Source: an uncultured Clostridia bacterium (GTDB lineage Bacteria > Bacillota > Clostridia > TANB77 > CAG-508). From it: 64,000 nt of DNA. The stretch lies in NCBI GenBank assembly GCA_944389125.1, contig CALXLF010000002.1, positions 164,588-228,587 of the forward strand, given 5' to 3'. The notes beneath the pieces are model-generated. The model was not told the origin of the DNA. It did not search any database and saw only the letters and a program-made list of their open reading frames with translations. Positions 1 through 64,000 of the stretch are shown here, one piece after another. A program made the position numbers and the translations under genes. How positions within the stretch are numbered: position 1 is the stretch's first letter; each line of letters opens with the position of its first letter.

Positions 1-26
1 GGAAAATATGATAAGGGAGAGTTGAT

Positions 27-446
27 ATGAAAAATAAATTTGATTTTTTTCATTTGTATTATCCGCAAGTAATAGCTGATTCATGTAATTATTTTAAAAG
101 TATTAATGGAATTTATATTGATTTACCAGCTATTATTAAAGAAGAACATAAAAATGTTGAGTATGAAAATGCTGAAAAAATCAAATTTCAAGATTCTATA
201 TATTTAAAAGCAAATAAAAATACCAAAATAAAATTAAATATGCCAATTAAAAATCACGCTTTTTACTATGGTGTAATAAATATTAGTGATAATGATAATT
301 TATCTTTTTTATATTGGTTTAATATAAATAATAAAACTCAGTTTGAAAATATAAAACATTATTTAGAAAATAATTTAAAAATTGGTTTGATGAAAGGAAG
401 CAATGAAAAGTATTTAATTGCTGTTTGGTCAGGATATGAGAAGTGA
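27..446 (+). CDS. hypothetical protein (139 aa), no recognisable motif
   Basis: ORF with an upstream GGGAGAG RBS. The product is Asn/Lys-rich and overlaps the next ORF in an ATGA-type junction. Confidence 0.45.
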   Translation: MKNKFDFFHLYYPQVIADSCNYFKSINGIYIDLPAIIKEEHKNVEYENAEKIKFQDSIYLKANKNTKIKLNMPIKNHAFYYGVINISDNDNLSFLYWFNINNKTQFENIKHYLENNLKIGLMKGSNEKYLIAVWSGYEK

Positions 447-1593
447 AATAGAAAAATACATTTATCCAAATTATTTTAGTAAAGGATATCCACTTTTAAC
501 ACCAGAGATTAATGATATATGGGCTGATATATTAAATATTTTAATAGAATGTTTTGAAAAAGAGTTTAAAGATATAAAAATAGTAAATACATTACCATTA
601 ACTTATGATATAAATTTCTTATCTAAATTTTATGGAAAATATTTCGATAAAATTGAAGAAATGATTCCAAGATATAAAAAAGATGATAATAAAGAAAAAG
701 CTTTACTTACAGATAAATTACCTGTAGTAGTAAATTATATTAATAATAAAAAAATAGATAATTTGATATCAACATATACAGTTGTTAGACCAAGAAGTTT
801 TGGACTTAGAACATATCTTTACGAGGAATTTATTAGATATTTTCAGTTAATTATTTCTACAGATAAACTTGAAAAAAAAGAGTTTACACAAAAAATAAAA
901 AGTTCATTAGAAGAATTTTTTAGAAAAATAAATTTAGAAGTGATTTTAGCTGGACGTATTTCAGAATCTTATTATAGTAATAAAAGTACATTTTTTTCTA
1001 TATGGTTGGATGATAGAATTACTGATATTTTACAATGTGGACTATTGAGGGAAAATGTTGTAAATTCAATATTTACATCAAGTAAAAAGACAAGATTTGT
1101 AATGGATATTGGAGGCTCTCAACGTTTAATTACAGCATGGATTTATGCTAATTCTGATAAATTAGGTTTAAAATTTCCAAAGGCTATGAGACAATATGAT
1201 ATATTACTTGAAGTTAAGAATTCAACAGAGTTTAGTAAAAAAATTATAAATTATTGTAAAGAAAATAAAATTAGGGTTTTATTTGATCAATCTTTAGGAA
1301 AGAAAAAAATAAATAAAATAAGAAATTTAGGGTATAGCCAAAGTGTTGATATTCTATTGATTCAAAGAAATAGAGATGGTAAAGAATTTTATGATGTTTT
1401 TTATCGAAATGGAGACAAAAGACTAATTAGTAATATAAATGAACTTAAAGACTGTTATAATAATTATGAAGATATATTTTTGATTAATCAGAAAAAAATA
1501 ATAAAAAAACATATTAATAATCAAAAAATACATCCATCTACATATTTTGGTGATTTACCAGTTATGGATGATAATTTGTTTAAGGAGAATTAA
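436..1593 (+). CDS. hypothetical protein (~386 aa); ATG at 436 is the likely start, TTG at 418 is possible
   Basis: Long ORF ending 1 nt before gap. It has no similarity I can recognise and is not CggR-like despite its position upstream of gap. Confidence 0.5.
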   Translation: MRSEIEKYIYPNYFSKGYPLLTPEINDIWADILNILIECFEKEFKDIKIVNTLPLTYDINFLSKFYGKYFDKIEEMIPRYKKDDNKEKALLTDKLPVVVNYINNKKIDNLISTYTVVRPRSFGLRTYLYEEFIRYFQLIISTDKLEKKEFTQKIKSSLEEFFRKINLEVILAGRISESYYSNKSTFFSIWLDDRITDILQCGLLRENVVNSIFTSSKKTRFVMDIGGSQRLITAWIYANSDKLGLKFPKAMRQYDILLEVKNSTEFSKKIINYCKENKIRVLFDQSLGKKKINKIRNLGYSQSVDILLIQRNRDGKEFYDVFYRNGDKRLISNINELKDCYNNYEDIFLINQKKIIKKHINNQKIHPSTYFGDLPVMDDNLFKEN

Positions 1594-2622
1594 ATGAATA
1601 AAAAAATTAAAATCGGAATTAATGGATTTGGGAGAATTGGTAGTCTTATTTTCAGAAGGGCAGTAAAAGATGAAAATGTAGAAGTCGTCGGAATAAATGA
1701 TCCTAATATACCAATTGATTATATGTGCCATTTAATGAAATATGATTCAGCACATGGTATTTTTAATGAAAATATAAAACTTTTAGATGGAAAAATACAA
1801 GTAAATGACAGTGAAATTAAAATTTTTTCAGAAAATAATCCTAAAGATATTGATTGGAAAAGTTGTGGAGCTGAATATATAGCTGAAGCTTCTGGAAAAT
1901 TTGATAATATAGAAGGCTCATCATTACATTTTAATGGTGGAGCAAAAAAAGTAGTTATAACTGCTCCATCAAAAGATGCTCCTATGTTTGTTATGGGAGT
2001 TAACCAAAAAGAATATAAGAAAGGAACTAAAATAATTTCTAATTCATCATGTATTACCAATTGTTTAGCTCCTCTTGCAAAAGTAATAAATGATAATTTT
2101 GGGATAGAAGAGGCAATTATGACATCAGTTCATTCTGCAACTGGTGTTCAAAATGTAGTTGATGGAATTATGTATGAAGATTGGAGAGCTGGAAGAGCTG
2201 TTTTAAATAATATTATACAAACTCCAACTTATTCAGCAGAAACAGTTGGTAGGGTGATTCCAGAACTAGATGGAAAACTTCTGGGAACGGAATTTAGAGT
2301 ACCCACATTAGATGTATCTGCAATAGATGTCACAATTAAATTAAAAAAGGAAACAACTTATGAAGATATAAAAAAAGCAATGAAAGATGCTTCTGATAGT
2401 AGTGAGTTTAAAGACATTATTGAATATACAGAAGAGAAAGTTGTTTCATCAGATTTTGTTGGTGATATACATACATCAATATTTGATGCCAGTGCCGGAA
2501 TAATGATGTCACCTAAATTTGTAAAGCTTATCGCTTGGTATGATAATGAATGGAGCTATGCTTGCAAAGTAATTGATTTAATGAAATATGTTTATAAAGT
2601 TGATGAAGGAGGAAATAAATAA
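1594..2622 (+). CDS. gap: glyceraldehyde-3-phosphate dehydrogenase
   Basis: N-terminal INGFGRIGS Rossmann motif, the active-site [10 protein letters not shown] (variant of SSCTTNC) and the C-terminal WYDNEW motif. Length is 342 aa. Confidence 0.95.
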
Positions 2623-5066
2623 TGAGATATTCTAAAGAGGTTGATAGAAAATGGCAAAAAAGATGGAAAGAATCAGGATTATATAAATTTGATATTAGTA
2701 ATCTTGATAAAAAGTTTTATTCATTGGAAATGTTTTCATATCCATCAGGAGCAAGATTACATTTAGGACATTGGTTTAATTTTGCACCATCAGATTCATT
2801 TGCTAGATTTAAAAGTATGCAAGGATATAATGTTTTTCATCCTATGGGATTTGATGCTTTTGGATTACCTGCTGAGAATTATGCTATAAAAACAGGTATT
2901 CATCCAGAAGAATCAACTTTAAAAAATATAGAAACAATGAAAAGACAATTAGAAGAAATGGGAGCTAATTACGATTGGAATTATTCTGTTGAAACTTGTA
3001 TGCCAGATTATTATAAATGGACTCAATGGATATTCTTAAAACTATTTGAAAAAGGCCTTGCTTATAAAAAAGAAGCACCTGTTAATTGGTGCAAAAGTTG
3101 TAATACAGTATTAGCAAATGAACAAGTTGTAAATGGAGAATGTGAAAGATGTGGCACTATAGTAGAAAGAAGGAAAATGTCTCAATGGTTTTTTAAAATT
3201 ACTGATTATGCAGAAGAGTTATTAGAAGGATTAAAAGATTTAGATTGGCCTGAATCAACCAAAAAGGTTCAAGCAAATTGGATAGGTCGTTCTGAAGGAG
3301 CAGAAGTAAAATTTAAGATTGAAGGAAGTAAAGATGAATATTTAACAGCTTTTACAACAAGAGTTGATACATTAAATGGAGTAACATATGTTGTTATAGC
3401 TCCTGAAAGTGATATAACTTTAAAATTAACGAAACCTGAATATCTTGATGCTGTAAATAAGTACAGAGAACAAACTGCAAAAGCTTCTGATATAGAAAGA
3501 ATGTCAACCGAAAGAGAAAAAACTGGAGTATTTACAGGTTCTTATGTAATTAATCCAATTAATGGAGAAAGAGTTCCTCTTTGGGTATCTGATTATGTAA
3601 TTGAAGGTTATGGAACAGGTGTAGTTATGGCTGTTCCAGCACATGATGAAAGAGATTATGAATTTGCTAAAAAATATAATTTGAAAATAAAAGAAGTTAT
3701 AAAACCTGTAGATGGAAATGCGGAATTACCATATACTGACTATGGAATATTAATTAATAGTGGAGAATTTAATGGATTAACAAGTGCTGAAGCTAAAAAG
3801 AAAATTGTTGAAAAATTGAGTAAAACAAATGAAGGTAAACAAACAGTAAATTATAGATTAAAAGATTGGTTAGTATCAAGACAAAGATATTGGGGAGCAC
3901 CAATTCCTATTATATATTGTCCTGATTGTGGAATTGTACCTGTACCAGAAAAAGATTTGCCAGTATTATTACCTCATGATGTTGAATTTAGACCTGATGG
4001 TGAATCACCATTAAGAAAATCAAAAGAGTTTATGCATTGTAAATGTCCAAAATGTAACAAAGATGCTATGAGAGAATCTGATACTTTAGATACTTTTGTA
4101 GATTCAAGTTTCTACTTTTTAAGATATCCTGATGCTAGAAATTCTGAAAAAATATGGGATAAAGAGATAGTTGATAAGATTATGCCAGTTGATGTTTATG
4201 TTGGAGGTAAGGAACATGCTACAATGCATCTTATATATGCTAGATTTATGACAAAAGCATTAAGAGATATGGGATATGTAGACTGTGATGAACCTTTTAA
4301 GAAAATGGTTCATCAAGGAATGATTTTAGGTCCAGATGGTAATAAAATGAGTAAATCAAAAGGAAATACAGTTGCTCCTGATCCTTATGTTGACAAATAT
4401 GGTTCAGATACATTTAGAATGTATATTATGTTTGGATTTTCTTTTACAGAGGGTGGTCCTTGGAAAGATGAAGGAATACAAGCTATTGTTAAATATTTAA
4501 CTAGAGTAGAAAATTTAGCAGATAGAATACTTAATAATAAATATAAAACTAAAAATACGATAGATGATGAAGAAAAAGAATTAATTTATGTAAAAAATAG
4601 AACTATTAAAGCAATGGAAGCAGATATAGATAGATTTCAATTTAATACAGCAATAGCACGTTCTATGGAGTTTATAAATGAAATGGTAAAATATGAACAA
4701 TTACCAATAGTAAATGAGAAGCTACTTAGAGAATCATTTGAAACATATATCACTCTTATTTCTCCATTAGCTCCACATTTTTCTGAAGAAATTTGGGAAC
4801 AATTTGGACATACTGAATCTGTTCACAAAGAATTATGGCCAAAATATGATGAAAAAGAAATCGCTAAATATCAAATTAATTTGCCAATTCAAATTAATGG
4901 AAAACTTAAAACTGTAATAAAAACTAATAGAGAAGCAACAAAAGAGGATGTTAAAGAAGCAATAAAAGATGTTCCAACAATAGTACAAGCTTTAAAGAAT
5001 TTTGAAATAAAAGATGAAATATTTGTACCTCAAAAAATATTTAATATTGTTGGAAAAAAGAAATAA
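2622..5066 (+). CDS. leuS: leucyl-tRNA synthetase (native-composition copy)
   Basis: 814 aa with the HLGHWFNF class-I HIGH-type motif, a KMSKSKGN motif and CP1 editing-domain length. The start overlaps the gap stop (TAATGA). Confidence 0.95.
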
Positions 5067-5081
5067 ATATTTTAATTAAAT

Positions 5082-5120
5082 AAAAAAAGGATGGCACCTG
5101 CTTATAGCAGGTGCCATTTA
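5082..5120. terminator. bidirectional rho-independent terminator between the convergent leuS copies
   Basis: Perfect 11-bp stem ATGGCACCTGC / GCAGGTGCCAT with a 5-nt loop, flanked by an A-run upstream that acts as the T-run for the minus-strand gene. Confidence 0.75.
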
Positions 5121-5127
5121 GTGTGCA

Positions 5128-7545
5128 TCATCTTACAACAAAGTTGATGATACGTCGAGGAACGTAAACCACTCTTTGAATGGTTTTACCGTTCAACTTG
5201 TGTGTAACATACTCTTGCGCAATGGCTTCAGCTTCAGACTGGGTGGCATTGGGATCAATTTCTATTTTGGCAATAGTTTTTCCGTTCATTTGAACAGGAA
5301 TCTCGATTTTGTCAGATGCCATTTTGTCTTTATCAGCTTTAGGCCAATGACCGGTTATAAAGATACTCTGACTATGTCCAAGCTTTTGCCAGTATTCTTC
5401 CGCTGTATGTGGAGCACTTGGTGCCATAAGACAAGCCAGTATTTCCATGACAGATGTGAGAACTTTAGAATTTCTTCCTGTGTCCAAATATCTGCCAATT
5501 TGGTTGGAGAGTTCCATCATCTTAGCAATCGCAGTATTGAATTGGAAGACCTCAAAATCACGAGTGATTTTATCAATCGCAATGTTCATAAATTTTTCGA
5601 GATCTGCTTCTTCTTTACCATACAAGTCTGAAAACTCTTTGATGGCAAAGTACCTGTTATAGTACCGATCAATTCGTTTAAAGTACTTGTTGATTGCTTC
5701 GAGCCCACTATCTGACCATGGGCCACCTTCCGTGTATTTGAATCCGAACATCAGGTATGTGCGAAATACATCGCTACCATACTTTTCTACATATTCATCT
5801 GGAGAAACTGTATTACCTTTAGATTTACTCATCTTCTGGCCGTCAGCTCCGAGAATCATACCCTGATGTATAAGCCTTTGAAATGGCTCATTAATGTCCA
5901 AATATCCTGCGTCGCGAAGAGCTTTGGTTACAAATCTGGAATAGATCAGGTGCATACAGCTGTGTTCAGCACCACCAACGTACATATCCACAGGGAGCAT
6001 TTTATTGACAATATCCTTGTCAAATGCTTTTTTGGAATTCCGCGCATCGGGATAACGAAGCTGATACCAAGAGGAACACATAAATGTATCCATAGTATCT
6101 ACTTCTCGACGTGCTTTTTTACCACAGCATGGACATGTTGTTTCTACAAATTCGCGACATTTCGCAAGAGGAGACTCTCCAGTTGGTGAAAACTCAACAT
6201 CATAGGGGAGTTCAACCGGCAAATCCTTTTCGGGGACTGGTACGATTCCACAATTATCACAATAGATAATTGGAATTGGAGCACCCCAGTATCTCTGACG
6301 TGAGATAAGCCAATCTCTCAGCCTGTAAGATATTGCTTTTCCACCGCAGTTTTTCTGCTCCAAGAAAGTGTTGATGGTTTCCTTGGCTTGGGTTGCTGTC
6401 ATGCCATTGAGGAAATCAGAATTAATCATCATTCCATCTTTGCCAATATAGACCTTTTCAGAATCATTTCCATTTGAAATAACAGTGATGATTTCGAGGT
6501 CATGTTTTTTAGCAAATTCGTAGTCTTTTTCGTCATGTGCTGGAACAGCCATAGCAATTCCAGTCCCATAACTTTCAATGATGTAATCAGCTACCCAAAT
6601 GGGAATTTTCTTCCCAGTTACAGGATTGATAGCAAATGCACCAGTGAAGACACCAGTTTTTTCGTGCTTTGTTGACTGCCTTTCAATTTCAGTCAGATAT
6701 TCAGCTTGTTTTACATAGACATTAACATCCTCCTTAAACTCGTCAGTAACAATGTCTTCCAAAGCATCATGCTCAGGAGCAATAAGAAGAGCAGTACTGC
6801 CAAATACCATTTCTGGTTTGTCAGTGAAGACTTCGAGTTCTTTACCATTTTCAGTTTTGAAAATGATTTTTGACCCCTCAGTTTTACCAATCCATGCCCT
6901 TTGCATAGCTTTTGTCTTTTCTGGCCAATCAAGATGGTTCAGGCCTTCGATGAGTTCTTCTGCATAATCCGTGATTTTCAGAAACCACTGAGACATTTTT
7001 TTTGTGTGTACTTCAGTTCCACACCGTTCGCAGCAGCCATCTTTGACCTGTTCTCTAGCCAGAACGGTTTTGCATGATGGACACCAGTTTGCTGGAGCAG
7101 ACTTTTTATATGCAAGCCCCATTTTGTAGAGCTGCAGAAATACCCATTGTGTCCATTTGTAGTATTCTGGATCACAAGTGATGATTTCTTTACTCCAATC
7201 AAACATTCCGCCCATGTCATCAAGCTGGCGTTTCATGACAGCAATATTGTGATAAGTGCTGTTTTTTGGATGTACTCCTGTCTTGATAGCATAGTTTTCT
7301 GCCGGCAGTCCAAACGCGTCAAATCCCATAGGCTGAAATACAGCATATCCTTGAAGACGTTTGAATCTAGCCCAGCTATCAACTAGGCCAAAGTTGAACC
7401 AGTGCCCCAAATGAAGCTTGGCTCCTGACGGATACGAAAACATTTCCATGACATAGAGTTTCCGCTTGATGTTGCTTTCATGGAAAGTAGCAATGCCAAG
7501 CTCTTTCCATTTAGCTTGCCAAAGCCTTTCTTTTTCCAAGTTCAT
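5128..7545 (-). CDS. leuS: leucyl-tRNA synthetase, second copy with markedly higher G+C (probable horizontal acquisition)
   Basis: 805 aa and full length, with HLGHWFNF and KMSKSKGN motifs. By eye it is about two-thirds identical to the first copy over the N-terminal 230 aa. GC is visibly about 40-45% versus under 30% for the neighbours, and the many spurious antisense ORFs are typical of GC-richer DNA. The start has an AAAGGAGAG RBS. Confidence 0.9.
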   Translation of the reverse strand: MNLEKERLWQAKWKELGIATFHESNIKRKLYVMEMFSYPSGAKLHLGHWFNFGLVDSWARFKRLQGYAVFQPMGFDAFGLPAENYAIKTGVHPKNSTYHNIAVMKRQLDDMGGMFDWSKEIITCDPEYYKWTQWVFLQLYKMGLAYKKSAPANWCPSCKTVLAREQVKDGCCERCGTEVHTKKMSQWFLKITDYAEELIEGLNHLDWPEKTKAMQRAWIGKTEGSKIIFKTENGKELEVFTDKPEMVFGSTALLIAPEHDALEDIVTDEFKEDVNVYVKQAEYLTEIERQSTKHEKTGVFTGAFAINPVTGKKIPIWVADYIIESYGTGIAMAVPAHDEKDYEFAKKHDLEIITVISNGNDSEKVYIGKDGMMINSDFLNGMTATQAKETINTFLEQKNCGGKAISYRLRDWLISRQRYWGAPIPIIYCDNCGIVPVPEKDLPVELPYDVEFSPTGESPLAKCREFVETTCPCCGKKARREVDTMDTFMCSSWYQLRYPDARNSKKAFDKDIVNKMLPVDMYVGGAEHSCMHLIYSRFVTKALRDAGYLDINEPFQRLIHQGMILGADGQKMSKSKGNTVSPDEYVEKYGSDVFRTYLMFGFKYTEGGPWSDSGLEAINKYFKRIDRYYNRYFAIKEFSDLYGKEEADLEKFMNIAIDKITRDFEVFQFNTAIAKMMELSNQIGRYLDTGRNSKVLTSVMEILACLMAPSAPHTAEEYWQKLGHSQSIFITGHWPKADKDKMASDKIEIPVQMNGKTIAKIEIDPNATQSEAEAIAQEYVTHKLNGKTIQRVVYVPRRIINFVVR

Positions 7546-7745
7546 ATGGACTCTCCTTTCTGTAGTCTGTAAACTGTGATGTGATAGAGTATGTTAAAAT
7601 AAACAAGTTAGTTTTCTCTCCTTCCTTAAGTATTTGTCTCTACACTAAGAGACTTTTCAACATTGTTTATTTAACAATCATATTATAGCATATGAAAAGT
7701 TATTACGTCAACTTGATACAACTGCATTTTTGTGATTTTTCATTG

Positions 7746-7785
7746 ACAATTACGCTATTTTGTGATATGTATAATAAAACTAATA
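7746..7785 (+). promoter_or_regulatory. putative sigma-A promoter for the asnA-like gene
   Basis: TTGACA, a 17-nt spacer, then TATGTATAAT (TG-extended -10). Confidence 0.3.
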
Positions 7786-7902
7786 TAGCGAACTATTATA
7801 TATATAATATAATAGGATACAAATTAATTACATAGCTTCGATAAACTGCACTATATAGGTTTTTATAGTGCTTTTATTCATTTTGATAAGGAGGGATTGA
7901 TG

Positions 7903-8916
7903 ATGGAAAGAATTAAACCAACAGGTTCATGGAAAAAATTAGATGATCATTTTTTAAGAGCAATTAGTGATCCATGGTATAAGTGTTTGGTAAACTTAGA
8001 AAATTTGATTTCAGAGTATACATTTCTTTTTTATATGAAAAAAGGAATTAAAACTATGCATCTACCTATAACAACAGGTTCAATATCTAGCCCTATGGGA
8101 CTTGGAAGTGATTCATTACCTGTAAAAATAAATTTGTCAGGGTGTGATACATATTTAGCAGATTCTATGCAATTTGCTTTAGAATATGGATGTAGATTTT
8201 TTGAAAATGGAACTTGGTATATAATGCCATCTTTTAGAGGAGAGGGAGAAGATGCAAGACATTTAAGTCAATTTTATCATAGTGAAGCTGAGATTCCTGG
8301 AACACTTGATGATGTTATAAAATTAATTGAAGAGTATTTAAAATTTTTGTGTGAAAATATTTTAAAAGAATATAAAGATGAGATTATTGAAATAGCCGGA
8401 ACAACTGAGCATATTGAGAAATTAATAAATTTAAAAGAAATCCCTAGAATTACATTTGAAGAAGCTGTTAAAATGTTAAATGATGACCCAAAATATATTG
8501 AACATAGTGAATATGGATTTAGAAATATTACAAGAATTGGTGAGACAGTATTATTGAAAAAATTTGGAGGATTTGTATGGCTTACTAATTTTGATAAAAT
8601 GGCAGTTCCATTTTATCAAGCACAGACTGAGGATAAAAAATATGCTAAAAATGCAGATTTACTTATGGGTATTGGAGAAACTGTTGGATGTGGAGAACGT
8701 CATGAAACAGGAAATGAAGTAAAAAAAGCTTTAAAAGATCATAATGTAGATGAAAATGAATATAAATGGTATATTCAAATGAAAGACAAATTTCCATTAA
8801 AGACTTCAGGATTTGGAATGGGAATAGAAAGATTTATTTTATGGTTGACAAAACAAAATGATATAAGAGATTGCCAATTATTGCCTAGATTTTTAGGAAA
8901 AAATGTTATACCATAA
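7903..8916 (+). CDS. AsnA-like amino acid-AMP ligase / asparaginyl-tRNA synthetase paralog lacking an anticodon-binding domain (archaeal-type asparagine synthetase family)
   Basis: Class II aaRS catalytic-core motifs are present: FRGEGEDARHLSQFYHSEAE (motif 2-like), GIGETVGCGERHE, and the C-terminal SGFGMGIERFILWLTKQNDIRDCQLLPRFLG (motif 3: GxGxGxER ... PR). There is no N-terminal OB or anticodon domain. TTG at 7897 or ATG at 7900/7903 are possible starts after an AAGGAGGG RBS. Confidence 0.7.
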   Translation: MERIKPTGSWKKLDDHFLRAISDPWYKCLVNLENLISEYTFLFYMKKGIKTMHLPITTGSISSPMGLGSDSLPVKINLSGCDTYLADSMQFALEYGCRFFENGTWYIMPSFRGEGEDARHLSQFYHSEAEIPGTLDDVIKLIEEYLKFLCENILKEYKDEIIEIAGTTEHIEKLINLKEIPRITFEEAVKMLNDDPKYIEHSEYGFRNITRIGETVLLKKFGGFVWLTNFDKMAVPFYQAQTEDKKYAKNADLLMGIGETVGCGERHETGNEVKKALKDHNVDENEYKWYIQMKDKFPLKTSGFGMGIERFILWLTKQNDIRDCQLLPRFLGKNVIP

Positions 8917-8949
8917 CATATACAAATTAATTTTATAAGGAAGGTTTTA

Positions 8950-9717
8950 ATGAATAAGAACAATATTCCAATTTTAGAATTTGATGAAGATAAAAATGCA
9001 ATTATTAGTCCAGATGATTTTAATAAGGATATCCCTAGGATTCAAGAAAAATGTATATTATGTTTTTTTAATGAAATTATAGATGAACTTGAAAGGCAAG
9101 GAAAAATTAGACATATAACAGAATTGCATTCTCCTTTAGGAAGTCATAAAATTTATGAGATGACATATAATGATGTATCAATAAATGTATTCAACCCAGG
9201 TCTTGGTGGACCAATGGCAGGAGGTTTTGTTGATGAATTAATTGGACTTGGAGTTAAAAATTTTATGGCTTGTGGAGGAGCTGGAGTTTTAATAGATGAA
9301 ATAGAGATGGGAACATTAATCATACCAACATCAGCTGTAAGAGATGAGGGTTTGTCTTATCATTATTTTCCAGCAAATCAAGATATATTTTTGAAAAATG
9401 AAGTTTATAATAAGATCGAATCTGTTTTAAATGAAAATGAAATAAAATTTTTAAAAGGAAAGACTTGGACTACAGATGCAATTTATAGAGAGACTAAAAC
9501 TAAAATTCAAAATAGAAAAAAACAAGGATGTATATGTGTTGAAATGGAGTTTGCCAGTATGCTTTCAGTAGCATTATTTAGAAATGTAAATTTTGGTCAG
9601 TTATTATATGGTGGAGATAGTGTTGATGGAGGTATTTGGAAATATAGAGATTGGTTGAAAAATGAAAGTGTTCAAATGAAAATGTTTTGGCTTTGTGCCG
9701 ATATTTTAACAAAATAA
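8950..9717 (+). CDS. PNP/UDP-1 family nucleoside phosphorylase-like protein
   Basis: Motifs NPGLGGPMAGG, MACGGAGVL, PTSAVRDEGLSYHY and VEMEFASM resemble the phosphate/ribose-binding and MEAA motifs of DeoD/Udp-type phosphorylases. Length is 255 aa. Confidence 0.65.
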   Translation: MNKNNIPILEFDEDKNAIISPDDFNKDIPRIQEKCILCFFNEIIDELERQGKIRHITELHSPLGSHKIYEMTYNDVSINVFNPGLGGPMAGGFVDELIGLGVKNFMACGGAGVLIDEIEMGTLIIPTSAVRDEGLSYHYFPANQDIFLKNEVYNKIESVLNENEIKFLKGKTWTTDAIYRETKTKIQNRKKQGCICVEMEFASMLSVALFRNVNFGQLLYGGDSVDGGIWKYRDWLKNESVQMKMFWLCADILTK

Positions 9718-9726
9718 AGTAATAAA

Positions 9727-9758
9727 ATAGAGCATTAAAATTGCTCTATTTTTGTTTG
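9727..9758 (+). terminator. rho-independent terminator
   Basis: ATAGAGC ... GCTCTAT hairpin followed by TTTTTGTTT. Confidence 0.7.
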
Positions 9759-9842
9759 AATTTTATCTTGACTTTTGGCTTAAAACATGTGATAATTTTT
9801 TCGTAGATTGATTTTTATATGTTTAATTAGGAGAAAAGTGCT

Positions 9843-20371: not shown

Positions 20372-20902
20372 ATGAATTATGCAGATATAAAAAAATATGA
20401 TATTGCAAATGGTCCAGGTGTGCGTGTATCAATATTTGTAAGTGGTTGTACACATCATTGCAAAGGATGTTTTAACGAAGAAGCCTGGGATTTTAATTAT
20501 GGAAAAAAATTCGATAAGGAAACAGAAGAAGAAGTATTAGAAGCATTAGAACCAGATTATATAAAAGGTTTATCTTTACTAGGTGGAGAGCCTTTTGAGT
20601 ATCAAAATCAGAAAGGATTATTGCCTGTTATTAAAAAAGCTAAACAAAAATATCCAAATAAAAAAATATGGTGTTATAGTGGATATTTATTTGATAAAGA
20701 TATTGTAGAAAATATGGCAACAAAGTATGAAGAAACTAGAGAAATGCTAAAAAATATAGATTACTTAGTAGATGGCGAATTTGATAAATCAAAAAAGAAA
20801 CCAGATTTACAATTTAAAGGTTCTACTAATCAAAGAATAATAGATGTTCAAAAAAGTTTAAAAGAGAAAAAAGTTGTCCTTTGGGATGGAAATATGGAAT
20901 AA
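20372..20902 (+). CDS. nrdG: anaerobic ribonucleoside-triphosphate reductase activating protein
   Basis: YDIANGPGVRVSIFVSGCTHHCKGCFNEEAWDF is the canonical NrdG radical-SAM signature. Length is 176 aa. Confidence 0.9.
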   Translation: MNYADIKKYDIANGPGVRVSIFVSGCTHHCKGCFNEEAWDFNYGKKFDKETEEEVLEALEPDYIKGLSLLGGEPFEYQNQKGLLPVIKKAKQKYPNKKIWCYSGYLFDKDIVENMATKYEETREMLKNIDYLVDGEFDKSKKKPDLQFKGSTNQRIIDVQKSLKEKKVVLWDGNME

Positions 20903-21022
20903 TAAATTTTAAAAAAAGCTATTCTTAAATTGTAATTTTTGCATATAAGTATAGCTTTTTGCTTTGTATAAAAATGTAAAAATAGGTTGAAAAAAAAGAG
21001 TAATAATGATATACTCTTGAGC

Positions 21023-22099
21023 ATGATAGAAGAAAAGAGAAAAAAAGTGTTACATATTGTAGAGGCTTTTGCTGGAGGAATTTTTTCAATTCTTGTAGAT
21101 CTAGTAAATTCTACATGTGATGAATTTGATATTGTTATTGCATATTCTAAAAGAGTACAAACACCAGAAAATTTCAAAAGCTATTTTGCCCCAAATGTTA
21201 AGTTTATAGAAGTCAAAAATTTTACTAGAAGTATTAGCTTTAAAAAGGACATAAAAGCTTTTTTTGAGATAAGAAAAATTATAAAAGAAGAAAAACCAGA
21301 TGTAATACATCTTCACTCATCTAAAGCTGGATTTTTGGGTAGATTTGCTGCAAATGGCAAAAAAATAAGAATGCTATATAATCCACATGGATTTTCTTTT
21401 TTAATGCAAGATAGTTCTAAATTAAAAAGAAAAATTTATTGGATAATAGAAAAAATTGGAGCAATGAGAAAATGTACTATAGTTGGATGTTCTCAAGGCG
21501 AATATGAAGAAGCTTTAAAATTAAGTAAAAATTCAATATGTATTAATAATGGGTTAAATGTGGAAAAATTACAAAATGAAACAAAAGATTTTAAAAGAAA
21601 AGATATTGATTTCAATAATTTAAAAATTTGTACAAGCGGAAGAATTGGATATCAAAAAAATCCTAAGCTTTTCAATAAAATTGCAGAAAATTTTCCAGAA
21701 CTTAAATTTACATGGATAGGTGATGGAGATTTAAGAGAAGAACTAACTAGTAAAAATATAAATATTACAGGTTGGAAAACAAGAAGTGAAGTTTTAGAAC
21801 TTGTAAATGAAAACGATATTTTTGTTTTAACATCTCTTTGGGAAGGATTACCAGTTTCTTTATTAGAAGCAATGTATTTAGGTAAAATTTGTATAGTTAC
21901 TGATTGCATCGGAAATAGAGATGTAATTAAAGATGGAGAAAATGGTTTTATAATAAATGAAGAAAATTATAAAAATGTAATTCAAAATTTAAATAATACA
22001 GTTTGCCAAAAGGTTTCTAAAAAAGCAAAACAAGATATACTAGATAAATTTAATGTTAAAAAAATGGCAGAAGAATATAGGAGAGAATACTATGGCTAA
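21023..22099 (+). CDS. glycosyltransferase family 4
   Basis: C-terminal EGLPVSLLEAMYLGKICIVTDCIGNRDVIKDGENGFII (GT4 EX7E-type motif). The start is likely ATG 21023; the ORF is open from TTG 20987. Confidence 0.75.
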   Translation: MIEEKRKKVLHIVEAFAGGIFSILVDLVNSTCDEFDIVIAYSKRVQTPENFKSYFAPNVKFIEVKNFTRSISFKKDIKAFFEIRKIIKEEKPDVIHLHSSKAGFLGRFAANGKKIRMLYNPHGFSFLMQDSSKLKRKIYWIIEKIGAMRKCTIVGCSQGEYEEALKLSKNSICINNGLNVEKLQNETKDFKRKDIDFNNLKICTSGRIGYQKNPKLFNKIAENFPELKFTWIGDGDLREELTSKNINITGWKTRSEVLELVNENDIFVLTSLWEGLPVSLLEAMYLGKICIVTDCIGNRDVIKDGENGFIINEENYKNVIQNLNNTVCQKVSKKAKQDILDKFNVKKMAEEYRREYYG

Positions 22100-24467
22100 A
22101 AAAGTTGGAATTGTTTCATGCTATTTTAAAAATAATTATGGAAGTATGCTTCAAGCATATGCAACTAAAAAAATATTAGATAATAACAATATTCCTAATG
22201 AAACAATAAATGTTGATAATAATATAGATTTTAAAAAAGGAAAAAGAAATTATTATATTTCTCAAATATTTAATTTTAATTTTATAAAATCTAAATTTGG
22301 AATGATAAAACTAAAATTAGATAAAAAAATTGTAAAAGATTTAGGAAAAAATATAAATATAAGAAATAATAAATATAAAGAATTTAGAAGAGAATTTAAT
22401 TTATCTAAAAGTGTAAATACATACTCAGAACTTAATAAAATGGCAAAAGTAAAATATTCAGATGTTTTATTAGGTTCTGACCAGTTATGGTTACCTGTAA
22501 ATGTAGTAGCTGATTATTATACATTAAATTGGGTACCAGACAATATTAATAAAATTTCTTATGCTACTTCATTTGGGGTATCAAGTATTCCAGACAAATA
22601 TTATGAAAAATATAAACTTTTTTTAAGAAGATTTGATCATTTATCTATAAGAGAAGATAGTGGAATAAAACTCGCTAAAGAAATAGCAGGTATTAATGGA
22701 AAATTAGTATGTGATCCAACTTTATTATTAACAAAAGAAGAATGGGAAAATGAAGCATCAAAAGAAAGAAAATATAATGAAAAATACATTCTTTGCTATT
22801 TTTTAGGAAGCAATATAGAACATAGAAAATTTGCTGAAAAACTTAGAGATAAAACAGGATATAAAATTGTTTCATTAAATCACGCAGATGAATATGTTAA
22901 ATATTCAGATGAATTTTGTGATTATGCGCCATATGATATAGGCCCAAGAGAGTGGATAAGTTTATTAAAAAATGCGGAATATGTTTTAACTGATTCATTT
23001 CATGGAACTGTTTTTTCACTGATATTTAATAAACAATTCTTTTGTTTTAGAAGGTATAGTGCAAATGCAACAGGTTCAACAAACTCTAGATTAGATTCAT
23101 TATTAAAAGTAGCTGAAGTAAGTAATGAAAGAATACTTTCAGGAACAGAAAATATTGATGATGTTTTAAAATATAAAATAGATTTTGAAAAAGTTAATAA
23201 TAATATAGAAAAATTCAGGGATGATTCTAAAAAATGGTTATTAAAAGCTATTTCTTATAAGCCAGATAAAGAAAAATGTATTAATATAACAGATAAAGAT
23301 TTATGTACTGGATGTACAGCATGTAAAAATATTTGTCCAAAAGATGCTATAGAAATGGTTAAGGATGAAGAAGGATTCTTATATCCTAAAATAGATCCGA
23401 GAAAATGCATTGAATGCGGAAAGTGTAAAAAAGTTTGTCCAGTGCTTAATAAAAAGAAAAGAGAAGATTTTAAACAAAAAGGATATATTTTTCAATATAA
23501 AGATAATGATATTAGAAAACAGAGTACTTCTGGAGGAGCTTTTACAGCAATAGCTGATTATGTAATAGAAAAAGGTGGAGTTGTTTTTGGAGCTTGTTTT
23601 GATGAAAATTTTAAGGTAATACATCAAAAAGCAGAAACTAAAGAAGAATTAGAAAAGTTTAGAAATAGTAAATATGTACAAAGTGATTTGAAAAATACTT
23701 TTAAAGAAGCAAAAAAATTATTAGATAAAGGAACTTTAGTATGCTATAGTGGAACAGCTTGTCAAATTGAAGGTTTAATAGCATATTTAGGAAAAGTCTA
23801 TGATAATTTAATAACAGTTGATGTTATTTGTAGAGCTGTACCATCACCTTTATTATGGGAAAAATATATAGAATATAAAGATAAACAAAAAAAAGCTAAA
23901 AAGATTTATTTTAGGGAAAAATTTTATGGATATAAATATTCAAATTTAGCAATGCATGATGAGTCAACAGTTTTTTATCATAATGGAGTTGATACAGATC
24001 CATATTTAAGAGCATTTTTCTCAAATATAGCATGCAGACCATCTTGTTATAGTTGTAATTTTAAAGAACAACTTCATAAAGCTGATTTTACAATTTGGGA
24101 TTGTTTCGATGTAAGTAAATATGATGAGTCTTTTGATGATGATTTAGGAACAACAAGAATATTATTAAATAGTGATAAAGCAATTAAAGTATTTGATGAA
24201 ATAAAAGAAAAACATAATACAAAAGAAGTAGATGTAGATTTTCTAGTATCTAATTTTCATCAAATGTTTAATTCAATAAAATATAATTCAAAAAGAAAAG
24301 AATTTTTTGATGATTTAAATAATGAAGAATTTACTTCAGTAATAAGCAAATATTTTCCAAATACATTAAAATGTAGATTAGAAAAGTATGGAAGAATAAC
24401 ATTAATAAAATTAGGTTTATATAAGCCTATAATTAAGTTAGGAAAAAAGATAAGAAAACGTATTTAA
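22092..24467 (+). CDS. fusion protein: polysaccharide pyruvyl transferase domain + 2x[4Fe-4S] ferredoxin + FrhB-like (coenzyme F420 hydrogenase beta-subunit family) domain
   Basis: The N-terminal MAKKVGIVSCYFKNNYGSMLQAYA is typical of PvT/CsaB-family starts. Two CxxCxxCxxxCP clusters (CTGCTACKNICP, CIECGKCKKVCP) sit mid-protein, followed by an FrhB-like C-terminal region (STSGGAFTAIADYV...). ATG 22092 overlaps the stop of the upstream GT4. Confidence 0.7.
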   Translation: MAKKVGIVSCYFKNNYGSMLQAYATKKILDNNNIPNETINVDNNIDFKKGKRNYYISQIFNFNFIKSKFGMIKLKLDKKIVKDLGKNINIRNNKYKEFRREFNLSKSVNTYSELNKMAKVKYSDVLLGSDQLWLPVNVVADYYTLNWVPDNINKISYATSFGVSSIPDKYYEKYKLFLRRFDHLSIREDSGIKLAKEIAGINGKLVCDPTLLLTKEEWENEASKERKYNEKYILCYFLGSNIEHRKFAEKLRDKTGYKIVSLNHADEYVKYSDEFCDYAPYDIGPREWISLLKNAEYVLTDSFHGTVFSLIFNKQFFCFRRYSANATGSTNSRLDSLLKVAEVSNERILSGTENIDDVLKYKIDFEKVNNNIEKFRDDSKKWLLKAISYKPDKEKCINITDKDLCTGCTACKNICPKDAIEMVKDEEGFLYPKIDPRKCIECGKCKKVCPVLNKKKREDFKQKGYIFQYKDNDIRKQSTSGGAFTAIADYVIEKGGVVFGACFDENFKVIHQKAETKEELEKFRNSKYVQSDLKNTFKEAKKLLDKGTLVCYSGTACQIEGLIAYLGKVYDNLITVDVICRAVPSPLLWEKYIEYKDKQKKAKKIYFREKFYGYKYSNLAMHDESTVFYHNGVDTDPYLRAFFSNIACRPSCYSCNFKEQLHKADFTIWDCFDVSKYDESFDDDLGTTRILLNSDKAIKVFDEIKEKHNTKEVDVDFLVSNFHQMFNSIKYNSKRKEFFDDLNNEEFTSVISKYFPNTLKCRLEKYGRITLIKLGLYKPIIKLGKKIRKRI

Positions 24468-24499
24468 CAAAAGTTAAAGCTTAGGAAGGAATAGCAAAG

Positions 24500-25609
24500 A
24501 TGAAAATAGCTAAAAGAGATATTACAAAAATAGAAATAGACAAAAAAATTATATATTTCTTATTTCCAATTTTAATTATAATTGCAAAGATTATTAGATA
24601 TACATTAATGAAAGAGACTTTGGTTGACGAAGGAATAGGACATAGTTTTATTGAATTAATTAATAATAAAATTTATACTAATAGAATTATTGGAGAAATA
24701 CTGACAATAAAATTTTTTGATTTATTAAATATATTTAATCTTTCAACATATATTCAATTTGAAATTTATATTTCGATTATATGGAATTTAATTTTATTTT
24801 TGATTATATTTAAATTAAATAAAAAATTAGATATCATACAAGCTTTATTTGTTGTTTTATCAATAGTTATTTTAAATATATTTGATTTTTGCTTGGCTAA
24901 AGAACCAGTTCAAATGTTATATTTTATTGCTATTTATTTAATTATTTGTAGCAAAAGATTATCTATTATATTTAAAAGTATTTTTACTCTTTTGATATTT
25001 TTATTGATAGCTATTATATTACGAAAATATTATATTTTAATGGCATTTTTCTTTTTAGTTATATATGGTAGTTATTACTTATTAAAAAAATTTGATGTAA
25101 AAAAATATAGAGTTATGATTATTACATTATGTATAATAATTTCTCTTATGTCACTTTTAATTTTAAGTAGTTTATTTATGCCAAGTCAGTATAAAGATTT
25201 AGTAAAAGTTAGAAAAACTATAAGTGATGCTGCTTCTGATATTCACGTTATTAGTGAAACTCAAATTAATCCTAGCATGATGATATTATTTGTAGATTAT
25301 ATAATTGTATTTATAAGGTTAATATTTCCTATAGAGTTATTACCATTAGGAATAAAATATATACCATATATTGTATATCAATTACTAATTACATATATAA
25401 TAATTAAATCAATAAGAACTTTATATCAAAATAATGAAAGTAGAAATATATCTATTTTTGCATATATAGCATTTGTTTTAGGGTCTGCTATGTTTGAACC
25501 AGATTTTGGTTCATGGATAAGGCATGAAGCTGTATTTTGTCCAATAATATTTATAGCATGTAATGCAAAAACTATAAAAGAAAAAGTAAAAAGTGAGGAA
25601 GAAAAATAG
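24500..25609 (+). CDS. polytopic membrane protein, probable oligosaccharide repeat-unit polymerase (Wzy/EpsG-like)
   Basis: About 10 predicted TM helices and a Phe/Ile-rich composition, in a polysaccharide-locus context. Confidence 0.5.
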   Translation: MKIAKRDITKIEIDKKIIYFLFPILIIIAKIIRYTLMKETLVDEGIGHSFIELINNKIYTNRIIGEILTIKFFDLLNIFNLSTYIQFEIYISIIWNLILFLIIFKLNKKLDIIQALFVVLSIVILNIFDFCLAKEPVQMLYFIAIYLIICSKRLSIIFKSIFTLLIFLLIAIILRKYYILMAFFFLVIYGSYYLLKKFDVKKYRVMIITLCIIISLMSLLILSSLFMPSQYKDLVKVRKTISDAASDIHVISETQINPSMMILFVDYIIVFIRLIFPIELLPLGIKYIPYIVYQLLITYIIIKSIRTLYQNNESRNISIFAYIAFVLGSAMFEPDFGSWIRHEAVFCPIIFIACNAKTIKEKVKSEEEK

Positions 25610-25613
25610 TAAA

Positions 25614-26744
25614 ATGACAAAAGTTTTATTTTTTGTTGATAGAATGTTAAAAGGTGGAATTCAATCTTTAGTAATTGAAATAGTTAGAAATATAAATAAA
25701 GAAAAAGTACATATTGATTTTTTATTATTAGATGATGGAAATGAATATGATCTTGAAAATACATTAAAAGATTTGGGGTGCGAAGTTTACAAATTAAATG
25801 GTATTTGGGTTAATACTCCTTTAGATTTTGTTAAATATATAAAAGCTTTAGATAATTTTTTTAAAGAACATAATGACTATGATGTTATACATATGCATTC
25901 TTCTAGCAAAAATTATATGGTATTAAAAAAAGCAAAAAAATATGGAATACCTGTTAGAATTGCTCATTCACATAACATAGATTTTCAAACCAAAAATCCA
26001 ATAAAGAAATTTTTGGGAAATATTTTTAAAAGTTTTCTTAAGAAGTATGCTACTGATTATTTTGCTTGTTCTAAAATTGCAGGAGAATGGCTTTTTGGAG
26101 AAAAAATTGTAAATTCAGAAAAATTTTATGTAATACATAATGCAATAGACTATGATAAATTTAAATTTAATGAAGAAAAAAGAAATAAAATTAGAAAAGA
26201 ACTTGATGTAAAAGATGATGAATTAGTTATAGGACATGTTGGAAGATTTACAAATCAAAAAAATCATGATTTTTTAATAGATATTTTTTATGAAATGTAT
26301 AAAATTAACCAAAATATAAGGTTACTATTAATAGGCAAGGGAGAGAATGAAGAATTAATAAAAATAAAGGTTAAAAAATTGAATTTAGAAAATCTGGTAA
26401 TGTTTCTAGGATTTAAAAAAGATGTTTATAATTATTATCAAGCTATGGATGTATTTTTGCTTCCATCTAAATATGAAGGATTACCAGTTACTTTAGTTGA
26501 GGCTCAAGCAAATGGATTGCCAATTTTTACTTCTAAGAAAGTTGTTTCAGATGAAGTAAAACTATGTGATAATCTATATTTTATTGAATTAGATAAAAAA
26601 CCTGAAGAATGGGCAAAAGAAATTTTAAGTAAAGATTTAACTAGAATTAATACATATCAAAATTTTAAAGATAATAGATATTTTATTAACGATACAGTTG
26701 ATTTTTTAGAAGAATTCTATGAAAAAAATACTCAAAGGAAATAA
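25614..26744 (+). CDS. glycosyltransferase family 4
   Basis: EGLPVTLVEAQANGLPIFTS motif, with an ATG after a GAGGAAGAAAAA RBS. Confidence 0.75.
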   Translation: MTKVLFFVDRMLKGGIQSLVIEIVRNINKEKVHIDFLLLDDGNEYDLENTLKDLGCEVYKLNGIWVNTPLDFVKYIKALDNFFKEHNDYDVIHMHSSSKNYMVLKKAKKYGIPVRIAHSHNIDFQTKNPIKKFLGNIFKSFLKKYATDYFACSKIAGEWLFGEKIVNSEKFYVIHNAIDYDKFKFNEEKRNKIRKELDVKDDELVIGHVGRFTNQKNHDFLIDIFYEMYKINQNIRLLLIGKGENEELIKIKVKKLNLENLVMFLGFKKDVYNYYQAMDVFLLPSKYEGLPVTLVEAQANGLPIFTSKKVVSDEVKLCDNLYFIELDKKPEEWAKEILSKDLTRINTYQNFKDNRYFINDTVDFLEEFYEKNTQRK

Positions 26745-26763
26745 TTATAAAAAGGAGATAATA

Positions 26764-27735
26764 ATGAATAATTATACGGTTTTTGATACAGCATGTGGTA
26801 GTTTAAATGTTGGAGACCAAATTATTATGGACTCATTTGAAAAAGAAATGAAATTTATATTAGATACAGGTTTTGTTGGTAGATTTCCTACACATACACC
26901 AATATTTCATTTTTATCAGGCAAATAGATTTAATCATACTTTTAGATATATTAATTCATCAAAGTATAAGTTTGTTGCTGGTACTAATATATTATGTAAA
27001 AATTTATTGCAACCTTGGCCTAATTGGAATATGAATATTTTTAATTGTTCGCCATATAAAGATTGTATTCTTGTTGGATGTGGAAGCGGTAAAGGCGATA
27101 AGATGAATTTATATACTAGATTAGTATATGATAAAATTTTAAATAAACAGTTTTTACATTCAACTAGAGATGAAAAAACTAAGAATGAATTAGAAAAACT
27201 TGGATTACATGCTATAAATACTGGATGTGTTACTACATGGGGGCTTACAGATGAAGCTTGTAGTAAAATTGAAACTAATAAGTCTGATTCAGTTATATTT
27301 ACTTTAACAGATTATAAAAAAAATGAAGAAATAGATAAAAAATTTATTGATATTCTAAAAAGAAATTATAATAAAGTTTATTTTTGGATACAAGGTTCTT
27401 CTGATTTAAAATATTTTAATACATTAGAAAATACAAAAGATATAGAAATTGTTCCTCCATCTTTACATGCTTTTCAAAATATTTTAATAAATAAAAAAGT
27501 GGATTATATTGGAACTAGATTACACGCTGGTATATTTGCTATGAAAAATTATATTAGGAGTATAATTATAGCTATAGATAATAGAGCTATAGATATGAGT
27601 AAAGATTACAATTTAAATTGTATTGTTAGAGAAAATTTGATAAATGAATTGGAAGATAAAATAAATAGTAAATTTAAGACTGAAATAAATATTAATATGA
27701 AAAATATAAACGAATGGAAAAGTCAATTTAAGTAA
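26764..27735 (+). CDS. polysaccharide pyruvyl transferase family protein
   Basis: N-terminal FDTACGSLNVGDQIIMDS is typical of WcaK/CsaB-type pyruvyl transferases. AGGAGA RBS. Confidence 0.65.
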   Translation: MNNYTVFDTACGSLNVGDQIIMDSFEKEMKFILDTGFVGRFPTHTPIFHFYQANRFNHTFRYINSSKYKFVAGTNILCKNLLQPWPNWNMNIFNCSPYKDCILVGCGSGKGDKMNLYTRLVYDKILNKQFLHSTRDEKTKNELEKLGLHAINTGCVTTWGLTDEACSKIETNKSDSVIFTLTDYKKNEEIDKKFIDILKRNYNKVYFWIQGSSDLKYFNTLENTKDIEIVPPSLHAFQNILINKKVDYIGTRLHAGIFAMKNYIRSIIIAIDNRAIDMSKDYNLNCIVRENLINELEDKINSKFKTEININMKNINEWKSQFK

Positions 27736-27795
27736 TAATATTTATGTGCTATTATATTGGGAAATGTAAAATATTATAAAATAGGAAGAAGATCA

Positions 27796-29256
27796 ATGGG
27801 AAAATTAAGTAGTGTAAAAAAGAATTATTTGTATAATGTTGTATATCAGCTTTTAATATTGATCTTGCCATTAATAACGGCTCCGTATTTGTCAAGAGTT
27901 GTTGGAGCTGAAGGAGTTGGTATATTCTCATATACATATTCAATAGTCTATTATTTTATGTTAATATGTCTATTAGGTGTAAATAACTATGGAAATAGAT
28001 GTATTGCTAAAACAAAATCCAATAAAGAGGAAATGTCTCGAACTTTTTGGGGAATATATACGTTCCAAGTATTTATGGGATTGTTGATGATACTTATCTA
28101 TTTAATATATGTTTTTTTATTTGAAAATGAATATAAAATAATTGGACTTATACAAGTTTTATATATAGTTTCTTCTGTGTTTGATATAAACTGGTTTTAT
28201 TTTGGCCTAGAAGAATTTAAATTAACTATAACGAGAAATTCTTTTGTTAAAATAGGTAGTGTTATATTAATATTTATATTTGTAAAAAATCCTTCTGATT
28301 TATGGAAATATACCTTAATAATGTCTGGAATGACAGTTCTAAGTCAATTATTATTATGGGGATTTGTAAAAAAAAGGATAAATTTTGTAAAATTAAAAAA
28401 AGAAGATATATTGAAACATATAAAACCAAATTTTATTTTGTTTATTCCAGTTATTGCAACTAGTATTTATAGAGTTATGGATAAAATAATGGTTGGTAAT
28501 ATGTCTACTGTTACAGAAGTTGGATATTACGAAAATGCAGAAAAGATTATTAATGTTCCACTTGCTTTAATTGCAGCATTGGGAACTGTAATGTTGCCTA
28601 GAATTTCTAATATTTTAGTTCAAAAGGACAAAGAGGAAGTTGAAAAGAAAATAGATAATTATATAAATAAATCAATATCATTAATAATGTTTATGTCATT
28701 TGCAATGAGTTTTGGAATAATAGCAGTGGGATATAATTTTGCACCACTATATTATGGAGCAGATTTTCAAAAATCTGGAGTGTTAATGATGATATTAGCA
28801 ATAACAATTCCAATGACTGCATTTGCTAATGTTTTAAGAACTCAATATTTAATTCCAAAGGAAATGGATAAAATATATTTAAAAGCAGTTTTTTTAGGTG
28901 CTATAATTAATTTAATATCAAATTTCATTTTTATTCCATATTTTGCAAGTATAGGAGCTTGTTTAGGAACTATTGCCGCTGAATTTACTGTTATGTTATA
29001 TCAAATAATAGCTTTAAGAAAATATTTAAGTATAAAAAAATATGTAAAAAATATAATTCCATTTTTTGTAAAAGCAATTATTATGTTTATAGTAGTATAT
29101 GCTCTTAATTATATAGATATGAAATCTATTATAAGACTTGTGAGTCAAATTGCTTTAGGTTGTGCTATTTATGGAATATTAAATATAAGATATATTTTTA
29201 ATTCATTAGATTTGAAAAATTTAATATTAACAACAAAAAAACAAAGAGCTATATAA
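27796..29256 (+). CDS. Wzx-type flippase (MOP/polysaccharide biosynthesis protein family)
   Basis: 12-14 TM helices and the conserved N-terminal YLSRVVGAEGVGIFSYTYS signature. Confidence 0.8.
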   Translation: MGKLSSVKKNYLYNVVYQLLILILPLITAPYLSRVVGAEGVGIFSYTYSIVYYFMLICLLGVNNYGNRCIAKTKSNKEEMSRTFWGIYTFQVFMGLLMILIYLIYVFLFENEYKIIGLIQVLYIVSSVFDINWFYFGLEEFKLTITRNSFVKIGSVILIFIFVKNPSDLWKYTLIMSGMTVLSQLLLWGFVKKRINFVKLKKEDILKHIKPNFILFIPVIATSIYRVMDKIMVGNMSTVTEVGYYENAEKIINVPLALIAALGTVMLPRISNILVQKDKEEVEKKIDNYINKSISLIMFMSFAMSFGIIAVGYNFAPLYYGADFQKSGVLMMILAITIPMTAFANVLRTQYLIPKEMDKIYLKAVFLGAIINLISNFIFIPYFASIGACLGTIAAEFTVMLYQIIALRKYLSIKKYVKNIIPFFVKAIIMFIVVYALNYIDMKSIIRLVSQIALGCAIYGILNIRYIFNSLDLKNLILTTKKQRAI

Positions 29257-29477
29257 AAAGGAGAATTTTAGTAATATAGCTAATATTTATTGAAAAATGA
29301 AATAAGAGTCAATGTATTAAAAATTCAATAATTAATATAAGTACAGATGCAATTGTATAGATAATAAATAAATTGATTGATTTTGTGATTAGAAATATTT
29401 TTATAAAAATAATTAATTTTAAGTATCAAGATGTAAAATGGTTCTTTACGTTATTTTTAATGAAATGAGGGATTTCC

Positions 29478-30254
29478 ATGATTATATTAATAGGCTTATT
29501 AATACCATTTTTAGGGACAACTCTAGGGGCTGCTATGGTATTTTTTATGAAAAATAAAGTAAATGATAAAATACAAAAGTTGTTACTAGGATTTGCTTCT
29601 GGTGTAATGCTTGCGGCTTCTATATGGTCTTTGATAATTCCTTCAATGAATATGGCAAAACAGCAAGGTGAGGTTGAATGGGGACCTGCAGCTATAGGAT
29701 TTTTATTAGGTATTTTATTTTTATTAGCCTTAGATACTATAATTCCTCATTTACATATAAGTCATGAAAAACCGGAAGGAATAAAATCAAAATTAAAAAA
29801 ATCTACGATGATGGTCTTAGCTGTAACACTTCATAATATCCCTGAAGGTATGGCTGCTGGTGTAACATTTGCTGGGGCAATGATTGGTAATACAGGTATA
29901 ACAGTAGCTGGAGCTATATCTTTAGCAATAGGAATTGCAATTCAAAATTTTCCAGAAGGCACTATTATTTCAATGCCTTTAAAAAGTGAAGGAGTTTCTA
30001 AACCAAAAGCGTTTTTATATGGTATGCTATCTGGAATTGTAGAGCCAATAGGAGCTATTATTACAATATTATTAACAAATGCAGTTGTACCAATTCTTCC
30101 TTATTTATTATCTTTTGCAGCTGGTGCAATGATTTATGCAGTTGTAGAAGAACTAATACCAGAATCACAAGAGGGAGAACATTCTAATCTTGGAACAATA
30201 GGAGTTGCAATTGGATTTGTACTTATGATGATTCTAGATGTAGCTTTGGGATAA
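29478..30254 (+). CDS. ZIP-family metal (zinc) transporter
   Basis: HNIPEGMAAG and the NFPEG motif in 8 TM helices (ZupT-like). Confidence 0.85.
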   Translation: MIILIGLLIPFLGTTLGAAMVFFMKNKVNDKIQKLLLGFASGVMLAASIWSLIIPSMNMAKQQGEVEWGPAAIGFLLGILFLLALDTIIPHLHISHEKPEGIKSKLKKSTMMVLAVTLHNIPEGMAAGVTFAGAMIGNTGITVAGAISLAIGIAIQNFPEGTIISMPLKSEGVSKPKAFLYGMLSGIVEPIGAIITILLTNAVVPILPYLLSFAAGAMIYAVVEELIPESQEGEHSNLGTIGVAIGFVLMMILDVALG

Positions 30255-30356
30255 AAATGTAATAATAATGTAATAAAAAATTTATAGATTTTTTTGTATA
30301 TTAATGTTAAAATATGTAAAAATTAATAAATTAGAATTAAAGAAGGGATTTTTATT

Positions 30357-30920
30357 ATGAGTGGAAAAACAATTGGAGAATTAGAAACATTAGCAGCTAA
30401 CGGAAATGTTGATGCAATTCAAGAATTAGGAGTAAGATACTATAAAGGAATTGGTGTTGGAGTAAATTATCAAAAAGCTAAACAATGCTTTGAAAAAGCA
30501 GGCCAAGGTGGTTGCAAAGCAAGTAACTATTATTTAGGTATGATGTATTATAATGGAAATGGTATGCAAACAAATCATGCTAAAGCAAAAGAATATTTTG
30601 AAAAATCTGACAAAGATAATAACATTTTTTCTACATATTATTTAGGAAAAATTTATTATTGGGGTGATGGTGTTGAAAAAAATGAAGCTAAAGCTAATGA
30701 ATATAAAGCTAAAGTTTTAGGTACTCCATTTTTTGCTAATCAAAAAGCTGGAACTAAAGAATTTTATTCAGTTTCAGATATTGAAGCTGCAAGCTTAAAT
30801 TATGCAAAAGCTATTGAGCAAAAAGTTAAAAACGATTTCCAAAGCTTATATGGAACTAATACAAATATAAATGCAGGTACTATTTCAAATAATAATGATA
30901 ACACTAATACTAATACATAA
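30357..30920 (+). CDS. Sel1-like repeat (SLR/TPR) protein
   Basis: Repeated A..YYLG.MYY.G.GV..N..KA..Y..KA motifs, with an Asn/Thr-rich tail. Confidence 0.65.
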   Translation: MSGKTIGELETLAANGNVDAIQELGVRYYKGIGVGVNYQKAKQCFEKAGQGGCKASNYYLGMMYYNGNGMQTNHAKAKEYFEKSDKDNNIFSTYYLGKIYYWGDGVEKNEAKANEYKAKVLGTPFFANQKAGTKEFYSVSDIEAASLNYAKAIEQKVKNDFQSLYGTNTNINAGTISNNNDNTNTNT

Positions 30921-30947
30921 TCATTAAAGTTATAAATGGAAAAATTA

Positions 30948-30995
30948 GGCCGCACAATTGCCAAGAAGAAAATGGCAATTGCTGCGGTTTTGTTT
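30948..30995 (+). terminator. rho-independent terminator
   Basis: CAATTGCCA ... TGGCAATTG stem (extended by CCGC/GCGG) followed by TTTTGTTTTTGTTTT. Confidence 0.65.
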
Positions 30996-31118
30996 TTGTT
31001 TTCTTTTAATTCGAAAAGCCCGATAGTTCCAACCTTTTAAGAATGCATATATTAAAAAAACAATAGTAATATATTTCATAATTGTTAAACTCCTTTAATT
31101 AAGATCCTAAAAATAAAT

Positions 31119-32261
31119 TTATTCACTACTTAATAATCCACTATATTCTATTGAAGTTTCAACATTTACTTTAAATGTAGAGTATTTATAAATTGATGGC
31201 CAATTTATTTTATTGTATTCATCTAATGTTAGATATTTTGAAGATATAATGTTTTTAAAATTACAAATATCTAAATTATATTCTTGTGAAATTTTATATA
31301 AAAAGTTTAAACAGATTTCTTCTATATATTTATTAGCTGCGTCTTCTAAAATTTTAATATTTTCAGTTGATTCATAATTAAAATAGTCATTCATACTGTT
31401 TATTGAGCATTCAAAATTCATATCAATTTGAATATATGGATAACCATTAACTAAATCTATTTTTATTTTAGTGTTCTTTTTAGGTGAAAGAGATAAATCT
31501 ATATATTTATCAGGGTAAAATGGGTCAGTAATTGATATAGTACAAATATTTATATTGTTTGTGATAAATGAATAAGCTAAAGAATCTAAAACATCTAAAT
31601 TTGCTACAAATTTATCACCATCGAAAACTGCTATACCGACATTTTGTAAAATATCATCTGTAATCATAGCATATGTTGCTACAGGAGACGGAAATTCTAG
31701 ATTCATTTCATATAGAAAATCAATAATTTGTGGATTTATAGAATATCCTGTATAATCTGCAGAATCTACTAAAAATTCATATAGTTTTGATGAAAAGGTT
31801 TCATCTGAATTTGATATACATTCTAAAGCTTTTACTGCTGTTGTATTGCTTATTATAATTTTACAAGTTGGACGAATTTCAGAATTATTAGCAAGAGTTG
31901 TTATATAAGAATTTATACCTTCTTTTGCAATATCTTCTGAAAAAATAACTGCAGAGCAATGAGAAAAGTTTAATTTTTTACTTAGGTAATTATCAAAAAC
32001 GCTAATTCCAGAAGTAAGATTTAGTGCTTCTGTAGTGTAAATTTTAGATTCTGTGCTTTGAGATGAGTCACTTGAAGAATCTCCTGAAGTTGTAGCAATT
32101 TGAACACTTAAAGATATATTTTCGCTTCCATCAATTTTATCAATTCCAATAGCTACAACATAATAATAGTTTTCAATGTTATGGCTAGAAATATCAGAAC
32201 ATCCAGAAAATATAAATAAAGAGGCAAATAAAATTATTATAAGACTAAATTTTTTAATCAT
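31119..32261 (-). CDS. gerAC: spore germination protein, Ger(x)C lipoprotein family
   Basis: Lipoprotein signal ending FSGC, about 380 aa, and its position as the last gene of a ger operon. Confidence 0.7.
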   Translation of the reverse strand: MIKKFSLIIILFASLFIFSGCSDISSHNIENYYYVVAIGIDKIDGSENISLSVQIATTSGDSSSDSSQSTESKIYTTEALNLTSGISVFDNYLSKKLNFSHCSAVIFSEDIAKEGINSYITTLANNSEIRPTCKIIISNTTAVKALECISNSDETFSSKLYEFLVDSADYTGYSINPQIIDFLYEMNLEFPSPVATYAMITDDILQNVGIAVFDGDKFVANLDVLDSLAYSFITNNINICTISITDPFYPDKYIDLSLSPKKNTKIKIDLVNGYPYIQIDMNFECSINSMNDYFNYESTENIKILEDAANKYIEEICLNFLYKISQEYNLDICNFKNIISSKYLTLDEYNKINWPSIYKYSTFKVNVETSIEYSGLLSSE

Positions 32262-33365
32262 ATTTTTTTATTAATTTTCTCCTTCTTTTTAAATTTCCTA
32301 ATAATAAAATAATAAAACAGATTCCGTATAAGCATCATATAAAAATATTTTAAAACATTATTTTCTAGAAATCTTATTATATTAAATTTGTTTGTAAGTA
32401 AACAAAAACCTAGAATTATTGAGACTATTGGAAAAACAGTTTGTCTTTTATCTTCAAAAACAAATAATTTATTTAAAACATGTGAAGCTGAATAAACTAG
32501 AAAGGCAATATATCCGAAAATACTAAAAGCCCAAATAAATAAAAATAATACATCAGTTTGTTTTATAAAAGAGTTTAATTGTATACTTCTAGTTATTAAA
32601 TAAATTGTACTTATATTGTTTGATGTAGAAATTTCTTTTGTAACTAGAGTAGGAAAAAGTGAAAGTATTGCAATTACAGATATAATCATTAAAACTATAT
32701 TTACTATAAATGATATTATTATAATTGATTTAAAGTCATTCTTCTTTTTTAAGTTTGGTAATAAGAAAAAATATATCCATAAAAAGTTTAGAATACATAG
32801 ATTTTGCAGACCTGTAATAAAAGTTGTTGAATAATTATATCCAAAAATTGGAGAAAAATTATATACATCAAAATTATCAGTTGATCCAACTCCTAAAAAG
32901 ATAATGCTAAGTATGATTAAAGGAATAAAAATACAAATTATCTTTTTAATTGCATCAAATCCGTCTTAAATTTGAAAATATTATTACTGCTATAAAAAAT
33001 AAAACAATAAATAGAGTTGAATAATTACTAAAATATAAACTCTTAACAAGATATGTGAAATTTGAAATCGCTATAATTGTTGATAATAAAAAGAAAATTA
33101 TAAATATTACTGAAAGTATAAATTTTAAAATATTTCCACCTAAAGTTTCAGCAATATCTAAAATATCCATACTAGGAAAGTTTTTTAGTAATTTATATAT
33201 TATAAAGCAAAATATTAAACCAATTAATGATATATAAATAATATTTACAATAGTTCCTGTTCCAGTTAAATTAATTAGATATTCTGGCATATCTAAAATT
33301 ATTCCACTTGCTGTAATAATTATAAGAAGAGATATAGCTTCAAATTTACTTAGTTTATCTTTCAA
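32258..33365 (-). pseudogene. gerAB: spore germination protein Ger(x)B (APC-family permease), reading frame broken once near 32945-32960
   Basis: TTG start after AAGGAGGA. The N-terminal 136 aa (MKDKLSKFEAISLLIIITASG...) ends at a TGA. The remaining 220 or so aa continue in the +1 frame (DGFDAIKKIICIFIPLI ... MIISVIAILSLFPTLVTKE...) into the annotated 143-aa ORF. Confidence 0.6.
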
Positions 33366-33380
33366 GAATAAATTCCTCCT

Positions 33381-35009
33381 TATTTTTCAGTTTTCCATGA
33401 CATACTAATTTCAGATGATTTCTCAGGTCTTTTTGTATTTAATAGCCTAATTCTTTTGCTTTCTTTCCAAATTGGTTTAACAGGATATGAAGAAGCACTG
33501 TTATATAAAAGTATTGGAACACCAAAAGATTTTGTTGATAAAAGATAGCAAAGATGTATGAAAATTCCAGCTGTAATTCCAAATAGACCGACAAATATAT
33601 CCTAAAATTATATATATAAATCTAAAAATTCTTACTGAAAATGCAAAAGAAAAGTCGGGTATAGCAAATTCTGAAATTCCTGTTAATGCAATTACTATAA
33701 CTAAAATTGGGCTAACTATATTTGCAGTGACTGCAGCTTCGCCTAAGATAAGAGCACCTACAATACCTATCGCTTGTCCAAATGCAGATGGTACACGAAT
33801 ACCTGCTTCTCTAATTAATTCAAAAGAAACTTCCATTAATAAAATTTCAAAAATTATTGGAAATGGAATTTTTTCTCTTGCAGCAACAATTGCAAATAGC
33901 AGCTCAGATGGTAAAAATTCATCATGAAATATGGTTAAGGCTATATATAGGCTTGGTAAAAGCAAAGTTATAAAAAGTGCTATTACTCTAATTACTTTTA
34001 AAAAATTTGCAAAGAAATAATTTAAGTTTAGATCTTCACTTGATGATAGAAAATCTAATAAAAGAGCTGGAACAATTAGACTATAAGGTGAACCATTTAC
34101 TAAAATCGCAACTCTTCCACCAAGTAAAAATTCAGCAGTTCTATCAGGTCTTTCTGTTGCAATAACTTCAGGGTAAATATTGTTTAAATCATCTTTTATT
34201 AAGTTTTCTAGTTGTCCTGATGATATCAAACTATCAATATTTAGTCCATTTATTCTAAATTTAACTTCAGAGACTAAATCTTCATTAGTAATATCTTTCA
34301 TATAACAAAGAGCAACAGCTGTTTTTGTGATTTTTCCAACATTTAAATTTTCTATAACAAGATTCTCATTATTTATAATTTTTCTAAGTAAAGAAGTGTT
34401 TGTACGAATATTTTCAACAAAAGACTCATGAGAACCACGTACAACATTTTCAGCTTTAGGTTCTGTTATACTTCTGCCTTCTAATTTTTTTACTTCAATA
34501 CATAAACAGCAATCTAAAGTATCAACAAATAAAGCGCAAAATCCTGAATTTACTTTATTAAAAATATTTTCGAATTCTTTTTCTATTGAAATAACATTTT
34601 GAGTAATTATATTTTTTAATAGAAAATCTTTTAAATCAAATTTTTTTACATCAAGTAATTTTACTTTAGATTGAGAAGGTGACATTTTTATAGAATTTCT
34701 TAAAAGAAGAGGAGAGAGTATAGAATTATTAATTGATTCTGAGTTTACTAGTCCATCTATAAATAATAAACAAGCTTTAAATTTTTTATTAGAAACAGTT
34801 ATTTCAAATTCATGTAAATTTATATCACTATTTATTAATAGATTATATTTTGTTTTTATAACTTTAATATTTTTATCATATTCAGTAGAAACATATTTTT
34901 CAGAAGGCTCTTTTGAGATGACATTATTTGGAGAATTTGGAATAATAAAGTCATCTTTTCTTTGTGGCTTATATGAAAATATGTTTGAAAAAATACTTTT
35001 TAAATTCAT
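33381..35009 (-). pseudogene. gerAA: spore germination protein Ger(x)A, frameshift near 33594-33605 separating the last 80 or so aa
   Basis: The main ORF ends ...ILGYI followed by out-of-frame residues. The +1 frame continues with the typical GerA C-terminus FVGLFGITAGIFIHLCYLLSTKSFGVPILLYNSASSYP..., ending just before the gerAB RBS. Confidence 0.65.
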
Positions 35010-35161
35010 TTATGTCCTCCTAATTTCTAAAATTTAGTATGCACATAAACTGTAAAAAAATTCATGTAATAAAAATGTAATAAAAAAAGTATTGATAATT
35101 TAAAAAAATTTAGATAGAATAAATTAAAATATAATAGGTTTTTAACCAGAAAGAAGAAATT

Positions 35162-35455
35162 ATGAGAGATAATAAAGGTGCAATTGCAATATTTACATTA
35201 CTTGCCATGTTATTTTTTTTAATATTTATTATGGCAGCTTATATTAATATAGCTTCAAAAACTCAAACTCAAGTTGAAACAACTGGGGTATTAGTAGAGA
35301 GTTATAAATCGGATTCTGATTCTAGTGCTATTTTAAATCAAATGATGGCTGGAAATCTTGAATCTAATAATATAAAAACAGATGATGAAAATAGTGTTTC
35401 AAATCAAACTGGTAAATATATTGTAATTGATGGAAAAATTTATAATATACCTTAA
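35162..35455 (+). CDS. small membrane-anchored hypothetical protein
   Basis: 97 aa with an N-terminal TM helix, upstream of spoIVA. Confidence 0.35.
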   Translation: MRDNKGAIAIFTLLAMLFFLIFIMAAYINIASKTQTQVETTGVLVESYKSDSDSSAILNQMMAGNLESNNIKTDDENSVSNQTGKYIVIDGKIYNIP

Positions 35456-35528
35456 AAAATAGTAATAAAAAAATAAGACCCTAATATACTTGTATTAAAG
35501 ATGTACTTGTATAGGAGGGTTATTTTTT

Positions 35529-37007
35529 ATGGAGAATTTAAGTGTATATCAAGATATATCAGAAAGAACTGGTGGAGATATATATATTGGAGTGGTGGGA
35601 CCTGTAAGAACTGGAAAATCTACATTTATTAAGAATTTTATGGAACTTTTGGTTTTGCCAAATATTGATGATGTATACAAAAGAGAAAGAGCAATTGATG
35701 AACTTCCTCAAAGTGCTGGTGGAAAAACTATAATGACAACAGAGCCAAAATTTATTCCAAATGAAGCTGTTTCGATTAATTTAGAAGATAATGTAAAAAT
35801 GAAAGCAAGACTTGTTGATTGTGTTGGATATTTAGTAAATAACGCAATAGGCTATATGGAAAATGATATGCCAAGAATGGTAAAAACTCCTTGGTCTGAT
35901 GATGAGATGCCTTTTGAACTAGCTGCAGAATTAGGTACTAAAAAGGTTATAACTGAACATTCAACAATTGGAATAGTTGTCACAACAGATGGTAGTATAA
36001 CAGATATACCAAGAGAAGATTATATTCAAGCAGAAGAAAGAGTAGTCACAGAATTAAAAGAGCTAAATAAACCTTTTGTTATGATTCTAAATACAGCTTT
36101 TCCATATAGTGATGAAACAGCTTCTTTGGCAAAATCATTAGAAGATAGGTATCAAACTCAAGTAATACCAATGAGTTGCTTAAATATGACTTTAGCAGAT
36201 GTTAATAATATTTTTACTAAATTATTATATGAATTTTTAATTGAGAGAATTAATATAAAGCTTCCAAGATGGGTAAGTGGATTAAGTATTGATAACAGTT
36301 TAAAACAAGAGTTGTTTGAGAAAATAAAAGATACTTTTAAAGATGTAAAAAGAATAAAAGATGTTAAAGAAAATTATACTTTGCTTTTGGAAAATGAAAA
36401 TATTAAGAAAGTGGAAATTGCAGAAATTAATTTAGGAACCGGTGTTATTACAATAAATGTAGAACTTGAAGATAGTCTATTTTATAGTATTCTAAGCGAG
36501 ATTACAGGAGTTCAAATTGAAAATGAAGGAGAATTATTTAATTGTATAACTAATTTTGCAAAAGTTAAAAAAGAATATGATAAGATGGAATATGCTATTC
36601 ATGAAGTTAATGAAAGAGGATATGGAATTGTAACTCCAACAATGGATGATTTGATTTTAGAAGAACCAGAAATTGTAAAACAAGGTCAAAAGTATGGAGT
36701 AAAATTAAAAGCTAAAGCTCCATCAATTCATATGTTAAAAATAGATACAGAAACAGAAATCTCACCAATTGTTGGAAGTGAAAAGCAATCAGAAGAGCTT
36801 GTAAAATATTTGCTTGAAGAATTCGAAAGTGACCCTAAAAAAATATGGGAATCTAATATTTTTGGAAAGAGTATACATGAACTTGTAAATGAAGGTCTTC
36901 AAAATAAGCTTTCTAGAATGCCTGAAGATGCACAAAACAAATTAAGAGAAACTCTTCAGAGAATAGTCAATGAAGGAAGCGGAGGTCTTATCTGTATAAT
37001 TTTATAA
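35529..37007 (+). CDS. spoIVA: stage IV sporulation protein A (spore-coat morphogenetic ATPase)
   Basis: N-terminus YQDISERTGGDIYIGVVGPVRTGKSTFIKNFMELLVLPNI matches the SpoIVA Walker-A region. Length is 492 aa. Confidence 0.95.
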   Translation: MENLSVYQDISERTGGDIYIGVVGPVRTGKSTFIKNFMELLVLPNIDDVYKRERAIDELPQSAGGKTIMTTEPKFIPNEAVSINLEDNVKMKARLVDCVGYLVNNAIGYMENDMPRMVKTPWSDDEMPFELAAELGTKKVITEHSTIGIVVTTDGSITDIPREDYIQAEERVVTELKELNKPFVMILNTAFPYSDETASLAKSLEDRYQTQVIPMSCLNMTLADVNNIFTKLLYEFLIERINIKLPRWVSGLSIDNSLKQELFEKIKDTFKDVKRIKDVKENYTLLLENENIKKVEIAEINLGTGVITINVELEDSLFYSILSEITGVQIENEGELFNCITNFAKVKKEYDKMEYAIHEVNERGYGIVTPTMDDLILEEPEIVKQGQKYGVKLKAKAPSIHMLKIDTETEISPIVGSEKQSEELVKYLLEEFESDPKKIWESNIFGKSIHELVNEGLQNKLSRMPEDAQNKLRETLQRIVNEGSGGLICIIL

Positions 37008-37015
37008 AAAATCAA

Positions 37016-37052
37016 TGAACTTTAGGAATTATCTCTAAAGTTCATTCTTTTT
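37016..37052 (+). terminator. terminator hairpin, second copy of the TGAACTTTAGG ... CTAAAGTTCA palindromic repeat
   Basis: TGAACTTTAGGAATTATCTCTAAAGTTCA followed by TTCTTTTT. Then GGACACTTG appears twice (GGGACACTTGTGCTTTTTGGACACTTGG), echoing the GGACA(T/C) motifs at 20288-20340. Confidence 0.6.
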
Positions 37053-37180
37053 GGGACACTTGTGCTTTTTGGACACTTGGAAAAAGCAATTATAATTTTT
37101 ATTATATTTTGTTGTTAAAAAAATCCTTTTATGATAATATATATTTGTTAAAATATTTTGTTATTAAAAGGGGATTTTAT

Positions 37181-38458
37181 ATGGGAAAAAAGAAAAGAAA
37201 AAAGATAATAAAAAGAAGGGCACTCTTACTTATTTTAATTGCTATTGTTATAATTTTTGGAATTGCAGAGCTTCAAAAACTTTTTAAGAATATTATAGAA
37301 AAAAATGGACAAGTTGCAACACAAAATACTCAAAATGAAACTGAAGAAGAAGTTGTACCTGAAGATATAACAATTAATATGAGCGTTATTGGAGATATAA
37401 TGTGTCATAATACAAATTATGAAGATGCATATAACAGTGATACTGATAGTTACGATTTTTCTTATGTTTTTCAAGATATATCAAAATATTTTGAAGGTGA
37501 TGATATAACTATTGGAAATTTAGAAACAACTTTAGCAGGAAAAGAGATAGGATATAGTAGTTATCCAACATTTAATACTCCAGAGATTTTAGCTACTAAT
37601 TTAAAAGATTTAGGAGTTGATGTTTTAGCAACAGCAAATAATCATTCATTAGATAAAGGATATGTTGGAATAGAAAATACAATTGCTGAGCTAGATAAAG
37701 TAGGTATAGCTCATACTGGAACATATACTTCACAAGAATCATCAGAACAATATTTAGTAAAAGATGTAAATGGTATAAATATTGCATTTTTAGATTATAC
37801 ATATGGAACTAATGGAATTGCAATTCCATCAGGAAGAGAATATTGTATTAATTTGATTGATAAAGATAAAATAAAAAGTGATCTAGACAATCTTAAAGCT
37901 ATGGAAAATGTAGATATAATTTGTGTAATGATACATTGGGGAACAGAGTATAGATTAACTCCAACAGATGAACAAGAAGAATTAGCTAATTTTATGTTTG
38001 AAAATGGAGCAGATATAATACTTGGCGGACATTCTCACTGTTTAGAGCCAATGGAAAAAAGAACTATAACATTAGAAGATGGAACAACAAAAGATGGATT
38101 TATAATTTATTCATTAGGTAATTTTATGTCAGGACAAAATAAAGCATATACCAGACAATCTGTAATTTTACAATTACAAATAACAAAAGATGGAGAAACA
38201 GGAAAAATTACAATAGATAAAGTAGATTATGTTCCAATTTATATGTATAACTATTCTTCACCTAAAGGTGCACATAATTTTAAAATTTTAGATATTGAAT
38301 CAGAAATTTCAAAATATGAATCAGGAGATACTTCTATTGGAAGTAGTTTATATAGTACATTGAAAACTGAACTTGGTCAGATTCAAGAAATATTAGGACC
38401 TGAAATTGAAAGTAATAATAGTAATGATGAATTAGTTCAAGAAGAAAATTTACAATAA
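37181..38458 (+). CDS. CapA/PgsA-family metallophosphoesterase-like capsule (poly-gamma-glutamate) synthesis protein
   Basis: N-terminal TM helix, then MSVIGDIMCH ... IGNLETTLAG ... LATANNHSLDKG motifs of the CapA family. Confidence 0.7.
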   Translation: MGKKKRKKIIKRRALLLILIAIVIIFGIAELQKLFKNIIEKNGQVATQNTQNETEEEVVPEDITINMSVIGDIMCHNTNYEDAYNSDTDSYDFSYVFQDISKYFEGDDITIGNLETTLAGKEIGYSSYPTFNTPEILATNLKDLGVDVLATANNHSLDKGYVGIENTIAELDKVGIAHTGTYTSQESSEQYLVKDVNGINIAFLDYTYGTNGIAIPSGREYCINLIDKDKIKSDLDNLKAMENVDIICVMIHWGTEYRLTPTDEQEELANFMFENGADIILGGHSHCLEPMEKRTITLEDGTTKDGFIIYSLGNFMSGQNKAYTRQSVILQLQITKDGETGKITIDKVDYVPIYMYNYSSPKGAHNFKILDIESEISKYESGDTSIGSSLYSTLKTELGQIQEILGPEIESNNSNDELVQEENLQ

Positions 38459-38482
38459 ATTTAATAATAAAAGGAGGAATGT

Positions 38483-40300
38483 ATGAAAAAGACGAAAATC
38501 TTAATTGCAATAGTTATAATTATTGCAATAGTTATTATGGCCATATTAATTTTGCAAAAGTTGGACATAATAAGAATTAGCAAAAATGGAGTTAAATTAG
38601 GGAATACAGTAACTGGGAAAATTGATGATTGGATTTATGAACCAGGAGAAGTAGAAGAAGGTGGATGGTGGCAAAGCACTGTAAGTACTTTTAGTTCTAC
38701 TACAGATTCTTCATTTGCAGGTATGTCATCATCTTCAAGTTATAACAGTGACTCATATTTAGGATATTCAACAGGAGGAGCAAAAGATATTAGTAATTTT
38801 AGGGAAAATATTGAAAATGATTATTTTCCAATAATGTCAGATTTAACATATGAAGGAATTTTTTATGATTATTATTTTGATACAGGAAATAGTGGAGAAG
38901 CTTCTGATGAAATGTTTTATCCTTCATATTCTACAGCTGTTTCAAATGACCCAATTTCAGGAGAAAAGGAATATTATTTATCAGTAGGTTTGAATTCTAA
39001 TATAAAAGAAAGTGATTTCAAAAGAAAAAAATTGAATCTGGTTGTTGTATTAGATATTTCAGGTTCTATGAGTTCATCATTTGATTCTTATTATTATGAT
39101 ATGGATAGCGAAGATACAGATAAAGAAAATTCAAAATCTAAAATGGAACTTGCAAAAGAATCTTTAAATATTTTAATAGACCAATTAAATGAAGATGATA
39201 GCCTAGGAATAGTACTATTTGAATCAAGTGCACATTTAGCAAAACCACTTAATAAATTAAGTGATGTTGATATGGATGCAATTAAAAATCATATTTTAGA
39301 TGATATTGAACCTTTAGGTGGAACGAATTTTGAAGACGGATATGAAGAAGCAACAGATTTATTTGAAGATTATGAACTTACTAATTCTGATGAATATGAA
39401 AATAGAATAATAGTAATAACTGATGCAATGCCAAATTATGGAACTACAACAAAAGATGGATTACTTTCATATGTTGAGGATAATGCAGATAATGGAATTT
39501 ATACTACTTTTATAGGAGTTGGTGTAGATTTTAATACAGAACTTGTAAAACAAATTAGTAGTGTAAGAGGTGGAAATTATTATTCAGTTTCATCAGCAGA
39601 AGATTTTAAAACTAGAATGGGTGAAGAATTTGAATATATGGTAACACCATTAGTTTTTGATTTGAATTTAGATTTAGAATCAGATGGATATGAAATAGCA
39701 GCAGTTTATGGAACAGATGATGTAGATGCTGAAGAAGGCAATATAATGCATGTAAATACTCTTTTCCCATCAAGTTCTAATAGTGATGAAGAAGTAAAAG
39801 GTGGATTAGTTCTTTTAAAACTTAGAAAATTAAATGATGAAGAAAATCCAGAGATAAATTTAAAAGTTACATATGAAGACACATCAGGAAAAGAACATTC
39901 AAATGAGCAATCTTTAACATTAAATTCTGATGAAAATTATTATGATAATACTGGAATTGAGAAAGGAATACTTTTAGCTAGATATGTAAATGTATTAAAA
40001 GATTGGATAGCTTATGAAAGAACAGAAAATGATGAATTTTTAATCAATAATAATACTGGTATTATAGAATGGGAAGATGTTAGTTCAGCATATAATTTAG
40101 ATGATGAAGAAGATGACGATTACTATTATTATAGTTATAGTAGTGAAAATGAAAGAACATCAGTAGATTTAACAGTAAGTGATAATTATAAAGAAATTTT
40201 TAGAACTTTTAGAGATTATATGAATAGTGAAATAAAAGCAATTGGTGATGATACATTAGAACAGGAGATTGAGATTTTAGATAAATTAATTAATGAATAA
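38483..40300 (+). CDS. membrane-anchored von Willebrand factor type A domain protein with a highly acidic C-terminal region
   Basis: TM helix, then a VWA MIDAS-like LNLVVVLDISGSMSS ... GGTNFEDGYEEA ... IIVITDAMPNYG region. The D/E/Y-rich tail is seen directly. Confidence 0.65.
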   Translation: MKKTKILIAIVIIIAIVIMAILILQKLDIIRISKNGVKLGNTVTGKIDDWIYEPGEVEEGGWWQSTVSTFSSTTDSSFAGMSSSSSYNSDSYLGYSTGGAKDISNFRENIENDYFPIMSDLTYEGIFYDYYFDTGNSGEASDEMFYPSYSTAVSNDPISGEKEYYLSVGLNSNIKESDFKRKKLNLVVVLDISGSMSSSFDSYYYDMDSEDTDKENSKSKMELAKESLNILIDQLNEDDSLGIVLFESSAHLAKPLNKLSDVDMDAIKNHILDDIEPLGGTNFEDGYEEATDLFEDYELTNSDEYENRIIVITDAMPNYGTTTKDGLLSYVEDNADNGIYTTFIGVGVDFNTELVKQISSVRGGNYYSVSSAEDFKTRMGEEFEYMVTPLVFDLNLDLESDGYEIAAVYGTDDVDAEEGNIMHVNTLFPSSSNSDEEVKGGLVLLKLRKLNDEENPEINLKVTYEDTSGKEHSNEQSLTLNSDENYYDNTGIEKGILLARYVNVLKDWIAYERTENDEFLINNNTGIIEWEDVSSAYNLDDEEDDDYYYYSYSSENERTSVDLTVSDNYKEIFRTFRDYMNSEIKAIGDDTLEQEIEILDKLINE

Positions 40301-40311
40301 AAATAAAAAGA

Positions 40312-40337
40312 CTGAAAATTTGATTTTCAGTCTTTTT
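40312..40337 (+). terminator. rho-independent terminator
   Basis: CTGAAAAT-TTG-ATTTTCAG followed by TCTTTTTTT. Confidence 0.7.
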
Positions 40338-40412
40338 TTGGCTGGGCTGGCTAGATTCGAACTAGCGCATGTCAGAGTCAAAGTCTGATGCCTTACCGCT
40401 TGGCTACAGCCC
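40338..40412 (-). tRNA. tRNA-Gln (anticodon UUG)
   Basis: Reverse complement folds as a canonical 75-nt tRNA. Acceptor TGGGCTG/CAGCCCA, D-arm GCCAAGCGGTAAGGC, anticodon loop CTTTGAC, T-arm GCTAG-TTCGAAT-CTAGC, and an encoded CCA. Confidence 0.85.
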
Positions 40413-40426
40413 AATATTTATTTTAG

Positions 40427-40504
40427 ATGGGGTGGAATGTGGGATTCGAACCCACGGTCTTCAGTGCCACAAACTGACGCGTTAACCAGCTACGCTAAAT
40501 CCAC
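40427..40504 (-). tRNA. tRNA-His (anticodon GUG) with G-1
   Basis: Reverse complement G-GTGGATT...TCAGT-TTGTGGC-ACTGA...GTGGG-TTCGAAT-CCCAC-ATTCCAC-C-CCA. The extra 5' G pairs with the C73 discriminator, and there is one U-U mismatch at 6:67. Confidence 0.8.
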
Positions 40505-40529
40505 CATTTACCCTCTCAAATCAGACTAT

Positions 40530-40562
40530 TTAATTTTAAAACAATATAGTGATTTTGTCAAG
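40530..40562 (-). promoter_or_regulatory. putative promoter of the tRNA-His/tRNA-Gln transcription unit
   Basis: On the minus strand, TTGACA, 17 nt, then TAAAAT, about 25 nt upstream of the tRNA-His 5' end. Confidence 0.45.
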
Positions 40563-40775
40563 AGTTTTTGTAATTTTTGTTGTATTTTCAAAACAAAATT
40601 GTTCCAAATTAGATGTAAAATGAAATTATGAATTAATGACAGATTTTAATAATATTTTGTATTTCATTAATAATTTATTAATTTTACTAAAAAATCTATT
40701 AATTATAGATTTTTATGTTATAATAAAAAGGTATAATTTATGTAAAATAGTATTATTTAAGAAAGGTGAGATTAT

Positions 40776-41495
40776 TTGAGTAGAAAAGAAAAATTAAAAG
40801 TTTTTAAAATCATATTAGCAATATTAGTTATAGTAATAATCATTGGAATAATTGCTTATTTATTTCCTTTAATAAAAAATATCTCTACTTTAGAAGGACA
40901 AGTTGCTTTTAAGGAAAAAGTTCAAGATACTGGAATTTTAGGAATGCTTTCTTTATTTGGACTGCAAGTTGCTCAAATATTTTTAATTATAATTCCAGGT
41001 GAACCAATAGAAATTCTAGCTGGAATGTGTTATGGAGCATTTTGGGGAACTGTTTTTGTTTTAATTTCTGCTTCTATAGTTTCAATAGCTATTTTTTTAC
41101 TTGTTAGAAAATTTGGAAGAAAATTTGTATATAGTTTTTATGATAAGAAAAAAGTTAAAAAAATAATAGATAGCAAATTATTTCAAAATTCAAAAACAGC
41201 AGAAAAAGTGTTATTTATATTATTTTTTATTCCAGGAACACCAAAAGATTTGTTAGTCTATATTTCAGGTCTTTTACCAATATCTACAAGAAAATTTATT
41301 TTTATTTCAATAATTGCAAGAATTCCATCTGTTTTGACATCTACTTTAGCAGGTTCAAATATTATAAATGGAGATTGGAAAATTGGAATATTACTTTATA
41401 TTGGAATAATTCTTATTGCTTTAATTATTGTCTTTATAATGAATAAATTTGATAAAAATAAAATTGCTGAAAAAGCCATAAACACAATAAAATAG
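40776..41495 (+). CDS. TVP38/TMEM64 (DedA-related) family membrane protein
   Basis: GEPIEILAGMCYG ... FFIPGTPKDLL ... motifs. TTG start after AAAGGTGAG. Confidence 0.7.
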   Translation: MSRKEKLKVFKIILAILVIVIIIGIIAYLFPLIKNISTLEGQVAFKEKVQDTGILGMLSLFGLQVAQIFLIIIPGEPIEILAGMCYGAFWGTVFVLISASIVSIAIFLLVRKFGRKFVYSFYDKKKVKKIIDSKLFQNSKTAEKVLFILFFIPGTPKDLLVYISGLLPISTRKFIFISIIARIPSVLTSTLAGSNIINGDWKIGILLYIGIILIALIIVFIMNKFDKNKIAEKAINTIK

Positions 41496-41582
41496 AATTT
41501 GCTAAAAATATTGATAAAATGATTTACAAATAATAATATATTATATATAATAGTGTAAACAAAATTTAGGGGGATTAGAAAA

Positions 41583-42176
41583 ATGGAAAAACAAGAATTT
41601 AGCTTAAAAAAAGCAACAATTAGTTTTGCAATAAGATTTGTAATTTTTTGTATTATTTTTATGGTAATAGGAACAATTATTGCTCTTGTAATGTGGTCAT
41701 CTTCTTTTGATGAAAATACTAATGACCTTCAAGAAATGTTAGATGGATTAAGTAGTTTGGCATGGAAATTAGTAATTGTTGATGTAATTGTTGCATTATT
41801 ATCAACTTTAATTGCTACAAATGGTTCTACTAAAAAATATAAAATTACAGAGGATAATTGTAAAGCATTAAAGAAAAATGTAGTAATAGTTTTAGTTATT
41901 GTAGCTATAATTATTTTTATAGTACATATGTTAATAATAAATATGATAAATTCTATAGCATTAGAAGATATTGATGCAGATAGTTTATCAGAAATGATTG
42001 ATGATATTGATGACTATGCTGCAGATTTAGGATATTCAAGCAATGAACTTGATGTAGCAAGTGATGCATTAAAAAGTTTACAAACTTCTGAAAGAATTTA
42101 TGAATTTTCAGCAGTTGTATATTTAATTATGATACCAGTATCATTTGTTTTATTGAAAAAGAAAGTTGAAGAATAA
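41583..42176 (+). CDS. hypothetical membrane protein
   Basis: 197 aa with 3-4 TM helices and no recognisable motif. Confidence 0.4.
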   Translation: MEKQEFSLKKATISFAIRFVIFCIIFMVIGTIIALVMWSSSFDENTNDLQEMLDGLSSLAWKLVIVDVIVALLSTLIATNGSTKKYKITEDNCKALKKNVVIVLVIVAIIIFIVHMLIINMINSIALEDIDADSLSEMIDDIDDYAADLGYSSNELDVASDALKSLQTSERIYEFSAVVYLIMIPVSFVLLKKKVEE

Positions 42177-42258
42177 TATAAAAATACAAAAATCTCTGCT
42201 TAAGTTTTTTAGTAGAGATTTTTCTTGCATTATTAAAAGTTAATAATCTTGACAAGTG

Positions 42259-42276
42259 TGTTATAATATTATGACA
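42259..42276 (+). promoter_or_regulatory. 18-bp AT-rich inverted repeat (TGTTATAAT|ATTATGACA) overlapping the promoter of the COG0523 gene; candidate Fur-family (Zur-like) operator
   Basis: 8 of 9 positions are palindromic. It sits immediately 3' of a TTGACA hexamer and 38 nt upstream of the start codon. Confidence 0.35.
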
Positions 42277-42313
42277 TGAAAAAGAAAAATATAAGAAAGG
42301 GGTTAAAAATAAT

Positions 42314-43519
42314 ATGCAAAATAAAATAATACCAGTAACACTACTTACAGGATATTTAGGAGCTGGAAAAACTACATTATTAAATCATGTTTTAAATAAT
42401 CAAAAAGGATATAAAGTTGCAGTTATTGTAAATGATATAGGAGAAGTAAATATAGATGCAGATTTAATTGGGAAGGGAGGAGTAGTAGCTCAAACTGATG
42501 ATAGTTTGGTTCCACTTCAAAATGGATGTATATGTTGTACATTAAAAGTAGATTTAATGCAACAAATAGTTGAACTTGCTCAAACAGGAAAATTCGATTA
42601 TATATTAATTGAAGCAAGTGGAATTTGTGAACCAATACCAATTGCACAAACTATTTCTGCAATTGCTGAAGATGCTAAATCATATGGATTACCTCAAATT
42701 TGTAGATTAGATAATATTGTTTCAGTAGTAGATAGCTTAAGATTAGCTACTGAATTTGGATGTGGTTCATATTTAGAAAAAGAGACAGATGAAGAGGATA
42801 TAGAGAATTTAATTATTCAACAAATTGAATTTTGTAATGTGATTGTTTTAAATAAAGTCGATGAAATATCAAAAGAAGAATTAGAGCAAGTTAAAGCTGT
42901 TATAAGAAAATTACAGCCAAAAGCAGAAATTATAGAGACTAACTATGGAAAAGTTGATGTTTCTAAAATATTAGATACAAGATCATTTAATTTGGATGAA
43001 GTTGCTTCTTCTGCAGGTTGGATTCAAGAAATGGAAGCTGATGAAAAATTTGAAGAAGAACATGATCATGAAGATGAGGACGAACATGGTGAGCATGACG
43101 AGAAAGGAGAACATCATCATCACCATCATAACCATGAACATGGAGAAACTGAGGAATATGGAATAAGCTCTTTTGTTTACTATAGAAGAGCACCATTTGA
43201 TAGAGGTAGATTTGAAGACTTTGCAAATAATTTTCCAAAATCAGTAATAAGATGTAAAGGATTAATTTGGTTTTCAAATGAACCAAGTATTGGATATGTT
43301 TTTGAACAAGCAGGAAAACAAGTTCAAGCATTTGAATCTGGAGAATGGATTGCTTCAGCTCCTAAATATGAACAAGCTCAGTTATTAAAGGAAAATCCAG
43401 ATATAGCTGAAGATTGGGATCCTAAATATGGAGATAGAATGGAGAAGCTTGTATTTATTGGAAAGGATATGGATAAAAAAGATATCTTTGAAAAACTTGA
43501 TAAATGTTTAAATAAATAA
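42314..43519 (+). CDS. COG0523-family (CobW/YciC/ZigA-like) metallochaperone GTPase with a His-rich insert
   Basis: LLTGYLGAGKTTLLNHVL Walker A, a CICC/CxCC metal motif (NGCICCTLKVD) and the His-rich stretch EHDHEDEDEHGEHDEKGEHHHHHHNHEHGE. Confidence 0.9.
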   Translation: MQNKIIPVTLLTGYLGAGKTTLLNHVLNNQKGYKVAVIVNDIGEVNIDADLIGKGGVVAQTDDSLVPLQNGCICCTLKVDLMQQIVELAQTGKFDYILIEASGICEPIPIAQTISAIAEDAKSYGLPQICRLDNIVSVVDSLRLATEFGCGSYLEKETDEEDIENLIIQQIEFCNVIVLNKVDEISKEELEQVKAVIRKLQPKAEIIETNYGKVDVSKILDTRSFNLDEVASSAGWIQEMEADEKFEEEHDHEDEDEHGEHDEKGEHHHHHHNHEHGETEEYGISSFVYYRRAPFDRGRFEDFANNFPKSVIRCKGLIWFSNEPSIGYVFEQAGKQVQAFESGEWIASAPKYEQAQLLKENPDIAEDWDPKYGDRMEKLVFIGKDMDKKDIFEKLDKCLNK

Positions 43520-43527
43520 TTAAAATT

Positions 43528-43556
43528 AAACTCTGTTTTTTAGCAGAGTTTTTTTC
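43528..43556 (+). terminator. rho-independent terminator
   Basis: AACTCTG ... CAGAGTT hairpin followed by a T7 run. Confidence 0.65.
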
Positions 43557-43690
43557 ATAATTTTTATTAAACAAATATAAATCTTAAAAGTACATAAAAA
43601 TCACTGAATTCTTAAGTTTACATAGAACAAATTTACTGGACACATAATTTTAATACATTTTTTAAAAAATAATTTAGTCAAAAAGGTATT

Positions 43691-43772
43691 TGTGAATAAA
43701 TCATGTCGAAAAAAGTAGATAATAATAGTTATTCACAGAGTTATCCACTTTATCCACAGGCAGTTATCCACC
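43691..43772. promoter_or_regulatory. cluster of five DnaA-box-like 9-mers
   Basis: The boxes are TGTGAATAA (43691-43699; reverse complement TTATTCACA), TTATTCACA (43729-43737), TTATCCACT (43741-43749), TTATCCACA (43750-43758) and TTATCCACC (43764-43772). All match the TTATNCACA consensus with at most 1 mismatch, and they lie within a 420-bp AT-rich intergenic region. Confidence 0.6.
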
Positions 43773-43874
43773 AAAAATATGTACGAAAAGAATAAAAATT
43801 GTTAACATAAAAATTATATAAATTTTTAATTGAAAATAATGTAAAAAAATTCTAACTTAAATTAGCTAAAAGCT

Positions 43875-43902
43875 TGACAAATTAGATAAAAGATTATATA
43901 CT
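43875..43902 (+). promoter_or_regulatory. rpmF sigma-A promoter
   Basis: TTGACA, 16 nt, then TATACT. Confidence 0.5.
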
Positions 43903-43978
43903 ATTAAAGCAATTGTGTTTTAGAAAAAAAGTTTAAACATATACATATCGCTTAAGTTACAAGAAGGAGGGATTAAAA

Positions 43979-44164
43979 GTGGCACAACCAAAAAGAAGAT
44001 GGTCAAAAGCTAGAACAGGTTCAAAAAGATCAACATGGAAATTAGAACAAAAAACTTTAGCTACATGTCCACATTGTCATGAACCAGTATTACCACATAC
44101 AGTATGTTCAAATTGTGGTTATTATGATGGTAAAGAAGTAATTTCAGTAAAAAAAGAAGACTAG
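43979..44164 (+). CDS. rpmF: 50S ribosomal protein L32
   Basis: GTG start after AAGGAGGG. MAQPKRRWSKARTGSKRSTWKL ... CPHCHE ... CSNCGYYDGKEV matches the L32 pattern, including the Zn-ribbon Cys pairs. Confidence 0.85.
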   Translation: MAQPKRRWSKARTGSKRSTWKLEQKTLATCPHCHEPVLPHTVCSNCGYYDGKEVISVKKED

Positions 44165-44176
44165 TATAAACTAAAT

Positions 44177-44203
44177 GCTCGCAAGTATGCGAGTTTTTTT
44201 AGT
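44177..44203 (+). terminator. rho-independent terminator
   Basis: CTCGCA-AGTA-TGCGAG followed by a T7 run. Confidence 0.75.
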
Positions 44204-44431
44204 TTTGTATAAATTTTGATTTTAAAAATAAAAAATAGGAGCTTTTTAACAGCAGTTGAAAAATTAAAGTTTAGTTATTAGAAATTATTAGCTTGAAAAT
44301 AAATATTTTAATTTAATTGTAATAAGTGGCTTTTTGAAGTAAGCTGACTATTATGTTATAATAATGATGTAGAGTTTGGAAAGACTCGAAGTAGAACTTT
44401 TTCATAAAACAATTTAAAGGAGGTATCATTT

Positions 44432-45322
44432 ATGAAAGAAAAAGTTTTATATATTGAATTACCCGAAGGTGCTAATTTTCGGGAGTTAAGACAAATAGGT
44501 GATGGTGTGCTTGGCATTGTATATGAAACAGGTCAGGTAGCTAATGAAGCTGAGAAAACAAAAAAGGCTAAGAAACGTAAAAGAACTGTAGAAATTCCTA
44601 AACCAGAACCGCTTTTTGGTGGAAGTGAAGTATATCAAAAAAATGGGTCACCATACTGGTATTGCCGAATTAAAGGTGGTAGAGATGAATTTATGCATCT
44701 TTATACACAGGATTTGACAGTAGAGGATGTTTTCTATGACTTTACGGGAAAACGAAGGTGCTATTTTTCATATCTTTATGAAAATCTTCGGGATAATTTT
44801 TTGGAAGCATTAGAAAATAAACCCAAAAGCGGGTATCGGTGGATACCTGTTTGTGATCCATCATTAGATGAGGAAGGGGAATTGCAGTTTGTTAAAGATA
44901 AGAAGATCTTAACGTATATTAGCAATATTGAGTGGGAAGAAAAAATGAAGGTATATTCCCCGGAAAATGGAAGCAGAATTAGTTCCAAAGATACTTTTTT
45001 TCTGCTGTTGTTAAGGTGGTTAAAAGACGGTGTTGCTACTCAAGAAGAGTTAGCTTACACCAGTAATGAGTCGCCAGTTTACTGGAATGATGAAAAGCTG
45101 AAAAATTTTGGAGGACTCTACAAATTTGTGGGATCAACTGGAAAGCTTGTAAGGGATTCGAATAAAGCTACAGACGGATTTATTATTGGCTGGAAGTATG
45201 ATAGGGATAATTATAATCCTAATAAATTTGCTAAAAATATATCGGAGGTTGATCGTATTACTTTTGACGGTGGAAATTTCTCCGGTAAGTATATAGTTGG
45301 TTTCCTTGAGCTTGAAAAGTAA
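44432..45322 (+). CDS. hypothetical protein (296 aa) with somewhat higher GC
   Basis: AAGGAGG RBS. The product has no recognisable motif, and GC looks distinctly above that of the neighbours. Confidence 0.5.
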   Translation: MKEKVLYIELPEGANFRELRQIGDGVLGIVYETGQVANEAEKTKKAKKRKRTVEIPKPEPLFGGSEVYQKNGSPYWYCRIKGGRDEFMHLYTQDLTVEDVFYDFTGKRRCYFSYLYENLRDNFLEALENKPKSGYRWIPVCDPSLDEEGELQFVKDKKILTYISNIEWEEKMKVYSPENGSRISSKDTFFLLLLRWLKDGVATQEELAYTSNESPVYWNDEKLKNFGGLYKFVGSTGKLVRDSNKATDGFIIGWKYDRDNYNPNKFAKNISEVDRITFDGGNFSGKYIVGFLELEK

Positions 45323-45369
45323 AGCAAACAACTGAATCCTAAGAGAAAAGTAATTTAAAATTTGTCTTA

Positions 45370-45416
45370 AAAAAATCGCGAATTGGAAAATGTTTTTCTA
45401 ATTCGCGATTTTTTTG
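45370..45416. terminator. bidirectional terminator between convergent genes
   Basis: ATCGCGAATT ... AATTCGCGAT perfect 10-bp stem flanked by an A-run and a T-run. Confidence 0.75.
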
Positions 45417-45441
45417 AGAGCTACTTTTTAATTAATCTTTT

Positions 45442-46089
45442 TTATAGCTCCCTTTTTTTGGTTCTCTTTTTTAACTTTCTATCAACATATACTATTAGCC
45501 ATCCCATGCCTAAAAAAACAAGCATAGTAAGACCGCAAGCAATTAGTGCATAAAATCCAAGTGATTCAAAATCCATGAAAATATAAGGGTATTTTGAAAC
45601 CTGGCCGAAGGCGGTAAATCTTCCACCAAAATTTCCATAAATTATAACAAATACTAAATATAAAAAAGGCGATATAGCAGTGAATTTTATATATTCAAAG
45701 CTGAATTTACCTTTTTTGTCAAAAAATAAATAATCAAGTATTGCTAAAATTGGAGTGATAATGTGCACAAATGTATCCCGAATATTCATACCAGTATATC
45801 CTGTTTGAAAATTAACATAAGGTCTTACTACAAATTCAAATGCGAACATAGTAATAGATATGTTTACAAGCAGAATCAATTTTACTATATAGTATTTTCT
45901 TGTTTTTTTGTAATCTGTGAGTTCAGCAAAAAATTCTATTGTAAAAAATTCTAATATAGCAATATTGCTTAAGATGGTAAAATAAACAATCATCCGAGAA
46001 AATCCGGATTTATTAAAGTTTAAAAAGAGTCCATATACCGTTGCCACAATAACTATGGCTTTGTAAATTAATGATAGATATTTTTTCAT
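45442..46089 (-). CDS. hypothetical polytopic membrane protein (about 215 aa)
   Basis: The start was chosen at the ATG preceded by a GGAGGTGG RBS (MKKYLSLIYK...); the ORF is open further upstream to 46191. There are about 6 TM helices. Confidence 0.5.
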   Translation of the reverse strand: MKKYLSLIYKAIVIVATVYGLFLNFNKSGFSRMIVYFTILSNIAILEFFTIEFFAELTDYKKTRKYYIVKLILLVNISITMFAFEFVVRPYVNFQTGYTGMNIRDTFVHIITPILAILDYLFFDKKGKFSFEYIKFTAISPFLYLVFVIIYGNFGGRFTAFGQVSKYPYIFMDFESLGFYALIACGLTMLVFLGMGWLIVYVDRKLKKRTKKREL

Positions 46090-46312
46090 AAAAGCCACCT
46101 CCAAATGCATGCTATCATCAATTACCACAAAATAATCCTTTATGAAACTACTTATAAGGACTAATGTGGAAAATAATTTAGTGTCAACCAACGGTAACCT
46201 TATTATATCATGTGAATATTATAATAACAAGGAAAAGTTAAGTAAAAATACTTGATAAATTAGCATAAATAATATAAAATAATGGCGTAATTTAAAGAAA
46301 GGATAAAAAATT

Positions 46313-47311
46313 ATGGAGGAAAATTCAGATATTATAACTTTGATAATGGCAGCAGGAAAAGGAACCAGAATGAAATCAAATAAATCAAAATTAGTTCAAA
46401 AAATTTATGATAAAGAATTAGTACAAAGAGTTGTTGATTTAGCGGAAAATATTGGTTCAAGTGAAATAATTGCAGTAGTTGGTTTCCTAAAAGAACAAAT
46501 TATTGAAGTTCTTGGAGATAGAGTAAAATATGCATATCAAAATGAGCTTTTAGGAACTGGTCATGCTGTGATGCAAGCAGAAGAATATTTAAAAGGTAAA
46601 AAAGGAAAAGTTGTAATTTTATATGGTGATGTTCCTATTATTAGACCTTCAACACTTAAAAATCTAATTGCAAAAAGTATTTCTCAAAAAGAATATGCAA
46701 CTGTTTTGACTGCAATTTATGATAATCCAACAGGATATGGTAGAATTGTACGTGATGAAGGTGGAAGTATAAAAGAAATAGTTGAAGAAAAAGATGCAGA
46801 CCCATTACAAAAAGAGATAAAAGAGATTAATTCTGGAATATATTGTTTTGATATTGAAGAATTGCTTTTAGCTATTAAAAAGTTAAAACCAAATAATGCT
46901 CAAGGAGAGTATTATTTAACTGATGTTATAAAAATAATGAATGAAAAAGGCTTAAAAACAGGAGCTGTTATTGTTGAAGATGATACTGAAATTTTAGGAG
47001 TTAATGATAGAGTTCAACTTGAACTTTTAACAAGAGTTTTAAGAAAAAGAATTAATAATAGCCATATGAAAAATGGAGTTACTATAGAAGATTCAGAAAC
47101 AGCTTATATTTATGATGATGTCATTATTGGAATGGATACTGTAATTTCTCCAAATGTTACAATAAAGTCAAATTGTGTGATTGGTTCAAATTGTTATATA
47201 GGCTCAAATGCTTATATAGGAGAAGGTGTTAAAATTTTAGATAATGTACAAATTGGAAATGGTGTTAAAATAAAATCAGGTTCTGTAATAACAAAAGATA
47301 TAATTGAATAA
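46313..47311 (+). CDS. GlmU-like sugar-1-phosphate nucleotidyltransferase with a truncated left-handed beta-helix (332 aa; lacks the C-terminal acetyltransferase region)
   Basis: LIMAAGKGTRMKS nucleotidyltransferase motif and GYGRIV ... YYLTDVI. Only about 80 aa of hexapeptide repeats precede the stop, and no continuation is seen in other frames. Confidence 0.65.
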   Translation: MEENSDIITLIMAAGKGTRMKSNKSKLVQKIYDKELVQRVVDLAENIGSSEIIAVVGFLKEQIIEVLGDRVKYAYQNELLGTGHAVMQAEEYLKGKKGKVVILYGDVPIIRPSTLKNLIAKSISQKEYATVLTAIYDNPTGYGRIVRDEGGSIKEIVEEKDADPLQKEIKEINSGIYCFDIEELLLAIKKLKPNNAQGEYYLTDVIKIMNEKGLKTGAVIVEDDTEILGVNDRVQLELLTRVLRKRINNSHMKNGVTIEDSETAYIYDDVIIGMDTVISPNVTIKSNCVIGSNCYIGSNAYIGEGVKILDNVQIGNGVKIKSGSVITKDIIE

Positions 47312-47401
47312 TAAATCTTAATTTTTTAAGAGAAAGTATTGTTATTTAATAAAATTAAATATATAATATGAAAAAATAAAACACTTAAGGAGGATATAAA
47401 A

Positions 47402-49186
47402 GTGGCAAATAGTTTAATTGAAGATGTTATGAATGAACAACCAATTAATGATGGTGGAAAAAAATCAAACCAACCTAATAATGGTAAAGGTAAAGGAAAA
47501 GGTTCTAAAAAAGCTATAATTATTTTAATAGTTTTATTATTAATAATTATTATTGCAGCTATAATATGCATAATGGTTTTATCTAATAAGAAAACAGAAG
47601 TAAATGCAAAACAAGCATTTTTTAATTCTATAACTAAAAACAATTTAGAACAAGTAAGTAATTTAGATTTATATGGCGAATTTATATCAGATATGCTATC
47701 TCAAAGTAGTAGTACACAAACAGATATTAATTTGTCTTATTCTACTGAAGATGCATCTATAAACAATATAGAATTATCTGCTGATTCTATGTATGATGCA
47801 GAAAATTTAAAAGCATATTCAGATATGACTTTAAGTTATTCAGATAATGAGTTATTTAATTTAGAATTATTAGCATCAAATGAGGCTGTTGCATTAAAAT
47901 CAGATGAGATAGTAAATAATTTTGTTGGAGCAAGTTATGAATATCTTATGCAATCTGGTTTAGTATCAGCTTATGCAAATGTTTCAACAGGAGACGGAAA
48001 TGAAAGTTCTGTTAATATTAATACAGATGATACATTAGATACATATACAAATGATATTGAAACAGAAGCTTCTGATATAGAGAATTTTACAATATCAGAT
48101 GAGTCAATTGAAATTTATAAAGATATTTTAGATAAAAATTTAGATGATTCACAATTTACTTCAAATGAAGTAACATTAAATATGGAATCAGGAACTGTAG
48201 ATTGTACAGAATATACTTTAACAATGTCAGAAGAACAATTTATAGATATATGTAAACAACTTTTAGAAGGATTTGAAACAGATACAGATACTTTAGATAT
48301 AATTACTCCAATGTTATCAGCATTAGGATATTCAGAAACTGATTTAATTAATGTAGTAGATAATATGATATCTCAATTAGAAAATGCTGAAACAGATGGA
48401 AATTCAAATATTGTAATAAAAGTTTATGATAATAATGGTCAAACTGTAAAATTAAGTATACAAGTTTCAGGAATTACAATGGAAATAGAATATGTATATG
48501 GAGATAGTGAAAGTAGCATAAAAATTACAGCAGTAGAAGATGAATCTGGTGAAGGAGTATCTTATAAAATTACTAATAAAAAATCTGATTTAACACAAAA
48601 TCTTGATTTTGAAATTTCAGTAATAGAAGATAATTCAGTTAGTCAAACTGTTACTTTAGAAACAGAAGTTATAAAATCAGGTTCAGATTATACATTTAAT
48701 ATGAATATTGATTCTAAAGCTAATGATACAAGTTTATCTATAGAATCTACAAGTGAAATTCAATTTACAGATGTTGATATTGAAGATTTAACTTCTGAAA
48801 ATTGTGTATTCTTAGATGATTTAACAGAAGAACAACAAACAGAATTATTAAACTCAATTTCTGAAAGAGCACAAGTAGTTTTTAGTGAAAAAATGTCAGA
48901 TTTATCTTTTATAGATACTAATACAAATACAACAATTGTAGATCAAGATGATAATACAGAAGATGATACAGATGCAAAAGAAACAGCAAAACAAGATTTA
49001 ATTACAGCAATTCAAAATGATATGACAGAAAGTCTAAATAATGGAGAAGAATATACACTTCAAGATTTAGAAGGACTTCAAATTGATGGTCATACTGTTG
49101 AAGTTGAAGTAAGTGATGATTTAGCTGTAGTTACAGTTGATGGTTACACATTTAATATAGACTCTGAATTTAATTTATCAGAATAA
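47402..49186 (+). CDS. membrane-anchored acidic Ser/Thr/Asp/Glu-rich protein (594 aa)
   Basis: GTG start after AAGGAGG. A Gly/Lys-rich cytoplasmic N-terminus, one TM helix (AIIILIVLLLIIIIAAIICIMVL), then a long acidic extracellular region. Confidence 0.5.
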   Translation: MANSLIEDVMNEQPINDGGKKSNQPNNGKGKGKGSKKAIIILIVLLLIIIIAAIICIMVLSNKKTEVNAKQAFFNSITKNNLEQVSNLDLYGEFISDMLSQSSSTQTDINLSYSTEDASINNIELSADSMYDAENLKAYSDMTLSYSDNELFNLELLASNEAVALKSDEIVNNFVGASYEYLMQSGLVSAYANVSTGDGNESSVNINTDDTLDTYTNDIETEASDIENFTISDESIEIYKDILDKNLDDSQFTSNEVTLNMESGTVDCTEYTLTMSEEQFIDICKQLLEGFETDTDTLDIITPMLSALGYSETDLINVVDNMISQLENAETDGNSNIVIKVYDNNGQTVKLSIQVSGITMEIEYVYGDSESSIKITAVEDESGEGVSYKITNKKSDLTQNLDFEISVIEDNSVSQTVTLETEVIKSGSDYTFNMNIDSKANDTSLSIESTSEIQFTDVDIEDLTSENCVFLDDLTEEQQTELLNSISERAQVVFSEKMSDLSFIDTNTNTTIVDQDDNTEDDTDAKETAKQDLITAIQNDMTESLNNGEEYTLQDLEGLQIDGHTVEVEVSDDLAVVTVDGYTFNIDSEFNLSE

Positions 49187-49202
49187 TAAAGAGGTGATGT
49201 AA

Positions 49203-50175
49203 ATGGGTGAAACAAATGAAGAAAAATTAAAAAATAAATTTAAAATGAATATGATTATAATCTGTGTTTTAGTTGTTCTTCTTTTGATATCAATTATAGT
49301 TTTAATTGTAAATGTTTCTTCTGAAGGAGTGACAAAAGAAAATAATCTTTCAAATTTAGGAATGGTTTGCAAACGGAGATGATTATATATTTTACTATAA
49401 ATATGGTAAAGGTATATTTAAAATAAAAGATAAAGAAGAATATCAAATATCTGATGATACAGCTTATAGTTTAGCTTATAAAGATGGATATGTTTATTAT
49501 ACAACTCCAAATTCAATTGGTGGAATTGATATTAAAAAAATATCACATAATGGAGATGAGGTAACTACTTTAAAAAGTGTTTCAAGTTCTTCAACAAAGA
49601 TGTATTTAGTGGGTGATTATTTATATTATTTAACAATTGACCCTAATTCAATTTCTAAAATTGATTTAAATGGAGAAAATGAAATATCTCTTATTTCAAG
49701 AGAAGTATCAGATTTTGATATAGTAGATGATACTATTTATTTTACAGATGTACAAGGATATTTATGTAAGATAGATTTAAATGGAGAAAATTATTCACAA
49801 TTAACTGAAGAGATAATAGCTACTAAGTTCCAAATGTATAATGGAGATGTATATTATTATAAAGAAGATAATGGACTTATGAAATTAGATTTAGATAAAC
49901 TTACTTCTGAATTAGTTTCTGATAGAATTACATCAAATTTATATAATGTTACAAATAAAGGAATTTTCTTCTTAGATACAGAATCTATGAAAATATGTAA
50001 AATTTCTTTAAAAGGAACAAGTTTTAAAGAATTAATAACTATAAATACTTCTAATACAAAAATTAATGTTATTGGAAATCAATTATATTATTTAGATTTA
50101 GATAGTAATGATGATACAACAAAAACATATAGAATCAAAATTAATGGAAAAGAGGCAACTGCAATAGATTATTAG
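49203..50175 (+). pseudogene. signal-anchored beta-propeller-like repeat protein (DUF5050/YWTD-like repeats), frameshifted near 49360-49365
   Basis: A 59-aa N-terminal ORF (MGETNEEKLKNKFKMNMIIICVLVVLLLISIIV...NLSNLGM) stops at 49380. The +1 frame continues WFANGDDYIFYY...YVYYTTPNS... into the annotated 191-aa ORF. That ORF carries repeated (I/V)YY....(D/N)...L.K(I/L)DLNGEN units. Confidence 0.5.
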
Positions 50176-50190
50176 AGAGGTTTTAAATTT

Positions 50191-50343
50191 ATGAATCTAG
50201 GAACAATTGTATATGATGGAAAAATCTATAATTTGGATTATATGGAAGCTACAGAAATAGAAGAATTATTGAAAAAAGTTGAAGAAAAGAAAGAATCGGA
50301 GTTTGAACAGGGAAAAAAGCTTACTAAAAGACTTAGAAAATAG
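50191..50343 (+). CDS. small hypothetical protein (50 aa)
   Basis: ATG after GAGAGG; K/E-rich. Weak support. Confidence 0.25.
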   Translation: MNLGTIVYDGKIYNLDYMEATEIEELLKKVEEKKESEFEQGKKLTKRLRK

Positions 50344-50355
50344 GAGGTAGCAAGT

Positions 50356-51237
50356 ATGAACAGTAATACAAATGAAGAATATGCTCAATCAGCGTTAAAG
50401 AGATTTTTTGATACAGCTACTGAAAATATTACGATGAGTGCAACTCTTAATAGAGCTTTAGCAGATAAGATTTCAACAGAGACTATTAATACAAAAGTTA
50501 ATAATCAATTTAATTCTATTCAAATTAGTATGTATAAGATAAATCCTAAATTTAACGAAAAATCCAAACATTATGATGTAATAAAAAAAGAAATATTAGA
50601 TGTTTTAACAGATTATGAAGCAACACTTACAGAATATAGTGAATATTTTGATAATAAAATAGAAGAATTGCTTTTAAAAAGGGTTGAACTTGAGAGTCAT
50701 TTAATAGGAAAAATCTTTAAAGAAGAAAATTTAAAATCAGTTGAAAATAAAAGAGAAAAGGAAAAAGAAACAGATAAGCTTAAAAATACATTGGTTGAAA
50801 CTAATAAAAAGTTTTTTGAAATTTTTTCTAATAAGAAAAAAGAAAATAAATTAAATATACAAGATATGAGAAAACTAGAAGATAGTATAGATTTAGAAAA
50901 AGAACAGACACAAAAATTAAATAAAAGAGTAGAGAAAATTCAGGAAAAAAATAGAACAAATATGTCTGAGATTGCAGGAGTTGAAAAAGATCTTAAAAAT
51001 GTAAATAAACAAATTAAAGAATTAGAAGAAAATAAAAAAATTCTTTTAGAAGAGGCAATGGAAACAAAAGATAAATGGATTTCAAAGACTATAAAGAAAC
51101 CATTCTCTTTTTCAAGAATTACTAGATTTTTCTCATGTAAATTTAATACTCCAAAAATGGTTACAAAAACAATTATTGACCCATTAAGACTTAGAATTTC
51201 TGAGTTTAAAACAAATGAATTAGTCAATTTAAATTAG
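50356..51237 (+). CDS. hypothetical coiled-coil protein (293 aa)
   Basis: AGGAGG RBS and a K/E-rich heptad-like middle region. Confidence 0.45.
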   Translation: MNSNTNEEYAQSALKRFFDTATENITMSATLNRALADKISTETINTKVNNQFNSIQISMYKINPKFNEKSKHYDVIKKEILDVLTDYEATLTEYSEYFDNKIEELLLKRVELESHLIGKIFKEENLKSVENKREKEKETDKLKNTLVETNKKFFEIFSNKKKENKLNIQDMRKLEDSIDLEKEQTQKLNKRVEKIQEKNRTNMSEIAGVEKDLKNVNKQIKELEENKKILLEEAMETKDKWISKTIKKPFSFSRITRFFSCKFNTPKMVTKTIIDPLRLRISEFKTNELVNLN

Positions 51238-51288
51238 AAATATCAATTTATAATGTAAAAACGGCTTAAAACAAGAGGTGTTGAAAAT

Positions 51289-51561
51289 ATGAGACAAAAT
51301 AAAAATTTAAGTGAATTTACTATTAAAACTAAAGAAAAAATGGGAGATGTTCTTGGAGAAGAAGAATATGTTGAACCTATAGCTAAAAGCTTAGGAAAAA
51401 ATTGTATAGAGAGTTTCAAAAAATTCATGCCTCCTAAAGAATTAAGTAAAATAAATAAAAAGATTCAATTTGAATCTTTAGGAAATGAATTAAGGAATCC
51501 ATCAGAAAATAAACAATCTACTAATACTAGAAAAGCAAATGGGCCTGAACTTGAACATTAA
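51289..51561 (+). CDS. small hypothetical protein (90 aa)
   Basis: ORF with an AAGAGGTG RBS and no motif. Confidence 0.3.
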   Translation: MRQNKNLSEFTIKTKEKMGDVLGEEEYVEPIAKSLGKNCIESFKKFMPPKELSKINKKIQFESLGNELRNPSENKQSTNTRKANGPELEH

Positions 51562-51599
51562 AATGATTTTAGTTTAGTTAATAAAAATATTAAAAACAC

Positions 51600-51628
51600 T
51601 TGAAATACCTAAAAAAATGTGTTATATT
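51600..51628 (+). promoter_or_regulatory. pheS sigma-A promoter
   Basis: TTGAAA, 17 nt, then TATATT. Confidence 0.5.
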
Positions 51629-51639
51629 ATTTTAGTAAA

Positions 51640-51926
51640 TTGAATATATAGAGCCGTTTGAAAAAAGCAAAGTAGATAATTTAAAAATATATTTAAGAGA
51701 AAACAAGTCTTAGGCTGGAAGCTTGTTTATATATAAATTATTGAAATTTCACTTTTTGAGGTTTTATCTTGAAAATATGTCTAATATAAGTAGGGATAAA
51801 CGGTAGTTCCGTTATAACTATAATGAGGTTGATTTAATTTTAAAATTAAATTAATAAAGTTAGGTGGTAACACGTTAGAATTTGACGTCCTAATAAAGTA
51901 GAAATACTTTATTAGGACTTTTTGTT
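51640..51926 (+). promoter_or_regulatory. T-box riboswitch leader of pheST (probable Phe specifier)
   Basis: Conserved T-box motif TTAGGTGGTAACACG at about 51860-51874. An intrinsic terminator (GTCCTAATAAAGTA ... TTTATTAGGAC + TTTTTGTT) lies at 51887-51926. An AGAGA (GA motif) sits at about 51689, and a candidate UUC-A specifier is at 51748-51751. Confidence 0.75.
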
Positions 51927-51970
51927 ATTTATCCAAAAAGTAAAATATAATAATTTTTAAGGAGGAAAAG

Positions 51971-53026
51971 ATGGAAGATAAAATTAATGAGATTAAAAAA
52001 GCAGCTGAAAAAGAATTAGAGCAAGTTAAAAGTTCTAATGAGCTAAAAGAGCTTAAAATTAAGTATTTAGGAAAGAAAAGCGAACTTTCTGAAATGCTTA
52101 AAAGTTTAGGAAAATTAAGTAAAGAAGAAAGACCAAAAATTGGTGCATTAGTTAATGAAGTAAAAAAAGAGATTGAAGAAAAAATTAATGCTACGGAAGA
52201 AAAAATTAGGGAACAAGTTATTAAAGAAAAACTTGAAAAAGAGAAAATCGATATAACTCTTCCTGGAACAAAAATTAAAAGAGGAAGTAAACATCCTTTA
52301 AATAGAGTAATTGAAGAGATAGAAGATCTATTTGTATCTATGGGATATGATGTTGTTGAAGGTCCAGAACTAGAAACTGATGAATTTTGTTTTGAAAGAT
52401 TAAATTTACCAGAAGGACACCCAGCTCGTGATATGCAAGATAGTTTTTATATAACAGATGAATATTTGTTAAGGACTCAAACATCTGCAGTTCAAGCAAG
52501 AGCAATGGTTGCAAATAAAGAAAAAACTCCAATTAGAATAATAACTTTAGGAAAAACATATAGAAGAGAAGATGATGCTACACATTCACATCAATTTAAT
52601 CAAATTGAAGGCTTAGTTGTAGATAGAAAAGATACAGTAAATATTTCTCTAGCTGACTTAAAGGGTACATTAGAAGTATTTATGAGAAAAATGTTAGGTG
52701 AAAAAACAGAGCTTCGTTTCAGACCAAGCTATTTTCCATTTACAGAACCATCTTATGAAGTTGATGTAACATGCTTTAAATGTGGAGGTAAAGGATGTCC
52801 ACTTTGTAAGCATACTGGATGGATTGAAGTTTTAGGTTCAGGTATGGTTCATCCAAATGTTTTAAAAATGAATGGATATGATCCTGAAATTTATTCTGGT
52901 TTTGCTTTTGGAACTGGAATTGATAGATTAGCAATGTTTAAATATGGAATTACAGATATGAGGTATTTATATACAAATGATATTAAGTTTTTAAGTCAAT
53001 TTGATAGAATGGATATAGAAAATTAA
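51971..53026 (+). CDS. pheS: phenylalanyl-tRNA synthetase alpha subunit
   Basis: 351 aa. Class II motifs FRPSYFPFTEPS and GFAFGTGIDRLAM, with the typical coiled N-terminal arm. Confidence 0.95.
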   Translation: MEDKINEIKKAAEKELEQVKSSNELKELKIKYLGKKSELSEMLKSLGKLSKEERPKIGALVNEVKKEIEEKINATEEKIREQVIKEKLEKEKIDITLPGTKIKRGSKHPLNRVIEEIEDLFVSMGYDVVEGPELETDEFCFERLNLPEGHPARDMQDSFYITDEYLLRTQTSAVQARAMVANKEKTPIRIITLGKTYRREDDATHSHQFNQIEGLVVDRKDTVNISLADLKGTLEVFMRKMLGEKTELRFRPSYFPFTEPSYEVDVTCFKCGGKGCPLCKHTGWIEVLGSGMVHPNVLKMNGYDPEIYSGFAFGTGIDRLAMFKYGITDMRYLYTNDIKFLSQFDRMDIEN

Positions 53027-53088
53027 AAATATATTATATCACTAGCAGAACTTAGAAATATAATTGAAATTTGCAAGGAGGAAAGAAA

Positions 53089-55464
53089 ATGAAATTAAGT
53101 TTAAATTTTGTAAAAGACTATGTTGATATAGCTGTTCCAGTTGATGTTTTAGCAGAGGATATGACTAGAGTTGGAAATGAATATGATAGTGCTGAAAAAT
53201 TAGTTCCAGCAACTAAATTAATAATAGGAGAAGTTAAAACATGTGAACCTCACCCAGATTCAGATCATCTTCATGTTTGTACTGTAGATGTTGGAAAAGA
53301 GGTTTTAAATATAGTTTGTGGTGCTCCAAATGTTAAAGCTGGACAAAAAGTTATAGTAGCTTTAGCCGGAGCTGAACTTCCTGGTGGTGTTAAAATAAAA
53401 AAATCTAATATAAGAGGCCAAGAGTCAAATGGAATGATTTGTGCTCTTTATGAAATAGGAATTGATAAAAAGTATTTATCAGAAGAAGATAAAAATGGAA
53501 TTCATGTATTACCAGATGATGCACCTATTGGAGGAGATCCAGTTAAATATATGAAGTTAAATGATGAAGTTATTGACTTTGATTTAACAGCAAATAGAGG
53601 TGATTTACTAAGCATATTAGGTATGGCTTATGAAATAGGTGCAATTTATGATAAAAAAGTAAGAGATATAGATTTATCTCATAATGAAACAAAAGATGAT
53701 ATAAATGATACTTTTAAATTAAAGATAAATACACCAAATTGTTCACTTTTCTTAGCTAAAGAAGTAAAAAATGTGACAATAAAGGAAAGTCCAGATTTTA
53801 TAAAAAATAGATTAATCGCAAGTGGTATAAGACCAATAAATAATGTTGTTGATATTAGTAATTATGTAATGCTAGAATGTGGTCAACCTTTACATTTTTA
53901 TGATAGAGATAGATTAAAAGATTGTTTAGAAGTAAGGCAAGCTTATAATGGTGAAAAATTAACAACATTAGATGAAGTAGAAAGAACATTAGATGAATCT
54001 GATTTAGTAATTTCTGATGGAGAAAAATCAATAGGTTTAGCAGGAGTTATGGGTGGACTTTCAACTGAAGTAGAACCTACTACTAAAAATGTAATAATTG
54101 AAGCTGCAATCTTTGATTCTGTTATGGTTAGAAAAACTTCAAAGAAAATTTTAAGAAGTGAAGCAAGTAATAGATTTGAAAAAGGAATTGCACCAAATAG
54201 AACTTATATGGCAATTGAAAGAGCTTGTAAATTATTAGAAGAATATGCGGATGGAACTGTTATAGGAGGAAAATGTGTTTATGATAAAACAGATACGGCT
54301 AGAAAAAGTAGATTAATTGAAATTAAATATAAAGATGTAAATGATTTATTAGGGGCAAATATTTCTAAAGAAGAGATTCTAGATGTCTTTAGAAGATTAG
54401 ATTTTGAAATTGATTATTCTGATAATGAAAAAGCAGGAGTATGGGTTCCTAGAAGAAGATTAGATATATCTATTCCAGAAGATTTAATTGAAGAAGTAAG
54501 TCGTATATATGGAGTAGATAATATTGAAGGAAAATTGCCAGTAGTTCCAATGAAACAAGGAAGCAAAAATGGAACAATAAGAGCTATTAGAAATAAAATG
54601 GTTGATTTAGGATTAAATGAAACTTTAACATATGTTTTAATAAATGATAAAGAGGTTCATAAATATACAAATGATGAATTTGAAGAATTAAGATTATTAG
54701 ATCCAATGACAGAAGAAAGAAATGTTTTAAGATATAGTTTAATTCCATCTTTAGTAAAAACTTATGAATATAATAAAGCTCATTATAATAAAGATGTTTC
54801 TATTTTTGAGATTGGAAAAGGATTTTGGAAAAAACAAGAAGAATATGGAGAGAATCAAAAACTTTGCGCTTTAATGACAGGAAATTATTTTGAAGGTTTG
54901 AATAAAAAGCCAGTTGATTTTTATGTCATTAAAGGTGTGGCAGAAGAAATTTTAGATTTTCTTGGCTATGGTGGAAGATATAGTTTTGTATATCCAAAAC
55001 AATCAATAAAAGAATTTCATCCAGGTCAAACTGCAGAAATATCAGTAAATGGAGATATAGTAGGTGTGCTAGGTAGAATTCATCCAGAAGAAATAAAAGA
55101 GCCAGTATTTGTATTAGAAATTAATTTAGATAGATTATTAGCTAAAAGAGCTTCTAAAATGACATATAAAGAAATTTCTAAATATCCTACTATAAACAAA
55201 GATATAGCAATTATAGTAGATGAAAAAATAACATCAAAAGAAGTTGAAACAGAGATTAAAAAAGCAGGTGGAAGATTATTCTTAAAATCAGAAATTTTTG
55301 ATGTTTATGAAGGTAAAAATATTGGAGAAGGCAAAAAGAGTTTAGCATATTCTCTAAGTTTTGGGGCTCAAGATAGAACTTTGACTGATGAAGAAGTAAA
55401 TGAAGTTTTACAAAAAATAATTGAAAGATTAGAGAAAGTTTTAAAAGCAGAGCTTAGAAGTTAA
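53089..55464 (+). CDS. pheT: phenylalanyl-tRNA synthetase beta subunit
   Basis: About 791 aa. N-terminal tRNA-binding domain (MKLSLNFVKDYVDI...), B3/B4, and a FDVY-type C-terminal anticodon-binding region. ATG at 53089 follows a GGAGGAAAG RBS. Confidence 0.95.
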   Translation: MKLSLNFVKDYVDIAVPVDVLAEDMTRVGNEYDSAEKLVPATKLIIGEVKTCEPHPDSDHLHVCTVDVGKEVLNIVCGAPNVKAGQKVIVALAGAELPGGVKIKKSNIRGQESNGMICALYEIGIDKKYLSEEDKNGIHVLPDDAPIGGDPVKYMKLNDEVIDFDLTANRGDLLSILGMAYEIGAIYDKKVRDIDLSHNETKDDINDTFKLKINTPNCSLFLAKEVKNVTIKESPDFIKNRLIASGIRPINNVVDISNYVMLECGQPLHFYDRDRLKDCLEVRQAYNGEKLTTLDEVERTLDESDLVISDGEKSIGLAGVMGGLSTEVEPTTKNVIIEAAIFDSVMVRKTSKKILRSEASNRFEKGIAPNRTYMAIERACKLLEEYADGTVIGGKCVYDKTDTARKSRLIEIKYKDVNDLLGANISKEEILDVFRRLDFEIDYSDNEKAGVWVPRRRLDISIPEDLIEEVSRIYGVDNIEGKLPVVPMKQGSKNGTIRAIRNKMVDLGLNETLTYVLINDKEVHKYTNDEFEELRLLDPMTEERNVLRYSLIPSLVKTYEYNKAHYNKDVSIFEIGKGFWKKQEEYGENQKLCALMTGNYFEGLNKKPVDFYVIKGVAEEILDFLGYGGRYSFVYPKQSIKEFHPGQTAEISVNGDIVGVLGRIHPEEIKEPVFVLEINLDRLLAKRASKMTYKEISKYPTINKDIAIIVDEKITSKEVETEIKKAGGRLFLKSEIFDVYEGKNIGEGKKSLAYSLSFGAQDRTLTDEEVNEVLQKIIERLEKVLKAELRS

Positions 55465-55478
55465 AATAAAGAAAAAAA

Positions 55479-55517
55479 GTGGAAATTAGAATTGTTCTAA
55501 TTTCCACTAATTTTTTG
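55479..55517 (+). terminator. rho-independent terminator
   Basis: GTGGAAATTAGAA-TTG-TTCTAATTTCCAC followed by TAATTTTTTG. Confidence 0.75.
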
Positions 55518-55582
55518 TAAAAAAATAGTGGCATATTTGTTGCCTATATGATAAAATGATAAAAGTATTTTAGGGGAAACAA

Positions 55583-58285
55583 ATGAATATTGGAGGAAGA
55601 ACATTGGAAAAATTATTTGTTATTGATGGAAATAGTATTTTAAATAGAGCTTTTTATGGAACTATGAGTAGTAAGCTTATGCAAACATCTGATGGAACTT
55701 ATACAAATGCAGTTTATGGGTTTTTAGCAATTTTATTTAAAGAATTAGAAGATATTAAACCAGAATATTTAGTAGTAAGTTTTGATGTTAAAGCACCAAC
55801 TAAAAGGCATGAATTATATAAAGAATATAAAGGAACAAGAAAGGGAATGCCAGATGAGCTTGCAAGTCAAATGCCTATAATAAAAAAAGTGTTAAAAGCT
55901 ATGAACATAAAGATTATTGAAAAAGAAGGATATGAAGCAGATGATGTTTTAGGAACACTAGCTAAATACGGAGAAAGTCAAGGACTAGAAGTAATTTTAC
56001 TTACAGGAGATAGAGATTCTTTTCAATTAGCAACAGATAAAACTATAATTCGTATTCCTCATACAAAACATGGGAAAACAGAAACTGAAGATTTTGATAG
56101 AAAGAAAATTTTGGAAGTTTATGGAGTTGAACCAAAATCTTTAATAGAAGTTAAAGGTTTAATGGGAGATTCTTCTGACAATATTCCAGGAGTTAGTGGA
56201 ATTGGTGAAAAAACAGCATTAAGTTTAATAAAAGAATATGGAACTATTGATAATATTTATAAAAGCATTGAAGATGGAAATACTACTATAAAAGGAAAAA
56301 CGAAAGAAAAATTAGAAAATGGAAAAGATATGGCATATCTTTCCAGAACACTTGGAACTATTAATGTAGATAGTCCAATAGAGAAAAACTTAGAAGATTT
56401 TAAATATAAAGATTGGAATAGAGAAGAAGTCTTAAAAATTTTCCAAGAATTGAGATTTAATAGATATATAGATAGATTTAAATTACTTGAAGATACACCT
56501 CAAAAAGAAGAAAAAGATATAAAAGAATTATTTGAAGTTCAAAAAGTAAATTTAGAAGAAATTTATGATGAAATTCTTAAAGAAAAAATATTATATTATT
56601 ATTTTGAAAGTGTTGAAGATGAAGATGAAAGTCCAGTTGATTTGAAAATTAAAAGTTTAAAAATTGCAATTCAGGATAAAGTATATAATATAGATTTTGA
56701 AGCGAATAAAGAAACAATAAAGAAAATTTTTGAAAATTATGAAATTTTAAAATGTGGATATGAGCAAAAATTAGACTATATTTTACTTAAACAATCAGGA
56801 ATAGAAGCTAAAAATCTTATGTTTGATATAAAAATTGCTGCATATCTTCTAAATTCAAGTTCAAATCAATATAATTTAGAGGAACTTAGTAATACTTATT
56901 TAAATTTAAATGCCTCATCAATATTAAAAAAAGATAATAAAAATACTCAAACTAGTTTATTTGATGAGGAAGCAAAAGAAGAGGAAAATATTCAAGATGA
57001 GGTTTATGTATATTTGATTTCAAAATTGCATAAAAAATTAGAAAAAGAGCTAGAAAATATTGGATCTTTAAAATTATTTAATGAGATTGAAATGCCGCTT
57101 GTAGAGGTTTTAGCAGAGATGCAGTATACAGGTGTTTATGCTGATCCAAAAGAAATTCTAAAATTTGGAAAAAATTTAAGCACAAAAATTGAAGAATTAA
57201 GAATTGATATATATAATTTGGCTGGAAAAGAATTTAATATAAATTCACCAAAACAATTAGGTGAAGTATTATTTGAAGATTTAAAATTACCTGTATATAA
57301 GAAAAATAAAAGTGGATATTCCACAGATGTAGATGTTTTAGAAAAATTAAAAGATAAACATCCTATTATTGAAAAAATTTTAGATTATAGACAATTAGTA
57401 AAGTTGAATTCAACTTATGTAGAAGGTTTGATGTCTCATATAAATGAAAAAACTGGAAAAATTCATACACGTTTCCATCAGACAGTTACAGCAACAGGAA
57501 GATTAAGCAGTACTGAGCCAAATCTTCAAAATATTCCAACTAGAACTGACTTAGGTAAAAAAATAAGGAAAGTATTTAAAGCAGAAAAGGGAAATATATT
57601 TATAGATAGTGATTATTCACAAATTGAACTTAGAGTTTTAGCACATATTTCAAATGATGAGATAATGATAAACGCTTTTAATCAAGATCAAGACATTCAT
57701 ACTATTTGTGCATCTCAGATTTTTAATGTGCCAGTAGATAAGGTTTCTAAACAACTAAGAAGTAGAGCAAAAGCTGTAAATTTTGGTATTGTTTATGGAA
57801 TTAGTGATTTTGGACTATCAGAACAAACTGGAATTAATATAAAAGAGGCAAAAGAATATATAGAACAATATTTAGAAAAATATTCTGGAATAAAAAAATA
57901 TATGGAAGATGTTGTTGAACAGGCAAAAATAAAAGGATATACTGAGACAATGTTTGGTAGAAGAAGGTATATTCCAGAAATTAAGTCTAATAATTATATG
58001 GTAAGAAAATTTGGGGAAAGAGCTGCGATGAATACCCCAATTCAAGGAACAGCTGCTGATATTATGAAAATAGCAATGATTAAAGTGTATAGAAGAATTA
58101 AAAATGAAAATTTAAAATCAAAAATTATTCTTCAAATTCATGATGAACTTTTAGTTGAAGCTCCATTAGATGAGGCTGAAGAAATAAAGAAAATCTTAAA
58201 TGAAGAAATGGATTCTGCAGCAAAACTTTCAGTTCCTTTAAAAGTAGAAATTGAAGAAGGAAATAGCTGGTATCAGGCAAAATAA
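55583..58285 (+). CDS. polA: DNA polymerase I
   Basis: 900 aa. The 5'-3' exonuclease N-terminus, a 3'-5' exo-like middle, and the C-terminal polymerase motifs A/B/C (DYSQIELR, RSRAKAVNFGIVYG, QIHDELL). An alternative TTG start at 55604 follows a GGAGGA RBS. Confidence 0.95.
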   Translation: MNIGGRTLEKLFVIDGNSILNRAFYGTMSSKLMQTSDGTYTNAVYGFLAILFKELEDIKPEYLVVSFDVKAPTKRHELYKEYKGTRKGMPDELASQMPIIKKVLKAMNIKIIEKEGYEADDVLGTLAKYGESQGLEVILLTGDRDSFQLATDKTIIRIPHTKHGKTETEDFDRKKILEVYGVEPKSLIEVKGLMGDSSDNIPGVSGIGEKTALSLIKEYGTIDNIYKSIEDGNTTIKGKTKEKLENGKDMAYLSRTLGTINVDSPIEKNLEDFKYKDWNREEVLKIFQELRFNRYIDRFKLLEDTPQKEEKDIKELFEVQKVNLEEIYDEILKEKILYYYFESVEDEDESPVDLKIKSLKIAIQDKVYNIDFEANKETIKKIFENYEILKCGYEQKLDYILLKQSGIEAKNLMFDIKIAAYLLNSSSNQYNLEELSNTYLNLNASSILKKDNKNTQTSLFDEEAKEEENIQDEVYVYLISKLHKKLEKELENIGSLKLFNEIEMPLVEVLAEMQYTGVYADPKEILKFGKNLSTKIEELRIDIYNLAGKEFNINSPKQLGEVLFEDLKLPVYKKNKSGYSTDVDVLEKLKDKHPIIEKILDYRQLVKLNSTYVEGLMSHINEKTGKIHTRFHQTVTATGRLSSTEPNLQNIPTRTDLGKKIRKVFKAEKGNIFIDSDYSQIELRVLAHISNDEIMINAFNQDQDIHTICASQIFNVPVDKVSKQLRSRAKAVNFGIVYGISDFGLSEQTGINIKEAKEYIEQYLEKYSGIKKYMEDVVEQAKIKGYTETMFGRRRYIPEIKSNNYMVRKFGERAAMNTPIQGTAADIMKIAMIKVYRRIKNENLKSKIILQIHDELLVEAPLDEAEEIKKILNEEMDSAAKLSVPLKVEIEEGNSWYQAK

Positions 58286-58382
58286 CGTAAAAATAGTTAA
58301 AATTCGATAAAAATCTGTTGCAATAAAATTTTTATAATGTTATAATAATTTTTGGTATAAATTGGTTTAGGAGGAAAATTGA

Positions 58383-59627
58383 GTGAGATTAAGTTCAAAA
58401 GTAGACTTGGTTAATGAATCAACAGAAATTTTAAATCCAGTCTATGAAGAAAAAATGATATCTTTTCTTATTCGAGCTTTAACTAGATTTATAGATATAA
58501 TAGCAGGGTTAGTAGGAGTATTTTTATTAATACCTATAAGTTTATATGTAATTATAGAAAAAATAATAAAAAATGAACAAGGTCCTGTATTTTATTATCA
58601 CATAAGAATAGGAAAAAATGGAAAAGCATTTAAAATGTATAGATTAAATACAAGATCTATATTATGTGAATTTCCACAATTTATTAATGTTTTGGCAGGA
58701 ACAATGACTTTAGTTGGTCCTCGTCCTTATACAGTAAAACAGAAAGAGCAAATGGGAGATTATTTTAATATAATTTCTAGTGTAAAACCAGGTATAACTG
58801 GTATATATCAGATATCTGGAAGAAGTGTTGGTTTTGAAGAAAGATTAGATTTAGATGTTCATTATATTTTAAATCATTCTTTAAAACTTGATTTTAAAAT
58901 AATTTTAATTACTCTTTTTGTAACATTAAAAAATAAAAAGTCAACATACTATCAAAAATATGTTTATGAAGAAATTCCGAGAGAAACAGTTAGTAATTAT
59001 ATTTTAAGAAATATAAGATTATTTGTTAAAAGAGTAATAGATATAATTGGAGGATTAGTAGGGATAGTTTTATTAATTCCAGTAACAATTTTGATAGGAA
59101 TTGTAAATATTATTTTTAAAGAAAATGGTCCAATTTTTTATTCACAAGAGAGAATAGGAAAAAATGGAAAGAAATTTAAAATGTATAAATATAGAAGTAT
59201 GGTAGTAGATGCAGATAAAAAGTTAAAAACTATTTTACAAGAAAATGAAGAATTAAGAGAAGAATTTGAAAGAACAAGAAAATTAAAGAATGATCCTAGA
59301 ATAACAAAAATAGGAAAGGTTCTAAGAAAGACAAGCTTAGATGAGCTACCACAACTTATAAATGTTTTAAAAGGAGAAATGAGTTTAGTTGGTCCAAGAG
59401 CGGTTGTTGATGGAGAAATTGATTTGTTTGGAGAAAATAGAGATACAGTTTTATCAGTTAAACCAGGAATTACAGGATATTGGGCTGCTAATGGAAGAAG
59501 CAATACAACATATGAAGAAAGAGTTAATATGGAAACTTTTTATGCTAAAAACTTTAATCTTGCTTTAGACATAAAGATTTTATTTAAAACTGTATTTTCA
59601 GTTGTAAAAAGAGAAGGAGCTATTTAA
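58383..59627 (+). CDS. tandem-duplicated bacterial sugar (phosphoglycosyl) transferase: a degenerate N-terminal copy plus an intact C-terminal catalytic domain
   Basis: Copy 2 (about aa 218-414) has the re-entrant helix KRVIDIIGGLVGIVLLIP, KMYKYRSM, DELPQLINVLKGEMSLVGPR and KPGITG motifs of PglC/WbaP-type PGTs. Copy 1 (about aa 30-190) repeats the architecture (RFIDIIAGLVGVFLLIP, KMYRLNTRS, MTLVGPRP, KPGITG) but lacks about 50 aa and has LCEFPQF in place of the catalytic DE of LDELPQL. Confidence 0.75.
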   Translation: MRLSSKVDLVNESTEILNPVYEEKMISFLIRALTRFIDIIAGLVGVFLLIPISLYVIIEKIIKNEQGPVFYYHIRIGKNGKAFKMYRLNTRSILCEFPQFINVLAGTMTLVGPRPYTVKQKEQMGDYFNIISSVKPGITGIYQISGRSVGFEERLDLDVHYILNHSLKLDFKIILITLFVTLKNKKSTYYQKYVYEEIPRETVSNYILRNIRLFVKRVIDIIGGLVGIVLLIPVTILIGIVNIIFKENGPIFYSQERIGKNGKKFKMYKYRSMVVDADKKLKTILQENEELREEFERTRKLKNDPRITKIGKVLRKTSLDELPQLINVLKGEMSLVGPRAVVDGEIDLFGENRDTVLSVKPGITGYWAANGRSNTTYEERVNMETFYAKNFNLALDIKILFKTVFSVVKREGAI

Positions 59628-59645
59628 ATAAAAAATATGGATATA

Positions 59646-59687
59646 ACCTCAGAATATATATTCTGGGGGTCTTTTATTTTTTTAGTG
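59646..59687 (+). terminator. rho-independent terminator
   Basis: CAGAATATATATTCTG palindrome extended by CCT/GGGG, followed by a TCTTTTATTTTTTT run. Confidence 0.6.
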
Positions 59688-59787
59688 AAAAAATATTTGT
59701 AGTTAATAAAAAAATGATATTTTATATAGATTTTTATAATGTAAATTGATATAATAATCCATATAAAAATTTAGAGGGGATTTTAGT

Positions 59788-64000: not shown

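Follow-up and report, generated by a model that had tools for sequence, protein, structure and literature searches.

A foreign second leucyl-tRNA synthetase gene beside an agrocin 84-like gene set in a gut Clostridia bacterium, a candidate inhibitor-insensitive enzyme

Why would a bacterium keep two complete genes for leucyl-tRNA synthetase (LeuRS) next to each other? The question is raised by a 64,000-nucleotide stretch of DNA, hereafter the window, from an uncultured Clostridia bacterium. A sequence-only reading of it had noticed two full-length LeuRS genes with shared signature motifs, arranged tail to tail on a bidirectional terminator, and both open reading frames (ORFs) were indeed found, as was a perfect hairpin between them. 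LeuRS1 (2622..5066, plus strand) has 814 amino acids and LeuRS2 (5128..7545, minus strand) has 805, with 55% identity across the full length. Both proteins carry HLGHWFNF and KMSKSKGN as well as every LeuRS Pfam domain, the editing domain included, and both score well above the cutoff of 548.4 bits for the NCBIfam model leuS_bact (TIGR00396; 1008.7 bits for LeuRS1 and 954.6 for LeuRS2). The hairpin (5091..5117; 12-bp stem, 3-nt loop) lies in the 61-nt spacer between an A-run and a T-run, and is a putative intrinsic terminator shared by the two genes.

LeuRS1 is the last gene of an operon, its start codon region overlapping the stop of the preceding dehydrogenase gene. LeuRS2 has a predicted sigma-70-type promoter of its own 137 nt upstream of its ATG (7682..7711, minus strand), which reads TTGACG-18 nt-TATAAT with a TG extension and matches the consensus at 11 of 12 positions. 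A search for a T-box gave no Rfam match at the gathering threshold in the whole window, and none at E ≤ 1 within 7450..7950. Only 4 of the 43 large ORFs lie on the minus strand, LeuRS2 among them; in Bacillota, a primary essential gene would not usually run head-on against so strong a coding-strand bias. We also considered an assembly artefact, which is ruled out by the same arrangement in two independent assemblies (L001 and L002). The 98% protein cluster counts 22 members, and the contigs that carry them reach 318 kb.

LeuRS2 is foreign to its surroundings. In 500-nt windows, GC content is 0.36–0.44 from position 5001 to 7750 as against 0.20–0.31 on either side, and 100-nt windows place the climb at ~5100 and the drop at ~7600, close to the gene borders, just as had been claimed. 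Among the window ORFs with 150 or more amino acids, LeuRS2 stands apart from the remaining 42 in GC (0.409 versus a mean of 0.262, sd 0.035; z = 4.2) and in GC3 (0.375 versus a mean of 0.111, sd 0.040; z = 6.5), and TTA accounts for none of its 49 leucine codons as compared to 35 of 51 in LeuRS1. The proposed sliding-window and codon-usage check therefore gives anything but uniform values. The spurious ORFs that had been seen on the strand opposite LeuRS2 are present as well, at 5176..5631 and 5866..6189.

The relatives of LeuRS2 tell a similar story. They form a small clade (neighbor-joining bootstrap 84) whose genes show raised GC in each of the low-GC hosts looked at, and its members in four other low-GC hosts have a foreign codon signature in common, at differing stages of amelioration. 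Nucleotide homology between LeuRS2 and other clade members is restricted to the coding sequence and ends where it ends. The sister of the clade is the Ca. Aphodoplasma group (bootstrap 93 for the two together), which is native in a Clostridia genome of 53% GC. Taken together, the outlying composition and codon use, the homology confined to the coding sequence and the sister group in a GC-rich genome support the view, already expressed in the sequence-only reading, that LeuRS2 was acquired horizontally as a single gene from a more GC-rich relative. Other clade members are cargo of integrative mobilizable elements, with integrase/recombinase and Mob_Pre genes, where they travel with a phosphorylase gene, an association typical of a resistance determinant. 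Around LeuRS2 in the window, we found neither integrase nor transposase genes, and the flanking sequence contains no convincing repeats.

The same reading had taken the other leuS for the native gene, and we concur, since LeuRS1 combines host-like codon use (GC3 0.107) with a smooth identity series of relatives (96, 80, 77, 74, 72 and 68%) and a homologue, P0124, in the housekeeping context Sua5 / leuS / RluD-L9-DnaB. P0124 branches inside the LeuRS1 group, and in comparison with it LeuRS1 displays neither rate acceleration nor motif change. A phylogeny of both proteins, by neighbor joining, puts LeuRS2 with the mobile-element clade and LeuRS1 with the P0124 group.

Both copies are under purifying selection. 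Between strains, dN/dS is 0.067 for LeuRS2, 0.111 for LeuRS1 and 0.078 for a neighbouring phosphorylase-like gene, and the dS of LeuRS2 equals that of the genes around it; the low dN/dS of LeuRS2 indicates that the enzyme is functional. HLGH and KMSKS are intact and no inactivating change was seen in the aminoacylation motifs; that site is unaffected by an alteration elsewhere, in the editing domain. There, the threonine-rich motif TTRPDT is replaced by TDKPEM in all full-length members of the LeuRS2 species cluster (T248D, R249K, D251E and T252M in Thermus thermophilus numbering), with the HD motif kept. The T, R, D and T of this motif are 100% conserved in 201 background sequences; LeuRS1 has TTRVDT, and TTRP(D/E)T is kept by all other LeuRS2-clade members, those of L003 and of the mobile elements among them.

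A comparison of residues known to mediate resistance had also been suggested, and its outcome was mixed: the editing motif is altered in LeuRS2, while the known resistance residues of AgnB2, the self-immunity LeuRS of agrocin 84, were not found. The AgnB2-specific determinants KQSKS, T581, T42 and A102 are absent from LeuRS2 and its clade, with KMSKS and YPSG retained, and LeuRS2 keeps the proline before HIGH, unlike AgnB2. LeuRS2 might still be resistant through other residues. Changes specific to the LeuRS2 clade include N164R, H71Q and A529S, the last beside the catalytic Glu-His. Matches to NCBIfam models for the mupirocin-resistance enzymes MupA/MupB reflect generic class I similarity only.

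We were particularly interested in the neighbours of the LeuRS pair. AgnB2 is encoded in the cluster (pAgK84) for agrocin 84, an antibiotic that poisons LeuRS, and resists TM84 (PMC8323819). The sequence-only reading had itself named AgnB2 as an example when it proposed LeuRS2 as a candidate for resistance or self-immunity, and the proposal gains weight from the surrounding genes, which sequence comparison assigns to a conserved set homologous to this agrocin 84 (agn) cluster. First in the window comes an AgnC0-like ORF of 420 bp (27..446, plus strand; 139 amino acids), whose 3′ end overlaps the next gene and which corresponds in size and position to the 420-bp agnC0 before agnC1 of pAgK84. 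At the sequence level it shows no significant resemblance to the pAgK84 ORF, it has no Pfam match, and a single-sequence AF2 model was unusable (pLDDT 42.6). Homologues always lie directly upstream of, and overlapping, an AgnC1-like gene (L012 p139, 63% identity; L095 p140, 58%; L098 p129, phmmer 9e-9).

The AgnC1-like protein (418..1593, plus strand; 391 amino acids) is a class II aminoacyl-tRNA synthetase paralogue. It has no Pfam match; its AF2 model (pLDDT 82.9, pTM 0.85) adopts a ProRS fold, the top 50 Foldseek matches in the PDB all being ProRS (E 1e-21, TM ~0.6, 13–17% identity), and its invariant VVRPR and DIGGxQR are consistent with class II motifs 2 and 3. AgnC1 has likewise been described as a ProRS-fold protein (PMC8323819). 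Similarity to AgnC1 of pAgK84 is bridged by P0316 (8e-31 to the AgnC1-like protein, 7e-12 to AgnC1), and also by L003 p386, which links to both; an hhalign comparison gave E 1e-3, and P0321 matches AgnC1 at 5e-22. The family is rare, with only 19 matches among 1.84 billion representatives.

Between this pair and LeuRS1, within the same operon, lies a GAPDH-family dehydrogenase gene (1594..2622, plus strand; Pfam Gp_dh_N and Gp_dh_C), which is also found inside the cluster in L012 (80% identity) and L095 (74%). Its role could be biosynthetic or housekeeping. On the far side of LeuRS2 follows an AgnA-like gene (7897..8916, plus strand; 339 amino acids), a truncated AsnRS or asparagine synthetase A homologue in which Pfam recognises the tRNA-synt_2 core only. 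Its product shares 40% identity with pAgK84 AgnA (E 2e-94) and 58% with the protein encoded first in the cluster operon of L012. Neither this protein nor AgnA reaches the cutoffs of a pair of NCBIfam AsnA models; since the protein scores nearly as well on a genuine AsnA model (292 bits, cutoff 322), it could be a plain asparagine synthetase. Its best PDB matches are AsnRS, at only ~99 bits. Next comes a divergent PNP_UDP_1 nucleoside phosphorylase-like protein (8950..9717, plus strand; 255 amino acids), recognised by Pfam PNP_UDP_1 with no NCBIfam equivalog. Homologues of 35–48% identity belong to the L012 and L095 agn-like clusters, and others adjoin LeuRS2-clade genes on mobile elements (L004, L008 and L102). 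These last two neighbours had been thought relevant, with any link to the second LeuRS called speculative. The relevance holds up; the caution can be relaxed, as both belong to the conserved agn-like set together with the genes at 27..1593.

Methyltransferase and radical SAM genes are located just left of the window. The methyltransferase of the window lineage links to AgnB1 only via L098, and its radical SAM enzyme has no detectable similarity to the agn radical SAM. No genes for an export pump (AgnG) or an uptake moiety (agnD-F) were recognised in the window, L001 or L012. A further point against an agn-like cluster is that the operons of small AT-rich genomes can combine housekeeping genes that have nothing to do with each other.

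In relatives, a single operon brings the AgnC0/AgnC1-like and AgnA-like genes together with those for an S66 (MccF-type) peptidase, a radical SAM enzyme, a methyltransferase, GAPDH, the phosphorylase and a LeuRS, and the neighbourhood comparison that had been recommended recovered agn-like clusters in L012, L003 and L095. In L012, the closest relative seen, all window cluster genes plus S66 form one operon with a terminal LeuRS. In L003, eight genes match pAgK84 genes: alongside the LeuRS, these are an AgnB1-type methyltransferase (42%), a second methyltransferase (28%), S66 (27%), an amidohydrolase (27%), an SDR (30%), a radical SAM enzyme (25%) and AgnC1 (20%). In 5 of 6 contexts, a LeuRS gene is found no more than a few kb from the AgnC1-like gene, and the LeuRS concerned come from three lineages with 39–55% mutual identity, from which we conclude that the linkage is not chance. 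Beyond its own species, the nearest relative of LeuRS2 (68%, bootstrap 100) stands at the end of the L003 agn-like cluster. The S66 peptidase is present in L012, L095 and L003 and absent from the window species, which has LeuRS2 instead.

The two-copy layout is missing in some relatives. It is absent from L011, and in L012 no LeuRS2 follows leuS over the 566 bp that are left before the contig ends; the cluster may thus not require LeuRS2.

Given the agn-like context and the repeated recruitment of LeuRS in three lineages, the explanation we favour, with some confidence if not a great deal, is that LeuRS2 is a recent import, maintained in the middle of an agn-like cluster, which most likely serves as the producer's inhibitor-insensitive LeuRS and hence as an analogue of AgnB2. 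We infer that the cluster makes an inhibitor aimed at LeuRS, to which LeuRS2 and not LeuRS1 would be insensitive. The methyltransferase, the radical SAM enzyme, the AgnC0/AgnC1-like pair, GAPDH and the AgnA-like and phosphorylase-like proteins would make a compound that mimics a nucleotide or an aminoacyl-adenylate and occupies the LeuRS synthetic site, thereby blocking it. Co-transcription of LeuRS1 with the biosynthetic genes might raise the dosage of the target, and LeuRS2, expressed from its own strong promoter, would keep tRNA-Leu charged in the presence of the compound. The phosphorylase, and in relatives the S66 MccF-type peptidase, may destroy stray toxin.

How far does the parallel with known systems extend? 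Like AgnB2 of Rhizobium rhizogenes K84 (pAgK84), LeuRS2 is an extra full-length bacterial LeuRS that is devoid of the leucine-specific (LS) domain, foreign to its host, and linked to an AgnA-type adenylating enzyme and an AgnC0/AgnC1 pair. SAM methyltransferases, a radical SAM enzyme and an S66 peptidase complete the gene set in pAgK84 and in L003; the window lineage has the methyltransferase and radical SAM genes just left of the window. However, LeuRS2 is not the orthologue of AgnB2, to which it is 39% identical as compared to 42% for LeuRS1, and it carries neither KQSKS nor changes of the T42/A102 type. The host is a low-GC gut Clostridia member, and it is LeuRS1 rather than LeuRS2 that occupies the in-operon position of AgnB2. 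Also different from pAgK84, the window lineage has two adjoining LeuRS genes and has GAPDH and the nucleoside phosphorylase added, while SDR, amidohydrolase and PhyH are missing and no pump or agnD-F genes are seen.

Agn-like clusters of Actinobacteria and Ensifer have AgnC1 homologues preceded by agnC0 and linked synthetases that were read as immunity genes, and no Bacillota feature among those reported (Travin et al. 2021, PMC8323819). The synthetase in those clusters is MetRS in Actinobacteria, and the Ensifer clusters are close agn copies; here it is LeuRS, of three lineages. MccF, the immunity enzyme of microcin C-type systems, cleaves aminoacyl-nucleotide toxins, and an S66 peptidase of this kind is shared by the L012, L095, L003 and pAgK84 clusters, in contrast with the window species; MccA/MccB-type peptide-adenylation genes are also absent from the window. 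The mupirocin-resistant IleRS MupA/MupB and the indolmycin-resistant TrpRS are likewise second, divergent and horizontally spread synthetases, comparable to the LeuRS2 clade on its integrative mobilizable elements; they differ in enzyme class and host range, which here are LeuRS and gut Clostridia.

The roles of the two enzymes could nonetheless be reversed. The cluster operon ends with LeuRS1, which could therefore just as well be the enzyme that confers immunity and the true AgnB2 analogue, with LeuRS2 a separate resistance or back-up enzyme against another LeuRS-directed compound of the gut, stemming for example from the B12-radical SAM / PLP-decarboxylase / GFO cassette that travels with the LeuRS2 clade. 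A native-type LeuRS occupies the same place in L012 and L003, and the L012 cluster has no second copy in the sequence that follows. In addition, the LeuRS2-clade gene in L102, L008 and L103 sits in a GC-enriched four-gene block on mobile elements, whose radical SAM, PLP decarboxylase and GFO oxidoreductase partners suggest a different pathway of origin. We still consider this unlikely: LeuRS1 has diverged neither in rate nor in motif from P0124, and the LeuRS2 subclade that unites the window with L003 has an agn-like cluster beside it in both known cases.

More improbable, in our estimate, is a plain xenologous transfer, in which a redundant copy, or one engaged in an ongoing replacement, happened to land beside leuS with no antibiotic link. 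Horizontal transfer and transient duplicates of aminoacyl-tRNA synthetases are common, LeuRS2 in the window lacks flanking mobility genes and target-site repeats, and the enzyme is free of known resistance substitutions. On the other hand, strong purifying selection on both copies and equal dS indicate stable coexistence, the same pairing recurs beside an agn-like cluster in the distant lineage L003, the clade is repeatedly mobile-element cargo with a phosphorylase, and AgnC1-like clusters have recruited LeuRS from as many as three lineages. We give very little credence to a specialised, editing-altered paralogue that feeds Leu-tRNA or a non-cognate aminoacyl-tRNA or adenylate to the pathway, or serves regulated mistranslation: tRNA-dependent steps do occur in other natural-product pathways and TDKPEM is found in every full-length member of the species cluster, yet the change is confined to the window species and AgnB2 itself is an immunity enzyme, reported by Kim et al. 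(2006) to be dispensable for agrocin production.

LeuRS2 as an AgnB2-like immunity enzyme would fit a wider scenario that we put forward tentatively, as possible rather than probable: gut Clostridia make an agrocin 84-like nucleotide toxin against LeuRS, its producers recruit at least three LeuRS lineages into the cluster, and the GC-rich LeuRS2 clade with its dedicated phosphorylase spreads on integrative mobilizable elements as a resistance cassette, in an arms race within the gut communities of animals and humans. If true, the agrocin class would gain its first member outside Proteobacteria and Actinobacteria, and a natural LeuRS resistance determinant that is mobile would be described for the first time. 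The agn relatives known before were limited to one Ensifer strain and 19 Actinobacteria. With the homologous clusters in low-GC gut anaerobes, the class now includes Bacillota and reaches into the gut. Such clusters offer a concrete handle on finding a natural LeuRS inhibitor by a resistance-guided route. Tavaborole and clinical benzoxaboroles act on LeuRS, which is a validated drug target, and LeuRS-phosphorylase cassettes on integrative mobilizable elements in human and other gut metagenomes could be a pre-existing reservoir of resistance to LeuRS drugs. The host of the window is an uncultured, low-GC, spore-forming member of the gut Clostridia, in which the locus looks chromosomal.

Two complete leucyl-tRNA synthetase (LeuRS) genes, LeuRS1 (2622..5066, plus strand, 814 aa) and LeuRS2 (5128..7545, minus strand, 805 aa), converge on a 61-nt spacer that holds a perfect 12-bp hairpin (5091..5117). 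The sequence-only reading had described two full-length genes lying tail to tail with shared motifs, and we could uphold this description: the proteins are 55% identical end to end, have HLGHWFNF and KMSKSKGN in common, each carry the full set of LeuRS Pfam domains, and score about twice the curated cutoff of 548.4 bits for the NCBIfam model leuS_bact (1008.7 bits for LeuRS1, 954.6 bits for LeuRS2). The layout recurs in the independent assemblies L001, from another strain of the same species, and L002, and is therefore not a chimera; the LeuRS2 protein cluster has 22 members, their contigs reaching 318 kb in length. LeuRS2 has a near-consensus promoter of its own with an extended -10 element (7711..7682), and a search upstream of the gene for a T-box or other leader found none.

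LeuRS2 is foreign by composition and codon use, yet maintained. The earlier impression of a GC-rich gene with a shift near its borders was borne out by recalculation: GC in 500-nt windows is 0.36 to 0.44 over 5001..7750 versus 0.20 to 0.31 outside, stepping up at ∼5100 and down at ∼7600, and GC3 is 0.375 compared with 0.111±0.040 across the remaining 42 ORFs that reach 150 aa (z = 6.5). TTA accounts for none of the 49 leucine codons in LeuRS2 and for 35 of the 51 in LeuRS1, and the minus strand holds 4 of the 43 large ORFs in the window, LeuRS2 among them. Between the window and L001, dN/dS is 0.067 for LeuRS2 and 0.111 for LeuRS1 at an equal dS of ∼0.155; the low ratios and equal dS show that both genes are functional and have been co-resident since the strains split. 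Elsewhere in the window, the next-highest GC3 values belong to two adjacent ORFs without Pfam matches (44432-45322, plus strand, and 45442-46191, minus strand; 0.28 and 0.24 versus a mean of 0.11), which may be another small foreign patch.

Identities of LeuRS1 to its homologues are graded (96, 80, 80, 77, 77, 74, 73, 72, and 68%); those of LeuRS2 jump from 98% within the species to 68%, then to 63-66% and to 58% or less. In neighbor-joining trees built from database hits, LeuRS2 falls into a clade of ∼42 sequences (bootstrap 84), which joins a small sister group including Ca. Aphodoplasma (bootstrap 93). The one sister-group gene whose context was read is native to a 53%-GC genome, lying between feoAB and uvrD with a GC3 of 0.76 that equals that of its neighbors. 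Every LeuRS2-clade gene examined in low-GC hosts is GC-enriched over its surroundings (GC3 of 0.25 in contig L003, 0.32 in L008, and 0.43 in L004 and L102, versus 0.12 to 0.18 nearby), and TTA scarcity is graded across these genes, reflecting stages of amelioration. TTA avoidance as a special regulatory feature of LeuRS2 was rejected, since it is common to the whole clade. Nucleotide similarity of LeuRS2 to other clade members stops at the borders of the coding sequence, with no homology in the flanks, and a search around the gene for insertion scars or mobile-element remnants found only short repeats at chance level. In a scan of genome contigs with LeuRS2, the matches listed were all at ∼50% identity, from Chloroflexota and others; in tblastn against the PLSDB plasmids, no relative of LeuRS2 exceeded 47% identity and the AgnC1-like protein had no match.

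Members of the LeuRS2 clade (808 aa) also reside on integrative mobilizable elements of gut Clostridia. The first, represented by L004-L007 (5254-13822) and located between ylmH and eno, carries an integrase, HTH_17, DUF6076, PNP_UDP_1, LeuRS, and Mob_Pre. The second, found in L102-L104 and L008-L009 (509-16274 in L102, 4418-12427 in L008), comprises a serine recombinase, DUF6076, PNP_UDP_1, B12-radical SAM, PLP decarboxylase, GFO/MocA oxidoreductase, LeuRS, Mob_Pre, and a recombinase; its last four cargo genes, from B12-radical SAM to LeuRS, form a single GC-enriched block, which may represent a distinct small pathway that brings its own LeuRS. A literature search found no paper mentioning DUF6076. 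The clade protein of the first element, P0015, comes from a prevalent Clostridia MAG and is indexed in 255 blocks of the sequence collection, the samples being from human-gut studies by our reading of their names. In L003, a tandem of two LeuRS genes closes a cluster that looks biosynthetic: first a native-type LeuRS of 815 aa, then one of 805 aa that is 68% identical to LeuRS2 and its sister with a bootstrap of 100. These three types of context show the LeuRS2 clade to be accessory and mobile, with a divergent nucleoside phosphorylase as a recurrent partner. The partner native LeuRS genes of the window and L003 are 63% identical, and this 68%/63% pairing would fit an old shared two-copy state; yet GC3 is still raised in both LeuRS2 genes although their genomes have 26-27% GC, which speaks for independent acquisition at a later time or for a constraint on composition.

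By homology of its genes, the LeuRS neighborhood is an agrocin 84-like cluster. Our statements on agn, the agrocin 84 cluster of pAgK84, rest on PMC8323819 and PMC5059758. In the pAgK84 sequence, genes on one strand encode the AsnA-like AgnA, a methyltransferase, the LeuRS AgnB2 (814 aa), a 139-aa ORF, and an origin-spanning 411-aa ORF, followed by an SDR, a methyltransferase, an amidohydrolase, an S66 peptidase, PhyH, and radical SAM. According to a review on Trojan-horse inhibitors of aaRS (PMC8323819), immunity is provided by the LeuRS AgnB2, AgnA includes an aaRS adenylation domain, and AgnC1, which is remotely similar to ProRS, comes after agnC0, a conserved ORF of 420 bp. By BLASTP, AgnA is 40% identical to the AsnA-like product of 7897..8916 (E 2e-94), which is also close to true AsnA models; the agn S66 peptidase is 27-29% identical to those of L003, L095, and L012 (E 1e-33 to 1e-41), and the amidohydrolase, SDR, two methyltransferases, and radical SAM enzyme are 25-42% identical to their L003 counterparts. 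Contig L012 has a single tight operon of AsnA-like, S66 peptidase, methyltransferase, radical SAM, p139, p386, GAPDH, PNP_UDP_1, and LeuRS genes, the last 80% identical to LeuRS1. A link of the LeuRS pair to the neighboring AsnA-like and phosphorylase (8950..9717) genes, first offered as speculation, thus gains substance from their sharing one operon with LeuRS in L012 and from the similarity to AgnA. Except for S66, the window species has the whole L012 gene set; its methyltransferase and radical SAM genes lie just left of the window, as seen in L001, and LeuRS2 is wedged between the end of LeuRS1 and the AsnA-like/phosphorylase pair. A search for an exporter of the agn-like cluster found none. 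Several of our inferences depend on a small number of short metagenomic contigs.

The AgnC1-like protein of the window (418..1593, 391 aa) has no Pfam match and belongs to a rare family, with 7 clusters by word search, 19 matches (E<=1e-3) when 1.84 billion representatives were searched exhaustively with an HMM, and one contig of 1.4 kb in a metagenome-contig scan with the family alignment. Its AF2 model (pLDDT 82.9, pTM 0.85) retrieved prolyl-tRNA synthetases as all top 50 Foldseek hits (E ∼1e-21, 13-17% identity), and the invariant VVRPR and DIGGxQR of the family fit class II motifs 2 and 3. The origin-spanning ORF of pAgK84 matches p386 of L003 by BLASTP (E 5e-7), which in turn is 30% identical to the window protein (E 2e-26). 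Two homologues recovered by the HMM search connect the families of the window protein and AgnC1 directly, P0316 (8e-31 to the window protein, 7e-12 to AgnC1) and P0321 (5e-22 to AgnC1), and hhalign of the window protein with AgnC1 aligned the DIGGxQRL...GLxFP segment. Directly upstream, the AgnC0-like ORF 27..446 is exactly 420 bp long and overlaps the AgnC1-like gene, as agnC0 does; the hhalign similarity of its product to the pAgK84 agnC0 ORF is not significant, and a single-sequence AF2 model of the 139-aa protein (pLDDT 42.6) was unusable.

A LeuRS gene adjoins the AgnC1-like gene in five of six contexts (window/L001, L012, L003, L095, and L097); the sixth, L098, has no LeuRS, but its contig is short (9.5 kb). 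The native type is present at the cluster in the window, L012, and L003, with an additional LeuRS2-type gene in the window and L003. A third lineage of 804 aa, ∼39% identical to both LeuRS1 and LeuRS2, occupies the agn-like clusters of L095 (5706-8120) and L097 (1435-3849), although L095 shares 60-79% identity with L012 and the window in its GAPDH, methyltransferase, S66, and AgnC1-like proteins. Recruitment of LeuRS from three lineages, each time independently, is what a target-copy immunity gene would be expected to show. Actinobacterial agn-like clusters follow the same linkage pattern, but with MetRS as the aaRS (PMC8323819). The motifs of the third lineage are unusual (YNISG-NLHMGH, TTCIET, GSGLILD, and KMSKSS).

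Four features make LeuRS1 look native: codon use like that of the host; no acceleration of its rate; motifs that match exactly those of P0124, a homologue encoded between Sua5 and RluD-L9-DnaB with no cluster nearby; and the grouping of P0124 with the L012 gene, apart from LeuRS1 itself (bootstrap 83). LeuRS2 carries the clade-specific changes N164R (LANEQV to LAREQV), H71Q, A529S next to the catalytic Glu-His, L485M, and V489M, at positions >93% conserved in 201 background sequences; the AgnB2 resistance determinants sought in it were all absent. We lean toward a reading in which LeuRS1 would be the native enzyme, co-expressed with the pathway, and LeuRS2 a putative insensitive enzyme that was imported; it is fitted by a species that lacks the S66 peptidase of its relatives and has LeuRS2 instead. 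The main rival, in which the roles are swapped or LeuRS2 is tied to a different toxin, seems unlikely: on its side, translational coupling ties LeuRS1 to the cluster operon, at the place of AgnB2; on the other stand the native features of LeuRS1. Plain xenologous redundancy of LeuRS2, a foreign gene under low dN/dS, is less likely again. A biosynthetic or editing-specialized LeuRS2 is the least probable reading, even with a threonine-rich editing motif changed from TTRPDT to TDKPEM in this species only, by which editing may be impaired or retargeted, the aminoacylation motifs being intact.

Self-immunity aaRS genes beside clusters for aaRS inhibitors are already known (AgnB2, the albomycin SerRS, MupA, and the MetRS of actinobacterial agn-like clusters). 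What appears to be new are agn-like clusters in Bacillota gut anaerobes, the two-LeuRS architecture, the recruitment of three LeuRS lineages to an agn-like cluster, and a mobile LeuRS and phosphorylase cassette on integrative mobilizable elements; a literature search for agrocin 84-like clusters, AgnC1/agnC0, and LeuRS self-resistance in gut bacteria gave nothing beyond a 2021 review (PMC8323819).

Several further features of the cluster deserve mention. A GAPDH gene with an intact catalytic Cys/His signature lies inside it beside LeuRS in three species (1594-2622, plus strand, in the window; 5819-6847 in L012; 8175-9200 in L095), and the annotated window ORFs (through 55464) include no other GAPDH and no glycolytic operon; it could serve housekeeping, act as a biosynthetic dehydrogenase, or be a second target-copy gene. 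The variant AgnC0/AgnC1-like cluster of L098 (2418-8812) contains two dCTP-deaminase-like genes, a different radical SAM enzyme, two methyltransferases, and a glycosyltransferase, with a transposase adjoining, which hints at a pyrimidine-nucleotide version of the pathway. Directly after the window cluster comes a solute-binding protein of the SBP_bac_5 family (Opp/Dpp type) with a membrane anchor at its N terminus (9843-11423, plus strand). It is an orphan with no permease genes adjoining, and RecA follows. The receptor for agrocin 84 import, AccA, is a cluster C PBP of the same structural class (PMC4526662); any part of the window protein in uptake, sensing, or sequestration is purely speculative. 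Window and L001 are 95-97% identical over the cluster through the phosphorylase (1-9900) and ∼87% identical from ∼10000 (10000-18000), with dS of ∼0.15 versus ∼0.5, which points to the entire block having recently been exchanged, or having swept, between strains.

The rest of the window holds a polysaccharide biosynthesis locus (20987-29256, plus strand) with glycosyltransferases, a flippase, and two pyruvyl transferases, one of them fused to an FrhB/ferredoxin-like domain. Downstream lie gerA, gerAC, and spoIVA, as well as tRNA-Gln/tRNA-His (40339-40504, minus strand); the spore genes (SpoIVA, GerA) identify the host as a spore former within the Clostridia. The obg gene, encoding 425 aa in L001, is here in two overlapping ORFs (17101..17388 and 17303..18379, plus strand) and a MiaB-like radical SAM gene (18598-19834, plus strand) is broken at 19260/19265, both probably frameshifts or assembly errors in this record. 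Lastly, the window is rich in aaRS genes: beyond the two LeuRS and two aaRS-like paralogues, it encodes a TrpRS/TyrRS-family protein (15686-16696) and PheRS alpha and beta (51971-55464), which look like ordinary housekeeping genes.

Follow-up and report, generated by a model that had tools for sequence, protein, structure and literature searches.

Introduction

Agrocin 84 is a leucyl-adenylate mimic that poisons leucyl-tRNA synthetase (LeuRS), and the corresponding agn cluster (agrocin 84/TM84) is carried by plasmid pAgK84 of Rhizobium rhizogenes K84. A 2021 review listed it as the sole characterised compound of its class and described its biosynthetic pathway as still unknown (Travin, Severinov and Dubiley 2021, PMC8323819). 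The same review pointed out putative agrocin-84-like clusters in Ensifer sp. ENS09 and Actinobacteria, which were defined by homologues of AgnC1 and AgnC0, other agn genes and an aminoacyl-tRNA synthetase (aaRS) gene that possibly confers immunity. Most of the actinobacterial cases have MetRS as this gene, whereas the locus studied here has LeuRS, and the review names neither a member from Firmicutes or Gammaproteobacteria nor any PNP-fold gene. No later paper on such agrocin-84-like clusters was found in the literature library that was searched, and evidence on product and activity within the family is that for agrocin 84 only, which is genetic. The MccF (S66) peptidases and MccE-type GNAT enzymes are known to detoxify aminoacyl-nucleotide antibiotics (PMC8323819).

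In this study, two adjacent genes of an uncultured gut Clostridia bacterium (positions 7903-9717 of the window, i.e., the whole 64-kb stretch of DNA analysed) were compared with these systems. The best explanation, to which we give a probability of about 0.7, is that they are part of a cluster whose product imitates leucyl-adenylate as TM84 does and in which LeuRS gives self-immunity. The locus shares with pAgK84 a truncated paralogue of AsnRS, which aligns over its full length at 40% identity, as well as SAM-dependent enzymes and a LeuRS gene situated inside the cluster. Both also have a small ORF (~139 aa) directly before the gene for a ProRS-fold protein. Further likenesses, i.e., an AgnB1-type methyltransferase right after agnA, an MccF-like S66 peptidase and an SDR, were seen in the Clostridial relatives of the locus. 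On the other hand, the host is a low-GC member of the gut Clostridia, and its cluster lies on the chromosome, with a second leuS gene dividing it. Compared with pAgK84, the cluster is without homologues of AgnC4, AgnC6 and AgnC7 and without agnD/E/F/G (uptake moiety and export); BLAST detected no agnG or agnD/E/F homologue in the window, and there was no adjacent transporter gene. In addition, it has an extra RlmN/Cfr-like radical SAM enzyme, a GAPDH and a PNP-fold gene, the last having no counterpart in pAgK84.

Results

Organization of the locus

The features of the locus are listed in Table 1. In the window's species the order of the cluster is SAM methyltransferase, RlmN/Cfr-like radical SAM enzyme, C0, C1, gap, leuS1, leuS2 (on the opposite strand), AgnA-like gene and PNP-fold gene, with the first two located slightly outside the window, before its start. 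The agn-like cluster is thus in two halves parted by leuS2, a gene order unlike that of every relative, and the same arrangement was found across several independent metagenome assemblies.

Table 1. Positions of the genes and signals of the agn-like locus in the window
Feature	Position	Strand	Remarks
AgnC0-like small ORF (C0)	27..446	+	139 aa, 420 bp; remote homology; directly upstream of C1, overlapping it
AgnC1-like protein (C1), ProRS fold, class-IIa aaRS paralogue	436..1593	+	385 aa; remote homology
Type I GAPDH (gap)	1594..2622	+	Pfam Gp_dh_N + Gp_dh_C; role in cluster uncertain
leuS1	2622..5066	+	TIGR00396, 1009 bits
leuS2	5128..7545	-	TIGR00396, 955 bits
Divergent intergenic region	7546..7902		Predicted promoter regions for leuS2 and the AgnA-like/PNP operon (promoter/terminator scan)
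AgnA-like protein, an AsnRS paralogue truncated to the class-II catalytic core	7903..8916	+	337 aa; Pfam tRNA-synt_2
NP-I (PNP_UDP_1) fold enzyme, purine type, non-canonical phosphate site	8950..9717	+	255 aa; Pfam PNP_UDP_1
Rho-independent-type terminator hairpin	9724-9752	+	11-bp stem, then T-run; ends AgnA-like/PNP unit

The two genes under study are separated by 33 nt, and both ORFs and their spacing agreed with a preliminary description of this DNA. The AgnA-like ORF starts with the ATG listed, with an alternative TTG at 7897. Since the PNP-fold gene is followed by a terminator, the two genes form a separate bicistronic unit. Another terminator-like hairpin (7848-7871) is located just 5' of the ribosome-binding site of the AgnA-like gene, and in the related cluster L005 this gene is likewise preceded by a comparable hairpin. 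Rfam detected no T-box or other riboswitch in the window, nor in positions 7400-8000 at E <= 1, nor in the related loci L001, L005, L010, L018, L019 and L027. A search for a leader motif common to both operon leaders and those of the relatives gave only short matches at chance level.

The gap gene (TIGR01534, 380 bits vs a cut-off of 367) has start and stop codons that abut or overlap those of C1 and leuS1, and it was found between these two genes in the window's species only. The methyltransferase of this species is of a non-AgnB1 family (comp3), which adjoins AgnA-like genes in 17 other loci. No AgnB1-type methyltransferase, S66 peptidase or SDR was present in the window, and L010, which shows part of the upstream region, lacked the first two as well. 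The AgnA-like gene had a dN/dS of 0.08, and all genes that the cluster still has were intact and under purifying selection, with dN/dS values of 0.07-0.24 between strains ~4% apart in DNA.

The AgnA-like protein

The closest characterised homologue of the first protein was AgnA, the "agrocin 84 synthetase" of pAgK84, with 40.3% identity over residues 4-337, i.e., 99% of the length (E 9e-82 in tblastn and 8e-95 in BLASTP). It matched Pfam tRNA-synt_2 at residues 30-329 (1.7e-34), with a sub-threshold match to tRNA-synt_2d besides, and no anticodon-binding domain, AsnA (PF03590) or other family was detected in Pfam. Similarly, only residues 136-459 of E. coli AsnRS, which correspond to the catalytic core, could be aligned with it in tblastn. 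FRGE, RHL, GERH, GFGMGIERF and LLPR are kept, as are the residues of motifs 2 and 3 and the Arg of GxGER. The preliminary description, which had recognised a class-II core without anticodon domain from FRGE, GFGMGIERF and PR, was therefore right on this point.

It had further named an archaeal-type asparagine synthetase as one of two possibilities, which was not borne out. The protein does resemble the archaeal AS-AR (PDB 3p8t, 1nnh) and the AsnRS core in having a class-IIb core without anticodon-binding domain, motifs 2 and 3 and the AsnRS signature RHLxxF. However, its amino-acid-binding loop is swapped and its gene-cluster context is another one, and the similarity to the solved AS-AR was weak (43 bits, in the C-terminal third) compared with that to AsnRS (99 bits). 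The loop "EGAGE" of AsnRS is replaced by "SPMGLGSDS", and the replacement is conserved in the family. The Arg of GGSxR is kept (GCGER), whereas Glu takes the place of the Gln in GGSQRE and Thr that of the His preceding motif 3. All NCBIfam models of asparagine synthetase A scored below their cut-offs, i.e., NF005053 (292 vs 322 bits), NF005055 (260 vs 389) and NF005054 and NF005052 (~79 bits each vs 309 and 368). Apart from the AgnA-like gene, no canonical AsnRS or AspRS was found in the window. Judged from these comparisons, the protein is not a demonstrable asparagine synthetase.

As for the family itself, 18 members including AgnA shared 82 invariant columns. The protein was 72-75% identical to the one encoded at the head of the agn-like clusters L001 and L005, 57% to the Peribacillus member (AlaRS-type), 52% to the Xenorhabdus member (LeuRS-type) and 40% to AgnA, so that the similarity appears to be independent of the type of the linked aaRS. 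By homology it is a full-length member of the AgnA family, with a putative catalytic role in antibiotic synthesis.

The PNP-fold protein

The identification of the second gene as a PNP/UDP-1 fold protein was confirmed by Pfam (PNP_UDP_1, 9.7e-29) and by the presence of GGAG, VRDEG and VEMEFA. The AF2 model (pLDDT 92) had hexameric MTAP/PNP/UP structures as its top Foldseek matches (E 1.6e-17 for SsMTAP, 1jds; TM 0.74-0.77 to hexameric NP-I structures). The N-terminal extension of about 60 aa in the preliminary description was, however, overstated. The Pfam match begins at residue 54, which is already position 20 of the profile, in the model the first beta-strand begins at residue 34, and the Foldseek alignments span 227-254 columns for a query of 255 residues. 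The true extra N-terminus, in which a PILEFD motif is conserved, is thus ~20-30 aa, and a length of ~255 aa was usual among the best 120 of 1,308 homologues.

The protein shares the fold, the ribose-binding Glu-Met-Glu and the purine-N7 Asp with hexameric NP-I phosphorylases (1jds, DeoD-type and uridine phosphorylase), and differs from them in its phosphate site and its extra N-terminus. Among the best 120 of the 1,308 homologues, the Met and second Glu were present in 120/120 and the first Glu in 119/120, and the Asp corresponding to DeoD D204 and Mtn D197 was invariant (120/120). In the same set, Arg87 of DeoD is replaced by Ala in 110/120 and Ser90 by Gly in 117/120. This comparison refers to the R87/S90 positions (R91 and T94 in Udp), the N-terminal GDPxR region being not reliably alignable. 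Nucleosidases are likewise non-canonical at the corresponding phosphate positions (Asn in Mtn, Met in Amn). The best NCBIfam equivalog was the AMP nucleosidase model (64 bits vs a cut-off of 264), followed by Udp (60 vs 280) and the DeoD models (43-50 vs 230-338), and no DeoD, Udp or MTAP model was reached.

The PNP-fold genes within related clusters were 57-63% (L001, L005 and L019) and 51% (L108) identical to that of the window, and family members of ~47% identity were also seen in unrelated surroundings that look like housekeeping loci. The removal of SAM by-products (MTA, SAH, 5'-deoxyadenosine) was weighed as a possible function of the enzyme, because SsMTAP was the best structural match, achY is required for agrocin 84 (PMC8323819) and ahcY is present in the B. 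pseudomycoides locus. It is not the preferred one, since the type-I clusters, which are rich in SAM enzymes, do without a PNP gene. Moreover, Enterobacterales hosts possess Mtn and their clusters nevertheless have the PNP gene.

The C0 and C1 proteins

C0 had no match in Pfam, and its family is rare (8 representatives in 1.84 billion proteins). The family profile of the window's C0 matched its counterparts in related Clostridial clusters in hhalign (probability 95%, E 3.3e-8), and these in turn matched AgnC0 of pAgK84 (86%, E 5e-6). The direct comparison of the window's C0 family with AgnC0 was negative (E 0.35-0.75), so that the connection consists of the two-step chain only. The size and position of C0 agree with those of the 420-bp agnC0 described in the review (PMC8323819).

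C1 likewise had no match in Pfam and no sequence match in PDB. The top PDB matches of its AF2 model (pLDDT 82.8, pTM 0.85) in Foldseek were all ProRS (1nj1, E 1.8e-21, TM 0.63), and a remote similarity to ProRS has also been reported for AgnC1 (PMC8323819). The direct hhalign comparison of C1 with AgnC1 gave a remote match (E 2.3e-4, 231 columns, probability 45%), and a BLASTP chain could be followed from AgnC1 via L075 (4.9e-15) and L027 (2.9e-12) to the window's species (4.5e-26). Direct BLASTP or tblastn searches with the window's C1 gave no match to AgnC1 or the plasmid collection, in which the only AgnC1 homologues were the pAgK84 copies. The window thus appears to carry an AgnC1-like ProRS-fold gene preceded by an agnC0-like ORF, both links being remote. 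The identity of C1 between close relatives is merely ~27%. A constant AgnA-like protein beside a divergent C1 would fit a common step for the former and a specificity role for the latter.

The LeuRS copies

The second leuS copy had been regarded as foreign, and its composition supported this (40.9% GC vs 28.9% in leuS1 and 28-29% in the AgnA-like and PNP-fold genes). Its identity was 54.5% with leuS1 and 63% with one of the two LeuRS genes that L019 has in tandem, namely the second, which is downstream of the cluster-linked one. The dN/dS of leuS2 was 0.07 vs strain L008. leuS1 was 65% identical to the LeuRS ending the clusters L005 and L019 and 42% to AgnB2. Judged by these similarities, the clusters of the relatives are accompanied by a LeuRS of the native-GC leuS1 type and not of the foreign-looking leuS2 type, and leuS1 would be the candidate self-immunity or target copy. 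The KQSKS motif of AgnB2 was sought in both copies of the window and was absent, both having KMSKS.

Relatives and distribution

A recurring set of an AgnA-like gene, an AgnB1-like methyltransferase, an MccF-like S66 peptidase, a PNP-fold gene, an SDR, an AgnC0-like ORF, a ProRS-fold AgnC1-like gene and LeuRS was found in Clostridia as well as in Xenorhabdus, Providencia and Rahnella. The AgnA-like genes of the closest relatives (69-75% identity) head their clusters, which carry an AgnB1 homologue (48-50% identity, E 2e-90), an AgnC5/MccF-like S66 peptidase (E 8e-42), an AgnC2-like SDR, C0, C1 and LeuRS. The AgnB1-type methyltransferase and S66 were present in L001, L005, L019, L108 and L018. 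The clusters of the relatives occupy at least three genomic contexts, and the order in L108 is permuted. In Xenorhabdus the whole set including leuS is located on a megaplasmid between recombinase genes, and the versions of Enterobacterales have a gene for an MFS transporter as well as an additional leuS. No exporter gene was visible adjoining the Clostridial clusters.

The AgnA-like family was found at 338 loci in 185,579 species genomes (~0.2%), patchily across phyla and with 48-75% identity. The GTDB representatives do not include the window's species; the best match among them, at 75% identity, was in a MAG of uncultured Clostridia from chicken. A partner of the S66, methyltransferase, aaRS-like, GNAT, ATP-grasp or AMP-binding type occurred within 10 kb at 68 of 80 loci (85%). 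Among 88 AgnA-like loci, 48 had an S66 peptidase, seven a GNAT and nine a PNP-fold gene; LeuRS was present in eight of these nine, and the PNP-fold gene never occurred in the AlaRS-like, HisRS-like or GNAT types. These S66 and GNAT genes recall the immunity enzymes of microcin C, though neither is present in the window's own species. Unlike microcin C, the locus has no MccB-type ThiF enzyme and no precursor peptide.

Discussion

Based on the results of this study, positions 7903-9717 are probably an operon of an agnA-like and a PNP-fold gene in a rearranged agrocin-84-type cluster of an uncultured gut Clostridia bacterium, as judged from sequence and predicted structure. The product would be a non-hydrolysable leucyl-adenylate mimic, built like TM84 as an N-acyl phosphoramidate nucleotide. 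C1, a ProRS-fold protein that evolves fast, may act with C0 in selecting and activating a leucine-like acid. The AgnA-like enzyme, as a tRNA-independent, ATP-using class-II core, may create the bond to the nucleotide, an amide or a phosphoramidate, and this step would be shared by all such clusters. Decoration of the product could fall to the methyltransferase and the radical SAM enzyme, and the PNP-fold enzyme could act on the N-glycosidic bond in the adenine nucleoside, making or breaking it either in the product or in a precursor. The LeuRS copy travelling with the cluster would allow the producer to survive. The homologies, folds, conserved gene content and linkage to LeuRS are shown by the data, from which the chemistry, product, target and immunity role are inferred. 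Some findings weigh against this reading: the AgnB1-type methyltransferase, S66 peptidase and SDR are missing from the window, the Clostridial clusters have no exporter gene visible beside them, both LeuRS copies keep KMSKS, the role of the PNP-fold gene is without precedent in pAgK84, and the links of C1 to AgnC1 and of C0 to AgnC0 are remote. An aminoacyl-nucleotide module linked to leuS, as had been suggested in the preliminary description, was thus essentially supported, except that the two genes are not a self-contained pair but half of a larger agn-like cluster, and that the linked LeuRS is of the leuS1 type instead of the foreign leuS2.

Three other explanations were considered. The one that survives best, although it is unlikely, is that the locus produces a leucine-like metabolite joined to a nucleotide, but not as an exported antibiotic (e.g., an intracellular regulator of LeuRS or translation), or that it serves mainly as an island of resistance and detoxification directed at a LeuRS inhibitor of a competitor. 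The lack of an adjoining exporter gene in the Clostridial clusters and the prominence of immunity-type genes (LeuRS copies and S66) would agree with this, and so would the hairpin in the leader, which suggests metabolic regulation, and the cluster LeuRS, which may be the sole LeuRS in some genomes. However, the transporter and extra leuS in Enterobacterales, on a megaplasmid in the case of Xenorhabdus, are typical of a producer cluster, and the window's species dropped S66, yet kept AgnA, C0 and C1 under purifying selection.

Less probable still is a decaying remnant, in which the original compound of a broken agn-like cluster was lost and the AgnA-like/PNP pair has an unrelated or reduced function. 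The genes are intact with low dN/dS values, the rearranged order is kept in the independent assemblies, and the comp3 methyltransferase and the RlmN/Cfr-like enzyme are gains specific to the cluster; all these stand against the absence of S66, the AgnB1-type methyltransferase and SDR from the window, the insertion of a gene of foreign GC between the halves and the unique gene order, which a remnant could possibly explain. Finally, ordinary metabolism, i.e., an asparagine synthetase of the AsnA or AS-AR type next to a purine or uridine phosphorylase for nucleoside salvage, with leuS adjacent by coincidence, is very improbable, because the best NCBIfam matches and the public annotation name of the homologues ("asparagine synthetase A"), the retained ATP-binding motifs 2 and 3 and GxGER Arg common to AsnRS and AspRS and the housekeeping-looking contexts of other PNP-fold genes are outweighed by the sub-cut-off scores of all AsnA, DeoD, Udp and MTAP models, the weak AS-AR similarity, the replaced "EGAGE" loop, AgnA as the nearest characterised homologue, the PNP-fold protein without the canonical phosphate Arg and Ser, the LeuRS-linked gene content kept through rearrangements, and the patchy family with partners typical of biosynthetic gene clusters (BGCs) at most of its loci.

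The AgnA-like gene could tentatively be taken to mark a large, undescribed cross-phylum superfamily of clusters for aminoacyl-nucleotide antibiotics (mimics of aa-AMP), of which the window would represent the LeuRS-targeting branch of gut Clostridia; we regard this wider reading as a reasonable conjecture with somewhat less than even odds. Its constant module would be the AgnA-like enzyme, the methyltransferase and the MccF-like S66 peptidase, combined with a swappable specificity enzyme (ProRS-fold C1, or one that is truncated AlaRS-like, HisRS-like or class-IIa-like) and an immunity copy of the matching full-length aaRS (LeuRS, AlaRS, HisRS or others). The PNP-fold enzyme would define a LeuRS-specific subclass in Clostridia and Enterobacterales, in which the nucleoside part may be built or remodelled unlike in agrocin 84, and the RlmN/Cfr-like enzyme might methylate a carbon of adenine.

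A minimal conserved set of AgnA, methyltransferase, C0, C1 and LeuRS, with PNP, SDR and S66 as optional members, emerges from the compact clusters of relatives in gut Clostridia and in Enterobacterales associated with insects and plants. Heterologous expression of such sets, with their seven to nine genes, would be possible and would offer a route to the enzymology of N-acyl phosphoramidates and to new LeuRS inhibitors. The clusters also suggest that aaRS inhibitors are part of the competition within the gut microbiome. With respect to annotation, the widespread database name "asparagine synthetase A" is corrected here for a family that stands in BGC-like contexts at ~85% of the loci examined.

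The gene pair

The two adjacent genes of this gut Clostridia bacterium (Table) appear, from sequence comparison, to be an agnA-like gene and a subclass-specific PNP-fold gene that belong to a split agrocin 84-type cluster. The preliminary description had presented them as two ORFs 33 nt apart, coding for a class-II synthetase core without anticodon-binding domain and for a PNP/UDP-1 fold protein, and lying beside a leuS gene of foreign composition. Both ORFs are present, and Pfam searches gave tRNA-synt_2 over residues 30-329 (1.7e-34), with no anticodon-domain match, and PNP_UDP_1 (9.7e-29). Every motif quoted was found in the two proteins, and the adjoining leuS (leuS2) differs clearly in GC content from its neighbours, the window as a whole having ~25% GC. 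The N-terminal extension of the PNP-fold protein, which had been put at ~60 aa, is actually ~20-30 aa, and ~255 aa is the usual length among its homologues. As for function, a simple pair for asparagine synthesis and nucleoside salvage is not supported by the scores for asparagine synthetase A and DeoD/Udp-type enzymes, which were all below the NCBIfam cut-offs. The other proposal, a module for an aminoacyl-nucleotide linked to leuS, was right in spirit: the pair is probably part of the machinery for an aminoacyl-nucleotide-like compound tied to LeuRS, and the precise form of that module would be the split cluster.

The hairpin preceding the pair suggests transcription attenuation of the operon; no known riboswitch or T-box was matched at this leader. 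In the Clostridial relative L005 a hairpin of different sequence (~4970-5010) occupies the matching place before the AgnA-like gene.

Table. Features in the window, with dN/dS of cluster genes relative to strain L008 (~4% DNA divergence)
Feature	Position	Strand	Description	dN/dS
C0 (AgnC0-like ORF)	27-446		139 aa	0.24
C1 (AgnC1-like)	436-1593		385 aa	0.12
gap	1594-2622		type I GAPDH, between C1 gene and leuS1; TIGR01534, 380 bits vs cut-off 367	
leuS1	2622-5066		LeuRS, native GC	0.11
leuS2	5128-7545	-	LeuRS, 40.9% GC vs 28-29% in neighbours	0.07
Leader hairpin	7848-7871		terminator-like, with T-run; directly 5' of ribosome-binding site of AgnA-like gene	
AgnA-like gene	7903-8916	+	337 aa	0.08
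PNP-fold gene	8950-9717	+	255 aa; start 33 nt past AgnA-like gene	0.09
Terminator hairpin	9724-9752		strong; 3' of PNP-fold gene	
SBP_bac_5 gene	9843-11423		between PNP-fold gene and recA	
Lys/Glu-rich protein	13379-15412		677 aa, between recA region and trpS	
trpS	15686-16696			
MiaB-like, first part	18598-19260		UPF0004 and N-terminal radical SAM part	
MiaB-like, second part	19265-19834		C-terminal part	

The AgnA-like protein

AgnA of plasmid pAgK84 ("agrocin 84 synthetase") matched the window protein with 40.3% identity over 99% of the query (E 9e-82, tblastn against a plasmid collection), and BLASTP of the two proteins gave 8e-95. AgnA is a truncated AsnRS homologue without the anticodon-binding domain and has been proposed to join the leucine-like pentanamide to the agrocin 84 nucleotide, while self-immunity in that cluster comes from its LeuRS, AgnB2 (PMC8323819, PMC4392301). 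Among solved structures the window protein resembled the catalytic cores of AsnRS (99 bits), with 43 bits to archaeal AS-AR in the C-terminal third only. The top NCBIfam models were archaeal-type "asparagine synthetase A" (292 against a cut-off of 322 and 260 against 389), an assignment that is not supported, because every NCBIfam model stayed below its cut-off and the AS-AR match was weak. Aligned with E. coli AsnRS, the protein retains motif 2, motif 3, the RHLxxF signature typical of AsnRS and the arginine of GxGER, and a family-conserved SPMGLGSDS stands in the place of the amino-acid loop "EGAGE".

The identity of the window protein was 57% to a Peribacillus member of the AlaRS type, 52% to a Xenorhabdus member of the LeuRS type and 40% to AgnA; similarity among AgnA-like proteins is not in step with the type of the linked aaRS. 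Given this, and the identity of only ~27% between C1 proteins of close relatives, AgnA-like enzymes may perform one step common to all AgnA-centred clusters, with the variable aaRS-like enzyme picking the amino-acid-like moiety.

Layout of the cluster

The closest homologues of both proteins sit in one recurring cluster, in the order AgnA-like gene, methyltransferase, S66 peptidase, PNP-fold gene, SDR, ~138-aa ORF, ~386-aa protein and LeuRS, which was found in differing genomic surroundings (L001-L004, L005-L007 and L019) and in permuted order in L108. BLASTP against the pAgK84 proteins identified the relatives' methyltransferase as an AgnB1 orthologue (48-50% identity, E 2e-90), and matched their S66 peptidase to the MccF-like AgnC5 (E 8e-42) and their SDR to AgnC2 and AgnD3 (E 1e-25). 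As in pAgK84, the AgnB1-type methyltransferase directly follows agnA in these relatives.

Homologues of the S66 peptidase, AgnB1-type methyltransferase and SDR are absent from the 64-kb window, and no exporter gene is visible at the cluster. In L008 and L010, near-identical strains of the same species, genes for a methyltransferase and for a radical SAM enzyme stand just upstream of window position 1, followed by the 139-aa ORF, the gene of the 385-aa protein, gap and leuS1, which argues that the window cluster is a rearranged version of the recurring one. The order in this species is methyltransferase, radical SAM, C0, C1, gap, leuS1, leuS2 (opposite strand), AgnA-like and PNP. The radical SAM enzyme (L010, 5156-6019) is RlmN/Cfr-like (224 bits against a cut-off of 290), lacks the first ~68 residues of that family and, by inspection, keeps the Cys matching RlmN C118, the CxxxCxxC cluster and C355; it may C-methylate a small-molecule adenine rather than rRNA. 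The start and stop codons of gap abut or overlap those of its neighbours, no glycolytic operon surrounds it, and an SDR or a VOC/GloA pair replaces it in other versions of the cluster. It is speculation that GAPDH, SDR or the VOC/GloA pair could in principle supply a 2-hydroxy acid. The dN/dS values (Table) indicate that selection maintains all the genes compared, and leuS2 was gained before the window and L008 strains split.

C1 has neither a Pfam match nor a PDB sequence match, and only 7 homologues were found in an index of 5.8 billion proteins. The list of Foldseek matches to its AF2 model (pLDDT 82.8, pTM 0.85) was headed exclusively by prolyl-tRNA synthetases (1nj1, E 1.8e-21); a ProRS fold is thus predicted for C1, in line with the remote ProRS similarity reported for AgnC1 in a 2021 review (PMC8323819). 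In hhalign the C1 family matched AgnC1 (E 2.3e-4, 231 colinear columns) and also the ProRS-like protein of the Xenorhabdus cluster (E 1.6e-5), and a BLASTP chain led from AgnC1 to a Cellulomonas homologue (4.9e-15), a Clostridiales homologue (2.9e-12) and the window species (4.5e-26). According to the same review, a conserved 420-bp ORF, agnC0, precedes agnC1 (PMC8323819); C0 is exactly 420 bp long and has the same position. The C0 family has 8 representatives among 1.84 billion proteins. Direct comparison of C0 with AgnC0 was negative; its family matched the C0 ORFs of related clusters (hhalign, probability 95%, E 3.3e-8), and these matched AgnC0 (86%, E 5e-6).

The PNP-fold enzyme

BLASTP found no counterpart of the PNP-fold gene among the pAgK84 proteins. 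In the 88 clustered loci the gene is tightly tied to LeuRS-type clusters: eight of nine PNP-containing loci have LeuRS, eight of ten LeuRS-containing loci have the PNP-fold gene, and none was found in AlaRS-like, HisRS-like or GNAT loci. Among the LeuRS loci, only pAgK84 and L027 lack it. In its place the latter and a related C1-type cluster, L028, in which no LeuRS was seen, have AgnC3-like and AgnC4-like genes, a radical SAM gene and one further conserved gene. Since homologues at or below ~47% identity lie in unrelated gene contexts, the gene was apparently recruited into the cluster from a broader housekeeping-like family.

AF2 modelling (pLDDT 92) gave a full NP-I fold whose nearest structural match is the hexameric MTAP of Sulfolobus, ahead of PNPs and uridine phosphorylases. 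In an alignment of the best 120 of 1,308 homologues with E. coli DeoD, Udp, Mtn and Amn, the ribose-binding Glu-Met-Glu is kept (Met and second Glu 120/120, first Glu 119/120), and the purine-N7 Asp does not vary. At the phosphate-binding positions, Ala replaces the Arg (DeoD R87, Udp R91) in 110 of these 120 homologues and Gly replaces the Ser or Thr in 117; the nucleosidases Mtn and Amn likewise have no Arg at the former position. No curated NCBIfam equivalog was reached (best 64 bits against a cut-off of 264). Fold, conserved ribose motif and Asp make it very likely that the enzyme's target is the N-glycosidic bond in a purine nucleoside or nucleotide, either as a phosphorylase or as a hydrolase. 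With the usual Arg and Ser missing, cleavage would be expected to need no phosphate, or the substrate to be an unusual one. Tailoring or supply of a nucleoside moiety particular to this cluster subclass is ranked first among its possible roles because the gene's occurrence does not depend on host taxon and complements the type-I tailoring set. Removal of a SAM by-product comes second, and a self-protective nucleosidase third.

Distribution of AgnA-like loci

A scan of 185,579 species (one genome each) gave 338 AgnA-like loci at 48-75% identity, in Clostridia, Bacilli, Streptomyces, Kitasatospora, Patescibacteria, Legionella, Providencia, Rahnella, Pseudoalteromonas and others. This sparse, patchy spread is typical of accessory genes. 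The best match was a chicken-gut Clostridia MAG (75%), the window's species not being among those scanned. Clustering of all ORFs from 88 loci placed near the AgnA-like gene an S66 peptidase (48 loci), AgnB1-type methyltransferase (34), other methyltransferase families (17, 7 and 7), ATP-grasp ligase (16), truncated AlaRS-like (13), LeuRS (10), PNP-fold, SDR, C1 and class-IIa aaRS (9 each), HisRS-like (9 and 7), AMP-binding (8) and GNAT (7) genes. At least one such partner lay within 10 kb in 68 of the 80 species loci taken for neighbourhood comparison from the 338.

A megaplasmid of Xenorhabdus bovienii CS03 carries, downstream of recombinase genes, AgnA-like, methyltransferase, S66, nucleoside phosphorylase, VOC, GloA, leuS, ProRS-like and MFS transporter genes; on a plasmid of Peribacillus the set comprises ATP-grasp, MFS, AlaRS, AlaRS-like, methyltransferase, AgnA-like and S66 genes. 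In loci of other species (L015, L034-L036, L039-L059) the AgnA-like gene stands at the head of clusters that include an aaRS gene of the truncated AlaRS-like, HisRS-like or class-IIa kind and often genes for a full-length aaRS, S66, GNAT, ATP-grasp ligase and MFS proteins. Such clusters suggest a family aimed at different aaRS targets. On Bacillus pseudomycoides pBTZ_2, the methyltransferase, AgnA-like and ATP-grasp genes have ahcY (adenosylhomocysteinase) and a fragment of the TauD family close by, which recalls the reported need of achY for agrocin 84 production. In the searchable literature, agrocin 84-like clusters were found only in the 2021 review, for Ensifer and Actinobacteria (PMC8323819); that literature seems not to describe the clusters of Clostridia and Enterobacterales, the association with the PNP-fold gene or how widely AgnA-centred clusters range.

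The LeuRS copies

Window leuS1 and the LeuRS of L005 and L019a form the cluster-linked type (65-70% mutual identity); leuS2 and L019b form a second type (63% mutual identity, ~55% to the first). In L019 (Clostridium MAG, 7163-13043) one LeuRS of each type stands in tandem at the cluster end, ~1 kb apart with no T-box between them, whereas leuS1 and the compositionally foreign leuS2 are convergent in the window. AgnB2 has KQSKS where leuS1, leuS2 and the LeuRS of L005 and L019 have KMSKS. Absence of the LS domain contributes to AgnB2 resistance, and Firmicute-type LeuRS already lack it (PMC5059758). With KMSKS throughout and the LS domain missing anyway, the sequence gives no resistance readout.

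Other genes in the window

The SBP_bac_5 gene codes for a solitary substrate-binding protein (oligopeptide/nickel/opine-type) with an N-terminal membrane anchor and no permease or ATPase genes nearby, an arrangement repeated in L008-L010. The Lys/Glu-rich protein had no Pfam match. A MiaB-like methylthiotransferase gene is apparently split in two, possibly by a frameshift, as a pseudogene or through sequencing error.

Follow-up and report, generated by a model that had tools for sequence, protein, structure and literature searches.

A dense group of DnaA boxes lies between a COG0523 gene and rpmF in a 64-kb stretch of DNA from an uncultured Clostridia bacterium (hereafter, the window), which raises the question of whether the site is part of a replication origin, an operator of the neighbouring gene or a DnaA-binding locus in its own right. 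The boxes are arranged as follows:

43691-43699, - strand: inverted DnaA box, TTATTCACA on that strand, a perfect consensus match, conserved in the clade of the window
43729-43737, + strand: DnaA box 1, TTATTCACA, perfect, invariant in the family
43741-43749, + strand: DnaA box 2, TTATCCACT, one mismatch (last base), 3 nt after box 1
43750-43758, + strand: DnaA box 3, TTATCCACA, the highest-affinity consensus, directly abutting box 2
43764-43772, + strand: DnaA box 4, TTATCCACC, one mismatch

The sequence-only reading of this DNA had reported five 9-mers with at most one mismatch within 82 bp, and all five are present at 43691-43772. The whole window contains eight perfect TTATNCACA matches, three of them inside the 82-bp cluster, while boxes with up to one mismatch are slightly under-represented (90 found versus 124 expected from shuffled sequences). 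A scan of the 64 kb revealed three or more boxes per 120 bp nowhere except in this cluster. Among 300 simulated second-order Markov sequences of 64 kb, the largest cluster within 82 bp comprised two boxes in 127 runs, three in 165 runs and four in 8 runs, and a cluster of five was never obtained (0/300); chance was rejected as an explanation. The five boxes are real and significantly clustered, and their density is exceptional against the background.

The cluster is found in the following genomic context:

42314-43519, + strand: COG0523 gene, the upstream neighbour
43528-43551, + strand: intrinsic terminator of the COG0523 gene
43773 to 43873, no strand assigned: very AT-rich stretch (GC 0.139) between the boxes and the rpmF promoter
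43874-43902, + strand: sigma-70-type promoter of rpmF (TTGACA, 17 nt, TATACT; 11/12)
43979-44164, + strand: rpmF, the downstream neighbour

The location between COG0523 and rpmF, about 100 bp ahead of the rpmF promoter, was confirmed, the last box ending 101 bp before the -35 element. The description of the intergenic region as unusually long and AT-rich did not hold for the region as a whole, which at 459 bp is the fifth longest gap between listed open reading frames and has a GC content of 0.207 compared with an intergenic mean of 0.226. It did hold for a 60-bp stretch of 6.7% GC past the boxes, which lies within 43773-43873 and belongs to the lowest 0.05% of the window; this AT-rich segment also forms the region ahead of the rpmF promoter and lacks sequence conservation. 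The window further carries recA, obg, pheST, polA and spoIVA, the first four of which lie away from the origin in B. subtilis, and this gene content does not suggest an origin-proximal region.

DnaA binding was predicted by means of the Ishikawa A-value, defined as the sum of the affinities divided by the mean gap, with at least four boxes of at most one mismatch and A > 0.3 as the threshold for stable binding. The formula was re-implemented, and the gap definition was hand-checked against two rows of Table 2 of PMC2533591. The boxes at 43729-43772 reach an A-value of 1.91, while the next best value in the window excluding these boxes is 0.04; the eight B. subtilis sites that are bound in vivo range from 0.36 to 1.64 (PMC2533591).

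We then compared the cluster with that of related loci. Relatives with COG0523 proteins of 91%, 78% and 74% identity show the same box offsets of 0/38/50/59/73, so that the conservation proposed earlier as a check is found with identical spacing at 74-91% COG0523 identity. In an alignment of nine sequences from the clade of the window, the boxes are invariant and the adjoining 13-nt spacer varies freely at a fixed length. Box 2 is invariant except for its last base in both the family and the clade alignments, and box 4 is weaker or degenerate in some relatives, with an inverted TGTGGATAA instead in most of the polC-DUF1294 branch. Both the boxes and their geometry are thus conserved across species to the exact base. 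Together with the exceptional clustering and an A-value above the B. subtilis threshold, this supports the suggestion of a secondary DnaA-box cluster.

The conservation extends beyond the boxes. The parts of the element other than the boxes are as follows:

43626 to 43850, + strand: whole non-coding element, a full-length profile HMM match
43623 to 43636, + strand: clade-conserved motif TAGAACAAATTTAC, core AACAnATnT, from the nine-sequence clade alignment
43641 to 43647, + strand: upstream flank motif CACATAA (family consensus RGTACACATAAAA), from the family alignments
43714 to 43726, no strand assigned: spacer of conserved length and variable sequence
43780 to 43790, + strand: clade-conserved motif TGTACGAAAAG, kept in 7/9 clade sequences
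43802 to 43810, + strand: downstream flank motif TTAACATAA (family consensus ARGWWAACATAAT), ~75 nt after the start of box 1

A profile HMM built from 25 family members was used with nhmmer and had just one full-length match within the window (98 bits, E = 6e-28, model positions 6-231). In the clade of the window, the conserved core spans about 43623-43810, and the non-coding element as a whole measures ~190-225 bp and is conserved in many uncultured low-GC gut Clostridia. Among the loci examined, the HMM search returned 40 full-length matches (56-136 bits), several of which are near-identical copies, and all other loci matched only at the box doublet (44 bits or less). The shared layout consists of the inverted box, a spacer of 28-29 nt, three tandem boxes with gaps of 3 and 0 nt and a fourth box, flanked on each side by ACATAA motifs. 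Of the 25 metagenome loci with an inverted box, 22 place it 28-29 nt ahead of box 1. The downstream flank reads TT(A/T)ACATAA in every clade sequence, and the motif recurs across the family. On its + strand, the window holds 25 copies of ACATAA, three of which (43592, 43642 and 43805) surround the element. The sequence-only reading had mentioned neither the wider family and its fixed geometry nor the flanking conserved motifs and the conserved Spo0A box described below.

The genes next to the element change from one locus to another. Within the clade, the downstream gene is rpmF, hpf followed by spoIIAA-spoIIAB-sigF, an unknown 568-aa gene followed by lspA, or others, and across the family glyQS, a rhodanese gene and a TetR-family gene are also found there. 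The next gene may be as near as about 190 bp or more than 800 bp away. The element stays with the 3' side of the COG0523 gene and not with rpmF. In the wider family, most of the distinct matches are located downstream of polC and a DUF1294 gene. Our results show that the element is independent of its flanking genes. Positional orthology with the ywlC cluster of B. subtilis was considered and rejected, a tsaC/ywlC-like gene being located downstream in locus L187 only.

Between the inverted box and the tandem boxes, a further putative binding site was identified:

43704 to 43713, + strand: predicted Spo0A 0A box, consisting of a perfect core TGTCGAA (43704-43710) plus AAA

Only two copies of TGTCGAA are present in the 64 kb, both strands together, and one of them is located here. 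TGTCGAAAA is invariant in 9/9 clade sequences, while the next 13 nt vary freely. The TGTCGAA core has been validated for Spo0A of C. difficile (PMC3485338), and the perfect core and its conservation among relatives are those expected of a Spo0A target site, which makes the motif a candidate site. Spo0A boxes are interleaved with DnaA boxes at oriC of B. subtilis (Boonstra 2013, as cited in PMC7561715). The two loci are alike in that a 0A box of the TGTCGAA type is embedded among DnaA boxes, but the candidate composite site described here lies away from the origin. This arrangement suggests a possible cross-talk of the sporulation master regulator with DnaA.

With moderate confidence, we therefore read the site as a conserved, autonomous non-origin DnaA-binding element that would be the Clostridial counterpart of the DnaA-box clusters (DBCs) of B. 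subtilis. Of the original interpretation, the secondary cluster is retained, the oriC or unwinding-element alternative is given up and the link to the rpmF promoter is weakened, as detailed below. The B. subtilis DBCs are located at gcp-ydiF, yqeG-sda, ywlC-ywlB, ywcI-vpr, yydA-yycS and jag-thdF (Ishikawa 2007, PMC2533591; Okumura 2012, PMC3245932), and according to PMC3245932 deletion of all six leads to early initiation. Like these clusters, the element is intergenic, falls within the range of four to eight boxes of at most one mismatch in less than 100 bp, including a perfect TTATCCACA, has an A-value far above 0.3, is situated away from the origin and is conserved among related species. 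At least one DBC, the one downstream of gcp, also follows a gene and has no known transcriptional target. In contrast to the DBCs, which belong to Bacillaceae, the element occurs in uncultured low-GC Clostridia and shows neither sequence nor positional homology to them, its rigid architecture (inverted box, 28-29 nt, three tandems) is common to about 40 loci, and it is accompanied by ACATAA on both flanks and, in one clade, by an invariant Spo0A box. As a point against this reading, most B. subtilis DBCs sit close to oriC, and the gene content of the window does not suggest origin proximity.

In E. coli, datA, DARS1 and DARS2 are non-origin loci with few DnaA boxes of mixed orientation that modulate the DnaA pool. 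An IHF site lies between the boxes of datA, much like the Spo0A box between the inverted and the tandem boxes here. However, these loci belong to another phylum, are not homologous to the element and depend on IHF or Fis, neither of which is known to be used by these Firmicutes. Their activities, hydrolysis of DnaA-ATP and release of ADP, are unpredictable from sequence.

From the sequence we infer that the element may serve in DnaA buffering, possibly gated by Spo0A. DnaA would fill all five boxes, the inverted one as well as the closely packed boxes 1-4, and assemble into a stable multi-protomer complex on ~190 bp, which would not unwind the DNA because the element has no DnaA-trios. The element might thereby take up DnaA on the chromosome, as a sink or a regulatory platform, and so help to time initiation at the true origin, and the sink would double upon replication of the locus. 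In the lineage of the window, phosphorylated Spo0A probably binds to its box in the 29-bp spacer, within the DnaA complex, and probably remodels this complex at the onset of sporulation. The occupancy by DnaA and Spo0A, a titrating or regulatory effect and the direction of the Spo0A effect are likewise predictions. As a counterpoint to the sink role, a single five-box site is a small sink.

The best of the other explanations, which we consider rather unlikely, is that the site is an operator of the next downstream promoter, here that of rpmF, under the control of Spo0A and of DnaA in the role of a transcription factor. The production of translation-related genes would then be tied to the replication status. 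The distance of 101 bp between the last box and the -35 element is compatible with such a role, a sigma-70-like promoter was found ~100-230 bp downstream in the other members inspected, and the downstream genes are often translation-related, namely rpmF, hpf (L006/L213, L155), glyQS and rhodanese-lepA. Moreover, DnaA of B. subtilis directly regulates dnaA, sda, ywlC and yydA from such box clusters (PMC2533591). However, promoter proximity is uninformative, since any intergenic region upstream of a + strand gene has a promoter, and no box overlaps one. The downstream gene varies even inside the clade of the window, the distance to it is as variable as described above, and the element tracks the 3' side of the upstream gene and not a target gene. 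The regulation of the rpmF promoter that had been suggested is thus weakened, as the same element precedes hpf, the unknown 568-aa gene and others in relatives. A separate box cluster is present by hpf in L106.

A more elaborate form of the buffering element, a Spo0A-gated checkpoint, appears unlikely to us. Here, phosphorylated Spo0A inside the DnaA oligomer, together with an ACATAA-binding factor, would switch between release of DnaA and its sequestration or inactivation, and entry into sporulation would be coupled to replication initiation via a dedicated non-origin cis-element. To our knowledge, Sda and SirA of Bacillus are lacking in Clostridia, and we know of no settled account of how replication and sporulation are coupled in these bacteria.

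The ACATAA motifs also form the basis of a reading that we hold to be more doubtful still, in which a factor recognising ACATAA would bind with DnaA as a co-factor and might organise or anchor the chromosome, e.g. in sporulation. The distances of the motifs are conserved and differ by one helical turn (87-88 or 96-97 nt upstream of box 1 across the family; ~75 nt downstream), the motifs are often repeated ~21 bp apart, and the orientation relative to the leading strand is fixed. Flanks at helically phased distances point to an additional factor outside the DnaA/Spo0A explanation. Nevertheless, the motif is short and the genomes are very AT-rich, and no part of the element is nearly as well conserved as the DnaA boxes. 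When ACATAA was compared by eye with dif/XerD arms, LexA, Rex, Fur/PerR/Zur, WalR, PhoP, SpoIIID, NrdR, parS and the B. subtilis Ter site, none of these gave a convincing fit. By the same kind of inspection, the spacing around ACATAA fits none of sigma-A, -E, -F, -G, -H and -K. A promoter inside the element was also rejected, the matches of a - strand scan falling in non-conserved bases.

It is very improbable that we are dealing with a paralogue of the dnaA-dnaN oriC2 region, be it as a vestigial, an auxiliary or a conditional origin. The five boxes include an abutting pair, as does the real oriC2 of L177, and are followed by an extremely AT-rich stretch (6.7% GC over 60 bp), and descriptions of oriC2 in Clostridia name five to nine boxes together with an AT-rich unwinding element. 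However, the AT-rich stretch also makes up the region ahead of a ribosomal-protein promoter and is not conserved in sequence. The GC skew, which had been put forward as a check, amounts to +0.25 left of the element and +0.30 right of it and does not change sign anywhere in the 64 kb. All family loci with measurable skew likewise show positive values on either side when the tandem boxes are set on the + strand. The genes on both sides of the element lie on the + strand, and no divergence of gene orientation is seen here or in any family locus. The neighbours are COG0523 and rpmF and not dnaA/dnaN, and the DnaA domain IV signature [RK]DH[ST]T[VI] has no match in any frame of the window.

According to the trio rule, a pair of DnaA boxes is followed within ~16 bp by at least three DnaA-trios (top strand CTA/TTA) (PMC8287927, PMC7561715). 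In the window, box 4 is followed by AAAAATATGTACGAAAAG, no (CTA/TTA)n repeats occur after the boxes, and no periodic NTN run was detected on either side. In contrast, trios are present directly after the boxes in C. difficile and in L177, which served as the positive control; at this position, oriC2 of L177 has CACC-TACTACTAATACTAC and the window has AAAAATATGTACG. A trio-like GTAGATAATAATAG is found before box 1 in the spacer at 43714 to 43726, but it is absent as a conserved feature in relatives, and a reading of it as DnaA-trios was rejected given that this 13-nt spacer is not conserved. The element thus resembles Clostridial oriC2 and the basal unwinding system (PMC7561715, PMC8287927) in its five boxes, its close or abutting tandems and its AT-rich neighbour, but it differs in the lack of DnaA-trios, of adjoining dnaA/dnaN and of a GC-skew switch. 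Taken together, these results show that the site is a non-origin location; oriC lies outside the window, and any origin of this replichore would be 43 kb or more upstream of the element. The earlier proposal of an oriC subregion or DNA-unwinding element is not upheld. A plasmid replicon was rejected as no match was found in PLSDB, and a phage replicon as there was only one short, insignificant phage match. Among 43 viral contigs with a box doublet, none had an inverted box at 28-29 nt or an abutting third box.

A gene product, either a 30-aa open reading frame over the boxes (43703-43795) or a small structured RNA, is hardly credible: an ATG-initiated frame of 30 codons does span the boxes in the window and an open frame is kept in some relatives, but the start codon is not conserved (ATG in the window only, GTG/TTG elsewhere, none in L088), in-frame stops occur just upstream of box 1 in L109, L189 and L187 and the frame ends at differing positions, a Shine-Dalgarno sequence is missing since the inverted DnaA box occupies the 18 nt upstream, gene callers report no gene at this place, the fold z-scores are +0.80 (+ strand) and -1.37 (- strand), no Rfam match covers the element even at E <= 1, and the spacers keep their length but not their pairing potential. 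Neither an RNA nor an open reading frame is present at the element.

Non-origin DnaA-box clusters are one of the few means by which cells tune the availability of the initiator, and they have been characterised only in a few model bacteria, namely as the DBCs of B. subtilis, as datA/DARS of E. coli and in Streptomyces. Our searches of the literature turned up no account of a locus of this kind in Clostridia. The element provides a sharply defined candidate of ~190 bp with a fixed geometry, 40 full-length HMM matches and, in one lineage, an invariant Spo0A box. Even if it were merely a passive high-affinity site it would still be a useful marker, and software that predicts origins by counting DnaA boxes would mistake it for oriC.

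All members of the element family come from uncultured organisms, and the homologues of the COG0523 and DUF1294 proteins were found in uncultured MAGs only. Among the matches listed, a genome scan with the COG0523 profile yielded mostly distant COG0523 genes of Bacteroidota, and only L006 was informative. The prfA-prmC context of the element in L188 looks like a chimeric contig.

All five 9-mers that the sequence-only reading had taken for DnaA boxes were confirmed at their exact coordinates, spanning 43691-43772, and they lie, as it had proposed, between a COG0523 gene and rpmF.

Features of the element and its flanks
42314-43519, COG0523 GTPase gene with a His-rich insert
43528-43551, intrinsic terminator of the COG0523 gene
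43691-43699, minus strand, inverted DnaA box, TTATTCACA
43729-43737, plus strand, DnaA box 1, TTATTCACA
43741-43749, plus strand, DnaA box 2, TTATCCACT
43750-43758, plus strand, DnaA box 3, TTATCCACA
43764-43772, plus strand, DnaA box 4, TTATCCACC
43874-43902, near-consensus rpmF promoter (TTGACA, 17 nt, TATACT)
43979-44164, rpmF, with its own terminator

The 82-bp cluster contains three of the eight perfect TTATNCACA matches in the window. Counted over the entire window, boxes that deviate from the consensus at one position or none are fewer than expected (90 observed vs 124 from shuffles), and nowhere else in the 64 kb do as many as three boxes fall within 120 bp. In second-order Markov simulations of 64 kb (n = 300), the largest 82-bp cluster comprised two, three or four boxes (four in 8 runs). 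Since the cluster is the only one in 64 kb and five boxes were never reached in 300 simulations, it stands above background and far exceeds chance.

More precisely, the boxes are located between the COG0523 terminator and the rpmF promoter, and 101 bp separate the end of box 4 from the -35 hexamer, in agreement with the earlier estimate of about 100 bp. The intergenic region had also been described as unusually long and AT-rich; this does not hold overall (459 bp, GC 0.207 vs an intergenic mean of 0.226), although a 60-bp stretch of 6.7% GC lies within 100 bp 3' of the boxes. The window has a GC content of ~25% and encodes SpoIVA and GerA; its source is an uncultured clostridial spore-former. 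Contigs identical to it were found in several gut metagenomes; being 100% identical, these same-species contigs are uninformative on conservation.

A graded series of COG0523 protein homologues was assembled, and the surrounding DNA was compared for several of them. The box cluster is kept at 91% (L086/L087), 76-79% (L088/L089, L212, L214, L215) and 74% (L006, L213) COG0523 identity, as well as in L109, with the same offsets as in the window (0, 38, 50, 59, and 73 where box 4 qualifies), whereas the element is absent from relatives at ≤71% identity (L090/L091, L007-L014). In the alignment of nine sequences, the inverted box, TGTCGAAAA, boxes 1-3 and TT(A/T)ACATAA are (nearly) invariant, while the 13-nt spacer from TGTCGAAAAA to box 1 is fixed in length and free to vary in sequence. 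Downstream, the window and L086 have rpmF; L088, L212 and L215 have an uncharacterised gene of 568-573 aa and then lspA; L214 has two uncharacterised genes; and L006 and L213 have hpf and then spoIIAA-spoIIAB-sigF. Since the downstream gene changes while the element stays, the conserved unit is the element, which keeps its place 3' of COG0523 and by this comparison appears not to be an rpmF regulatory region.

An exact-pattern metagenome scan for the box 1-box 2 doublet TTATTCACANAGTTATCCAC yielded at least 120 loci from many environments. The doublet 20-mer TTATTCACAnAGTTATCCAC, with the boxes 3 nt apart, is very widespread, being present in at least 120 metagenome contigs (L092-L211, GC 23-68%) and in 43 viral contigs (L216-L258). 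Because true origins are among the metagenome loci, the doublet by itself marks a strong DnaA site of a generic kind, apparently a high-affinity double site used in many origins. Among the doublet matches listed, ~25 low-GC loci have a much fuller architecture in common: the inverted box precedes box 1 by 28 nt (n = 19) or 29 nt (n = 3; 29 in the window), box 3 abuts box 2, a fourth box is usual, a RGTACACATAAAA motif lies 87-88 or 96-97 nt upstream, and one to three ARGWWAACATAAT motifs, often ~21 bp apart, start ~75 nt downstream. A profile HMM built from 25 members separates this family cleanly: it gives 40 full-length matches of 56-136 bits among the loci compared, several of them near-identical copies, and the window matches at 43626-43850 with 98 bits, while all other loci compared match at the box doublet alone with ≤44 bits. 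In a second branch the element usually comes after polC and a short YsdA-like gene (DUF1294), is followed by glyQS, by a small rhodanese gene and lepA, or by a TetR-family gene, and mostly has its fourth box inverted. All family members are from uncultured organisms. PLSDB gave no match to the element, a phage database gave a single insignificant one, and none of the 43 viral contigs with the doublet has the composite architecture. Two contigs look chimeric, and their gene contexts are unreliable: in L188 (after ~2160, element orientation) the low-GC sequence around the element runs into a truncated prfA-prmC-tsaC-glyA block, and in L101 into RHS-like and high-GC sequence.

The element is a dense array of high-quality DnaA sites with rigid geometry, kept by selection despite changing gene neighbours. 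In B. subtilis, stable DnaA binding coincides exactly with the eight regions in which A, obtained by summing the affinities of four successive boxes and dividing by the mean gap between them, exceeds 0.3 (scores 0.36-1.64); six of the eight are DnaA-box clusters outside oriC, of which some regulate their neighbours sda, ywlC and yydA, whereas a conserved one 3' of gcp is without a known target (PMC2533591). Deleting all six leads to early initiation (PMC3245932). We re-implemented the A-value from its formula and hand-checked the gap definition against two rows of the published table. Boxes 1-4 of the window reach A = 1.91 (next best value without these boxes, 0.04), and most family members score 0.4-4.3. 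The element appears to share every feature of the B. subtilis clusters that can be judged from sequence, in line with the earlier suggestion of a secondary DnaA-box cluster. Its likeness to E. coli datA and DARS is one of principle only. Our literature searches turned up no account of a DnaA-box cluster away from the origin in Clostridia.

Very probably the element is a real, conserved cis-acting site outside oriC to which DnaA binds. DnaA would assemble into a stable oligomer across all five boxes; this complex, devoid of DnaA-trios, would be non-productive for unwinding and might act as a regulatory sink or platform on initiator availability. We favour this full statement, including the regulatory role, by a small measure.

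TGTCGAA, the validated core of Spo0A sites in B. subtilis and C. difficile, occurs about once per 42 kb in perfect form in the C. difficile genome (PMC3485338). It has two copies in the 64 kb (both strands), one of which (43704-43710) falls in the interval from the inverted box to box 1 and is invariant in nine of nine clade sequences; most clade members also have a degenerate copy (AGTCAAA, ATCGAAA or AGTCGAA) ~8-10 nt before the inverted box. The perfect box is absent at that position from the polC-DUF1294 branch, which confines the Spo0A feature to the lineage of the window. Under the preferred sink or platform reading, Spo0A~P may bind inside the complex in this lineage, tying it to sporulation. 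The strongest alternative, which we consider unlikely, is that DnaA and Spo0A act through the element on the promoter downstream. Regulation of the adjacent promoter, as suggested earlier, is weakened for rpmF because the downstream gene differs among relatives.

Besides DnaA and Spo0A boxes, the element contains ACATAA and TGTACGAAAAG motifs. ACATAA(T/A) repeats flank the boxes (43592, 43642 and 43805 in the window; also, e.g., L101, L200, L209 and L176) at distances that are conserved and take values one helical turn apart; copies 3' of the boxes are often ~21 bp apart, the final one being ACATAATTGTAAT. That an ACATAA-binding factor is the principal player is improbable; we know of no regulator that matches the motif.

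A conditional or vestigial origin has hardly any probability left to it. Clostridial origins carry DnaA-trios directly after the boxes, with the boxes read in the orientation TTATCCACA, as in C. difficile (5'-CACCTACTACTATTACTACTATGA) (PMC7561715). The dnaA-adjacent Clostridial oriC2 of L177 served as positive control for a genuine unwinding module in these genomes: abutting boxes TTATACACATTATCAACA are followed by ACACC and TACTACTAATACTACTATCATTATTATTAATAA, with trios as CACC-TACTACTAATACTAC, ~150-200 nt left of the matched boxes (element orientation). In the window, AAAAATATGTACGAAAAG follows box 4 and the periodic repeat is absent on both sides of the boxes; a trio-like GTAGATAATAATAG before box 1 was rejected, as it sits in the non-conserved spacer. 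GC skew is ~+0.3 over the whole window (+0.25 left and +0.30 right of the element), almost every gene to its left and right lies on the plus strand, and no frame of the window encodes a DnaA domain IV signature. The proposed oriC or DNA-unwinding element is accordingly unsupported. With the tandem boxes set on the plus strand, each family locus that allowed a measurement has positive skew to the left and to the right; no member is an origin, and the orientation of the element relative to the leading strand is constant across the family.

The element is likewise neither a gene nor an RNA. A 30-aa ORF (43703-43795) begins with ATG in the window only, the relatives having GTG, TTG or no start codon; it is interrupted by stops immediately ahead of box 1 in L109, L187 and L189, varies in its end position, has the inverted box where its ribosome-binding site is expected, and is not predicted by gene callers. 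Folding is no better than that of shuffles on either strand (z = +0.80 and -1.37), and an Rfam search gave no match across the element at a cut-off as loose as E ≤ 1. Promoter-like matches inside it depend on non-conserved bases.

Box clusters upstream of hpf (ribosome hibernation factor) occur in three separate lineages with GC of 0.26, 0.39 and 0.32, as follows.
L006, 5799-6693, hpf-upstream box cluster
L213, 4805-5699, hpf-upstream box cluster
L155 and L106, hpf-upstream box clusters

Genes around the element include gap, two leuS, recA, obg, a polysaccharide cluster, gerA, spoIVA, pheST and polA. The long His/Glu/Asp-rich insert of the COG0523 GTPase, including HHHHHH, is typical of zinc metallochaperones, and the adjacent rpmF is of the zinc-binding type (CxxC...CxxC). 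Between rpmF and the following gene, a 296-aa ORF lacking a Pfam match (44432-45322, higher local GC of 0.31) is missing in the 91% relative L086, where a minus-strand gene directly follows rpmF; it is probably a recent insertion. A tRNA-Gln and a tRNA-His (40339-40504) lie on the minus strand amid an almost wholly plus-strand region. The two full-length leuS genes are convergent (2622-5066, plus; 5128-7545, minus); the second, on the lagging strand with GC 0.33-0.38 vs ~0.25 and reversed skew, looks horizontally acquired and its product possibly has a role in resistance or immunity.

Follow-up and report, generated by a model that had tools for sequence, protein, structure and literature searches.

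The ORF at positions 58383..59627 of the window (the whole 64,000-nt stretch of DNA that was analysed; all positions given are on the forward strand) was found to encode a tandem monotopic phosphoglycosyl transferase (PGT) of 414 aa followed by a stop codon, in which a degenerate PGT domain (copy 1) precedes a complete one (copy 2). The reading that we consider probable is that copy 2 is the enzyme, that copy 1 has been kept as a membrane partner without catalytic activity, and that the protein primes a Wzx/Wzy glycan. We infer the identity of the active copy, the sugar, the link to a glycan cluster upstream and the role of copy 1 from the comparisons described below.

Both halves were compared with PF02397 (Bac_transf; gathering score cut-off 27 bits) and with each other, as had been proposed with the original prediction. 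Residues 1-188 matched in two stretches (130 bits), of which the better spans profile positions 88-178, and residues 189-414 scored 216 bits over the full profile (positions 1-179). Copy 1 spans aa 30-187 (58470..58943) and copy 2, the presumed catalyst, aa 212-414 (59016..59624), with an inter-domain linker of aa 188-211 (58944..59015) between them. The halves showed 36% protein identity (E 3e-38) with a single 41-residue gap in copy 1. In family alignments this gap was 42-43 residues, and the match of copy 1 to WbaP fell into two stretches with ~39 residues skipped between them. Alignments to copy 2 and to relatives placed the deletion junction at aa 90/91 (58650..58655). The prediction of two PGT domains in tandem, with the C-terminal one complete and the first one degenerate, was thus borne out, except that the deletion is smaller than the about 50 aa originally given.

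Copy 2 was shown to contain the motifs KMYKYRSM, DPRITK, SLDELPQL, LVGPRA and KPGITG, with an intact catalytic dyad at D320-E321 (GAT GAG; 59340..59345). Copy 1 contains ILCEFPQF, LVGPRPY and KPGITG, and at the position of the Asp-Glu dyad it carries C95-E96 (TGT GAA; 58665..58670), the Asp being replaced by Cys. The segment missing from copy 1 corresponds to K-x-x-R-S/T-M, DPR and the Arg located five residues before the dyad of intact domains, and relatives with an intact copy 1 have 42-43 extra residues at the junction, RTM and DPR among them. This Arg is the equivalent of Arg88 of PglC, which has been implicated in UndP binding. An intact copy 1, the finding that had been named in advance as speaking against a pseudo-enzyme, was not observed, as both C95-E96 and the absence of 41-43 residues were evident in the alignments. 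Copy 1 has neither the Asp-Glu dyad nor the preceding KxxRS/TM-DPR-Arg segment of active enzymes and is probably no longer catalytically active.

Each half was predicted to contain a long hydrophobic helix, in which a Pro is invariant (P51 in copy 1, P233 in copy 2) and is preceded by basic residues. The predicted re-entrant membrane helix of copy 1 lies at aa 33-62 (58479..58568; invariant R35 and P51; helix 19-62 in the AF2 model) and that of copy 2 at aa 216-244 (59028..59114; invariant K216, R217, D220 and P233). In PglC, the helix-breaking Pro of the re-entrant helix is that of Ser23-Pro24. A Foldseek comparison of the AF2 model with the PDB, which reports one aligned domain, placed that domain on PglC (8E37 and 8G1N) with TM (target) 0.76-0.79 and E ~1e-13, in agreement with the PGT assignment. 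The pTM of 0.62-0.63 is uninformative for a protein of two equal domains, and the confidence of the linker was low in the deleted form (pLDDT <50 at residues 185-207).

The search for the same architecture in relatives, also proposed originally, revealed a large family. All close homologue clusters that were checked contained two domains (121/121). The two-domain layout is widespread among uncultured Clostridia of the gut and recurs in over 120 clusters assembled independently of one another. Both copies were intact in 72 of the 121 clusters (453-456 aa), and the deletion in copy 1 was found in 49. The dyad Asp position of copy 1 was occupied by Cys in 23/23 members of the window clade and by Ser in the sister clade with the deletion (26 members); overall, C, S, Y or R was found at this position in the deleted lineages, so that there is no consistent alternative nucleophile. 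Copy 2 carried DE in each of the 121 homologues and in every two-domain representative with that region aligned. Since the sister lineage (72 clusters) has both copies intact, a dead copy 1 would be the derived state. In an NJ domain tree, in which distortion by fast-evolving degenerate domains is possible, a single duplication received 97% bootstrap support, the intact class together with deleted group B 95%, and all deleted forms as one group 1%. The catalytic segment of copy 1 appears, as supported by NJ bootstrap, to have been lost at least two times independently within the tandem family.

In an alignment of 52 sequences, 35 positions of copy 1 were invariant, including P51, E96, the canonical PRP motif at P113-R114-P115 (58719..58727) and PG-TG of the KPGITG motif; KPGITG as a whole and Q143-I144 were conserved. 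PMC10186338 assigns the PRP motif to uridine-nucleotide binding. Copy 2 carries PRA, not PRP, at this place, with A340 invariant in all family members aligned, and since this deviates from the canonical motif, the activity of copy 2 is an assumption here. The distribution of these motifs would also fit a copy 1 that is an enzyme with altered chemistry, or halves that share a composite active site, for example with copy 1 supplying nucleotide or UndP binding to the dyad of copy 2, so that the protein would be a single-site enzyme resembling an obligate heterodimer. The presence of PRP in copy 1 and PRA in copy 2 throughout the family, the conservation of E96, KPGITG and Q143-I144 and the shortness of the inter-domain tether all favour such an arrangement. 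However, copy 2 has all motifs of a self-sufficient PGT and matches the full Pfam profile (216 bits), the solved active sites of PglC and WbaP sit inside one domain, and the two active sites of WbaP are reported to be 77 Å apart. Besides, the residue replacing the Asp varies by lineage, which speaks against a newly acquired, conserved role in catalysis. We regard altered chemistry or a composite site as rather unlikely.

Copy 1 is under purifying selection. At loci taken from contigs encoding homologues, its dN/dS was 0.11-0.35 and that of copy 2 was 0.11-0.14 (same-allele pairs); a metagenome scan with the window protein alone yielded 4 loci. These values bear on the possibility that copy 1 is a functionless, decaying relic of the duplication, kept only since without it copy 2 would be disturbed in its expression or its insertion into the membrane. 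Such decay would agree with the loss of the nucleophile and 43 residues and with the divergence of copy 1, which exceeds that of any other part of the protein: copy 1 shows 41-48% identity to the both-intact class, where the C-terminal part of copy 2 shows 74-81%, and only 36-37% identity to either domain of that class, whose own halves share 46-47%. On the other hand, the dN/dS of copy 1 is comparable to that of copy 2, the reading frame is retained in 49 clusters down to ~60% identity, and the invariant positions of copy 1 include PRP and PG-TG. Moreover, unrelated two-domain families also retain degenerate first copies, and no stand-alone derivative of the window lineage consisting of copy 2 only was seen. 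A mere relic therefore seems improbable. As a homologue of active enzymes that has lost the catalytic residues and is under purifying selection, copy 1 would rather be a pseudoenzyme domain, in line with the retained partner that we favour. A protein search with copy 1 alone returned mostly fragments and single-domain small PGTs at ~40% identity, with no convincing case of a stand-alone pseudo-PGT; the candidates P0277 and P0280 were rejected, as they look like truncated or frameshifted calls.

Replacement in strains with 98-100% identical flanks was limited to copy 2 and began in the linker, which forms the 5′ breakpoint of copy-2 cassette exchange in relatives. Between two of the related loci (L091 and L093), nucleotide identity was shown to fall from gene nucleotide ~594 on. 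The window gene and L091 share a cassette allele of the YWAANGRS type, and L093 and L094 one of the GLWQVNGRN type. As only copy 2 is replaced, copy 1 can be described as a constant module and copy 2 as a variable, presumably catalytic, module.

The tandem PGT starts with GTG, preceded at a distance of 8 nt by a Shine-Dalgarno sequence AGGAGG recognized by sequence reading (58369..58374), and this GTG as well as gene length and synteny is retained at four related loci (L091-L094). A promoter-like site (TTGCAA, 17-nt spacer, TATAAT, with extended TG; 58318..58346), identified by consensus scan alone with 10/12 matches, is located within the 97-nt gap 3′ of polA. A hairpin with a downstream T run, resembling a terminator (59647..59678), was found 20 nt past the stop codon, with one such site compared to 0.2 expected in shuffles. 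The tandem PGT may be expressed as its own transcription unit. Reading of the sequence from M124 to the middle of the copy 2 membrane helix revealed no ATG, GTG or TTG start, which rules out independent translation of copy 2.

On the DNA level, the halves matched only at 72-78% identity, and there is a difference of 129 nt (43 codons) between the two repeat spacings; the duplication is therefore old and does not stem from a repeat in the assembly. The identical 414-aa protein was called both in an ENA assembly and in a Logan assembly made independently from run ERR4096477, and a member with 99% identity was found on a 318-kb contig. An artefactual fused ORF, whether by the assembly-derived duplication that had been raised against the original prediction or by two neighbouring genes merged through a sequencing error, is of negligible probability and was ruled out, despite the frameshifted housekeeping genes in this assembly (a MiaB-like radical SAM gene and obg), by the divergence of the halves at both protein and DNA level, the agreement of two assemblers, the recurrence of two domains in every close homologue cluster examined from many samples, the lack of an internal start and the synteny and gene length shared by L091-L094.

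In the both-intact relatives examined, the tandem PGT was found to be the first gene of Wzx/Wzy clusters. The tandem PGT of the window is an orphan and the only PF02397-like ORF in the 64 kb scanned; the conserved neighbours in its clade are polA and unannotated proteins, with no glycan genes. A Wzx/Wzy-type polysaccharide cluster without a PGT, identified by Pfam matches, is located 30 kb upstream (20987..29256) and is the putative downstream pathway. It comprises a GT4, an 804-aa fusion of pyruvyl transferase, 4Fe-4S and FrhB, a 369-aa polytopic membrane ORF, a second GT4, a pyruvyl transferase and a Polysacc_synt flippase. The second GT4 (25593-26744) showed 41% full-length identity (E 8e-84) to the GT4 located directly after the both-intact PGT in locus L003. 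The first GT4 (20987-22099) was rejected as the orthologue, as it is related to the PGT-adjacent GT4s only weakly, with 25-31% local identity. Co-location, the tandem PGT being the sole PGT in 64 kb and the one GT4 orthologue suggest that the tandem PGT is linked to this cluster.

Published work sorts monotopic PGTs into three classes: small (SmPGT), large (LgPGT) and bifunctional (BiPGT). The tandem PGT resembles the SmPGT PglC of Campylobacter concisus (PDB 8E37 and 8G1N) in fold and in the Pro-bearing re-entrant helix predicted here; the Asp-Glu dyad is shared with copy 2, and the PRP and KPGITG motifs are also common to both proteins. SmPGTs are single-domain proteins of about 150-250 aa that contain the catalytic domain only (PMC11626204), whereas the tandem PGT has 414 aa and two such domains per chain, the first one degenerate. 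Copy 2 is also nearer to hexose-1-P transferases than to diNAcBac-type enzymes. Among solved structures, the C-terminal catalytic domain of the LgPGT WbaP of Salmonella enterica (PDB 8T53) comes nearest to copy 2 (E 1e-56). LgPGTs (WbaP and Myxococcus EpsZ) have 456-476 aa compared to 414-456 aa for tandem PGTs, and both kinds seem to combine a non-catalytic N-terminal module with initiation of Wzx/Wzy pathways. The N-terminal module of WbaP is reported to serve dimerisation and regulation by uridine nucleotide. However, the tandem PGT has neither the four-helix transmembrane bundle nor the CoA_binding_3 DUF (PF13727) of LgPGTs; its Pfam matches are to PF02397 alone, and residues 1-211 consist of a PGT paralogue and the linker. 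The best model was TIGR03022 (WbaP), with 443 bits for the whole protein against a cut-off of 403. This cut-off was passed because two domain scores add up, as copy 2 alone scored 303 and fell under every equivalog cut-off. Copy 2 is closest to WbaP-type Gal-1-P transferases and may be assigned to the WbaP/RfbP-like hexose-1-P type. BiPGTs are fusions of a PGT to an acetyltransferase, a glycosyltransferase or similar and thus also carry a second domain of the same pathway superfamily, but the partner in the tandem PGT is a second PGT (PF02397), intact or dead, and not an enzyme of another step.

Judging from sequence, two-domain PGTs with a degenerate first copy are also present outside the tandem family. 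These include proteins of 630-700 aa consisting of CoA_binding_3, a degenerate PGT and an intact PGT (P0130, P0134, P0136 and others), which share the order of degenerate first and intact second PGT with the window protein. Their copy 1 dyads read DG, EG, SG, NG and similar, and copy 2 has DE wherever aligned. They differ from the window protein in an additional LgPGT-type N-terminal region, a shorter deletion in copy 1 (roughly 20-25 positions) and a much lower sequence similarity (38-48% identity).

Under the favoured reading, copy 2 (aa 212-414) would move a sugar phosphate of the hexose-1-phosphate type from a UDP-sugar onto undecaprenyl phosphate with D320 as nucleophile, as in PglC and WbaP. 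This reaction would start a polysaccharide made by the Wzx/Wzy route, with the pyruvylated glycan of the upstream cluster as the most likely product. Copy 1 (aa 30-187) would be a dead paralogue anchored in the cytoplasmic membrane leaflet by its own re-entrant helix and kept beside copy 2 by the short tether, with selection retaining it as a non-catalytic partner. It may act as a scaffold or pseudo-dimer mate, or may bind uridine nucleotide or UndP through the retained half with PRP and KPGITG. The monotopic topology known from PglC, with both termini cytoplasmic, would permit a head-to-tail fusion without a membrane crossing. Copy 1 could then be a functional counterpart of the accessory N-terminal domains found in large PGTs, whose part in dimerisation and uridine-nucleotide regulation makes an accessory N-terminal module a known need of the family.

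In agreement with the original remark that small PGTs of fused-tandem form were not known to its author, tandem, duplicated or pseudo-enzyme PGTs were found unmentioned in the searchable full-text literature. Catalogues of monoPGT fusions might list PGT-PGT fusions; such catalogues are reportedly contained in O'Toole et al. (PNAS, 2021) and in a BST review of 2021. The largest recent PGT survey was limited to proteins of 150-250 aa (PMC11626204), so that two-domain forms were filtered out. Tandem PGTs are automatically named WbaP because of their length and summed HMM score, and the present analysis corrects the annotation of a sizeable group of genes of gut Clostridia.

Monotopic PGTs are pursued as antibacterial targets and, to our knowledge, control entry into all Wzx/Wzy glycan pathways and many ABC-dependent ones. 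We tentatively put forward the possibility, which we consider less likely than its opposite, that covalent PGT-PGT tandems form an undescribed fourth class of monotopic PGTs, with a side-by-side pair of membrane-embedded PGT domains and one working site as the functional unit, in which decay of the first domain has occurred repeatedly. In such a class, the dead domain could serve as a sensor of uridine nucleotide or bring in UndP, and the catalytic second domain would be swapped as a cassette, changing the initiating sugar between strains. If true, the superfamily in general would require its catalytic domains to be paired, and pairing would not be a special trait of the WbaP accessory domains. 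A natural covalent pair with one site that appears dead by sequence provides a system for asking whether PGT catalytic domains need a partner, what a retained nucleotide-binding PGT half does without catalysis, and how strains may alter the priming sugar by exchange of a domain cassette.

The ORF at 58383-59627 (+) was found to have a GTG start codon with AGGAGG 8 nt 5′ of it, a promoter-like site in the 97-nt space separating it from polA, and a terminator-like site (hairpin and T-run) 20 nt 3′ of its stop codon. PF02397 (Bac_transf) was the sole Pfam family matched by the 414-aa product, and because both halves matched it, the original prediction of two monotopic phosphoglycosyl transferase (PGT) domains in tandem was borne out: residues 189-414 covered the whole profile (216 bits) and residues 1-188 matched it in two stretches (130 bits). 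The halves showed 36% identity to each other with a single 41-residue gap, located in the first domain (copy 1, aa 30-187), and copy 1 aligned to WbaP in two pieces with ~39 residues skipped. An internal deletion in copy 1 is thus present as predicted, with a size of 41-43 residues rather than ~50. All motifs claimed for the second domain (copy 2, aa 212-414; K-x-x-RSM, DELPQ, LVGPR and KPGITG) were located, as KMYKYRSM, SLDELPQL (D320-E321), LVGPRA and KPGITG, together with DPRITK. Copy 1 contained ILCEFPQF (C95-E96), LVGPRPY and KPGITG, so that the catalytic Asp is gone, as had been noted; the DPR loop was also missing, as was the stretch in which the Arg88 equivalent would lie, and a predicted membrane helix, the β-hairpin, E96, a canonical PRP and KPGITG were retained. 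Copy 2 carries PRA instead of the canonical PRP at aa 338-340 (59394-59402), with A340 invariant across the family, while the dead copy 1 retains PRP. In an AF2 model based on a 52-sequence alignment (pLDDT 78), both halves were folded, each with a long N-terminal helix, and one domain superposed on PglC in Foldseek (TM 0.76-0.79); the pTM was 0.62-0.63, a measure that is ambiguous for a chain of two equal domains.

An artefact check was needed because obg and a MiaB-like gene are frameshifted in the same assembly. The N-terminus of obg (17000-17330) is out of frame with the remainder of the gene, and the MiaB-like radical SAM gene (18598-19834) is broken at ~19228 and is a single 411-aa gene in the related locus L094; either indel errors in the assembly or true pseudogenes would explain them. 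For the PGT gene, DNA identity between the halves was 72-78% and confined to two blocks, whose spacings differed by 129 nt, equal to a 43-codon deletion. The identical 414-aa protein was called both in an ENA assembly and in a Logan assembly made independently from the reads, and 121 out of 121 close homologue clusters examined contained two domains. An assembly-derived duplication, which had been named in advance as an outcome that would overturn the prediction, was ruled out by the low DNA identity, the agreement of two assemblers and this recurrence; the duplication is genuine. Separate translation of copy 2 with a complete helix was also ruled out, since the window sequence contains no ATG, GTG or TTG start codon between M124 and the middle of the copy-2 membrane helix.

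The search for the same architecture in relatives, proposed together with the prediction, divided the 121 homologues into two forms. Seventy-two (453-456 aa) had two complete domains, with KFRTM, DPR and S/GLDEFPQ in copy 1, and 49 (410-442 aa) had a copy 1 without the catalytic segment, with Cys (23 clusters, the clade of the window gene) or Ser (26 clusters) at the Asp position. All 121 had DE in copy 2. The halves of the both-intact class were 46-47% identical to each other, and copy 1 of the window protein showed 36-37% identity to either of them. All named homologue records were from MAGs of uncultured Clostridia or Clostridiales from animal and human guts; the window itself has 26% GC and contains spoIVA. 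Among GTDB species representatives, two-domain forms were found in three (L007-L009) of the best 80 loci scanned.

Pairwise dN/dS values (Nei-Gojobori) among five members of the clade of the window gene were 0.11-0.35 for copy 1 and, in same-allele pairs, 0.11-0.14 for copy 2; purifying selection thus acts on the dead domain. Across 52 sequences, 35 copy-1 positions were invariant, including P51, E96, P113-R114-P115 and, in KPGITG, P136-G137 and T139-G140. In a neighbour-joining domain tree rooted by the paralogue, the copy-1 domains of the family formed one clade (97% bootstrap), which indicates a single duplication; copy 2 was polyphyletic and intermingled with single-domain PGTs. The both-intact class grouped with one deleted set (proteins P0122 and P0124 and locus L009) at 95% bootstrap, only 1% of replicates united all deleted forms, and the gap boundaries differed between the two deleted sets. 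On this evidence the family lost the catalytic segment on two or more independent occasions, with the caveat that the tree is a neighbour-joining one and includes fast-evolving domains.

Two related loci, L091 and L093, showed 98-100% identity across polA, copy 1 and the downstream gene, and 60-80% identity from the inter-domain linker (gene nt ~594) to ~145 nt 3′ of the stop codon. By pairwise nucleotide identity, this divergent stretch spans 6594-7390 of the locus (~58976-59770 in the window). The catalytic domain is swapped cleanly as a cassette inside one gene. The greatest difference between the two copy-2 alleles was in the stretch following the PR(P/A) motif, a region to which published work on PglC and WbaP has linked specificity, and the alleles may differ in sugar.

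In the both-intact relatives examined, classical Wzx/Wzy clusters began with the tandem PGT and also contained GT4, GT2, EpsG or Wzy, acetyl- and pyruvyl-transferases, a Polysacc_synt flippase and an FrhB/Fer4 protein; the deleted forms examined were orphans outside glycan clusters. Pfam analysis detected a Wzx/Wzy-type cluster of the same repertoire at 20987-29256 in the window, with no PGT within it, and its GT4 (25593-26744) showed 41% identity over the full length to the GT4 adjoining a both-intact tandem PGT in locus L003. We infer that the orphan PGT may prime this cluster. The cluster also encodes an 804-aa protein in which pyruvyl transferase, 4Fe-4S and FrhB are fused, these being separate genes in L003, and a strongly hydrophobic 369-aa ORF (24500-25609) without a Pfam match that may be a Wzy-like polymerase. 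The gene order polA, PGT, (948 aa, 578 aa), 790 aa and 4HBT thioesterase was kept in the clade of the window gene; another deleted form, P0037, was flanked by uvrB and a Sua5-like gene. The three large ORFs (948, 578 and 790 aa; 59788-62634 and 62656 onward in the window, 11406-18375 in the related locus L001) gave no match in a Pfam search. Hydrophobic segments lie at the N-termini of the first two, which are found in some strains only; the 790-aa protein and the thioesterase are constant downstream neighbours of the PGT in this clade. In L094 (2572-5916), polA and then PGT come immediately after an nrdG-like radical SAM activase gene; in the window, ~35 kb, beginning with the glycan cluster, separate the nrdG-like gene (20372-20902) from the polA side (55583), by either rearrangement or insertion.

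The window protein is a member of the monotopic PGT superfamily and falls outside its three described classes (PMC11626204): its 414 aa and two domains set it apart from small PGTs (SmPGT), unlike large PGTs (LgPGT) it has neither transmembrane bundle nor DUF, and unlike in bifunctional PGTs its fusion partner is another PGT domain. The whole protein passed the NCBIfam cut-offs of TIGR03022 (WbaP) and NF052601 (RfbP) only via summed domain scores, with copy 2 alone below both, and tandem PGTs are likely to be auto-annotated as WbaP/RfbP. As the main recent PGT survey was also restricted to proteins of 150-250 aa (PMC11626204), such a class could stay unnoticed. The original prediction regarded the fused-tandem form as undescribed, and the texts reached by a full-text literature search contained no tandem or pseudo-enzyme PGTs, which may yet be listed among the fusions catalogued in 2021. 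The observation itself is confirmed, and its reading as a degenerate first copy joined to an intact second is supported and extended.

Copy 2 is taken as the probable catalyst because none of the motifs of a self-sufficient PGT is missing from it and its nearest relatives are hexose-1-P transferases of the WbaP/RfbP type. Asp is the covalent nucleophile in monotopic PGTs, and the copy-2 Asp would act as such. The Asp-Glu dyad and the involvement of Arg88 and Arg145 in UndP binding are taken from cited PGT papers. A new catalytic role for copy 1 is unlikely, since it lacks the nucleophile, the Arg88-equivalent segment and the DPR loop and the replacement varies between lineages. Both termini of monotopic PGTs are cytoplasmic, so that a head-to-tail fusion is topologically free; with ~7 non-helical residues between the last helix of copy 1 and the helix of copy 2 in a both-intact AF2 model, the domains would lie side by side in the same membrane leaflet. 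According to published work on LgPGTs, accessory N-terminal domains form the dimer, with regulatory binding of UMP, UDP and UTP, and dimerisation is proposed as the active state. By analogy, copy 1 may be a structural or regulatory partner.

A HMMER scan of 1.84 billion representatives detected 63,925 PGT relatives, and 32 of the best 150 contained two PGT domains, in a ranking biased toward such proteins and thus not extrapolable to all relatives. In these, copy 2 had DE wherever the region aligned, and copy 1 was degenerate in most (DG, EG, SG, NG, DN, SN, YN, AR, DK, QN and others). A sizeable 630-700 aa family (P0130, P0131, P0134, P0136 and others) has a CoA_binding_3 region, the DUF of LgPGTs, followed by a degenerate (DG/EG/SG) and an intact PGT; in P0236 (880 aa), CoA_binding_3 lies between a PGT-like and a PGT domain. 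The two-domain proteins P0127, P0135 and P0160 were placed outside the copy-1 clade of the tandem family, which points to separate duplications. A pseudo-PGT followed by a PGT is thus a recurrent solution and not the oddity of a single genome.
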